Assembly: GCA_965649765.1 (NCBI GenBank) | Contig: OZ287760.1 | Coordinates: 2,976,001 to 3,040,000 of the forward strand | From: Bispira polyomma | Lineage: Eukaryota | Length of the DNA stretch: 64,000 nt | Reading direction: 5' to 3' | Shown here: piece by piece, positions 1-64,000 of the stretch | Layout of the letters: each line of letters begins with the position of its first letter | Position numbering within the stretch: the stretch's first letter is position 1 | Position numbers and translations under genes: made by a program | Notes under the pieces: model-generated | The model's database searches: none | Told to the model about the DNA's origin: nothing | The model's input: only the letters and a program-made list of their open reading frames with translations

Positions 1-269
1 TTTGTTCTTTGCTTAAATATTTTTTTTTAATTGGAACAGCATGGCCTAACAAAATTCCACAGCATTATTTTACATGTAGGTATAGTCATTTTAATTTAAG
101 ATAACAAGACAGTTTGATTTTTCACTACCATTTGTTGGGAAAAGTGCAAAAACAACAGATCTGCGTCATCTTTGTTAAGCAATGTTGACGGTTATTAAAT
201 ATCACACAATTAGATTATTGTGGTTCAACTTGACAAATTTATTCCAGTAAAATGATAATATACCATATT

Positions 270-590
270 TATATAGCACCGTATCAATTCAAACGAATGC
301 TATGAAGCATTGAGTGAATATAAAACAGTACTTAGTAAAAACAGTACTTAGTCAAAATTTAATGACCCTGCTTACAGCTAAGGATTTCGCCAATAAAAAG
401 CTATACTTTGTTATTCCAAAGTTATTTTGACATTTAATCAATTTCATTAGCATTTCAAAAGATGTGTTGAGCGTAAAGGGAGACTTGAAGGACACTACAG
501 TCTACAGAGTGTTGGATATTATCTGATAAATTATTTCATAATGCAGCTGTAGATTTGATGAAACATCTGTTGCCATAGGTTGCATTTACA
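270..590 (-). mobile_element. Degenerate L2/CR1-type LINE 3' fragment
   Basis: Minus-strand translation TYGNRCFIKSTAAL*NNLSDNIQ resembles the L2/CR1 ORF2 C-terminal G.R.F...AP.LWN.LP motif. Confidence 0.5.
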
Positions 591-2159
591 TTTTTTTCAC
601 TATTATTTTTTTGTTGATACATTATTCAGCAAATACATGCACAATTCAAAAGGCAATACCAAATTAGCATATTACGATTACAATGTACTGGGTTATCAGT
701 TTATATATCATACACATGCACAGCAAACAATTACTATAACATAACCTAAGTCAATATAAAAATAACATTACAAACATTATTCACAGACGATTAGCAAATA
801 CATGTACAATGAAAAAAAATCAGTGTGTATCCACATCACCATAGAACATCACAAAGATGCTACAAGACAAAACAAAAAAAAAAAGACTTCACATTACAGA
901 TAAACAATCTTATTTAGTATCACCATTGGTAGAACATATGTGAAGCCACCTCACACTTACAGTTTAAAAATTAACTTTATGCCAGTAATGCCTGATTTAG
1001 AAGACAAAGTTAGAGTTTCCACTTGAAACTGAAAAATAATTTATTAACCTGAATTGACATATAACTAATTAAAGTAACACTCATTTGATAACATGTTACG
1101 GAAGTAGTCAGAGGTGTACATTTTCAGACCAATCATTTGACTCCAAGGTGAGGCGATATTGTAGAAATTGCATGGCCCCTTTCATTATTCTGTTGGCTGA
1201 AACTTGTTCCTATTCATAAGAACTGATGACTGATGGTGAGTTTAAAAATTATTTGTTTTTTTTCGTCAAGATACATTTGCAAGGTTTTGACTTGTCACTA
1301 ACTCTTGTCATTCATTCCCATACAGTGATTCAATAACCTCCTACTTATGTGAAACCGACAATGTCCTCATAATCTTGTATCACTGGATCACAGAATTACA
1401 AAACTAACTATGAAGTTTATTACTTATTGCCACCCAAAATTATTAAGCTCTCCTTTTCATATTAAATTATTTAATTACGCTGCTTTTTCTAAAAAAAAGT
1501 CCAAGGTCTAAACTTCAACTTGTCTTTGATCAAGCATAAGGAATATTGAAGCTGAATATTGAAACATTCAAAATCTTGTCAGCGTTACCCTCACTTTGAA
1601 TTAATGTGCATTGCTCAACCTAATGTCCCAAAAGGATTTAAAAGGACGAAGAGCAAAATTAGATTAGCTTAGATTAGCATAGATTAGATTCGCAGTATTA
1701 GAGTGACCAAAGATATCATCCAAATAGCTTTCCACCTGCTTCTAGCATTTAAATTGCAAACAAATCCACTTGGTACAAGTTAAACTTGCCTGCTCTTAAT
1801 GCATATGATGCTAGACCGCTAAAACGTGTGACATATTCATGGAGACAGGAAATATAAGAACGTACAATGGACTGAGTACAAGACCAGAATAAGGAATATA
1901 ATGTAAAATATGAACAACTTGATTTTCCACAAAGCCCTTACAAACAAGACTCGTTAAAGGTAATTTGTTTGCACATCCACTGAATTTAAAGTAAAAATAA
2001 AAGTAAATGGTACGGCTAAGGAGAATTCCTTAAAACTCCTTTCATTTCATATTGATATTTCATATTCGTATTTCACACTTATCACCTCTATCTACCTTCA
2101 TCTGGTATTCAGGCAGTTAAATAACCCTTTTCTGATTGTAACATTCAACTGAATCAGTT

Positions 2160-2425
2160 ACTGTCATTCCCCTAACTGAAGAGAGAGGCTTGAGGATGAC
2201 CATTTATCAAGGTCACCAAGGATAGGTAGCCTGTAAATAGGGGATAGAACACATTACCAGAGGACGACCATTGTAAGCGGTAAGCGGTAATCCGAGCAAC
2301 TACAGAAACACTTGTACACATCTTGCTTAAGGATGTTATCTCAGCAATGAAACTAGCATCCAGTACCAGGAATAGAACCCGGGACCTACTGATCATTAGC
2401 CCAGCTCCCTAACCACTAGACCAGG
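2160..2425 (-). mobile_element. tRNA-derived SINE, family A
   Basis: The minus strand starts TGGTCTAGTGGTTAGGG (A box) ... GGTTCTATTCC (B box). The body aligns by eye with 37046-37298 and 50465-50680. Confidence 0.7.
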
Positions 2426-3725
2426 TGGGAACCAATAAACATATTTATGTACTAATTATACCTACATATGCCACTGTATCAAATGATTAAGATGGATTTC
2501 AATAAAGGTTGTGCACAATAAGATTGAGTCACAGAGTTGTTTCTTTATTTCTTTTTCTAGGTTGTCCATCCTATAATCCATGCCATCCATCTAGACCTAA
2601 GCCACACCCGAATAGAGGTAGGTAAATGGTATAAGTGACACTGAACTTCACAAAATGTGTGTTATTCGCATTGGTTACTAGCCATAGGTTACAGTCTATA
2701 GTTATATAAGGTTTACGAAGGGAAGGTATAACATTTATGAAGGATAGTACATTATGGTCCGTTCGAGGAGATCAGAAAAGTGGAGTAGTTGTTAAAAGTG
2801 TTGTGTATGCAAATGACAGACCTTGTAAAAGTTTACTTTCTGACATATATACATTAGCTAATAAGATAGTGGTTTAGTGTTGGAAGGTGTCAGTCTATCA
2901 AGCTTCTGCAAATAGTTTTATGGAAATGCATATCACTACAGTCTATACCATACATTTAGGTATTATTGAATATTTTGAAGTAACAGTATTTTTTTGACAA
3001 TATGTAATGTGAAAACGAATGACCAGATTTTAAGAAAAATCAACGATATTTTGTAATATCTATTTCTTTTAGCTTGAATATTGAAATATACACTATCTAG
3101 CAATTATTACTGCAAAATTTAAACATTCATATTCAATATTTTATCATATTTCAGTCCAATAAATGTTGTTACATTTGTTTGTATGTTCAAAAATAGTCCA
3201 GACATCATGATTTAACCTTTACACCATCTCTGCATAGTTTTAAATCACATGTATTTTCAGGATGTGGTTGTCATCATCAATATGAGTCATGTGAAAAAAA
3301 AGAACCTGGTTAGTATTGCTTAGAGGTAATTTGTTATGTTTGTATATACTGAACATATATGCTAAAGATGCTAAATATATCATTTCCCCGGTAGCAGGCT
3401 AAAGGATCCGAGGTCATGAAGACAAGGTAAGTAAACACAGAATGCGGTAATTTATTTATTAGACTAAATGTTAGAATCTACTATGTACATGGTGACTTAG
3501 GGTCACCTCAAATAAAGTTAAAACAAGATACTTAAGGTCATCTAAAGTGAAGAATTTGAATTTAGGAATAATAAATAAATTTAGTTAAAGGTCACCTTAT
3601 AATTAATTTAATGTTCGTAATTCCCGAACCAGAAAGAGTTCGAAGGTAAGGTGACCTTAAATCCAATAGAAAAATTTTGACTAGAAATTAATTTTTATGT
3701 AGCTACTGTACTGTAGCAAGACTTG

Positions 3726-5515
3726 ATAAATATGTAAGGGGTATTAGGGGTATCAACTAATACAGTAGAGGGCTGTAATCTAAACATGTAGGTTAATGCC
3801 TGTTGGTGCAATAGTAGGGAAGGCCCAAATATAGTACATTTCCTGTCGTTTGCGTTTCTGTGTACTATTTGGGTCTTCTGTGTGGCCTAGCCATTGCAGT
3901 ACACCAAACTCCATGTCTCTAACAGTATGTTGGTTAGTACTGTAATGTCTGGACACAGGGGTCAGTTTATTCTGACCAGGTTTAGTGACACTTGCTCCAT
4001 GTTCATACATTCTGTTTCTGAGGGGTCTTTTAGTCTCCCCTATGTACTGTAATCCACATTTTTTGCATGTGATTACATAAATGACATTCTTGAGTTCACA
4101 AGTAAGTCTGGGATTAGGTGGAATAGATATGCATTTGAACTGCTTATTGGTGTGGTGGCTGATGATATGATCCACTTTTTTTATGAGTGGACAATAAGTA
4201 CATTTTCCAAGTCTTGTACAAACTGTGGGTATAGTTTTAATAGTTGTACTGTTTACTGGAGGGTAGCAAATCTTAGAACTTGATAATTGGTCCCTAGGGT
4301 TGGTAATCTCCTGTAACCTATTATGGGAGGTTCAGTGAAGATATTGGCAAGGCCATCAGTATTCTGGATGATGTTCCAGTTTTTGTTGATTATTTCCCTG
4401 ATGTTGGGGTTATTTGGGTTATACTGAGTTACCATGACAGGGTTGTCCGTCACTGGTTTGGTGGTTTTTTGTAGGAGTTCATCTTGGGTGAATTGAGATG
4501 CCCTTTTATAATGTTTGGTGAGGTTCTGTTTGGAGTAGCCTCTAGCCAAATAGAACTTAGTGAGATTTTGGGCATTTTGCTCAAAGTCAACGTCTAGGGT
4601 ACAGACCCTTCTGAGACAAAGATATTGTCCATAAGGTCCTTTTGATAGGGTGACCCTTGGGTGGGCTGAGGTGTGATGGAGGTACAGGTGGGTATCTGTA
4701 GGTTTGGTGAATAGTGTTGTGATTAGGTCCCTGTTTGGGCCTAATTTAACAGTTGTGTCTAAGAAATTAATGGTGTGGTGATTGTATTCATGAGTGAATT
4801 TGATGGTTGGGTGGATGGAGTTTAGATACTCAAAAAATTGTATGAGCGAATTTTCTCCATGTGTCCAGATCATGAATATGTCATCAATAAATCTCTTATA
4901 CACAAATGGTTTAAGGGGGTAATTTTTATGGCTTTGGTTTCGAACCTGTCCATAAAAATATTGGCATAATTTGGGGCCAAGGCAGTACCCATTGCTGTGC
5001 CTCCTATTTGGAGGAAGTGGTCTCCATTAAACTCAAAGTTCATACTATGGAGTACTAATTTCAAGAGATCCAAGATGTATTTGGCTATTGGGGACTTGGT
5101 GGGGTCCTTCCTTAATTGGTCTGCTACAGCATTAATACCTTCATTATTTGGTATGTTGGTGTAGAGAGAGGACACATCAAGTGTGACTAGAAGTGATCCT
5201 TCAGGAATTGGGCCTAAGTCCTTTATTTTGTGAATGAAATCTTGGGTGTCTCTGATGTAAGACTTGGTAAGGGGGACATATTTCTTAATATGCTCATCCA
5301 CAAATTTGCTGATTCTGCAAGTAGGGTGGTTTACAGAACTACAAATAAGTCTGCCAGGTGCATTCTTCTTATGAATTTTTGGCAAGAGGTAGAATCTACC
5401 TTCAGTACAGTTTTTTGGTGTCAAGTATTCGAAGTTGTCCTCTGTGATCAACTTTGAGTTCCTTAGCTTGGTCAAGGTTTCAGTAACTTGATCAGAGATT
5501 TTATCTGTTATGTCA
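3726..5515 (-). mobile_element. Penelope-like element (Neptune-type), 5'-truncated RT + GIY-YIG endonuclease, frameshifted
   Basis: RT motifs LDVSSLYTNIP, GTAMGTALAPNYANIFM and RFIDDIF; linker CTRLGKCTYCP; C-terminal GIY-YIG NVIYVITCKKCGLQYIGET..LRNRMYEH (3780-4175). Flanked by GTAGCAAGACTTG at 3713-3725 and 5516-5528. Confidence 0.92.
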
Positions 5516-5869
5516 GTAGCAAGACTTGGCTTACCCAAGTGTTTTAGTTGAAACTACAAAAGTATTTAAAGTTACCTTGAGTATGTAGCTACTGTACTGT
5601 AGCTAAATAATGGGATCATAGCCATTATTTACAGTATAATAAGTTAGACTTCACATAGACTTAATAGAAGAGAAGACAGAAGTCAGTTTAACAAAGTATA
5701 ATTACATAATACTGTTAAGCTTACGCAATAACTTACGTTTTTGCGACAAAGGTAATATGTGAAAGGAGTGATAACTAAAATTACGTAATTGTTTTACATA
5801 ACCATTAATTATTACATAAGAGAGGAGTAGATTTAAAGTACAACCAGCCAAACCCCAATGAAGTAGGAG

Positions 5870-6873
5870 CTAGGAGGTGGAAGGCAACAAGTGATGTCTA
5901 AAGGAATCAGCTACCTGATTACCAGCGTCCACAGTATCAGTAACATATCTCCAAACGCAGTCCGACGTCCAGGTGCCATGTTTTTGAATATTTTGAATGC
6001 TTACATTATGGTTGAAGGCAAAGGTGGCACCTGAACGACGGAAAGCGTGGAAGGTGAGGCCAGAATCTTGCAGTTTAAGTTTTAGCAATATGTCTTTAAA
6101 ATGACGACGCACTCTGGTAGACACCAGAATGGCAGAATGGCGGAATCCAAACATTGTTAACCTTAATTAGGAACAATGGAGAGTTAGGTCCCGAAGGGGT
6201 GAGCCTCATTAAAGCCTTCAGTGAATCCACACGGCACAACAGTGAGCCAGGTAACCGGGGAACAGTGAGTAATTTAATTTGGTTATTACTTTGCATGGTT
6301 TTTGACCACTTGATAAGGATAACAGCCTTATCAGGGTGCAAAAGGACATCAGCTCTGGCTAGATGCCTAAGAGGAGAAAAGTGTGAGACTGAATGGGGAA
6401 CCAGGTTTGAGAGTCTAAGAAATGAGAAAAAGCTAAGCAAGTATAATGCTTTAAATACTAAACCCATGTACGTTGAGTGTGACAAAGACACGATATTTTG
6501 CAAAGTTGAAATATCTATGATATTCTTGAGTTTGACTTGAAGGGGGATGGATAGTTGTACAGCCTTCTGGTAATAGGCTATGTGCGGATCACTGAAGGCC
6601 TGAATGGGAACATTATATACTATTAATTTGGCCTTGATGGCAGACAAATAGTTTGCCATATGAGCAGGTTTGACTACATTAAAGTGTGAAACTTCTAAAA
6701 AAACCATAATATATGAAACGCAGTCACCTGATGTATAGGCCAATCCATAAAGACCATGAAGGCCAAGTACACTCTAAACATGGCTCTGTAAGACCTGGCA
6801 GTGGACCTGCAGAAGGCCAGGTGGAGCTTTTTAGTAGCATTGTGATACAGTTGTTTTTGCAAAGGAGTCTTAT
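5870..6873 (-). pseudogene. YR-A tyrosine recombinase (frameshifted)
   Basis: Catalytic motifs FLRLSNL, HAFRR, HGTW and VWRY. The frame begins right after the acceptor-like TATTTCAG with no ATG at the homologous start. Confidence 0.92.
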
Positions 6874-6919
6874 CTGAAATACAGGTTGGTACAAGGAAGA
6901 CGAGCTTAACAATTTAACA

Positions 6920-8819
6920 TTATATTGTGTTATCTAGTAGTAAATGTTGGTCAGTCACAGGGCACCACTGCACTGGACCTACAAGTGTATGTAATTTAGC
7001 ATGGTTTTGTGTAGAATTCTCCCATCTGGACAGCAGATCTGCAGTTGTGTTATGGTCACCTAATATATGTATAACTTGTAACTCAATGTCATGATGGCTA
7101 ACCAGCATAAAGATGTTACGTGAGTACAAAGCCAGGATACTATCTTTAGTACGACCATTTGCAAGTACACTAACCACAGCCTGGTTATCACATTTTATGA
7201 GCACTTTTTGGCCTTGCCAAAGGGGCCCCCACAGTTTTAAGGCAACAAAGATGTTTAGCATCTCTAGGGAGCCAATATTAAGGTTTTGTAATTCATGGGG
7301 TACTGTCAAGGCGTAGACTTTATTACCAAAGAACCCCCCATGCCTGTAAAACAGGCATCCAATTCTACAGTGGCTGTAATGGGGTTATGGTGGAAAAAAG
7401 AAACACCATTGAATTTTTTCAGAAAGGTACGAAACCAACTCAAATCTTTCATGAATTCAGTAGAGACTTTGAAAGTTTTTGCCTTGTAGTTACTCCTAAG
7501 GAGATGCAACATACGGTTCAAGAAAATTTTTGAATATTTAACACATTTTGACACGTAGAGAAGGGACCCCAATAGACATTGGAGTTCCCTTTTCGTACAA
7601 TGTTTCTTTCCAGCCCACTTGTCACACAAGGCTTGGATAGTAATTAATTTTTCCTCAGGAATAGAAGTAGTGAATTCGACCGTATCTATGACTATACCAA
7701 GACAAGTAACGCGCATGGCAGGAGGGACTAACTTTTTGTCACTCAAGGTGAGACCCAATTCTGTCAGTGGGCTTTGCAATCACTGGTATGTGGTATATAT
7801 TTTAGATGGAACTGAGCTTAAGTCAATTATAACATGACGGTTGGAAGAGCTGGACTTGTCGCGAGTCATGAAAGGGGAAGTGTATAAATTTAAAATTGGT
7901 GGCACATCAAAGGGACCATACATGGCCCCTAATTTACATTCTTCCTTCAAGTAATGCCTGACATGGTTGGGGTACTGATTAGCAGAGGAATGGTTTTTAA
8001 GATCAGACTCAAAGTCGCCCTTGTCACTACAGTCGAGAGGAAAACCGAATTTTATAAGCAAGGGGAGCTCCCAATCCCAGTAGTCCCTCAAATAGGCAGC
8101 CCACACTGGAGCATTTAATTGAGAAGCGACAGGGATCTGCAGCCCCCGGTAGTTAGGGCGGCCGTCCTCCTGCAAACACTTGTGAAGTGCAAAGACATTA
8201 GTAAAACTTCGTTTCTGAGCATTATCTGAAAGTTTTTCACCCCAGGACGACAGGGCAATGAAACCAAATTTTCCACTGTTTTGCACGTCCCATATTTTAA
8301 AAGTATCACACTCTTTAGCATCATTAAGTGTTTTGCGCTTATCAAGTGAGCGACACATGTCCAGAACATATTGATCGTCAGTTAAATCATTGTTTTCATT
8401 GGGTTTTTCCTGGGGGCTGACACCTTTGTATTTCTATTAATTGTTGTCTTTGTTGGCATCCCCAGTTCAGAAAAGGGGGCCTCTAGACAATCAACCAATT
8501 TAGTGTCACTTCCCCCCTCCCCACAAGGGGTGTCTAGCATTTCATACCGATTGGAAAGTGGTAATTGAAAACCCGTGTCAACACTTGTAGGTTTACCCCC
8601 TCCCTTACCCACGGCAGAAATTCATTTTGGGGTCTTGCCAATCACTTCATTTTTTAACAGTACATCTCTATATGATTTGTGCACAACCTGATTAAAACAA
8701 GCATACTGCTTGGAACACACATTAGTTAACAATTTAAAATCCTTAAATTCTGAATTATATACAACCTTACTAAAGACTGTCATACCCACTGCATCACTGC
8801 AGTGGGTCCTCAGTTTTTT
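6920..8819 (-). pseudogene. YR-A pol (RT/RNase H), RT catalytic core deleted
   Basis: SPFMTRDK..RHVIIDLS jumps directly to the post-YxDD region LGLTLSDKK. RNase H motifs LDAC, LEMLNI, CDNQAVV and N..ADLLSR are present. Confidence 0.9.
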
Positions 8820-9823
8820 TACCCCTTTTTTGAACATAATTTTGTTTGGTGAGGACCATCACAAGTCTAACAACAGTGTTTGAAAAGCTGGCCCGAAGTT
8901 CGGTGAGTGGCGTTAAACTTACAGGTACCCTCCTGGAAAAATCTACAGTGCACACCTTGTGTTTTAACCTGAGCTGTCTGCTTGTTACTAGTACTAGACT
9001 TTGACCCAGAACCAGCACTACTCGAGATATGACGTTGGGCATGTGCCTGGCGAAAGCGATCAACTTTATCTACATCCGTCCATTTAAGTCGGTCTAGTTC
9101 CATATTTGTCAGTAATATAGCATGAGAGGGTTTGGCGGCTTCCCATGAAAAGTCGTGGGCGTCGTCCATAAGATTTGCTAAATACTCAAGCATAGCTTCC
9201 TTAATCTCAGGGGACTTTTGTTCCTGCACACATTTCACAAATCCAGAAATAAATTGAACCAATGTTAAATCGTCGTAAGTAGGTCGAACCTTCTTAGCTC
9301 CAGAAAGAACAAAATTCTGGGGCCAATCTACCGCCTTCTTTATAGGGGCATCAGAACCACCTCGTTGGGATTTTAATTTACCTGCTCCCATTAACTGATT
9401 AAGCTGTTGGAGCTGCAGTAACCGTTGATCCACTTGTGTTTGTAAATTTTCATTAGAACGCAAATAATCTAATGAAGGGACTATAGCCTCGGCTACTGGC
9501 TCTACCACGCTAGGAACGACTACACTAGGAACAACATTAACACTGTTTGTAGGTAAAGTACTACATGCCTGATTGGCGCTGGGTGGGCACAGCGCCGCCT
9601 CCGTTACCTTCAGGCGTTGGTCCATGCTGTCCATTTTGCTATTCAATGATTGAAGCTGTTGCAGAATTAAGTCAGAAACTGAATCAGAAATCTCACCAGC
9701 TATGGAACCAACCGTGGGCACATCATCAGCGACGCTGGCATCCACAAACCGATACTTTTTGCCAACAGGCCGTTCATGTTTTCTCATACACGTATTACAC
9801 TGATATTCCCTTTTAGGAGGCAT
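8810..9823 (-). pseudogene. YR-A gag-like ORF
   Basis: N-terminal CNTC-x3-H-x2-P knuckle, coiled-coil segment, KSQRGG..W.PQ and MDDAHDFSWE.AK motifs, C-terminal CRFFQEGTC..HCC Zn finger. Homologous to the YR-B and YR-C gags; premature stops near the end. Confidence 0.85.
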
Positions 9824-10724
9824 GATCAATGATTAAAATAAGGCTTAAAACATTAAAATTGGGTAGTAAACGCTCAGTTGTAAAAGCACTGTTATTGTGA
9901 CAAGTTAAAGTTTTAATGATGGCGCTGGTTGGGCGCCAAACCCTTTTATGTGTGCCCTCGTGACCTCCGGTGGCCTAATTGGCACCCCAGTAGCCTGGTA
10001 CCAGAACTGAGGGTGCTGACAACCTGGTGTCAGCCCACCAAAATATATACCATCACTTTTTATTGTTCTTATTTTCAGAGCCAGAAGTTGTTTGTGATCC
10101 ATGTAAACTAATCCACAGACGTATCAGTAAGTAGCATGCATTGGCTTACTGGTAAATTTGGGAAAGCCGGTTTTCTGATTAAGTAGTGATCATTAAGCCG
10201 GTTTCCCTGTGTAGTCCTGCTGTTCTGCAAGATTAAAACAATGTGAATAACACTATCCAGATTTGTCCGACAAATGAGCTACAAATGACAACATATTAGC
10301 CTATGTATGAAGCTTAATTGTAAGTTTGTGTACCTTCATTGCATAACGATATTGTTCCTAGATGTCAGTGCTCTTCAATGGCGCATAATCAATACTAGAA
10401 GTGTTTGATTTAGCACAAAAACTCTGTGATCGTCTGTGCCTTAGCGTTATTGGCATAAGGCCTTGGTTTTAATCACAGGAAATAGGTGATTACCTGTTGG
10501 CTGCAGAGAACAGATCAAAAACGAAATGCATATGTATTAAGTATGTGTAGTTTGTAACATAGTCCCTGACAAAAGCATCTAAATATCAGTACACACATGT
10601 TTTGAAACCAGAATCTCACTCATGAAAGTGGATTCCTCCACAAAAGCACATTTTGTAAACAAAAACAGATAATGCACTAATTTTATCTTAAGTTTTAGCT
10701 TCTATATAATAATATTCCTGACAG

Positions 10725-13700
10725 CCCCAAGTCGTTCCATCAATGGAGAGGTAGTACCATCATGTCCACCATCAGAGCCGAAGTGTGTCATTGTCTTGAG
10801 GCTAACTCAAATAATGACCATGATGATTTACAAAGGTATGTACCAAAAGGTATGACATACTACATCAGGTTTGTTCCTAAGGTATGACATAATACATAAG
10901 GTATGTACCAAAAGGTATGACATAATACATTAGGTATGTACCAAAAGATATCACATAATACATAAAGTATGTCCCAAAAGGTATGACTAAATACATAAGG
11001 TATGTACCAAAGGGTATGATATAACACATAATATATGTACCAAAATGTTTGACTTAATACATCAGGTATGAACCAAAAGGTATGACTTAATACATCAGGT
11101 GTTTCAAATATACACCCTACTGTTTGTGTAGACAACTTTACCCAATAAATTTAACAAGTTTCATCCAAAAATTAGGCTGGTGTGTCTAAGCAAGCTTTTC
11201 CAGAGTTGTGTAAGAAACAAGTTTGGAGCAAGTTTCACAGTAAATCAAAACCGATTTTTAATTAACCCATGAAGGCTCAATTATGATGCACTCCATAATG
11301 TTTAAATCCCCCCCCCCCCACCCCCTACTTTTAATTTGTACTCCAAAAGTGATGCTGCAGCAAAAGAGTTACTGTTTAGTTTATTATGGCCACTCTTATT
11401 AAATCTTGTATCCATTGCTTAAATATTATCTTTTTAACTCTATGCTAACATTAATTGGGCAGGAAGGTAATATTAAATAAGCATAATTATTACATTTAGA
11501 ACAGATAATATTAGTCATTTCAGGATAGACCAAATGGCATATCATTGTTTCAATGGGCAAATCTAACAAAACAGATTGTTTCTCCATTTACATTTAATTC
11601 AGTGTGTGGAGGCTGGTAATTTGGAGCATCAATTTTTGTTGTTGAGTTATTCCATTTCTTAATCTATTTTACCATAGCAAATATTTAATTTTTTTAATTG
11701 AGATATCTTGGGACAACAGCTTTGCCAGGAAATTGGTTATGAAATATGTATTTATATAATATAAGTTTACCATAAACGTTTCAATTTTTAATTTGCAAAA
11801 TTGTTGAAATAGTTAATAGTGGTTGTTTTTGCTAAGAACACGAAGACCTCCACATCCTACTTGTTAAATGTACTTGCTTTAAAATCACTGGTGTGTCATC
11901 AATGTTGGATATGACTGACGTGGTTGATAAAAAACACTCATATTTGATGGCCAATTTCAATTTCATTGACATGTAACTATATTGTGAGAGAGTGATAAGA
12001 TGGGTGATGATTCATATTTATGTAAGATAAGCGGTCAGTAATTTATCATGCATGATAATGTGAACCAGACAAATTGCAAACACATGATTTTATTACAATC
12101 AATAGTTTCTCATCAGACCAATTTCTGACAAAAAAGACGTGTAATAATTTGATTTAAAATACAATTTAAACAGTTGTGATGTGTTTTAGATGGCAAGGGA
12201 ACTCTACTGATACTCAAGGATGGCTGTTTTCTCAAAATAACTGACTGTAACCAAACGGAACCCGCCACTTTAGAAGGTAACACAGTTAAACTGTCAATGG
12301 AAATATTTTAAATTGAACATTTCATTTCGATTCTTTGGATTTTTTAACCGTTTTTTTTTTTGTACAGTTCATTTAACTTTAGCTATTTTACAATTTAGGA
12401 TTTATATAACTAATGGTTCCTAAAAAGACAAACATTTGATTGCATATATATATTATTTGCATTTTTATTATTTGTGCTGTTTCATTTTATTTTAAAACAG
12501 TTGAAAAAATGAAATATGTAAATAATGTAGCAGGAAAATCCCTTTTGATGAAATCTGCATCATTCTATATGTTTCATGGAGGTAGGTTATTTTCAGATCT
12601 TGACCAAGTCATCCTAGCTGATGGTAAACAGAAGTATGTGATGACTGTCAATGGACAAGTGCCCGGTCCATCAATAGTGGTGTATGAGAATCAAACCGTG
12701 GAGGTTGTGGTGCACAATGACATGATAGCTGAGGGGACAGGCATCCACTGGCATGGACTTTTTCAGATTGGCACTCCCTGGATGGACGGGGTCACTAGTG
12801 TCACCCAGTGTCCTATCAATATCCAAGAAAATTTTGTTTACAGGTAGGCGGTCCTATGAAGATCTTGTCTATTATACGTGTACATGTTACCTATAAAAAT
12901 GCCTATATTTATCACAAGTAAACCTTCAGCATATATTCTTATATCGGTTTATCACACTTATGAAAAACTATTTATTATTTAGCAAAAAAACTTCGATTAG
13001 TTATACAACTTATGAAATACTTTTTTGTTATGTAATTTTTTTTACGTTAAAGTAATGATTTTAGACTATAGTAAAGCTGTATTGAAAGCTAATTCTTTGA
13101 ACTAATGGAACTCCTTTTTGTTTATATCACAGTTGGCTGTATGTGGTTATGCAGAAAATAAGCTCAGAAAAATATGTAAATATTGTAATAAAAATAATAT
13201 TTAGAATAAATGTTTGCAAATTCCACTCGGTACATGGGCCAATCGTGAAACACACAAAAATATGGTGTTCTATTTCAGCATAGTTATGATTTGATCTGTA
13301 TGACACCTTAATACTTCAATATGTATCACTAGTGTAAGTCAGGGTTTGCTAAATATAGTGTTGATGACAGTGTTGTAACTCAGCATCCTATAAACATACA
13401 TTGTCTGTGTTCAATAAATATGCACAGTCCCCATATAAATAAACAAACAAAGCCACCAAATAAACAGGACACTAGTCTAACAAAGCACTATTCACTACCT
13501 CATCAGATTGCTTCCACATAATTGTGGAAAAAGAGATGTATCACAGATGTATTTCGATTAGTATACGTATTGTCTGGGAAAATATAAGAATCCAAAACAT
13601 TACAATTATATTTGGCCTTTATATTTAATTGTCAAATATAATAGGTATTATTAAGATAGGTTAAATGAGTTTAGTTATTATTTTTTTATTGATTTATTTT

Positions 13701-14403
13701 TCGTATACATAATACACATTTCTTACAATAAAACAACAAGAAATGAAACAAAGACAAAGAAGAAGAAAATTATACAGCAGTGGTGCAAACAATAGTATGA
13801 ATACCATTTTCTGTAAATGTACAAGTATTTACTTTGAGACTGAATATTTTGAATGTTTACAATGTCATTACTGTTGTAGTCGGTGGCAATTTTTTTTATG
13901 AGAATATTACTGAAATTTGCATAACAAACACAGTCAAAGGGAATATTATAATGATACAACAGATACAAAACCAGGATACCAACTGACACCAGGATGTTTG
14001 AAGAAGTTTCAAGTTTTAAATTACTATTGTAGTGTCAGTGATTATCTGTAGATAGATATTGGCACATTAAATACTGTTATCATTATTATTAAGCGATGTT
14101 GATCTGATCGATTTTGAAGGTGCCTAATTGCTCTTCTAAAGCGTCGACATCATTGGCAAAGTCATAGTTATTTGCCAATGCAAATTCGTGATTGGGAGGT
14201 GATGTAGACAATAAATATGTCTATGGAGGGGTTTGAAAATCACAAATGATTTCCTGGGATGTTGGTTGGTGAATTATTCTATAGTGTTGGTGCTGCAACA
14301 ACAGTTATACTTCTGGTCTATGTGGTGATGATTTTCTCCAGTATTCCACAATATCCCCTTTGTTGCCAAGCCTTACCTAGCCATACTTCAAACTGTAGTT
14401 ATC

Positions 14404-14451
<48 letters not shown>

Positions 14452-17400
14452 TATTTCCAGATTTAAGCCTGAACCTCGTGGCACCCAGTGGTACCACTCT
14501 CACACAGCACTGCAAAGAGGCAATGGACTCTTTGGAGCTTTTATAGTTATACCTGTGAATGAAGCACCTGGATGTAAGTGAAAAATGTGAAATTTTGTTA
14601 GTAACACACTTCCATGGCAACAATGCACCTACGGTCGATCTAAGCCAGTTGTGACTAGGTACAGGAAAATACACAGACAACCTTAAGTGACCGTTGTCTG
14701 TAGTTAGTTCGAGTCGCTAATGGCAGGCTAAATCACTTTGGATGCATTGATACATTAGATCAGTCATCAGCCTGTTCCTTTAGTTAGATGTCATGTTAAC
14801 AAACATGTGCATATATTCCGGACAAACATAACCGATACAACTGTGACATGCATAATGAATTGTGTGTCTGTGCCATCAGCTCCACACATCAAAGTAGGCC
14901 TGTGGTACAGTTAATGGCTAGTATACATCAAAACAAATACTCATCAAAATACACATCAGAAATAAATGTGATACCTTCTGTCATAATAGAAACATTTGAA
15001 TTAGTTTGATGTCGCTTTCACGATGGTCAAATTTCGTATTTTATTTCAACAAGTGAATCGATCCCAAACTTTCTGTCTATTGTTAGACAGTTATTGACAA
15101 TGTGTCTGCATGACTAGAAAGGGAAACTGTGTTGTCAATTGGTATGATTTAATGCTTTCTAATGTTTGTGAGATCAATAGAAATATATGGAAATATATAG
15201 AGTTCACCTGTATAAGACATCAATTCTAGTCATTCTGAAGCAGGCACTTCTGAGCAGTAGACTTCAGCAACCACCTACTGTTACCCTAACTACTAGTCCG
15301 CACCAACCTCCTACTCTTACCACTAGTCCACACCAACCACCTACTCTTACCCTAACCACTAGTCCACACCAACCACCTACTCTTATCCTAACCACTAGTC
15401 CACACCAACCACCTACTCTTACCCTAACTACTAGTCCACACCATCGTCCTACTCTTACCCTAAGCAGTAGTCCACACCAACCTCCTACTCTTACCCTAAG
15501 CAGTAGTCCACACCAACCTACTCTTATCCTAAGCAGTAGGACTCGGCAATCCCTTACTCTTACCAGTAATGATAGCTGTAGTTGAGTTGAGTTTGAGTTT
15601 AACTGCTCTTTTTACAAATATTGTCATATCATGGCGAGCCGGTTTTCAGCGGTGGAGTAAATCAGAGCGTAGTAGTTGGTCAATGTTTTCTGCTCTGCAA
15701 ACTGTTGTTGGAATGCTAGGAATATGATTTGTTTGTGATTTTTAAAGTACCAGTATTCGACAAGGACTTTGTTGCGGTGGTCCATGACTGGCACCATCTG
15801 AGGTGTGATCTAGATTATCACTCAAATTCATACGGATTCAAGACGTACATCAAAGACAACTATAACTCTTCCTGCAGCGATTACCCAGTGGCCACAATCA
15901 TCAATGGAAAAGGTATATGAATACATTTCAGATGTGCAGATCAACTACTGCATGAAGTTCAAAACAGCAAACACAAAAATTAATAAATTCATTATATTTA
16001 ATAGGTTGATGTATATGCAGTATTACTGCGCCTCAAATATAATTGCTCGATCACTGATTAGTGAGAATGCAATTACTATTTGCAAAAGTGAAGACAAGTT
16101 TGACACAGTCTTAGCACATTCTATACACATTCCAATAAATGTAAAAATGTTCCATGCTACTTATTAACTGTTCACCATTGTTACTTACAACATAAACCAT
16201 AACAAACTACAGACAGTTTTAGGTTTTGTTTTTGTATTTTGTCTAGTATTTTAGGTTTTTGTAGGTCATCATCTGGTATTCTTTATTTCTGTATAGTGCA
16301 TTGTTTAGATTTTGTATTGAATCACAATTGTCTCATTGAAAATTATTTCTTTCGGAAAATCTGCACGAATTCCAGTACAAGAGATGTGTGTGCATATGCC
16401 AGCAAGTGTTCCCAAACAAATTTGAAGGGTAAAAATAACAATAATGAAACATTAAAACGGTTGTTACATAAAAAAGCCATTTGTTGTTGATTTTTTTATA
16501 GTTTCTACAAGTGTCCCGTGCTTACCAGTTACCATCCATATCCTAATCTTAGTTTCTACAAGTGTTCCATGCTTGCAAGTTAACATCTATATCATAATCT
16601 TAGTTTCTACAAGTATTCCATGCTTACAAGTTAACATCTATATCATAATCTTAGTTTCTACAAGTATTCCATGCTTACAAGCTAACATCTATATCCTAAT
16701 CTAATCTTAGTTTCTAGAAGTGTTCCGTGCTTACAAGTTAACATCTATACCCTAATCTAAATAATGGCTTTTTAACACACTAACTGTTTTCTCCAGAACT
16801 CAAAGTGACATGACATCCTAATCATTGGCAAAATTGGTAATATGAGAGCATAATCAATGGTGTCCACAAAATAATTAGCCCTGTTAGAAAGACTTAATAG
16901 GTAAAATTAAGGAAATGCTATTAGCTGTCCTGACTAGAAGTCACAGAATATTCCAGGGAGAAGGAACCCTTATAATATACTGAATGTCGAAATGGTTGTT
17001 GTATGGATAGCAGGAATTTGCATATTGCCAACATCTGTCGCTCCTGCTATTACCATATACGCGACATCAAAAGAATCAGAAACCACTTATCCATGGACAC
17101 AGTGATAACTGTGGCAAATGCCCTTGTGAGTAGCCGCCTCGACTACTGCAATTCTCTCTTGTACAGAGCAAACAAGTCACACATTAAAAAGCTTCAGTCC
17201 ATCCAAAACTACCTATGTAGGGTCATTTTTCGCCTGGGTTGTCACACAGACGTCACTCCTTACCTCAAAAAATTACACTGGCTGCCCATTAAATCTCGAA
17301 TTTTGTTTAAAATTCACGTTACCACTTTTAAGGCTGTAGTCACTCAACAGCCACCCTACCTTACCTCGCTTCTTTCTTTCAGTAACCGCAAGAGAGCCAA

Positions 17401-20400
17401 CAGACTCTCCGTCACTTCGGTCAGACCAATCAGAAAGGCGGGTTTCAGAGCATTCTCCACTGCAGCTCCACGGTTATGGAACAGTCTCCCAGTCGACCTC
17501 AGATCAGTTGACACACTTATCGGTTTCAGGAAAAAGCGGAAGACCTATCTTTTTAACCTTGCCTACCCACCTTAGCTTTCCTCGTGCACGCTCCCACTTC
17601 CCTCCTTACGACTTTGCAATTTCCATGCACTTAATGATTATACTAATGATGCTGCTGTTGCGCTTTAGAAGATGCCTAGCATCAATAAAGCGCGTTAAAA
17701 ATCTATAATAATAATAATAATAATATTTTGGAACCTGGAAACAATTGTTATCAAGGTTACTTTTACAAATCACTAAGGATAAACTTTATCAATGTACAGT
17801 TTCTTTGAGATAAACTGGTTGGCCAAAGTGGGTTTTTTTTTTTGTAGTTTGGGGGATGCAGTTTAAAAATAATTTCCGTCATCAATGTAACAGTAATGGA
17901 TCTCACTAAAAGGGCACAGATTATTTATTCCATTTACTGGTTGAAGAAATTGGAAAGAAATCGAGGTTAATGGTTTTCTATTCTGCAAACTACCAACCCT
18001 AGGCAAGCCAATATTTTAACAAATAATAGCTGTGATGGAAGGCAATTCTGTTCCTACTACATCACGCCCTCCACCCATGATTGTACCTTTTAAAATTTTC
18101 TTTTAATATGTCTCTAGTTTTTATTTGGAATCAAAGTTGTATTGTTGTGTTTTTCTAGGTATATTTGGAAGTGAAGACATCAATCCATGCTGGAACATCA
18201 TTACCACCTACAAGGTGAAACGGGGTCTATTCTACAGGTTTCGGTTTCTCAATACAGGAGTCAGATCACCATACGCAATGGAGATAGAAGGGGTAGGAGT
18301 TTCACTTTTTTTTTACCCATAGTCAATAGATTCATTGATTTGTTGGGTGATTTCTAAGTTCAGTTAAATCAAACAATCCCTCACGAAGGAATCAGTAGTG
18401 GGACTGGACTAGATCATCATTGCCCAATATAAACATACCTTTCATATTGACTGTTCAATGGAAGAAAGAATATTCTAGCCTTTTCCTAAAAACATATTAC
18501 AAAACGATTGTATTACTTTAGATTTGTTTTTAACGCGCTTTATTGATGCCAGGCATCTTCTAAAGCGCAACAGCAGAATCAGTGATTCAATCGTAAAGTC
18601 CATGGGCACAGCAAGGTTGTAAGGGTAGGGGGGTTAACAGCTGGTTAATCAGCAAGCAACCAGACTCTGTATTAACCCACCCCGTAGCATCCGGCGGCAA
18701 GGGGCGCAACTCCCTTTCACCCTTCATATGGTGAAGGGTGAAAGGGAGTTTCACAGTCTTTTAGTAAGAAAGTTTGGTTTGGGTCCAGTTCCCACTGTTT
18801 AGATGGGGATGACATTATGATTTTGGGGATGTTATATCTGCTGAGTATCCTAAACATAGTCAAGGTAAATGGTCTGTGTGGTGAAGTAAAGATGGCAAAA
18901 GAGGTGGATGGTTTAAAAACAATACCAATTTTTTTTTTATACCAAATTTTTTCGAACCCGATTAGCTGCTTCAATATGGATGCTACAGTCCAATTGGAGA
19001 GGATCTGTCACTTTATTGAGGATTTTGTTTACAGACTGCCATAGTTTCCTTGAATCTGTGCTGTTTTTTGGAAATGACAAAATCCTGACATTCTCTTCTA
19101 ACCATTTGAAAGGAAACTATTGCGATGGTGACAGCAGCTCTGTAATACAATCCCAACTGGTATAATTTTGTCATTTGCAGCACGACATGCTGGTGATAGA
19201 CTCTGATGGCAGCCCTCTGCGACCTTTTCGTGCAGATTATGTGGTAGCTCACATTGGTGAAAGGTACGACGTCATGATCAGATCCATCGCACCAGTAAAC
19301 AATTACTGGATCACATTCCGAGGGTTGTCATCTAGAGGTTTTGTAAGTAAAAATACAAAATACAATAGTAAAACTACCTGACTGGTATATATATCAAAAA
19401 TAAATGGGACGAAAGAGGATCATCAATACAAGAATAACACAACACAGTCTGAAAAGGCCCCAAAATATTGAAAATTCACGGCAAATTACACGATACAAGC
19501 GAAAGCTAAGTTAGGAGTTGTGAGCTTGAAGAATTAGCTTCAAATACAAACTTCTTCCACTCTAATAATCTGGGTTTGTACACAATAACATTGCATAAAG
19601 CTTGTATTTTTTTTATATATAGAACGTTTTCAACAATTGATGGATTAATTTATTTACTATGACAACACTAAAACAATCAAAAACTCAAAACAGTGTATTG
19701 TGACGTTTCGAAACCTTCCACTATCACGTCATAATGTAAATCTAAAAGTATAGAGTTTGTACCTTATATAATTAACTTCAAATTTGTATGTATAAACCAC
19801 TAAAAATCGAGTGTAATATCCTATTATGTAGTTTACGGTTTATATTTTATGTTGACCACAATATTTTATCACTTTACTATCCGAAATATAGTGCTAAAGT
19901 TTTTATATGCACATTTACGGGCGCCGGGTGATACGGTTTAATGTATCACCCAGCTTGTATCAAGCACGAAAACGTCATACTGACGTCACAGTAGATAATA
20001 AAATACAATCCAATGTAAGTATCTCTGTCCGGTTCAGCTGTATTTGCAACAGCATATCACTATTGTTTTTCCTAAATGTTTTATTTGCGGAAGCGATTCA
20101 AGAGGCTATGCACATAACCACATATAATGAAATACATGTTTGTATTATATGATATGATATAGCAGCCAGCCAGTAATACAATCAAAGAATGAAGTCCTAC
20201 AAACAGTAGTGTAGCAATAGTATTGTACACAGATATAGCATTTTGAAAGTTTTCAGTGTACCACAGATTTTAAATTTTAAATACACAACTAGTATTAACA
20301 CAGTATGTGTTATTATAAGCACGTTTGATTGGTATCAAAATAAGTCCATGTGGAAAAAGGTCAGTTTTTTGATAATTTGCTTAACTCTTGTATTGAACTG

Positions 20401-23400
20401 TATAGGTTATTTGATAGGTGACGGTGAAATAGCGGTTTATATATTACTGAAGGCATATTTGAAGCTCACTCCATGAACCACTACTTACTACTTATTTATT
20501 TATAACCCTCTTAGTTGTATGTGTTAAGGCAGTCAAATATATTTGACATATATACAACATTTCTAATATTATTTTGTTTCTTCTATGTTCATTATCACAT
20601 GCTCTATTTATTTATTAGTATCACATGATTTCCATACATGTTAATAATATTTTTGTCATTGATGTATTTTTATGTGTATTTTATATTTGAATTTTTAGAA
20701 TGGACAGGTTGGCTATGCCATTTTACAATACGAGGGAGCGGATCCCAAAAGATTACCATCAAATCGCCGAAAGAATTGTACGGCCAATGAAAAGTGTATT
20801 GTGGCGAATTGTTTGAACAAGTAAGATCTCCACATATATAAAGAAATGTCTTGACGTATAAACAATATTGATATCTAACTCAAATACTGCAATATGTTTA
20901 TAGTAGAAGTCCAATGCCAATTATTAGTGTACTGAAACTACATAGTTGTAATATTAACTATTATACTGTTTGCTTTGCAGTATTTTGCAATAGTTTGCAC
21001 GGTAAGATGACACTTCTATTATTAGATATATATTGTTCGATGTTGCCCCAATATTTACAGTGTAAGTACTTTCATGTGTCAATTAACCTGGCTTTATTTC
21101 ATTTATCCAACCATAAACTCTGTTTGTATCTTTCTTTTGAATTATTATCAATAACATTAAACTTCAGTGTGCCAACCAGAAACATGTGGTTGTTTTTGTA
21201 AGGCGATTAGAAAGGACCTGTACCAAAAATTTAAAAAGCCATGTGTTATCTGGGAGTTAGTTAAAATGTATTTTTAAAGCATTTATCTGGCACCAAATTA
21301 ATATTGCATCACTCAAAGCACTTGTTTTCTCAGAAGGGATCAATATACATCACAGGATTCTTTGTCATTTGTAGGCAATGGAGTGTCCACATGATGTTGC
21401 AGATGTTGTCGCCCCAGTAACCACTAAGGCTCTTCTTGCAGTCAAACCGCTCACCTTCTAATCCTAAATCAATTCCGCAAGTATGGGATACTACATGTTT
21501 TGTTTTTTGTAAGAGCCACACCAATCTTATATTGTAGAGAGTTTGTTCCGGGTGCTGACAACTACACTTGTATCAGTATTGGAGACATGACTTCCACTGG
21601 ACAGTACAACTACTTTGATATCCCTGACACAACTAATGACAACCAGTCCATTCAAGTGGAAGATCAGTTCCTTGTATTTGGATTTACTAGTATGTTTAGT
21701 TTGGTTTAGTTTGGGTTTAAACGTTGAGTGGTGAAATTCACCGAAGCACGGTAGTTTAGAGAACACTTTTTCGCTTTGCAAACCACCAGCCACGTTCTAT
21801 GGATCTAAGCAAGCTGAACGGATCCATGTAATCGATACAATTTCAATAGGATATGTTGACACAATTTACAAGTTCTGTCAGACTAACAGTGCCTTGCGGT
21901 ACATGATATGGAACGTTAAGTGGTGCAGAGAAACCTTTCAGTAAGTGTCACCTGTTAACTTTCCCACATGCACAGCAGAAAGAGTATTCAAGCCCATGTA
22001 TGCAGTGATGGTAAGGAAGGTGTTACAAATTCACCACTATAGTCACCCTGGCAATATGGGAGACGTAGCCTAAAACACTCAGAAATCAATGCATTAATAA
22101 TCAATGTAAAAATATGTAATACAATAATGTAGTCAATTTGTTATTCAAGGTAAGTAGTTCAAGTGTGTCCACTAGTTTGACGTATATTATGCATAAACAT
22201 ACCATGTGTAAGGCTGATTTGTATATGTATTGTCAAGTGGCCCTATGAGATGTTTTTTTTGGGGGACTAGGTTAATGAAAAAGTGTCTTTAAAATGGTGG
22301 TAAGTAAACTTCCTCAGAAGGGAATTTTTTTTTAAAAAAATATAAACATTAACCTTATATTTTGCAGATGCTGGATTCCCAGAGTCGTCAAAGGCTTCCA
22401 TAGACGCCATATTTTTTGAAGTGCCCTCAAAACCCCCACAGGTATGTAACCAAATAGTATAGTATGTTTTCAAATGTTGGGCATAAAAATGGGTTTTAGA
22501 CATTTATGAATGTATACCTCTGCCATTGTAAGATTGTAAGAAGTTTAAGCAAAAGCTCTTATATAAATACTAGTTATCGACCAATCGTTCACAAGTTGTC
22601 TTGGGATGAGTAGAACTGTAACAATGTTACCTTATTTTATGTCTGTTGATCTCATCTAATTTTTCAAATATTTAAAGAGTCTAACCATATAATTATAATA
22701 GTACATCCTTCTAAATTAGTTGTCCGAATACAAAAAGTATATATATCAAAGTGAATATAGTTAGCATAAATTATGCATATTAAAACATGTAAGGAAGCCT
22801 TTTACATAAATTGTTGAAAATATTAATTTGTTAATATATACATAATTATGATATTAGCTAGTGTCAGAAAATCAAGGAGCTCTGTATTTCATACAATTCG
22901 TTAAAAGCAGCTATATAATGCTAACGACTTTATTAAGTGTTATTTCCATTACATATTGAACAGGTTTTCAGAGAGGTTGACTTTGACAATCCATGCAATA
23001 TTACGGAGTGCATCTCTAAGCCGTGTAAATGTACCCACATGATAAAAGTGACCAAAGGCGCTCTCATATATATGGTGTTTGCCGCTACAGCTGGGGGTAA
23101 GAGTCATATTTCATTTCTCTTAACACCTACTTGATGTACATGTTTTACCTAATAGCCTGTATGCCTGAGACTTGACTAAACAGCAAGGATACCTCATCAT
23201 TCTTTACTGAAATAGCGCCGTCTCCCTACAAGTTAGTAATACAAGTTCCTTCATGATCAGCCTTTACCGAAAATTCTTTCTGAATTCCTTGAAACCCACC
23301 ATTTTACCGGGTGCCAAATAGTTTGCATTAGAACTTTTTTGCACACAAATATATATTGTAAAAAAAAACATACTGAAAAAATGCATGCCTGCATCAAGTA

Positions 23401-24949
23401 ATATATATAAGTGTCACTCAAACTAAGTGATATGAATAGTGCAATATAGTGGAGTCCACAAACATTAACAATCATGGTCATTCAAAGTGATCAAAAACAT
23501 TTGTTTCAAAGTCACTACCTTTTTGTTAGAGGGATACACCATTTTAAACTTTTCCTGGGGCCATATTCACGAAAGTTCTTAGCCAGGGCGTAGGCTTAAA
23601 ACTGAGACTTTTGTCTTAGTATGAGCATCATTAACAAAATAAACTTTAAGTCAGGTATGTCCTGGGGTTAACTTTACAACAATTGTAAATAATATTTGTT
23701 TTCCCTTTGGGAGATCCATATATGCCTAAATAATGATATGTTATATTGGTATTTGTGAAAAATGTGAAATAATTGTGCAGTATTGTAAACCATATCAAGA
23801 CTTTTATTTCAACATATTCTGAGCTAAGCCTACTTTTATGAATATCATTAAATCCCCAAACTATGCTAAAACAAAATTCTTAGATTTAACACTGGACTTT
23901 TAGCTAAGTCTGAGACCTTTTGTGAATAACACTAAATCTCTATTGGGACAACCTTTTCAATTCCAGTTTATAGGTATGTCTTGATATTGAAAAAAGTTTA
24001 GCCAAGAAAGGTCTAGTGTATACATATTTTACCTGACTCGCCTCCCCCAAAAATACACCCAACAAAAATTGCTTACTGATCCTGCTTTGTTGAAAGAGGT
24101 TATAATTTTCACCCTGCAGTAAGGACTAGTCTCTTGAATTCCGCTGATTAGGAACACGTTGCCTGATTTTCGGAAGTTTTATTTTATTTAGCAATAGTCG
24201 ATTACACAGTCAATTTTCTCTTTCAGATCACCCAGTACACATGCATGCCCATGATTACCAAGTTGTTAAAGTGGTCTATGGCCAAAACACGTAAGTCAAA
24301 GCAATATATTTTACTTTAAATACAACAACATGCATACATATATTAGAATTATTTATTCATTTAAACATTATCTTAATGATACAACATTCTCTGAAGCACT
24401 CTTGCCCGACAACGAGCTTGCACATGGATATATTCCTCAATATTTATTCATCCATACACATGATGGTGTATTGGCATAAAATTAAGAGCTATAGTTACAC
24501 AGCACAAAAACAGTACACTGTAGAGTGGACAGTAATGGAATATTTATTGCATCACAGTTGATTTGCAGTTTAGTAAGGCTGGACAAAATCAAACACATGT
24601 AGTATATAATCTAGTGACAAAATATTTCTGAGGTCAACTAAATAAGAATAATAATAAACCACTATTTGTACAACATGTTCAAGAGCCCTACAGAATAAAT
24701 GTCCCCCAGTATAAATGATACATTATCGAAAGTTATTTTATACCAAAAAATTTTCAAAGATGTTTTGAAAGCAGTAAATTGTTTCCAGAGTTCTAATGTT
24801 TTCTGGCAGCTGGTTCCATAACAAAAATCTGTCTCTGATATTAGTTTTTCCCTCCTTCTTTTGAAATACTGTTACAGACAACACAATTGATGGTCCCACT
24901 GAAGACCACTAACTAAGTCTTAAGTGCCATAGCACAAAGTCTATCATTG

Positions 24950-25011
<62 letters not shown>

Positions 25012-27530
25012 TTCAATGACATTTTTATTTGAACCAACAGAAATGGTCTACACCCAGACCTTACCTGCACTGCCAGCGATCCTAACGATCCTAACCGCTG
25101 TATTCAGGCCAACTGGACCAATAGCGCCTGGTCTGGAGGCAATGTACCTGGGATTAACATTGTGAACCCCCCGGAGAAGGACACAACTGTGGCTCCAGGA
25201 GGAGGTTACCTTGTGGTCAGGTTCAAGGCCGACAATCCAGGTGAATGCAATAGTAATGTGGATTTATATCAATATGACACGAAATGTTTTCTAGTTGTTT
25301 TTTTTCTAATTTACACAGAATCAGATTCTGTCAGAAATGTGATTCCTAATTATGATCACGTTTAAAGTTTACACTTTTTCATCTAATAATTTTGTGTACA
25401 CATCAAAATGTTTTTGTTTGTTATTTGATGCAATGTTAACACATTGTTTGGTTCCTATGAAACTGTTAAAGGGTACCATTATACCCATTTAAAATGATAA
25501 GAACAAGTCAATTCTAGAGGCATTACTCCCAGCAGCATTTGTTGGTAAACTGTTAGATTGAATTATATTATATAACAAAAGAAAAATATTGGAAACCTGT
25601 GACTCCCAGCTTGGGTTCAAAACCAACCATTCTACTACATGCATACATAATGTTTTATATCCAATCAAGTATGTTAAACTGTTTACAGTCTTATTTGACA
25701 GAAGCTGGTGTTCTCTTATTTGTAGGTTTTTAGGTACATTAACTTGGTTGTTTTATTGGTAATTTGTGCACTTGGGTATGCTGATGATACTGTTTTATGA
25801 GCCCCTACGGTTAATTCTCTGAAAAATTTACTTAAAATTTGTGAAGAATTTTATGCCAAATTTGATGTATTGTTTAATCCTTGTAAATACCTACTCCTGC
25901 TTTATGCTACTGATGGAAAACCCATAGAGAGTATTGTATATAATATTAAAATTATTAAATGTAACATTAGTACAAGTCACCTGGGTCATGTTCGAGAGGT
26001 GTACATATGAATAATAAGTTGACATAACAGGGTATTACTAATTTCATTGTATATTTTAATGGTCTTGTGTCCAATTTTTCAAAAGCTCATGTGGATGTAA
26101 AATATAAACTATTTTTAATGTCATTTACGGTTGCCAAATTTGGCTTTATATCTATAATTCTATGGCCAGATTATTAGTGTAAGTTACTTAATACATCCAA
26201 AATGAAACACAGTCTGTGACGATATAACCGGTAGAGTTACAGTTTTTTAAGCGATGAAGTAATCAATTTATTAATCATTCAAGGCAGAGTGATAATAAAT
26301 GTGTACAAATTTGTATCAAATTAACAATTAATGGGAGTTGTTCTAGTGAATGTAACAATATCAATACTATAGCTCAATGTCTGTGTTGCAATAGAGGCTG
26401 AGTTTTAAAAAGTCCTAGTTATTTTAAAAGCATTACTCGTCATGATACAATTGATGTAGGTGATGTAATATTTATTTGGTGTCACATTGTTCGTCTTATT
26501 CTATTGATTCAGATGGATCAGTTTTCAAAAAATTGGACAATCATAATGTTGATGGGTCTGGAATATGAAGTTGTATTTGCCATCGCATATGAAAGGCTAT
26601 TGATATGAAAGGCTATTGATGTTAAAGTAGATGCTATCTCCATGTCCTACTTTTGGTGAACAAGGGATATAATCACAGACCTTTTACCCATATTATTTCC
26701 TTTAATGACCTTTAGGCAATCATTATAATGCCTCAAACAAAAACATATTTCAAAATATCATCCTTGAATTTTCAAGAACCCTTTGTCCTCAGAGGTGAAA
26801 TGCTAGTGATATTAAAACAGGTACTTCTATAACAACTACATCACTGTGTCACTTCTCGCCTGCATGAGATGATGCACCCTAACTAACTTAATTAACAAAC
26901 TGTTGCAGGTTGGTGGATGCTGCACTGCCACATTGAGTTCCACCTGGAGGACGGGATGGGACTTATTATGCAAGAAGGGGAGCCGGAAGACATGACGCCG
27001 CCTCCCCCAGGTTTTGCTACCTGTGGCAGCTTCAAACATAGAGAGGTATTGTTTTGTATGATATTTACATGGTGTAGTGATATTTGCATGCTGTAGTGGT
27101 AACTCAGTCACTCACCAAACACTGCAGTTTTGAGTTTGAATCTCGTCTCTGGTGTGTATGTGGGGAGGTTAGCAGTAGATTTACTCAATTTTGATGGTTT
27201 TGCAGAAAAGTAAACAAAAACATAGTTTGGATTTCATGTCACTTTCAACACGTTTTTTTGTCATATCATGGCCGGCAGTTCATTAGTGGATGAAATCAGG
27301 GCTGGGTAGTTGATAAAGGTTCATCTGCTATGCAAACTGTTAAGTCCACTGTCACATACATAATATCAAATATCAAAACAATGATGACAGAGATGTTAGA
27401 CGAGTGTGTTACCTCTGTAGCTTCAGTCATGTAATAGCCTATGTACGTATTTACTGTATGCCAAGCAATTGGCCATATATAGAACACGCTACTCAATGAC
27501 TTATTATATATAACACAGATATTTCATTGA
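10725..27530 (+). CDS. Laccase-like three-domain multicopper oxidase (multi-exon; first coding exon not located)
   Basis: Phase-consistent GT-AG exons: 10725-10835, 12190-12276, 12597-12843, 14461-14573, 15748(or 15754)-15912, 18159-18292, 19181-19342, 20699-20820, 21538-21689, 22368-22441, 22964-23096, 24227-24290, 25041-25240, 26909-27045, and a tentative 27519-27530. The joined frame has no stop. Motifs HWHG, WYHSH, HPVHMHAH and HCHIEFHLEDGM. Confidence 0.92.
10832..11100 (+). repeat. 33-bp minisatellite (~8 units) starting at a laccase splice donor
   Basis: Unit approximately AAGGTATGTACCAAAAGGTATGACATAATACAT. Confidence 0.9.
12597..12843 (+). CDS. Laccase exon with Cu motif L1 (IHWHG..GTPWMDGV..VTQCPI)
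   Basis: TTTCAG acceptor, AG|GTAGG donor, canonical multicopper oxidase domain-1 sequence. Confidence 0.95.
14461..14573 (+). CDS. Laccase exon with Cu motif L2 (GTQWYHSH..QRGNGLFGAFIV)
   Basis: TTTCCAG acceptor and GTAAGT donor; phases match the neighbouring exons. Confidence 0.95.
15265..15560 (+). repeat. 27-36-bp minisatellite in a laccase intron
   Basis: Unit ACTAGTCCACACCAACCACCTACTCTTACCCTAACC. Confidence 0.9.
16499..16760 (+). repeat. ~51-bp tandem repeat, 5 copies
   Basis: Unit TAGTTTCTACAAGTRTTCCATGCTTACAAGTTAACATCTATATCATAATCT, with starts at 16499, 16550, 16601 and 16652. Confidence 0.9.
17015..17723 (+). mobile_element. L2/CR1-clade LINE 3' fragment in a laccase intron
   Basis: ALVSSRLDYCNSLL, LHWLP, RAFSTAAPRLWNSLP and KTYLF; 3' tail ...GCATCAATAAAGCGCGTTAAAAATC followed by (TAA)n. 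Confidence 0.92.
18505..18750 (-). mobile_element. Short non-coding element carrying the L2 3' tail (SINE-like); second copy at 51001-51220
   Basis: It shares the reverse complement of the 17657-17703 tail, but the upstream body differs from L2 ORF2 and is near-identical to 51021-51216. Confidence 0.7.
23557..23930. mobile_element. MITE (GGGCCATATTCACGAA..TTGTGAATA ends), related to 39858-40285
   Basis: Imperfect terminal inverted repeats; internal CTTAGCCAGG..AGACTTTTGTCTTA shared with the 39.9-kb copy. Confidence 0.6.
24227..24290 (+). CDS. Laccase exon with Cu motif L3 (HPVHMHAH)
   Basis: TTTCAG acceptor and GTAAGT donor; phase 1/2 matches the neighbouring exons. Confidence 0.92.
25740..26460 (+). 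mobile_element. Highly degenerate non-LTR (CR1/L2-group) RT 3' fragment
   Basis: Remnants ADD..L..PT..SL..LL.ICE.F..FDV.FNP.K, HLGH and YGCQIW, with many stops. Confidence 0.6.
26909..27045 (+). CDS. Laccase exon with Cu motif L4 (GWWMLHCHIEFHLEDGM)
   Basis: TTGCAG acceptor; follows the ...VRFKADNP exon; the T1 axial ligand is Met. Confidence 0.95.
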
Positions 27531-27724
27531 CGTTAGGGACAATACAGTAGTAGTAAAGGAATAGAAGCAAATCATCTGTAAAGTTAATGTAATAACACAA
27601 GGTTCTAATGTTATTGAGAATATTGATGCTGCAAACTTAGATTAGTGGTACAACTTGAATATTATAAATGCACCACTGTTTTTTATGTAAAAATAAAAAC
27701 CTTTAGTTCTTTAGTAAGGCTATC

Positions 27725-28331
27725 TGTTATGGTCACGGGAGCAAGCACGGTAGCAATGACCGGTTGCTTTCAAGTTGTAACAGGAAAAAACAAAAAGTTT
27801 CACTTAACAATTTTTTTTAAAATTAAAATAACAATTACAGTCAACTGAGATACTCTTAATAGTTCATACAATAATGAAACCAATCTGACCTGACCACAGT
27901 CCTGTCCACGTAAATAACAATTACACAAGTTTGTCCACTGTATCAAGCAATCTGTCTTGTCTGTCTTGAGATCGGCTTGGTGTCCACTAACACACAATGC
28001 TTGTATCCTGTTATCTGTTCGGTGAACACAAAATGTATATATCCAGAGTTTGCACAACTAAGCTATCCAGTTCAGGATTCAAACAATATCCAATATGCAG
28101 CAAATCCAGAGAATCTAGAGAATGTAAACAACAATTGCTAGAACTTTCCAGAATAAAATGTAAACAGATAAACAAAACTCCAATAACAACTGAAACAAAA
28201 TAGAACCAGCTTCTAGAAGCTTAGGGGTTTCCCCAAATCTATAAACAGATCACTCCAGCAGAGTGTAAGAATCATTAGTACTAACTAGACTGGTTCTGCT
28301 TTAACACGCTACAATGTCCTTATATGTAACA
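27725..28331. mobile_element. Solo LTR (607 bp)
   Basis: Begins TGTTA and ends TAACA (TG..CA, 5-bp inverted ends); exact 5-bp TSD CTATC at 27720-27724 and 28332-28336. Confidence 0.8.
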
Positions 28332-29790
28332 CTATCTTTGAAACCAATCCTATTAACCAATAACTTGCTATCTAATTTCGCAGAAAATAAACAGCTTAGA
28401 TCATTTTTTTAAACTTCCTAATACTGTTATGGTGTAAGTATATATATTGTATTGTTTAAATTTCATAAATGAATAATCATTTGATTTTTGACCAATACTT
28501 ATACCGAACATTTTGTATAAAAGCTATTTATCCCCACATGACACTCTGTATATATAACCCACTGTTGTCCTTTGTGTAAGAATTCACACTTAAATTCAGC
28601 ATTAATGTCAAAATTACCTTCCTTAAGTGAAGGTACCACACATACACATGAATATAGTTTATTATAACCTAAGTCTTTAATACAAGCACGTTTGTCATAA
28701 CATACAATACATTTTATATTTTTTAGGCTTGATTGCCACTTGATTCGACACACAGCATTACTGACTGACAAGAAGACCAATCGATGATTACTGAACTTTA
28801 TTAAAATATACATATGCTTCATTATTTCTTGTTATTTTCTGCCTGCATATTTTCCTGGGTTGTATCAAGGTATAATTTAGTTTGATTTTGACACAGATTC
28901 AGGCCAATTAATTGTTAGTGTGATTTGATCCATCACTGAAACTGCTTTTTGTGATTACAAATGAACCGATTGAGAGAAATGTTAAACTCAAACTAACTAA
29001 CTTAGCTAAGAGTCAGCTAATCCCATGTACACTTATTGGCAATCATTTATGTTGAGTTAGTTCAGTTTCAGCTTAATGTCGCTTTCAGTTAATGGAGGAA
29101 AATCCGAACAGGCTGAGATTTCTGCTTGACCTTCAGTATGTGTACCACCAACAAATATTTCAATCCACAATGAAAAAGGTGGTAGCTTGGTTAAATTAAA
29201 ATGTTACTTGTTGAATAAAATGTTGTTGCAAGCTGTATATATTAGTTTGGGATATAATATGCTTAATCAAATGTTGATGAATAAATAATGCTTATGCGAA
29301 CACTTTTACTTTTATTATGACTTGTGTGACAAAGTTGTATCAAAATCTTTGTTTTGTATGACTATAGTTTTAAATCAATCAATATACTAAAATGTATAAA
29401 CACTAAATGACAATAAACACCAACTTTTCTAACTAAGTATATTGCAGAATAACTAATTTCTGTGGCATACTAAACTTTTATGTAAACATTCAAAATCATT
29501 GCATATTGTATGAAATATTCCATATCAAATCATTTCATATTCTAAGAACTATAATTAGTGGATGACAATTATTTAAAAATGCTTTCTTACTATTCAAATA
29601 GGCATCTCTACTTACTTAATAAGTATACTTTATAATGGAAATCACTGAATGGAAATCACTGAATCTATGAGTTGCGTAACACACAAAACACGTATGTCCA
29701 CAAAGCTTTAAAACATGTTAATATATTCTATTACTGTGAAACTTTCAAGATGCACCAGCAACATTTATCTTCAGTTGTCTTAATTTCTAT

Positions 29791-30046
29791 GGGCCGTGGT
29801 GGCCTAGTGGTTAGCAAGCATTGCGCTTCACAATCACTGGTCTCTCACCTCTGGGCGGTGTGAGTTCGAATCCCGTCAATGCCTATGTGGGAAAGGTGGT
29901 AGTTCCTTACTGTGGGCCGCTGGTTTCAGTGCAGAACCTTAACCGACTGTATGGAGTGTTTCCTCCAGCGTTTCCAACTACCCGTCCCAATATAACCTAC
30001 TAAAAGGTACTAGAGTGGACGTTAAATATCCAAAGTCAAATTCAAA
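29791..30046 (+). mobile_element. tRNA-derived SINE, family B (other copies at ~35115-35310 and 51643-51870)
   Basis: GGCCGTGGTGGCCTAGTGG (A box), GAGTTCGAATCCC (B box), and a tail GACGTTAAA.. followed by short repeats. Confidence 0.75.
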
Positions 30047-30434
30047 GTCTTAATTTCTAAGCCACTATACTATTACTGCATAATACCACGAATGGACTCT
30101 GGAAAAGACCGTTGGGGAGAATTTTTAAATTTTACAGTGTTAATCAGAGGCTTGTATTTAGTACATGTATTGGGAAAGTGAACTGGATATGGAAAGGTTA
30201 ATTATTTTTATATTCAGGACGTCACTGTACCATAATTTCATATTAATTTTTTCAAGATCAGCTACATTTCTTATAAAATCCCCATATTTGAACCAATTAT
30301 AGTCTTTATAAACGCAAAATTTATGTAGGCAATGTTTTCATGTATTGAAAAAAATGGAAATTCATAACCACTGGCCTCTTACTTCAGGTGGGAAAGTTTG
30401 TCAGTTACTTGCCATTGGGAAGTGGTTTACACTA

Positions 30435-32110
30435 AAATGGCGCACTAAATCATCACTTGACAGGAAGCACTACAGAACCCCCACAAACCACTTCAATGCA
30501 CTAAGGACCAGAGCCCAAAAAGAGCACTATGATTCGATCATCAGTGAAAATTCAAACTCACCAAAAAGGTTATGGAGCTCCATAAATAAAATACTCTACC
30601 ACACAGCTGAAAAAGTTTTGCCTAAAAATCATTGCCTCACATTTCTTGCAGAAAAGTTTTCATTAAAAAAAATAACTAGAACTCGAGAAGGTTTTTCAAC
30701 AGTGCTACATTTCTCTCCACCATCCCTTGGCTGTAAAGTATTAAATCTGCAACATTTTAATCCACTTTCCGAGAACGATGTTCTCAAACTCATAAAATTC
30801 AACTCCATCAAATCCTGTGAACTAGATTCTATGCCTGCCGCTGTTCTCACAGAATGTCTAGACATTTTATTAACTCCTATCACCATCATCATAAATTTTT
30901 CGCTTAGAGATGGTATATTTCTCTCTTCTTTCAAAACTGCATATGTCGCCCCCTTGCTTAAAAAACCAGGTCTTGACAAAAAAGGGCTAATAAACTATAG
31001 ACTAGTCTCTAACCTCAGCTTTGTATCTAAACTTATTGAGAAAGCTGTTGCTGAAGAAATTCATAACCACCTTAATAAACAAAATCTAGCTAACTGTTAC
31101 CAATCTGCCTACAGAAAATTTCACTCCACGGATCATGATGAAACTGTAGCCCTCACCCTTCTCGATCTCTCTGCAGCTTTTGATACCATCGACCATGCCT
31201 TACTCTTTGACACCCTAAAATAGTAGTTTGGTCTTAATGGTACTGTCCTTGATTGGATCAAATCGTACCTTGCTCTTAGAACCCAATAAATCAATTTGGG
31301 CGACCACTTTTCATCCTCTTTTAACCTACCATTTGGAGTTCCCCAGGTGTCGGTTCTTGGCCCTTTACTGTTTACCCTCTACACCCATCCTCTCAGTGCA
31401 GTCATCAATAATCATAATGGTAAACATCACATGTATGCTGATGAAACTCAAATCTATCTCTCCCTTATCACTCAGAATGCCGGATACAACCTGGATTTAC
31501 TTGCCAACTGTCTCTCTTCAGTTCAGGCGTGGATGAACTACGCCAAACTGAAACTAAACCCTGCAAAAACTGAATTCATCCTGATTGGAAATAAGAAACA
31601 CAGTGAATACTTAAAATCACTTTTCCCAATTACACTGTTGGGCAATGAGATTTAACCTTCAGATCAGGTCAAAAACCTAGGTGTCACTATCGACCCTGCT
31701 TTTTCATTTCTTCCTCACATTAACAGCATCCGCCGCTCCTGTTAGTATCACATTCGGGACCTCAAAAGAATCAGAAATTATCTGTCACTAGATACTGCTA
31801 TCACTGTGGCCAATGCCTTATGGATCTAGAGCCTTATCGGTCGCCACTCCTATGTTATGGAACATTCTTCCAGTTGAACTTAGATTGCTCGATACACTTT
31901 CTGGTTTTAGGAAAAGGCTTAAAACCTATCTCTTCAGGCTTGCCTATGCACCATGGTCCTCTTCCTGGGTGTTGACATATCCATCCTTACGACCTGGCTA
32001 TGTTTTTTTATTTTTCTATTGGCTGATTGATTCTGATGTTGCACCTTAGAAGATGTCTAGCATCAATAAGGCGCGTTAAAAATGTATAATACAATATAAT
32101 ACAATAATAA
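30435..32110 (+). mobile_element. L2-clade LINE fragment (RT), internally deleted
   Basis: [51 protein letters not shown] and KTYLF; same 3' tail as the 17.7-kb copy. Confidence 0.92.
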
Positions 32111-32889
32111 CATTACAAAGCATTACACAACTATCGTATTACAACATCACATAACTGGTTAATCTAACCCCAATCTAAACCTAAAATACATACAGTTACA
32201 ATTGTAATTAAATATTGATACAACTTACCAGTGAGCCCCATGCTCTGTCCCTGTTTGGTCAGCACCCGGGTCTTCCTGGCCTTTCCTCCCTGTACACCCC
32301 CACATCCTTCTGTTTTAGTGAGTGACTTCTCTATTGGTTTACTGATCCCATTGTTGCACTTTAGAAGAAGCGTCACCTCTATAAGAGACGTTTAAAATCC
32401 AAAATATATTACAATTTAAGCTTTGCGTATACAGCGTGAACTTTCTTTGTTGTAGCTTTGTATGTAGGCTACAATAGCCTCTGATGTCATCAAGCACCTT
32501 TTACGTCGTCCATTATATTGTCATGCATAACACCAAAACTGACGCTGTTGACGCTGTTCCATCAATCTCCCTGTTACTCTTCCATATTTAAACTTAAGTA
32601 TTTCAGTTATTTCTGATTTTAATGTAACAAAAAAACAACACAGTAACCACAATAAAATAAGCTTTCACAATATATTTTCATGACATTTTTATTTCCAAAC
32701 TGGTGTTTAATGCAGATTTTAACTGATCTCTGGTGTTGAAATAATGCACTCAGCCCTTCGTGCTTCGTGCATAAAAGCAACCCCATCGATCGCTTAAAAT
32801 CTGCCTAAAAAACTTGTTTGTATATATAATTCTTATAGTAAATTCAAGGATCAAATGTGTTTGTCAGTTAACGTGCAATTTGATTTTGA

Positions 32890-33240
32890 GATTGCCTTAT
32901 TGAGGTGCGGCGTCCAAGTCTAAAAACATAGCAAGGTTGTAAGGAAGGATGTGGGTATATACAGGGAGAGAACTAAAATCAGAGAAGGGGAATGGGATAG
33001 TTGTGAGTTTAAAGCGATAGGTTTATTCCTAAAACTAGAAGGTCTTTCAAGTGATACAAGCTTATAAGGGAGACTGCTCCACAAGACAGGGGCGGCAGCA
33101 AAGGAGAAAGCTCTAGACATCTAGCCCCTCTTGGTGGGTTTGACAGAGGAAAACAGAAACTATCTTTCCCCTTTTTAGGGCACAGAAGGCAAGGCAAGCA
33201 GCAAAGGTATGAGGGCTGCTGACAGAAACCAGGTTTCATA
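32890..33240 (-). mobile_element. L2 3' fragment
   Basis: QPSYL..; RAFSFAAAPVLWSSLP..SSFRNK; L2-like tail. Confidence 0.7.
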
Positions 33241-34699
33241 ATACAGACATAGGAAAATTCGACACTATTTTAAACTTACAACTATGAAATGATTTACTCC
33301 AGTTGAAGTTTGCACCCTTTCGCGACTGGGAAACGTTACCGCCAGGAACTGACAAAAATGTTATGGCAATAGGCTTCAGATAGCTAAAGCCATTCAAACA
33401 CCCACCACACACCCTGTTTTTTTTACAGGGGGAAGTCCGCTGTACTAAGAATTTTTACTGGGACTAGGTGAAGGTAGATATAACAAATATTATATAACGT
33501 CACCTGCTTGTGGACAACACAGGGTTCAAAAGGGTTATTAAAAGATAATAATTTTGTGTACAAATTAATACAAATAACCAACAAAGAAAAATTAGACACA
33601 CAATTAAAGAGCTGGAGGGACACAATTGTGACCACCTGTGTATCGCGATCACAGTTTATAAAAAAATTGTGACATGGTGGGGACTTCCAATTCACTGTTT
33701 GTACGTTTTGTAGTTGCATTAGAAAATAATTAAATCTAATGCTAGTTTGACTAATTTTAGGGCTACTTATATATATTTATATAAATGTGTGTGTCATGAC
33801 AGAAAGTCCAATCTGACAAGATTTGATATTCTGTCAACACAAACTTTGATCAGTCACAAACATATCCGTGAACTAGGTGAAGGCGTTAGCAAATAGCTCA
33901 TGTAAATGTCTTTATTTTTTAAAATATAAATGAAAAATCCAAAAAGTTGACCATTTACCTCAAATATAATAAGCCTGAATGTTTGATGGAAAAAATTGAC
34001 ACTGCTGATATCATCTTGAACTAGTTGGTCGATCTCGTTCTTCCATGTTTGACTGCTGATGACCTCACTACAAAGACACAAGATCTATCTCTCCATCGAA
34101 AATTTGACCCCACAAATTTTGAATTTTTTTTTCTTTTTGCCACTTACTTAAATATATATGTTGTCCCTCTGAAATATACAAGAAGTATTTATATATTTAT
34201 ATAGATATAGATATATGTGGACATTATGGATCAGTTTTTAGTATGTCTGACAGCCAGATTTACTGTCTGTAGCTATTGTGGTAGTCTTATGACATTATCA
34301 GAGTTTGAAAAGTGACCTTAAACTCTGACTAACTCACCACATAATGTGAGTTAAATTCTGGAATTAGCCAAAATGCTGTGGCCCAACCGATTGATGGGTG
34401 ACATGGCCTAGGGCTTTACCACTTGTATCAGGTATTAAATGTGACTGACTATTATTATTACTTTTTTAACAGTCTATCATGAACGCCAGAATCAATGGTG
34501 GAGTAAAGCTGAAGCCACAGCTGAACCCACACCGTGCGTGAAACAGCGACTTACCCAAAACATTTCTCACACAAGAAGCAAACAAATGCGATTCAAAACA
34601 AGATTCATGAGACTGGCCAGTAATTGAGAAGCAGGCGCATTTCAGACCAAAAGGCAGGAGGCTCAGTCGTGAATCTAATCTAATCAAACTTTTTCTGCT

Positions 34700-35060
34700 C
34701 ATAACATCCTTTTCTTTAAAGTGGTCGTATCCCAGGAGATGCCGTATTAAATAAATATGTAACTAGGGCGGGGTAAGCCCTTGGCAAATAAGTGTTTGTC
34801 TTTAGTTTGTTTCTAAAGGATGACAAGGGTAGGAGCAGCTCGATTTTCCTGCGGCAGACTGTTCCACAGCTTTGGTGCATTGTAGGGGAAACTGTGATCG
34901 ACATGAGTTTGGATTTGTGATCTAAAGGTGAGTAGACTGAAACCCAAAGGAAAACCTTATCAGGATTACTGCATCTTGCCTGGCCTTGTCGTGTGTATTG
35001 AGACCTGTGTGTACAAATGTATAGACTAATGTGGCAGTCTTCAAGATAACCCGATATCTA
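34700..35060 (-). mobile_element. L2/CR1 3' fragment
   Basis: Remnants of RVILKTATL..K, APKLWNSLP and SSFRNKLKT. Confidence 0.65.
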
Positions 35061-35974
35061 ATAAACAACGAAGAGAAGACATAAGAGAACAGACAAAGTA
35101 GTTAACACACCCTCCTCTAACCTCTGAAGTTGTGGGTTCGAAGCTTCATGTGAGAAAGATGGCGGTTTACTTGCCAGATTGTTGACAGTGCAGAATACTT
35201 GACTGACCAATGTACTACGCACTGCTTCCCCCACACAACTAGTAAAAACTGCCTGCTGTGATATGACCCTAAAAATGTTTTGAAAGGGACGTTAAACCCA
35301 GAATCAATCAATGAAACCACAGGGCCACTGCGGCCCCGTCTCTGTCTCTGAGACAATACATTTCAATCCGTCATTTGACAGTATTCAGTCCAATGCAATA
35401 GTGAAGTACAGGTAGAGAGCATTTTGACTGTATACAAAATTAGGAACAGGAAAATAATTATGTTGAAGGAGTTGAACTTGATAAAACTGTAACATGGGCC
35501 TCAGTCAACTAGTACTCATGCACTCGCCATCCCTGCCTTGCAACTTGTGGGTGGAATCTCGGCTCAGATGTGTATGTGGGTAGACAGACGTTAGCCTCCC
35601 CACCCACCCTGATAAACATTTTACATATTTGTAATTTTTGTTTGATTAGTTTTTATATATTTATGTATATATTTAAGTAAACAAATCCCTCTTTTTGCCT
35701 TTCCTACTCTTAACTTCACACCCTGCACTTCAAAGCATCAATCACAAGTACCTTGTTTTTGTTGTATTTTCACACTGATAACATCACATTGAGGCAGCTT
35801 AATGATCAGTGTATTGTATTGTATGAATATACGTATATATATATATATTTACATGTAGTTCTATTTTATGTATATTCATTTCATGTTTTTATGTTTCTTA
35901 ATATGATACTGAAAATTAAATACATTTTATAAAATTAGTCCAAGATATTGACTTCTTACCAACTTTTATAGTAG

Positions 35975-36160
35975 GGGGACTTTTGTCCTATGGAATGGGG
36001 GAGGCTTTGGTCGGTGGGGTGGTAGGTTGGCTTTTGCCACTCTGTCACAAAACAGGGGGCCTTTGTCAGGTTTTGTTTTGTCAGTGGGGCTTTGTCAGAG
36101 GGTTTTTTGTCAGTGGGGCTTTTGTCAGGGGTGGGATTTTGTCAGGGTTTCTTTCAGGGT
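35975..36160 (+). repeat. Array of GGGGCTTTTGTC(AG) motifs
   Basis: About 9 degenerate copies at 14-20 bp spacing. Confidence 0.7.
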
Positions 36161-37045
36161 GGGGGCCGCAAAACGGCCCTAGCACATAAGGTGGTAAATA
36201 GCTGTAGTGGCTATCCACACACACCCACACACACCTCCTCATACATTTCCAGTTTTGTTAACCTTCATCTAACACTCATTCGTGACCTATTTCTCAGACA
36301 GAAAACAAAAAGACACACGGACACATCCATTAATCGTGAGAGTATTTCATTACATACCATTCAAATGCAAATTCTGACTGCAAAATGTTTGTGACCATGT
36401 TTTACTTTTTAGAATGGATATTTCAACTCTATGGCACTCGTGTTTCTTCGAAATGTTCCCTGCGATTTGATCCAAAAAGGTTTCTTTTTATAGAATGTCT
36501 ATAAAATGAGCCGCAGGCAGGGGAGTGAAATAACATAATAACGCTTTAATAGAGAATGATTATAACCGCATGGTACAATTGTGTGGTTTGTCTCTCAGCA
36601 GACAGCAGAGCAAAAGAAATGCCAATTCCAAAGAAAAAGTGGTGTCTCTTTTCGTGAGAACTTGCTTTGTATCTGTTTCTCCGTAAAGAGATTTACCCCA
36701 TTTCTTCGTAAAGAAAAAAAAAATGGTGAGGTGGCTTAATCTTGGCAAGTGTCTATGTTTGCTCAATCTACTGTAGAAGGCTAATTCTGTGTGTGTGTGT
36801 GTGTGTGTGTGTGTAGTTATGAATGGTTGTGTGTGAATGTGTGTGTGTCTTGTGTGTGTGTATATGTCTGTTGTGTGTGTCTAGTGTATGTCCCTGTGTG
36901 TGTGTCTATGGTTGTGTACAGGGGAGGGGGGCAATAGGCAAGTGTGTGGTTTGAGCGAACACAATACAACAACACAACAGGAACAAGAGTTTGTCTTCTT
37001 TATTTCTTTAAAACCACAGGCGCAAAACACAAAGTGTGAAATACA

Positions 37046-37298
37046 CTTGGTCTAGTGGTTAGGGTGTTGGTCTTACGATCAGAAGGTACCCGGTTCTATC
37101 CCCGGTACAGACCCCCAGATTCATTTGGTGTGAGATATAACAACATCTTTGGGGGCAAAGATGTGAACACAAGTTTGACCTAGTGGCACGGATAACACAC
37201 CACTCAAAATGGCGGTCGGCCCCCTGTCACTGAGTACACTATCTCCAGTGGGCGGGCTAAAGCTCCTTGGGGGGCACGTTGATAAACAGACATCCTCA
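37046..37298 (+). mobile_element. tRNA-derived SINE, family A
   Basis: TGGTCTAGTGGTTAGGG..GGTTCTATCCCCGG head; body similar to 2160-2425 (-). Confidence 0.75.
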
Positions 37299-37302
37299 TA
37301 AA

Positions 37303-38412
37303 TGACCTGGTCACACCTACACGTGCTAACGTCCTACAACATAGCAAATCAATATAAACTGAAAACGTAGTGCTTTTTGTCAAAGTGACATCTGCCTTTT
37401 GCTACTTATGGCCTGGTCACACCTACACATGCTAACGTCCCCCAACGTACCTAAGCAATATACACTGAAAACGTGGTAGTATTGTATCAAAGTGAAGTCA
37501 TTTCCATAAAGGGGTAGTCGATTGTGAAGTTTTGTGACGTTTCGGGACGATGTTGGTACTTGTACACACGAAGAGGGGGCAAAAAACAGACCCTTTACTT
37601 GTAGGATATCACTACCTACTACTACATAGAAGTAATGTACTGCTACTTACGGCTGCGTTCTGCTGCCTTCTGCTACTTAATGAAACTTTCTTGACCAATG
37701 GAGACAATCTCACTACTTACTGGGACTTCCTCTCCCCCTACTACTACATATATCTACTTACTGATACGTCTATGCTACTTTTGGAAACGTTCAGGGACGA
37801 ACAGAGAAACGGGGAGAAAAAGGAGTTGTTTCTGTAGCGTTTCAAACAGTTTGAAGCACTACAGTAAAAAGATGAAACGGAGACATTTTGGGAACGATTT
37901 TATCCGTCGCAAAACGTTGCAAAACGAAAAGAAACAATCACAGAAGGGATCCTCACTTCCTACTACGTTTCAAACTGTTTCCTAAATTCACACAACGTGA
38001 CACAAACATAGCTCTAGAACGTGTAGGTGTGACCAGGAGATTAGTGAAACTTTCTTGACTAACGGAGACGAGTGGAGACGATCTCACTACTTACTGGGAC
38101 TTCCTCGATACCTACTACTACGTAGAGCTACTTACTGGTACGTCTATGCTACTTTCGGAAACGTTCGGGGAAGAACAGAGAAACGGAGAGAAACGGAGAG
38201 AAACGGGAGCTGTGACACGATTGTTTCAAACAGTTTGAAACAATCGTCGCAGCAGACAAAACGGAGACGTTTCCGAAACAATAACATGCGTTAATCAACA
38301 TCACAAAACGAACGCACCGGGGATTTTCACATTTTACTAGTTTCAAAACGTTTTCAAAATTACCACAACGTGACACAAACATAGTTGTAGAACGTGTAGG
38401 TGTGACCAGGAC
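37303..38412. mobile_element. Non-autonomous TIR element (possibly PIF/Harbinger-like MITE) with both ends duplicated
   Basis: CCTGGTCACACCTACAC(G/A)T at 37306 and 37412; its reverse complement at 38019-38037 and 38392-38410. Confidence 0.75.
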
Positions 38413-39857
38413 ATAAGCAAGCCCCAGGGTCCATAGTGGCTGGCCTCCCATGATATGGCCACTATATAATGTAGAAAAATTCAATTGTATATCCCAGGAG
38501 TTAAATTGCAGTAGAGAAATTACATATGTGTAATCTCTCCCATTACCTTTTTAATATGCTAGTACATAACTACATACCTACAAGTATGTGGATAACTACA
38601 AGTATGTGGATAAAATATAATGCTGAATATAATATACTATAGTCAAGGCCTGGTATTAAACCTACAGGATGTGTATCAACCACATACCAGATTATTTCCA
38701 ACAGTGGGGATTAATGGAGTTGTTATCATGCTTCTATATTCACTAATGACCGCCTTCCACTTTTATGTTAGTCTTAGCCATTTTCTTTGCTTAGCCGGCA
38801 CGTATCTTGTACTTTTAAAATGCCAAGTAACTCCAAGAAATTTATGCCTTATTATTAACCCTGTGTGTCATCTGATATTTGTATGATCCAAAATAGTGGT
38901 TTGTTTATATATTTTACTAACCACTGACAACAACAAATAATAAAGTTCTTATTTTTAGCATCTTTTATGTAATTCCCTAAGAAAAGAGGAGTAATGAACA
39001 TAAAGTTCATTTTTTCAATACAGTCTATAATCTGGAAACTCGAGTTTATGTTAAGAATTTTTTTTTAAATAAATATTTTAACTGGACCGTAAAAATTGGG
39101 AGGCCTAATGAGATTTTCTCAGAAATAAGTCTTATTTCTTCACAATAAGTCTTTTTGAATTATTAGGGGTGCTGTTGGGGGGGTGGCTGTCAGACGTTTT
39201 CGTGGAAAAGCGCACAAGTCACTTGAAATTATGTATATATAGGGCTTAAGTTACACAGGCAAGAAAAGAAATGAACTTGCTGTCTGAATATATGTCTAGA
39301 TTAGTTGAATCAATTCAGAAGGGCATTTCAGAATTAAATTTTTTTTTCAAATTAGGGTCAAACTTATTTGTGTGGAAGACGCATGAATCATTTGTCATTG
39401 TCTGAATGAGACGTTCATTGGGCAGTGTTTGAAAATATAAGCCAGAGAAATATTCGCATTCATCAAAGCATTTGATGCCTAGAAACACTCCTGTAGGATC
39501 GGCTGTGCCTTCATTAGGTCATCTAGTTGATTCCTTGCTGATTCGGTTTCAGATTACAAAAGTTAAAGTCCAAAAAACACACAGATTAAAACAAAATGTA
39601 TATATTTAAAAATGGCGTCCTACCTTGTTGACTTTTAACTTAATACTGTACCCCTTAGGCTACTTGGCGGGAATTCTTCCCTTAATTGGCTTAATTGGCA
39701 CAAATCATTTCTGAGGTCACCAAGACAAGAATAGTTTTAGTAAAAGGTCTTACTAGCAGTGACCCTGCTAGCCCCTTCGGGCTACCTTACACACACATAC
39801 CATATTCGCCACAATAAAGGCCTTGGGCCCCGTTTAATCGCAACAAAAAAGCCACAA

Positions 39858-40285
39858 AAGGGCTATATTCACTAACAGACTTAGCCAGGTTTTTAGGTTT
39901 AAAGTCAAGACTTTTGTCTTAACTTTTAGGAAAAAATGACAAAGACTTACCGTAACCTACGATGAGTCTAAGTCCAATAAAAGAAAATAATTTCTGATTC
40001 AATGATTTTTTTGTTTTACTCTGGGAAGTTCATATTGGCCTAAATAATTATATAGTATATTAGTGTGTTTTAAAATGTACATAATATATTTTGTATTATT
40101 GTAAAAATAATTGTAGAACAACAGCAAATTAATACTTTTGTCTAGACACAGTTTCGGCTAAGCATTCTTTCATGAATACCATCTAAACCTAAAACTTAGC
40201 TGAGACAAAAGTCTAGGATTTAGGCTTGGACTTAGCTTAAAGTGTTGGTTCTAAGTCCAACACATTTCATGAATACGAGCCCTGG
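39858..40285. mobile_element. MITE related to 23557-23930
   Basis: GGGCTATATTCACTAA ... TTCATGAATACGAGCCC inverted ends. Confidence 0.6.
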
Positions 40286-41120
40286 AGCCCGTGCATTCGC
40301 AAAATAAATCCAGCTCTTTATCAGTCTTAACTGTGTCTTATGCCGTGGTCATATATCTTTATTGATACTTTTAGTAGATTACAAAAATACAAACTTATGT
40401 TTACATGAAGTTAACAGTTTCCACTAATCAACACATCTACAGTTGAAGGAGAAAAAAAGAAGAAAACCAATTAATTGATAAAAAAAAATTATATATGCCT
40501 TTTTAGTTCATTAAATTTTCGGGGGCAGTGTTAAGGCATTGCCCTTGTCAGTCCTCCACGACCTTAAATCTATGGGGGTACCAGTCTGTTGGTAAGACAG
40601 GTAAAAATTTAAGTCAATAAATTAACAAACCCCATGTTGTTAAGAGAGAATTTAGGCTGTGTAATCTGATTGGTCGAAACATAAGGGACAGTTACTTACT
40701 AGTAAATAAGTTCAATTTGAATTTAGCCACAGACAAGAGTGGCAGGAATTTTCTAATTTTTACTTCTGTGATTTTGTTACTGTTTAATTTTACATCATTT
40801 TACAAAAAGTCATTTATGTTTTATATGAAGGATCTACGAGGACTATTTTAGTTTTTTAGTGTTTTATGAAACGTTCTGGAAGTGATTCTTCAGTGGCTGT
40901 GTCCTGACAGTTTTCTCCTCTCTGACAACTTCAGGCTTGATTAGCCCTCGGCCTGGGTATTAAGGGACGAAAATTATTTCTAACCTTGTCATTCATAGTA
41001 TTTAAAGCCGAGAAATAATCAAGTTGTGGAGTGGTCAGACGGGAGTGCTGTGGGCTGTTCGATTCTCGTTTCAGTGACACTTATGCAAACTGTAATTTAA
41101 AAACTTTAATAGACTTAAAA

Positions 41121-42238
41121 ATGCCACAATCGAAGGCACTGTGTAAAAAGTGTGGCAACAGACATACACCCCCAACAGTAAAAAAGTGTATTCGTGAAAA
41201 ACATATAGATACGGATATAGAACTTGAATCAGAAGGAGCTCGTGTAGTGTAGGACACTGTTGCTAAAAAACACGGGCGGAACACGCAAGATGGGAGGCAG
41301 TCGGCAGTGGAAACGGGCAAAGACCAGAACATCCAAAAGCTGATTCTACAACAACTCCAGAAGGTGACCTCACGTCTTGACGCTGTAGAAGATCAAGTGG
41401 CTGGATCTAGGACCAGACGCACGAAGGACAGTAGGAGTGGAAAGTTAAGTACAACTGTGTTAAGTCAAAAATATAAAAACAGTACTAGTGAAAATACTTC
41501 AGAGTCAGATTCCTCGGATGAGGAGCAAGTTTTGCCAAATTTATCCACTTTGAGAAGTTCTGCTTCATTTCAGCGTGGGGTCGATAATAGGCTAAGAGAA
41601 TTGGAAAAAGAAAGTCAAAATGCAGGTACTGATTCGTCAAGTAAAATAAAATCCAAAAGGGGGGCAGTTAATGTAATTGTAAAAAATAAAGTAGCTTGGC
41701 CCCAAGAGGCAATTTTAGGGGGGTTACAAGAAACAGGTTATCTTACGACCAGCTGTCCTTAACTCAATGGGTTCAGGGGTTTTGTAGAAATGTGTTAGAA
41801 GAGTCAGACAGTGAAAAAAAAGACAAAATGATAATGTACATATCGGATGTCATGGAGGACGCTACCGATTTTACATGGCAGGGCGCGAAACCAGCTCATG
41901 CTGTCCTGCTATGTGAAATGGAGCGAGGCACCCTCACATGGGATGACAGTACACGGATCGACAGGATCCGCAGGGCGCATGCCCAAAAGCATACAAACAA
42001 TAGCTTTGGCAGTGGGAAAAATTGGGAGAAAAAAACAAGATAACAACAACAAAAAGCATTGGTTTTGAAAATTCTTTCAAACGGGTACATGTCAGCATGT
42101 AAAAGACCACGAAATTGGTGGGAAGTTGCATAGACATATTTGCGCTCACTGTCTGGCCACAGGTAGGGTGTTGTCTCATCCAGAGAACGATTGTCTCTTT
42201 GCTAAGAAGTTGGGGCTCAACAGACCAAAAACGAGTGA
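41121..42238 (+). pseudogene. YR-B gag-like ORF (stops and frameshifts)
   Basis: CKKCGNRHTPPTVKKC, LILQQLQKV, KSKRG..VAWPQ, MEDATDFTWQGAK, RIRRAHAQK and a C-terminal Cys/His finger. Confidence 0.85.
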
Positions 42239-44633
42239 GGGACTGTCCTCAAGGTCTTAAACCAGAGGGCAGCTGGGGCGATAGTAGTCGGTTAGGAGTC
42301 AGCTACAGTAAAGACATAGTCAATGATTTTAGTGTACATAAAAAGCCAGCAAATGTTGATGTGAGACAGATGGTCTCAAAATTGAATAGTGATAGTATAC
42401 ACACAGTGGCAGATAGTTCTGTCAGTTTTACACAAGCTAAGGAGTTGACTAGTCTGGAAGGTTTTAATGTAAATGTACTAGAAGGTGTAAAGTATCAGAG
42501 TAAAACAAAGTATAATGACAAATACTTTTATAGTAGCAAAGTAAAACCAAAAGTGGTGGACAGTTTGTTGATTCGTTCACTAAAAGATGTAATGTGCACA
42601 TTTAGGGCAGTAACTTGTGACGTCAAGGCTAGGTCATATGCAAGCATAGTTAAAACTAAACCTAGGCTAGACAGGGCACGACAAAAGACTGGGACTCAAA
42701 TGATAGCACAAAAGGTCAGACATGGAAAAGTAAACACATGTGGTGACAATGACAGAAATGATAAGTACAAGGACAAAGTACAAAAACAAAACATGGTAAA
42801 AAGGGTGGAAAGGGAAATCCCTTCCCCAAAGCCAATAAAAGAAGTAGAGAATAATGTTGGTGATGAAACCAAGTTGGTGTTTGACATAAGTGGGTTGGAG
42901 GATAAATTCATCAATTCCATTATATTTAACAACAAAACGAAATCCAAACAAGTAGAAGCAGATTGTGACACTTTTAATCAATTCAAAAAACAGACTGAAT
43001 TCCAATTTGGTTTTATTCCACTGAGTGACCCCACCCTTCCTGACAACACGGACAGTGACAATAGAAGTATTGAATGTCCAATTAAGTGACACAATGAAGT
43101 GAAAAAAGGGGGGTGTGCTAACTTTATAGGAACTCGAATACCTGTCAACTCCCAACTCAACATAGAACAATGGAAGCTAATGTTAGAGAGTTATTGGGAA
43201 AAACAACTTCTTCAATTTTTGGAATTCGGCTTCCCTTTGGGCTTCAATAGGCAGTGTAAACTTAGTAATGACGTGGACAATCACAAGTCAGCTAAGGAAT
43301 ATGCAAAAGACATTAGTGTGTACATTAATGAAGAAAAAAAGTCATGGAGCCTTAATAGGTCCATTCATTAAAAATCCAATCAAGAATGGTCACCATTCCC
43401 CATTCATGACACGGGGAATAGGCGTGTAATTATCGACCTGAGTTGGCCAAAAGGGTGTTCAGTCAACGAGGGTGTTGACAAAGATAGTTATCTGGGGGCT
43501 GATTACAAATTGAATTTTCCCACTATTGATGACTTGGCTAGGGAACTTACCAAGTTGGGTAGGGGCGCCCATATTTACAAGCTTGACGTCAGTCACGCCT
43601 TTCGACATTTAAAGATAGATCCAATGGACTACGATTTGCTCGGGTTAAACTGGCAAGGTACCTACATTGACACTTGTCTCCCCTTAAGGAGTCGTCATGG
43701 TAGTCATAAATTATATAGACGATTTTTTGAGGTACGGAACACCCACAGTAGCAAAACGTTCATTTGAGTGCTTGTATGAAATCATGGAGAAATTAGGTCT
43801 GACAATCAGTCAAAAGAAATTGGTAGCTTCAAGTACACAAGCAGTGTGCCTTGGAATACTAGTGGACACGGTGAAAGGAACTGTATCCATACCAGAAGAA
43901 AAATTTGCAGAATTTAAATCCACAGTTGTACAATGGCAAACAAAAAATGTCTGCACAAAACAACAACTCCAGTCTCTATTAGGGCAATTACTGTATATTC
44001 ACAAATGTGTGAAACCTGCAAGGTACTTCTTGAATCGCATGTTAGAATTACTCAGAAGTATTGCAAATCCCAATAGGGTTGAGTTGAGTGAAGATTTCAA
44101 ACGTGACTTAAGATGGTTTCATAAGTTTTTACCAGATTATAATGGTATATCAATATATGGTCACAAGAGGACGGAACATACACTTGAATTAGATGCTTGC
44201 TTGCATGGGTTAGGGGGGTTGCTGGAAAAACTTGGTTTATCACCTCACAATCCCGCGTAACTTCCAAAACCTAGAAATAGTCCATCTTGAAATGATAAAC
44301 ATTCTGGTGGCTTTGAGATTATTCAGAAATTACTGGCAAGGAACAAAAGTATTGATAAAATGCGATAACCGAGCAGTAGTTCATGTCCTAAACTCGGGTA
44401 AGGCCAGAGATCCGTGCTTGTCTGCCTGCGTCAGAAATGTTTGGTATTTAGCAGCCAAGGCTGACATTGACCTGCAATATGTACATGTGTTAGACAAAAA
44501 CAACAGGACTGCTGACTTACTTTCAAGATGGACAAATTCAGTGAGTAATATAACAGAATTAAAAACACTGGTGTACAATCCAATATGGTTAGAAACATCA
44601 AGAGAGTTGACACAAATAGACAACACGTTGTAA
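42227..44633 (+). pseudogene. YR-B pol (RT/RNase H)
   Basis: RRVIIDLSWP..SVN, KLDVSHAFRHL, NYIDDF, LDAC, HLEMINI, CDNRAVV and ADLLSRW. Confidence 0.92.
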
Positions 44634-44703
44634 ATATATACCATAAGGTGTAACAATTGTAATAGGAGTTAAGTAAAAATAGATACTATACTTTGTTTTG
44701 CAG

Positions 44704-45680
44704 AATCTGGAGCATTGAAAGCTTTACAAGTAGGAGCCAACAGCAGGCTGCACACAGCTTTCAGGCCCAAGACCAGGAAATGCTACCAGAGTCTGTTTAG
44801 AACATTCATTGCTTTTTGCTTGTTTGCAGGGCTAGTATTAGAAGCTCTGGAAGTAAGAAACGTCATGTCTTTTCTAAAATACTTAGTGGTAAATAAAGTT
44901 TCTGTGCATATGATTGCTAATTATGTGTCAGCATTGAAGGCCATGAGTATAGTATATGGTCTTCCTTTTCAAATGTATGATCATCCAAAAATCAAGTATT
45001 TTCTAAAATCTATAAAAATCAACAGAACACATGTAATAGTGAAAAGAAATGTGTTGGACTTTAACACGTTGGAGCAATTAATAAAGCACTGCGTTCATAT
45101 AAGTAATTCACAAATATTCAAGGCTATATTCCTTACAGGGTTCTTTGGTTTTTTCAGACTCTCGAATTTGGCTCCACATTCAGTGAAGGAGTTTGATCCT
45201 TCACGCAATTTCACGGGTGGGGATGTGTTCTTTGAGCAAGATACTGTCAAATTGTTGCTTAAGTGGTCTAAAACCCTTCAAAATAGAGACAAAGTGCAAA
45301 TAGTAACTTTGCCCAAGTTAAAATCTTCTGTGCTCTGCCCATACGTGGCCTTGAGAAATCTCTTTAAGCTATATAGCCCAGGCAAAGATGAGCCATTGTT
45401 TCAGCTTTGCACAGCTTCTGGCAGGCAGGTGGTAACGAATTCAAGGGTAAGAAAGATGTTAGTGAGATTAAATGAAAAATTGGGATGCCCTTCAAATTTT
45501 TACACGTTTCACACGTTCCGAAGTTCAGGTGCCACTCTGGCCTAACAGGCGCAGGTTCCTATACAACAAATTAAAGAGCATGGCACCTGGACGTTGGATT
45601 GCATCTGGACATATATTCAATCTAACTCAAATAGTACACAGGTAGCCACCACCTTCCAGAGACTGCTGAATGCCAGGTAA
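44704..45680 (+). pseudogene. YR-B tyrosine recombinase (one in-frame stop at 45543)
   Basis: FFRLSNL, HTFR, HGTW and IWTY. The frame opens immediately after CTTTGTTTTGCAG. Confidence 0.92.
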
Positions 45681-46129
45681 ATGCTTCTACCCCTACCAGT
45701 TAGGTTTGAGGCTTCTGTATGTATCATATTTTACTAAAATTACAAAACTTGTAAAAGTTGAGGTCAACTGAATATAGAAACATTCACATAATAAATTCAC
45801 AAGCTACACTGGTGGGCTAGTTAACCTTAAACTGCGAGAGTTTAAGTCACATTTGGTGACCACTCAAATTAAGGTCACCTTAAATTTTTCCCTAAATTGA
45901 AACTTAAAAGTTGCCTTTAAGATAAAACCTTAACTCAAATTAAGTCTGGACTTAAATTCAAAACATTGCCTTTAAGATAAAACTTAAAGTCAAACTAAGT
46001 TCAATCTTAAACTTAAATATATTATTGACCTCAGCTTAATTCTGAATGTATATACTTAGTAGTATAGAAATTTATATTCTACACTATTTTACATATATAT
46101 TTTATAAAAATAAAATTATATATACCCTC

Positions 46130-46620
46130 ATAGATGAGTTATTTCTGACTTGGGAGTGGTAGGGACTGGTAATGATTATTGGCTGAATTGTCTCCCAGGG
46201 GTAATAAGTCGCTGATATTACCCAGATTGATTTTATCATTAAAATCTAATAAATTACAGTTATCTACATTTGACATAAATATTTTAGTTATACTGTAATT
46301 GTAGTAACCTTTCTGGTTTAAAATATCTTTGTTCAACTGATATTTTTCACGTATAACATTCATACTATTACTTAGGCATGAACCACTACCCTCCATTGTC
46401 AAGTTACCACACAGCTTCTAAATGAAATTGCTGCTATTTAATATACCATTAACAAATTTAATAACCCTTTTATGCAGATACAAATCAGCAGGCAAGTCTT
46501 CAACAGTTACCAGAATATATTTACAATGTGTTTTATTTGATAGATTCAACAATGTTCTGACACAATTTCTCCATGTTGTAAATAACAATTCCCACAATTC
46601 ACAGCCATTGATAGACTCCT
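46130..46620 (-). mobile_element. Non-LTR retrotransposon 3' fragment (same type as the 25.7-kb fragment)
   Basis: GCELW..WRNCVRTLLNLSNKTHC..LPADLYLHKRVIKF on the minus strand. Confidence 0.6.
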
Positions 46621-46729
46621 AATGACACGACACGACACAACAGTTCTATTTACCTAAAACACGACACAAAAACCGTGTGCTGTCGCCCCCTGTCACTTCC
46701 TGGTTTTTCAGCAAACCTTCTATTTACCT

Positions 46730-46975
46730 AGCCAAGATTGGCTTCACCAAACGTGTTCTGTTGTGGCAATTTTCCTACACAAGCGGATGTATTTCTTTTG
46801 AAGCCAAGTTTGTATATTAATCGAAGCCTTTTTTTCAGCAACGTTAAGAGACTTTCTGTTCTGTCTGCAAAACCTACTAAGATCAAGGCTGGATAAAGAG
46901 CTTTTTCTGTTGCAGCCCATGTGTTATGGAATAGTTTCCTGGTTAGGCTTAGATCAATTGGAACACTTTTCTGGG
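46730..46975 (+). mobile_element. L2 3' fragment
   Basis: RAFSVAAHVLWNSFLVRLRSI remnant. Confidence 0.6.
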
Positions 46976-47559
46976 CAAAACACAATATCCGCTAAATCGG
47001 AACCGCACCCCTAGTTCCAGGAGCTGTTCACACGTCTTAATATATGCCAACTGTAACCCTAAAATTCCCTTCACTTCACAGGAATAATATTTTTCTAAGT
47101 CATGAAAGGCTTAAAATCAGCATAAAACTTATGTCTTGTCACTACACATTTGACAAGATAGATGATATCGGCTCATTAAGGGATGGGTCGGTGTGGGTAG
47201 GTATGGGCGTGTGTACATTGCTTGCACAAATCTAGAGGGTGGGGAGGGCATGTGTCCAGGGTGGATCACACCTCCACCCCTTCCCCCACCCCTTTATTAA
47301 ATCCCCTTTTTAGACCTACAGCAAATTTGAGCCTAATAACTAGGTTTTTAACATTGATGCTCTCATTTTTTTTACTGGGATTGGACAACTATGGGACAAC
47401 TATATTATATTTATCTAGATGTGAAGAGAGAGGGGGGAAGGGGCGGTATAGACTGGCATGCTTTATATAGTTGTTTATTACACCAGTAAAGCTAAAAGGC
47501 TTTTAAAATTTGTTTTTAAAGTAAAAAAAAACAACAAAAAAACAATTAAATTTTACAAG

Positions 47560-49440
47560 ACATTGGCTTCCTATTTACTATCAAATTTGTTTTGTTTAAA
47601 ATCTGTGTAATCCTCTCAACCTTGCAAGGTTGTGCCTGGTAATATGTCTGACCATAATTTAATATCTGTAGAGCTAGAATTAAGATATAGTCAAAAAGGA
47701 GAAAACGATTGCGGAAATTCAATAAAGATATTTTAAATGATTTAAAACACTTACCTTAATCAAAGAACTTTAAGGTAAATTTAGATAATAAAAATATCTT
47801 TTGGGACTATATCAAATGTTAAATTAGGAGTCACACAATAGTGTATGCCATTAGAAGTACAAAGCAAACAAGAAAAGATTAAATAGTAGTTCAACAGTAG
47901 CAGCTATTCAGAGTACTTGCAGTGTAAACATGAATTGAAGAATTTAATCATGAAAAAGAATAATTGTGTAATCTTAAAATCTAAAGCATACAAATACATA
48001 AGAAAATTAATAACGGATAATAATAAAGAGGTAATAACTTTGAAAGACATAATAAAAGAAGAAATGAGATTCTCTAAGAATTTATAGTCATCCAAAATGA
48101 CCTATGACAACTAGGGAAACACTTTTGAATAACTGAACAATCCCAGAATTAAGTGAATCTGATCAGCTATTATGTGAAGACCTTTTATCAATTGATGAAT
48201 GTACAAAGGCTCTAAACAAATTTTAACAAATAACAAATACCCTGGATTAGATGGTTCCACGACAAACTTTTCCAAATTTTTCTGGATAAACATTAAAGAA
48301 TTGCTCTTTGACAGTTTTCAATATTCCTAAAAAAATAAAACATTAAGTGAAGAACAAAATAGAGGTATATTAAACCTCATCCCCAAAGGGCAAAATTATT
48401 TACACTATTTGTCAAATTTGCATCCTATAAGCCTTTTGGAAACTGATTATATAATTTTGGCTAAAGCATTAGATTGCAAAAGGTTTTATCAAGTGTTGTA
48501 CGCTCAGCTACAGTGGATTATATATCTGGTATGGGGGACAGCATTTGAACGATAAATGACAAAACGACTTTTACACTTAAATATAAGATTCCAGGTTTTA
48601 TTGTTTTAATAGACTTCAAAAAAGCTTTCGATTCAATAGAATGGGATTTCCTGTTTAAAACTTTAGATAAATAGAATTTTGGTCAGCATTTTATCAACTG
48701 GATTAAAATTTTGTACACAGACATATCTTCTTGTGTTGGTAACAATGGCTTTTATTCTAAGTATTTCAAGTTAATGTGTGGAATTAGGCAGGGTTGCGTA
48801 ATATCTGCTTTACTGTTTCTACCGGTTGCTGAAGTAATAGCCATACATTTAAGACAAAATAACCATATAAAGGGACTGACAATAAATGTAAGAGAATTTA
48901 AAATTAAAAGTTGGCTGATGATACCAGTCTTTTTTTTTGAAAACATGAAATCCATTAAACTCGCAGAAAAAAATTAATGAATTTGAGAGTTTTACCAAAT
49001 GCTCTGGCTTAAAACCTAATATTGAAAATACAGAAATAGTTCCAATGTCTGTAAACACGTACACACATCCCTCAAAACCAAAATTCCTAAAGACAATTAA
49101 AATTAGGAAATGCCCTTTTAAGACACTAGTTATTTGGTTTTCAGGAAACATAAATAATCTAGAGGATAGATCCACATTTTAAAGACAGAATAGAAATATA
49201 CATTTGAAATTCTAGAAACATTTCATTGAAAGGGAGAGTAACTATATTAAAATATCTTATAATGCCACGAATTTTATTTCTCTTTAATTTAATTTATGTC
49301 CCTAACGATATTTTTGATAAAATTAAAGAATTGTTTTCAACTTTTTATGGAAAAACAAACCTGCTAAAGTAAAACAAGATACTGTAACTGGATCAATTAG
49401 CAATGGTGGGCTAAAATTGGTTGATGTGTATGAAAAAATC
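47560..49440 (+). mobile_element. L1/Tx1-clade LINE ORF2 fragment, heavily decayed
   Basis: KYPGLDG, GILNLIPK, PISLLETDY, IDFKKAFDSIEW, GIRQGCVISALLF and (L)ADDT. Confidence 0.85.
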
Positions 49441-52400
49441 TAACTTACTTTTGTTTAGTTAATACTCTCGTAAAATCTACCTACTACAATTTATTTTTGT
49501 TGATTTTTTTAATGAAAACTATTATAAATCCACCTACCTAAGGTTATACTTAGAAGAAGAAGCATTTACAAGTGTGTGACAATTTAATCTAATCTAAATC
49601 AAACTTTTATTAGCGGCTCAAATCTCCATTAAAGGTTGGATTCTAAGGCGCACAATATCATGGATCATATTCAAGTCTCGTAATGGTCCTTTTTGGGGAA
49701 GGTTGTCATATATCCCAAGGAGAGACACCGGAATGAATATGAAACTATGGAGGGTAAAGGCTTCAGCCAAAAAGTAAGGTCTTAAGTTTGCTTCAAAAAG
49801 TTTGTGACACAACAAATTGTGGCGACGATAGTTACGGTGGCAACAACAAGCTGGTATTTATTTAATAAGAGGTATATCCTTGTCAGCTTTGAATAGGCAG
49901 AAATATATCTAATATTTATAGGAAAAAGAAGTGGCTATGACTTCATTATCAGGTAGAAGGACAAAACTGAAAGAGAGGCATATCGATCAAAATGTTGTCA
50001 CACAATTCAGGAAAATAAACGGGAGGTCATAAAAAGGCATTTGACAGTCACACTTTTTTGTGTAAAATCTCAAAGTGTTCTTTCTGCTTGCCTCAATGAT
50101 ATATGAGGTTTTAGATGGATAGACTTGCAATTCCGAGCCAACATACTTATCATAACATAACATAGATGATGGATGCTTCATAATTACCTACACACCATAT
50201 CTGTTCACCATCTAGAAAATATGGCCTGGAGGTGAATATGATGAAGTAAATAAATACATTTTTTTTTACATGCAAAAACAATAGCTTCGTGGTGTGCATA
50301 CCCTGAAATGAAAATGAAACAAAACTTATATTGAACAAGGTTGTCCATGAAATTGGAATGTTGTTGAGTTTCCAGGGTGGCCTTTCATCAGCTTAGAGTT
50401 ATATCGCGACGGCCAGGAATCACATCGACCCTACAGCAAGTATACCCAACATCAAGCTTTGACTCAAAGTACCGGCTTCTAGTTCTATTTTAGTGAGAAA
50501 CAACATTGTCGGGGCCATATGTGAACACGGGTGTTTTGCCTAGTGTGGCTCGGACGACACACCACTTAAAATGGTGATGATCATCTGACCCATTGAGTTG
50601 TATCTCTCCAGTGGATTTTTTGGGGGAACATTGATATAAGCCTTGGCAAACCCATAGTTGGCTGCGCCCATGAGGAAGAGCATTTTGAACCCCCCCCCCC
50701 CCTATATTATATGTATATATGTATTGTAAAAGTATGCTTTAAACAAGTATCCTATGTTCGTTATAGTATGTTTAAAATAAAAAAAACCGCCAACTTACCA
50801 TTGTACCAGTAGTAATAAGATCAAGTAAACAGCTCATGCCTAATTACATCCTAAGCTGCAACTCCGCTGTAAAAAATGGACTAAAATATGCTCATTATAT
50901 GTATATGTATGTACTGTTGGAATAAAAAAAATATATATTTTTCCAGAAAAAAAATTCTGAATCAAAATCAATCACACATATACACAAAGCATAACTATGT
51001 ATAATTATTATTATTATTATGCATTTTTAACACGCTTTATTTGATGCCAGGCATCTTCTAAAGTGCAACAGCAGAATCAGCGATCCAATCGTAAAGCCCA
51101 TGGGCATAGCAAGGTCGTAAGGGTAGGGGGGTTAACAGCTGGTTAATGAAAAAGCAACCCACCCTGTAGAATCCGACGGCAAGGGGCGCAACTCCTTTCA
51201 CCCTTCACATGGTGAAACGTGCCTTAGCCTAATGGTACTTAATATGATTGTTTGATGTGAAATCAAGTGAGGATCAATTCTCATTTATTCTTGGTCCTTA
51301 CTTGGTTGTAACTATATAAAGTAAAGTTTGTTTATGGTTAGCCTGGTCTGAAGGCTTACTTAGTTTTCTTTAATATCAGGTGCAGGCCTGTGATGTTGCT
51401 TTTTGGGCATTCTTTTAAAAAATGGGCGCTGCCATCATAAGAAAATCATATGAAAATGGCCTTCGTGGAATCGGTTAGGGAAGAAAACCCGTCCTTCACC
51501 ACTGAGGTGTGTGTGTGGGGGAAGGTATCAGATACGCCTGAGAGTATAGATAGTGGGCCATATGAACGTTAATCTATTAAACACACTGTGTGCGTGCCTG
51601 TGTGTCTTCTTTTAAACGTCAACTCTTGTTGGAGTTACACTGTGGGCCCTAGTGGTGGTTAGAAGCGCCCGGCTTTACACAATCACACTGGCCTCTTCTC
51701 ACCGAATGTGTGGGTTTGAATCCCGTCTGTTTCCTTCATATGTGGGCTAAAGTTTTAGGCTGTCGTGGTTTTACACAGTGTCTCTTCAGCACTGGTTTTC
51801 TTTTTCACCAATTGAAATCTGGCACTCATCATAATATATGACCTGATTATAATGCCGGTGGGCGAGTTGCAAAAACGATGCCGGTGCATTTGATTCAATA
51901 AGGCTGGTCGCATAACAAATGCCCCCTGGACCAGTAATAGATGCACAGCGATTTCTGTTTGAAAATCCCCAGCAAGTTGAAAGTGATGTAAAAACCCAAC
52001 CAGAAGTGGATACTGTGTCTTTTTAAGTTCACCATTACAAAAATACACGCAAAGCGGCCTCCCCCACCCACACACACGCAAACTAAATAGGCCTTTTTAT
52101 TTTCCACTTGGCCACGTATACAGAGCATACAGGAGAGTATGTGCGGGGTAGACCCGCAGGGGATAGCTAGTTCAGTGCTACCAGTATTTTCCTTAACTTA
52201 CCTCTCTGGGGTCATAACCTTTTAACGCCTCTTATAATTGCCCAGTTTGTACCTATTGACCCCAGCTTTCCCCCCTTTTCTGCAGATCTATCACTTTTTA
52301 CATTGAAGTCAAAGAGGCAACAACGCCATCTTAAATATTTTACTTTTTTAATTATATGCTGTGATATTTTTACATGATCTCTTTTATTTTGTTTGTGGTG

Positions 52401-52651
52401 CAATTGAAGGATATGTTGATTCACCTCACTGTTGTACACACTAACCAAGGATTCACGGACTGATTGTTGCTGTGTTCAAGTGTTAACTCACACTCTTGAG
52501 TCGTGCGAATATACTACTCGTGGAGCGCTGTTAAAGGAATGTATCAAATCAAATTCTAATCACAAGTTTTCACCATTTGAATAAGATTGCAATTGTTTCT
52601 AGTATATAGGCAGGTATCAAGACACCGAGTTATTATATTTGTTTAGAGGCT

Positions 52652-53642
52652 ATGGCCCAAAGGAAACTATATGAGTGCCAAAAATGTGGCACAAGTCACG
52701 TTAAACCAATAAACGAAAACTGTTCTGGCATTGCCGCGGAGGAGACTGAGGATGCTGAAACTGATACTGAAACGCAGAACTCTGTTCAGGCCAGTGACGG
52801 TGTGGCTTCGGTCAATATTAGTATGCAAATTCTCAAAGAACTGAGAGTTCTTAGTGGACGCATAATGCTAGTCGAGCAGAAAGTCGCTCACGGCGAACAT
52901 AGAGCCCAGTTCTCGAGGGCAACCTCGAGTCTGTAGGTCCCTGTCCAGACGCCCCAGACGCAGTTAGAAGAACTACTGGTACTTACACTCCAGACACTGA
53001 GAACTTCACATTCCCCCCCAGACAGCTGTTGACTCCAGACTGAAGGAACTCATCGCAATTAACGAGTCAGGTACATGCAAATCGCAGCGTGGGGGAACAG
53101 AAACTGTCAGGGTCAAAAATAAAATTTCTTGGCCACAAAGCTACATCCTTGGGCGGCAAAACAAATCCCGTGTTTCCTATGACTCTCTCTCAATGGCACA
53201 ATGGGTGGCTGGCTTTGCCAGCATAGCCAGGGAAGAAACTAACATTGATACTAAAAACCATATGCTTGAATACTTGGCAGATCTAATGGAAGACTCACAT
53301 GACTTTTCTTGGGCTGCTGCTAAGGGCAGCCATGCTGTATTGTTATGCAAAATGGAGGAGGGAAAAGTGTCTTGGGGGGACTCCCATAAATTAGATCGCA
53401 TTCGAAGGGCTCACGCCCAAAAAGTTATGACTCAAAATTACAATAGTAGTAGCAATCCCAAGAAAAGTCATGACAAAGCCATTCCATGCAGGTATTACCA
53501 GAAAGGAACTTGCCCCCAGAAAGGGGAACATGAAACTAGGGGGGTTACATATAGCCATGTATGCAGCGAATGTTTCAAGACGGGGCGCTCTTACCCCCAT
53601 CCCAGCAAGGACTGCCGAAAGAATCCCACAAAAAACGAGTAA
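52652..53642 (+). pseudogene. YR-C gag-like ORF
   Basis: CQKCGTSHVKPINENC, KSQRGG..WPQ, MEDSHDFSWAAAK and CRYYQKGTC..HVCSEC..HPSKDC. Confidence 0.87.

Positions 53643-64000: not shown

Follow-up and report, generated by a model that had tools for sequence, protein, structure and literature searches.

The tyrosine recombinase (YR) of a family of retrotransposons in Bispira polyomma is very probably made from a spliced subgenomic RNA, as a fusion of the N-terminal half of Gag (Gag-N) to YR. In the scheme that we propose, a donor in the middle of gag would be joined to an acceptor at the start of YR, yielding a Gag-N::YR protein of about 460-520 residues. A single RNA from repeat A1 would be used in two ways. 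Left unspliced, it would act as the genome and also encode Gag, together with Gag-Pol through a predicted -1 frameshift at A AAA AAC. After splicing, it would encode YR (about 325 residues) preceded by Gag-N (130-190 residues), which would bring the start codon. The Gag-N part, with its zinc-binding motif and long helix, may also tie YR to Gag particles. A AAA AAC is a typical -1 frameshift signal, and it was found in frame at the end of gag in 42 of 54 long gag ORFs. The donor and acceptor signals described below are real, conserved, and far beyond chance, and they are probably functional. Splicing in Bispira polyomma, the fusion protein, and the role of Gag-N are what we infer from them.

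The window, that is, the whole 64-kb stretch of DNA analysed from this 1.04-Gb genome, contains three decayed retrotransposons, which were designated A, B, and C. Their features are as follows.

About 10040-5520, with a further piece at 3380-3725, minus strand: copy A, Ngaro type, decayed
9382-9823, minus strand: A gag N-half, predicted exon 1, open frame
6874-9381, minus strand: A predicted intron, 2508 nt, from CAG/GTAAAT to TATTTCAG; pol internally deleted
5870-6873, minus strand: A tyrosine recombinase, predicted exon 2, with a stop and a frameshift near 6697
40515-46170, plus strand: copy B, Ngaro type, decayed; 93-95% identical to L001 and L002 over its span (blastn); RT, RNase H, and YR domains
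41121-41625, plus strand: B gag N-half, predicted exon 1, 505 nt (168 codons plus 1, phase 1)
41623-41631, plus strand: B splice donor CAG/GTACTG at a gag Gly codon, phase 1
41626-44703, plus strand: B predicted intron, 3078 nt, containing the C-terminal half of gag and all of pol
44683-44703, plus strand: B acceptor region with the RTRYTATRCTTT motif (putatively branch-site-like), a T-rich tract, and GCAG
44704-45680, plus strand: B tyrosine recombinase, predicted exon 2, with a premature stop at 45543
45517-45598, plus strand: 18-bp inverted repeat with a 46-nt loop in the B YR catalytic region
About 52140-56580, plus strand: copy C, Ngaro type, decayed
52652-53070, plus strand: C gag N-half, predicted exon 1, with a stop and a frameshift near 52935
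53071-55781, plus strand: C predicted intron; donor CAG/GTACAT intact, acceptor decayed relative to the family site
53630-53642, plus strand: A AAA AAC slippery heptamer at the end of C gag, predicted -1 frameshift into pol
55782-56100, plus strand: C tyrosine recombinase remnant with a large internal deletion

The coordinates, letters, and phase that the initial annotation gave for the donors and acceptors of the three copies were all verified in the window. Every donor is in phase 1 (CAG/GTACTG at 41626 in B, CAG/GTACAT at 53071 in C, and CAG/GTAAAT at 9381 on the minus strand in A; the slash marks the junction), and so is every acceptor (TTTTGCAG/AA at 44703 in B, TATTTCAG/AT at 6874 in A, and TTTACAAG/TA at 55781 in C). 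The donors had been placed at the same gag position, just before KS[Q/K]RG. This was found for A and C, whose donors lie 2-3 codons before the motif, but the B donor lies 8 codons before KSKRG. Measured from the upstream D.R..L helix, the three donors are at about an equal place. YR had also been described as opening after AG plus 2 nt, which was seen in all three copies; the C site is one codon short of the family position. The C acceptor in the window is that of a decayed copy, since the close relatives L151, L154, and L160 read TTTACAG/AT there. The gag N-half of B holds CxxC-x3-H-x2-P-x4-C, a long helix, and the D.R..L helix, and it has an in-frame stop at 41250. Because gag-N or YR carries stops or deletions in each of the three copies, the whole fusion is encoded by none of them, and the argument therefore depends on the wider family.

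Genome searches with the YR or Gag of the window copies gave at least 139, 150, 150, and 150 matches. A total of 100 loci, picked for open frames and for a spread of identity, were fetched whole, and 60 short stretches were added later; counts out of 103 refer to the 100 genomic relatives and the three window copies. A YR frame of at least 300 residues was present in 82 of the 100 loci, and these fell into 29 clusters at 85% identity, with 26-83% identity between clusters. Family counts use the 29 YR clusters because 33 'lineages' obtained by ungapped comparison over-split the sample. The ORF maps of the 100 loci showed that intact copies carry gag, pol (RT-RNase H), and YR in tandem on one strand, with the end of pol 40 residues past the ADxLSR motif in most copies. 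RVT_1 was matched above the Pfam cut-off, and matches to RNase H-like and Phage_integrase were mostly below it. The YR alignment contains R in F[LF]R[ILAV]SN, HxxR, HGTW, and a Y near the C-terminus; we take R, HxxR, H/W, and Y to be the catalytic residues. No Dam match, as a sign of a methyltransferase after RNase H, was found in three intact pol frames. Split direct repeats (A1-ORFs-B1-A2-B2) were present downstream of YR in 5 of 10 self-compared relatives (L047, L087, L091, L097, and L084). The direct repeats were 98-100% identical, L078 had a partial set, and the other four had none within the fetched stretch.

Gene order, the lack of a methyltransferase, and split direct repeats are Ngaro marks in the accessible text of PMC4157794, PMC8547959, and PMC3266345. 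Together with PMC3783388 and PMC9210276, the accessible text of these papers gives Ngaro elements the same order of gag, RT-RNase H, and YR, no methyltransferase, and the A1-ORFs-B1-A2-B2 arrangement that we observed; it makes no mention of a translation route for YR or of splicing from gag to YR. DIRS1-like and PAT elements also combine RT-RNase H with a tyrosine recombinase, but they carry a methyltransferase domain, which is absent here. A PAT-like assignment was rejected on this ground, although the repeats fit. A DIRS1-like element would be expected to have inverted terminal repeats and an internal complementary region, and its YR often overlaps pol; self-comparison gave only long direct repeats. 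These results show that A, B, C, and their relatives are Ngaro-type YR retrotransposons, the class being set by features and not by a tree. Apart from the splice signals, the family is an ordinary one.

The start of YR was anchored via the H.AF motif in 87 of 103 loci, and 24 families were scored, with 5 left out. An AG was found at a fixed phase-1 place in 84 of the 87 anchored loci, 15 (B) or 16 (A and C) codons plus 2 nt before H.AF. In the three misses, the AG was displaced by indels. Counted by family, the AG is present in 24 of 24, and the best of 75 other codon-spaced places reached 11 of 24. T occupies positions -5 and -6 in all 24 families, and a pyrimidine stands at -3 in 23 of them, while the codon before the acceptor encodes seven different residues among families. 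The AG was also kept in 56 of the 60 extra YR loci. The RTRYTATRCTTT motif, a candidate branch-site-like element, occurs in all 17 B-group representatives, at a distance of 19-22 nt from the end of the AG, and in that form in no A or C representative. The GT donor and the YAG acceptor with its pyrimidine tract are phase-matched, as in a U2-type spliceosomal intron, and the predicted intron is 2.9-3.2 kb long in most relatives.

We then compared selection on the two sides of the AG. Over the 30 codons after it, pN/pS was 0.20 (A), 0.30 (C), and 0.28 (B); over the 10 codons upstream, a rough, ungapped comparison gave 0.80 (A), 0.98 (C), and 1.24 (B). As selection starts at the AG and YR in groups A and C usually has its first Met at codon 30, selected YR sequence precedes any start codon of its own. 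This speaks against translation of YR alone, whether from a nearby ATG, by re-initiation after pol, by internal entry, or from an internal promoter, with the splice-like motifs being secondary. Such a route is unlikely. It draws on the B group, in which 13 of 17 family representatives have an in-frame ATG at most 12 codons upstream of the AG, and on the many protein-database relatives that are called with such an ATG. However, no ATG lies within 12 codons in any of 7 A or 6 C representatives, and the 30 codons before the first Met in these groups are under purifying selection. The earlier claim that YR lacks an ATG at its start thus applies to the three window copies and to all A and C representatives, but not to these 13 of the B group. 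An in-frame ATG for YR had been named beforehand as a finding that would count against the splice, and the B group supplies it in part. From its letters, the B-group ATG appears to behave as part of a nucleotide motif and not as a fixed start. A single motif, located 19, 21, or 22 nt from the end of the AG, contains two ATR triplets, one or the other of which is the ATG. ATG alternates there with ATA and GTG, and the B codons upstream of the AG, at the pN/pS given above, are without protein constraint. A start of its own would also leave unexplained the donor in gag and the join seen in L112, both described below.

A Pol-YR polyprotein, made by ribosomal frameshift or stop read-through, is very improbable. 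The YR of group C starts 6-9 nt after the pol stop, and a frameshift signal appears to link gag and pol, both of which speak for such a polyprotein. However, even close relatives (L081/L085/L084 and L062/L064/L063) differ in frame offset, with values of 0, 1, and 2, and all three frames of the offset from the pol stop to YR occur inside group A and inside group C. The gap ranges from 6 to about 80 nt and often contains stops in the YR frame. This variable offset therefore argues against a fixed frameshift. In fungal Ngaro elements, YR is both in-frame and shifted in all groups, according to the accessible text of PMC3783388.

The donor was anchored in gag between the D.R..L helix and the K[ST]xRG motif, which was possible in 73 of 103 loci and left 7 families unanchored. 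An in-frame A/GGT/A was found at one Gly in 72 of the 73 anchored loci. As background, it was present at 5 of the 286 remaining Gly codons of gag, and in 0-1 of 14-15 sequences at six conserved Gly columns of gag. A check named beforehand, that the Gly codon be held to GGT followed by A across families, was borne out in all 22 families whose gag could be anchored. In a set of 33 representatives, the donor Gly is preceded by S, A, T, G, K, or Q, with A always as the third codon letter, and followed by K, T, N, I, or S, whose codon always begins with A. The intronic half of the donor is weak, with G at +5 in 5 of 33 representatives, which would fit splicing of no more than a fraction of the RNA. 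In YR, one Gly column has GGT in 24 of 26, never followed by A. This column is part of the conserved 18-bp stem, which explains it, and codon constraint alone is therefore no proof of a donor.

The stem is an example of the further nucleotide-level signals that these elements hold in coding sequence, and in the same way the conserved letters of the donor and acceptor might be some other DNA or RNA signal, for replication, recombination, or structure. We consider this extremely improbable, since the profiles fit the 5' and 3' splice-site consensus position by position, and a contig described below joins exactly at these sites. A donor at this place would also fall between two parts of the protein. 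In an AlphaFold model of Gag (mean pLDDT 63.6, pTM 0.34), it is at the start of a low-confidence linker joining two modelled modules. The N-terminal part of the model has short strands and helices at 47-78 and 108-134, and the C-terminal part is helical. A Foldseek comparison of the model with the PDB gave no match at E <= 0.001.

Relatives outside the genome were investigated with a scan of public contigs, which gave 20 of them. L101, whose YR is 41% identical and whose Gag is of the same type, shows both signals at the corresponding sites, CAAG/GTAATT and TTTTGTAG/GC. In L102-L105, L111, and L115-L117, the start of YR has a phase-1 YAG with a pyrimidine tract. Two contigs of a distant relative, L112 and L114, which come from two assemblies, were compared with the unspliced L117, and 60 of 60 bases were identical to the right of its TTTTGCAG and 14 of 60 to the left. 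The 5' part of both contigs is a Met-initiated open frame whose product matches residues 1-139 of P0123 at 95% identity. P0123 is Gag-like and has 7 other relatives, one of them named from a coral. The match to P0123 stops at the Gly in the L[TS]GE motif of that protein, and the unspliced donor DNA was not seen. Judged from the contigs themselves, which may come from RNA or from DNA, L112/L114 is a Gag N-half joined at a Gly, in phase 1, exactly onto the homologous acceptor. The two contigs represent one junction, and their YR is broken and distant, about 25-31% identical to the query. L105 is the full element closest to that YR, and its Gag is of another type; the join is therefore possibly one of two nested elements, and its gag and YR may come from different elements.

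This bears on a further explanation, that the sites are used with other partners, such as another 5' exon, or mainly to limit the amount of full-length RNA. The pairing of donor and acceptor within one element is deduced from phase, and the sole observed join may link two different elements, both of which leave room for it. Nevertheless, it is quite improbable, because both sites are in phase 1 in every family scored and the join is in frame, the YR of A and C is without another start, and the 5' exon of L112 is a Gag N-half cut at its Gly. Among Gag proteins in the databases, G followed by K, N, T, M, or I was present in 58 of 70 anchored linkers (of 150 proteins), and shuffles gave a mean of 24.6 and a maximum of 35. 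Among YR proteins, the residue pair of the acceptor was at offset 15 or 16 in 50 of the 54 with a long enough start (of 120).

We also searched for spliced products. Five short junction patterns, which cover a minority of families, found no intron-less copy in the genome; as a control, 114 unspliced C-type donors were matched. There was no intron-less copy among the 60 extra YR loci, of which 42 were C-type with no gag partner listed and 18 were B-type, and all 60 have RNase H upstream. No fusion-sized open frame was present among the 439 YR matches listed. No fused protein was found among the best 120 of 711 YR database matches, which are 289-375 residues long; YR followed Gag-N in none of the best 150 of 660 Gag-N database matches; and a search for longer proteins with Gag-N gave 2 plain Gags. 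The lack of fused proteins is expected if the entries are plain ORF calls on DNA. In three runs that behaved like genomic DNA, no gag-YR joint was present among the joints listed (15 of 224 and 15 of 22). No RNA data set was listed as a match to L087:1586-8658. The lack of intron-less copies would fit a spliced RNA that is not reverse-copied, or a low rate of splicing. Thus, of the splicing that the initial annotation had proposed, the conserved GGT-A and the join in L112/L114 are in favour, and no junction was found in this organism.

Retroviruses express Env, and Ty1/Copia elements express Gag, from spliced subgenomic RNAs. In these systems, as in the scheme proposed here, one transcript is the genome and, once spliced, the message for one product. 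Here, in contrast, splicing would yield the enzyme of integration with half of Gag attached. The comparison with env that had been made for this DNA is a loose one, and the SD' RNA of murine leukaemia virus (MLV), which combines Gag-N with part of integrase, is closer. According to the accessible text of PMC10496198, a donor inside gag is joined to a downstream acceptor in this RNA, placing the N-terminal part of Gag in frame with integrase sequence. The same text describes the product, P50, as an accessory protein that includes only the last 116 residues of integrase, with integrase itself made from Gag-Pol, and reports that SD' RNA is retro-copied. In the elements studied here, without the splice there would be no recombinase at all, and the searches described above gave no intron-less copy.

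The literature that was searched contained no report of gag being spliced to YR in elements of the DIRS order, and a prior mention in reviews or Repbase is possible. The literature without such a splice includes the accessible portions of PMC7192593, PMC6681497, PMC9341512, PMC5633606, and bioRxiv 10.64898/2026.05.21.726589. We give about even chances to the broader proposal that splicing of Gag-N onto YR is general in animal Ngaro elements, with phase 1 kept across unrelated Gag types, sites that are interchangeable between families, and Gag-N as a handle for loading the recombinase into particles. The interchange of donors and acceptors across families is suggested by L112.

The literature that we found, as far as its accessible text goes, gives no account of how YR retrotransposons express their third gene, and the predicted splice offers a precise answer. 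If it is true, annotated Ngaro 'ORF3' proteins are without their real N-terminal 130-190 residues, and the missing N-terminus affects recombinase biochemistry and reporter work. It would also add one more retroelement, in this case one with its entire integration enzyme reliant on balanced splicing, and the host spliceosome would fix the ratio of genome RNA to recombinase.

As a separate observation, the conserved stem inside YR retains 14-18 of its 18 pairs in 24 of 24 families scored.

The tyrosine recombinase (YR) frame contains an inverted repeat, which is homologous in copies A, B, and C and in their relatives. In copy B, its arms occupy the following window positions:

45517-45534, + strand: first 18-bp arm of the YR inverted repeat
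45581-45598, + strand: second 18-bp arm

The loop between the 18-bp arms is 46 nt long, or 37 nt in one family, and the repeat overlaps the YR codons for FRRSGA and HGTWTSD. Stem pairing was kept at 14-18 of 18 pairs in all 24 families scored (5 were skipped). The repeat may serve as a replication or packaging signal. A pile-up of DNA contigs was also observed over this block.

In the distant relatives L101, L104, L105, and L107, pol is in frame and starts directly 3' of the gag stop, a read-through layout, whereas the Bispira polyomma families have a -1 slippery site. In L103, L104, and L105, AAAG|GTACG is conserved in gag at the Gly of FSSKGT, deeper into Gag than the donor of the window copies. 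This site is a candidate donor for their Gag type.

In L112, a distant-relative contig joining a Gag N-half to YR, a GDSL/SGNH hydrolase ORF was found at 892-1533, upstream of the joined frame. Such ORFs have been described for Xenopus Ngaro elements (PMC9210276). At L038 and L045, copies of different YR families directly adjoin in the same orientation; such neighbors could give rise to cross-element splices, as suspected for L112.

Other elements were present in the window, and we assigned their labels by sequence motifs:

3780-5553, - strand: reverse transcriptase (RT) with a GIY-YIG-like C-terminal frame, presumably Penelope-like
16976-17575, 30312-31223, and 61876-62358, + strand: presumed LINE-like fragments, plus a short ORF whose start is presumably VWA-like

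The RT separates two pieces of the copy A tail.

In eight young copies (L019, L029, L039, L040, L050, L052, L064, and L067), the sibling match spans only 5.5-5.7 kb (A1-ORFs-B1), and A2-B2 was not found within the fetched stretch. Many such short young copies occur alongside full-length ones.

Follow-up and report, generated by a model that had tools for sequence, protein, structure and literature searches.

A palindrome array behind the recombinase gene of a degenerate Ngaro-like retrotransposon in Bispira polyomma: a candidate cis signal

Retrotransposons of the window

The window, a 64,000-nucleotide stretch of contig OZ287760.1 of Bispira polyomma, carries three degenerate retrotransposons (A, B, and C) with gag, RT/RNase H, and tyrosine recombinase (YR) sequences (Table 1). 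Introns, simple repeats, and host-like frames give the window the look of animal DNA. The B copy is dead, having a stop codon ahead of the catalytic Tyr of YR-B and a fragmented pol frame. A Penelope-like element (RT, GIY-YIG) was found inserted in the tail of A at 3696-5603 (minus strand), flanked by an exact 22-bp direct repeat, and in C an exact 38-bp copy (55932-55969) of a segment 4.6 kb upstream (51274-51311) was observed at the deletion that removes most of YR-C.

Table 1. Features of elements A, B, and C and of the array of element B, in order of position
Feature	Position	Strand	Remarks
Element A	~10200 to 3400	-	gag, RT/RNase H, YR
Array of element A	3440-3670	-	Downstream of Penelope-like insert
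Element B, degenerate Ngaro-like YR retrotransposon	40519-46170	+	From ORF order; both ends tentative
gag-like gene, several frameshifted pieces	41121-42200	+	Lowest E 1e-31 in tblastn with the gag pieces of elements A and C
pol region in pieces, RT and RNase H in 3' part	42103-44633	+	RVT_3, RT_RNaseH
Splice-acceptor-like stretch opening the YR frame	44688-44703	+	Pyrimidine run and CAG; by eye
Tyrosine recombinase YR-B	44704-45680	+	In-frame stop at 45543-45545, ahead of catalytic Tyr
Post-YR motif CCTAC...GG(G)TTTG(G)	45690-45711	+	By eye; first 8 nt pair with 46157-46164
First dyad unit	45755-45769	+	Predicted left arm of 13-bp array-closing stem
Half-consensus unit, ACCTTA half only	45817-45830	+	
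Variant unit TTTAAGTC plus GTCAC/GTGAC hairpin	45838-45861	+	TTTAAGTC pairs with 45949-45959
Hairpin GTCAC-ATTTG-GTGAC	45846-45860	+	
GGTGACC	45855-45861	+	Predicted partner 45873-45879
Perfect 15-bp dyad TTAAGGTCACCTTAA	45869-45883	+	7-bp arms, 1-nt centre
55-bp tandem duplication with exact 18-mer	45906-45960 / 45961-46015	+	76% identical
Dyad TTAAGTC-TG-GACTTAA	45940-45955	+	Inside first duplication copy only
Last unit	46025-46037	+	Right arm of closing stem; private partner of first unit
Candidate 3' terminal segment, possible B1 repeat	46095-46170	+	AATAAA at 46109, TGGTAGGG at 46157
Element C	~52150 to 56600	+	YR mostly deleted
Array of element C	56140-56510	+	Flanked by long imperfect inverted arms

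Searches with YR-B detected 221 homologues among 713 candidates, and the 120 of these that were listed all came from ENA. PF00589 was matched in 29 of 41 aligned YR members. The YR-B protein alone matched only SAM-like integrase domains, at scores below their cut-offs, and a PDB search with it produced no match. A metagenome scan for close relatives with accompanying DNA yielded 13 distant loci with 25 to 37% YR identity; scans of viral and other genomes found none.

Ngaro retrotransposons are described as members of the order DIRS with the layout A1-ORFs-B1-A2-B2 (PMC9210276, PMC8547959, PMC3783388), and the missing methyltransferase is given as the character that separates them from DIRS-like and PAT-like elements (PMC9210276, PMC3783388, PMC7192593). 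Element B unites gag-like, RT/RNase H, and YR frames in that order, as do elements of the order DIRS, and has a PF00589-type YR. As in Ngaro, there is no methyltransferase behind the RNase H of B, because the frame stops ∼35 residues past ADLLSR; the frame ends 34 to 36 residues past AD.LSR in A, B, C, and four related loci having the motif. B departs from the DIRS-like and PAT-like superfamilies in this character. The inverted terminal repeats and internal complementary region (ICR) found in the DIRS-like superfamily likewise had no counterpart in A, B, or C beyond imperfect end matches of 11 to 17 nt, which were not significant against shuffles. Unlike Ngaro, however, A, B, and C showed no split direct repeats of the A1-ORFs-B1-A2-B2 type within the window, although gapped alignments for terminal repeats were dominated by AT-rich noise. 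Direct terminal repeats were detected in relatives L003, L007, L009, L011, and L013 (26 to 33% YR identity), that of L003 being 710 bp long and 100% identical. As the split repeats are not visible in the window copies, B is called Ngaro-like and is not filed as a member of the superfamily; the YR and RT/RH trees described below were built from sequences other than named Ngaro references.

The ends of B were approached through contig joints, of which 15 of 119 were listed. One of these, 40518->46171, can be read as an empty site, placing the element at ∼40519-46170. Another, 40804->46109 (three contigs), could represent an A-B junction; on that reading the array would be unique 3' sequence immediately upstream of a short B repeat. 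Either joint could instead be mis-mapping between AT-rich look-alikes, 40472-40536 and 46098-46164 being 70% similar. Summed contig depth, which derives from three sequencing runs of one study and is not a copy number, was 834 in the array bin, 1640 to 1840 in YR, ∼3100 at 46159-46592, and 19310 at 40517-40733 (X1). No RNA run was listed as containing the stretch, which has no bearing on expression.

Several further features were observed around the coding regions. A pyrimidine run followed by AG opens the YR frame in all seven elements looked at by eye (44688-44703 in B, 6860-6930 on the minus strand in A, 55765-55815 in C, and L001, L002, L003, and L005), so the YR may be made by splicing. 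An 18-bp imperfect stem in the YR coding sequence links the FRRSGA and HGTW codons in B (45517-45534 with 45581-45598) and A (6042-6025 with 5978-5961, minus strand); the distant loci did not show it in this form, and contig depth peaks on its bin. Long rod-like folds immediately precede the start of gag in B (40858-41081) and C (52477-52641). The tile at 40801 had a folding z of -7.5, while the rule-defined 300 nt upstream of gag yielded -2.8 in B and no signal in C or A. Short, imperfect inverted matches linking the two ends of each element (10004-9991/3401-3388, 40548-40580/46118-46168, and 52170-52186/56556-56572) could be recombinase arms at an end junction, at a level not significant against shuffles. 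An isolated segment at 39550-39796 (minus strand), 59% like the 5' end of C and with no coding frames, is a possible solo terminal repeat. L007 (3221-3526) and L008 (6407-6510), compared by eye, appear to be one locus in two forms, one having the second A and B repeats and the other lacking them, a difference apparently due to recombination between B copies or to assembly collapse.

The palindrome array of element B

Of 424 overlapping 301-nt tiles of the window, the region 45740-46040, whose boundaries were picked by eye, has the highest hairpin density. Five perfect hairpins (arms of at least 6 bp, with at least 2 G/C) were counted in it; shuffles had 0.28 on average, and none of 500 reached five. 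The longest exact repeat in the array is 18 nt, the maximum among 500 shuffles being 14. RNA folding of the same region gave a z of -5.61 (0/100 shuffles), and the tail of B, delimited by rule as 350 nt starting from the post-YR motif, gave -5.45 (0/30). In a blind folding scan of the window (213 tiles, 8 shuffles each), five other tiles were found at z <= -5.6; the array was split between two tiles, neither of which was among the 25 lowest. An Rfam search of the region at E values up to 1 found no match. The palindrome array of B was confirmed as real and beyond chance.

The dyad strings listed by the first-pass annotation were all present at their coordinates when checked against the letters of the window, although the reading of several units had to be revised. 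The dyad at 45756-45769 was correctly located but wrongly divided, having 6-bp arms with a 2-nt centre. The string CTAGTTAACCTTAA at 45817 exists, but it is not a stand-alone dyad; the consensus is confined to its right half, and the left half carries three mismatches. Similarly, the 18-mer at 45911 and 45966 does occur twice but is only the best-kept part of the larger 55-bp tandem duplication. The idea that the array grows by unit duplication was not supported as a general mechanism, as this duplication is single and the dyad has been lost from its second copy. Identity at offset 55 outside the duplication was 25%, against a baseline of 30%, and a regular 55-bp periodicity of the array was rejected.

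Sibling contigs across the array were too few for a comparison of dyad and spacer conservation, and two carried rearrangements. One contig (joint 45768->45853) matches as far as the first dyad and resumes from 45853; in another (joint 45886->45893), 39 letters replace 6 just behind the perfect dyad. None of the 40 substitutions listed, out of 1777, lies inside the array.

A core shared by the three tails and its predicted folding

In all three elements the array is preceded by the YR stop and followed by an AATAAA (3460 in A, 46109 in B, and 56465 in C). TAAGGT/ACCTTA was the top-ranked 6-mer among those common to the three tails, with 4, 4, and 9 copies in A, B, and C, compared with 0.56 per kb in the remainder of the window, and these counts were matched by 1, 1, and 0 of 2000 shuffles; the tail regions for this test were delimited after the motif had already been seen. 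The 13-bp core TAAGGT-N-ACCTTA occurs without mismatch at exactly three sites in the window, one in each tail: at 3647 in A, within TTAAGGTCACCTTAA in B, and at 56397 in C. The elements themselves are highly diverged, with 45 to 48% identity among the RT/RH proteins and 36% between the YRs of A and B, a tree path of ∼2.2 changes per site. In blastn, the three tails shared no alignable homology in their non-coding sequence.

In the YR tree, which used 20 of the 120 listed homologues and omitted C as too short, A and B fell in one clade (support 98/97) apart from loci without the motif; A forms a long branch there, and the rows were mapped onto a member of the A/B clade. The RT/RH tree grouped A, B, and C at 73/82, a grouping that was not starred (L001, having no RT, was omitted). 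The core was missing from seven of eight distant tails examined, the one match being L011, which points to a clade-specific or host-specific motif. The earlier proposal that retention of the dyad argues for selection drew indirect support from the enrichment of the core in diverged tails whose other non-coding homology is gone. Within the scope of three elements from one host, sharing of the core across diverged elements argues for selection, and the array was probably a signal needed by the elements, because two distant relatives keep the motif at the same place.

Dyads in viral contigs appeared to be a separate matter. Two-dyad matches at seven loci were rejected as unrelated, L014 being a phage terminase/portal region and L020 a small Rep-encoding virus; ORFs were read in these two, and the five others share the L014 sequence. 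Three similar dyads lie upstream of the phage terminase/portal module in L014-L019, and the look-alike at 167-210 of L020 is the hairpin stem of a putative replication origin. In A and L005, TTAYGYAA repeats were seen (five copies in 5604-5870, minus strand, and three in L005 4300-4380), which resemble bZIP sites; as a second array they were rejected, an unbiased 6-mer test being matched by 77/200 and 11/200 shuffles.

The dyads had been described as separate small hairpins, a view that the predicted ensemble contradicts: units pair with one another over 20 to 280 nt. In B, the closing stem 45755-45767:46025-46037 has 13 bp with one G-U (p 0.96), 45838-45848:45949-45959 forms 11 bp (p 0.96), and 45855-45861:45873-45879 forms 7 bp (p 1.00), with an outermost 8-bp closure between the post-YR motif and 46157-46164 (p 0.98). 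In C an 11-bp stem (56209-56219:56439-56449) is predicted within a 13-bp AT-rich stem, and in A a 12-bp stem (3658-3647:3599-3588) accompanies a 13-bp AT-rich stem. Inter-unit stems of 7 to 13 bp with p of 0.95 to 1.00 were thus predicted in A, B, and C alike. The outermost units are best matched to each other, forming a 9-bp run together against 6 with foreign units in B (45765:46027) and an 11-bp run against 7 in C (56213:56445), and in both elements their deviations from the consensus match within each pair. Such private partners could reflect a recent inverted duplication, with no need for selection. Over all 22 units, stems within elements were no longer than stems between elements (longest runs 12, 11, 9, and 9 versus 12, 12, 9, and 9), and repeated self-palindromic units pair mutually by default.

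The contribution of the spacers was examined in a control in which the units were held fixed and the spacers shuffled (40 shuffles). Extra structure was clear in C (z of -3.96 and -4.32, 0/40), slight in B (-1.35, 3/40 sense; -2.23, 0/40 antisense), and not detected in A (-0.3; 16/40 and 17/40). For rule-defined tails, sense folding z values were -5.45 in B, -3.58 in C, and -1.59 in A, compared with -0.67, -1.36, and +0.15 for three coding controls. Folding energy was stronger for the sense strand in B and for the antisense strand in C (z of -7.5 as RNA and -6.4 as DNA), and the stem-flanking G-T and A-C counts over the three tails were 5 and 10. Neither folding energy nor wobble pairs gave a strand signal: B and C disagree, and the G-T/A-C lean is not significant. 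The arms of C are unequally spaced (2 and 44 nt versus 35 and 7 nt) and carry separate side hairpins. The distant tails of L003, L005, L007, and L009 had folding z values of -3.9, -6.1, -2.2, and -3.2 (20 shuffles each). Since these fold with other sequences, structured tails look general among the relatives and the TAAGGT motif local.

Possible functions of the array

The array was probably functional in the ancestral elements. Our preferred explanation, to which we give a little less than an even chance, is a clade-specific cis signal that was read on single-stranded RNA or cDNA. It would sit in the 3' non-coding region of one Ngaro-like YR retrotransposon clade and would have been maintained by selection as long as the elements were active, before the B copy died. 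The array would act when the strand is single, as genomic RNA or minus-strand cDNA, and the fold may then present AAGGT-N-ACCTT, a short duplex, in several copies to a reader. The likeliest reader is a protein of the element (Gag, RT, or YR), and the reading would serve packaging or reverse transcription. More speculatively, the fold could pull upstream sequence onto the first poly(A) signal and so permit read-through to the second B repeat.

Retroviruses are described as masking a poly(A) site by RNA structure, as in the HIV-1 polyA hairpin (PMC2645353) and in foamy virus (PMC3694450). The present elements resemble them in that a repeated terminus requires one poly(A) signal to be suppressed and in that the AATAAA is predicted to be buried in A and C; they differ in having a predicted long-range multibranch fold rather than a local hairpin. 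The predicted cost of opening AATAAA was 5.25 kcal/mol in A and 5.95 kcal/mol in C, values surpassed at 4 and 2, respectively, of the 155 AATAAA sites used as background, but only 1.34 kcal/mol in B, between the median and the upper quartile of the background. With a larger window of sequence the costs were 5.54 (A), 5.15 (C), and 1.37 (B) kcal/mol (116 of the 155 background sites sampled), that of B again falling between the median and the upper quartile. Poly(A) masking was therefore rejected as a general rule; it fits two of the three elements and, at both window sizes, fails in the one under study, whose AATAAA is not buried. In A and C, ACTTACC(T) was observed at 3432 (minus strand) and 56523, 28 and 58 nt behind AATAAA, and was absent at the corresponding place in B; we take it to read like the U1 snRNA 5' end or an opposite-strand splice donor.

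The units might instead be double-stranded DNA binding sites for a host factor or an element-protein dimer, forming an enhancer-like or accessory array, with folding as a by-product. The three families share a sequence core and not merely a shape, they share one host, and with the units fixed the folding signal is lost in A and largely lost in B, all of which this explanation accommodates. One strand of the perfect dyad reads TAAGGTCA, a half-site in gel shifts reported for an invertebrate thyroid receptor (PMC2045677), and the tails of A, B, and C contain AGGTCA 4, 3, and 1 times. The likeness to a nuclear-receptor half-site is, however, incomplete, because the conserved core is TAAGGT and the units of C mostly lack the CA: C has nine TAAGGT cores but one AGGTCA, and a varying base after TAAGGT makes a poor receptor site. 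The dyads also overlap around a 1-nt centre, which to our knowledge is not a standard receptor spacing. As binding sites in duplex DNA leave both the long non-motif arms of C and the matched deviations of the outer units unexplained, we consider them unlikely, although they deserve serious attention. A functionless array, produced by RT template switching on a short palindrome and sharing its core as an ancestral residue or by convergence, would account for the one recent 55-bp duplication and for private partners, which are expected from inverted duplication. The array-bin depth of 834 is below that of the flanking high-copy bins and, together with the sibling contig carrying 39 letters for 6, suggests that the region tolerates change. 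Neutrality is nevertheless improbable in our judgment: A and B are separated by ∼2.2 changes per site and other non-coding similarity is gone, yet the 13-bp core is mismatch-free in all three elements, and the unequal spacing and side hairpins of the C arms are unlike a plain inverted copy.

The combination of a tyrosine recombinase with an adjacent fold-back sequence also recalls the integron attC site, in which recombination is described as employing the folded bottom strand (PMC8876359). By this analogy the array would fold on single-stranded cDNA into duplex sites for the element YR. The cDNA of DIRS-1 is reported to be single-stranded (PMC7192593), C folds much better as antisense, and the flanking mismatches show a non-significant bias toward minus-strand G-T. 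Folding of B favours the sense strand, however, and the array is internal, at least 130 nt from the inferred 3' end, where a crossover would be expected at the end junction. Moreover, unlike attC, this is a eukaryotic retroelement with several nested units and no evidence of a crossover in the array, and we regard the attC-like role as very doubtful. Core sites of tyrosine recombinases (lox/dif type) consist of two 11- to 13-bp inverted arms around a 6- to 8-bp spacer; the dyads, with 6- to 7-bp arms and a 1-nt centre, were rejected as sites of this kind. A bolder scheme, a long shot in our estimation, is a fold-back switch of interchangeable palindromes: the RNA would hide the first poly(A) signal, thereby allowing transcription of the split repeats, and single-stranded cDNA would rebuild duplex sites for YR/RT, as a eukaryotic counterpart of attC.

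The preferred cis signal can also be compared with the ICR of DIRS-1-type elements, a single stretch of 88 bp described as exactly complementary to both termini; the cDNA of DIRS-1 is described as linear and single-stranded (PMC7192593). Like the ICR, the array of B would act as a non-coding signal behind the YR, through base pairing within a single-stranded intermediate, and the 8-bp pairing predicted for the post-YR motif involves the inferred 3' end. In contrast to elements with an ICR, which have inverted terminal repeats and a methyltransferase, B has repeated short dyads that pair mutually and has neither of these. No dyad array or structured 3' region of Ngaro elements was described in the articles and literature listings consulted. 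As the element class is known and the B copy inactive, the find is a candidate cis signal and not a new kind of element. Priming, RNA packaging, and end completion are largely open in DIRS-order elements, the primer of DIRS-1 being given as unknown in the account consulted (PMC7192593), and a short motif kept across families with diverged non-coding DNA offers a concrete target for binding and mutation.

The post-YR motif, kept even more widely, is a second such target. It reads CCTAC...GGGTTTGG and was found by eye at 45690-45711 in B, at 5870-5845 (minus strand) in A, at 56120-56150 in C, and in five of the 13 related loci (L001, L003, L004, L005, and L010), thus spanning elements at 26 to 38% YR identity, a wider reach than that of the dyad. 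The motif is a candidate priming signal by analogy with an LTR, which follows its polypurine tract. In L003, the 710-bp terminal repeat begins directly behind the motif, at 6970.
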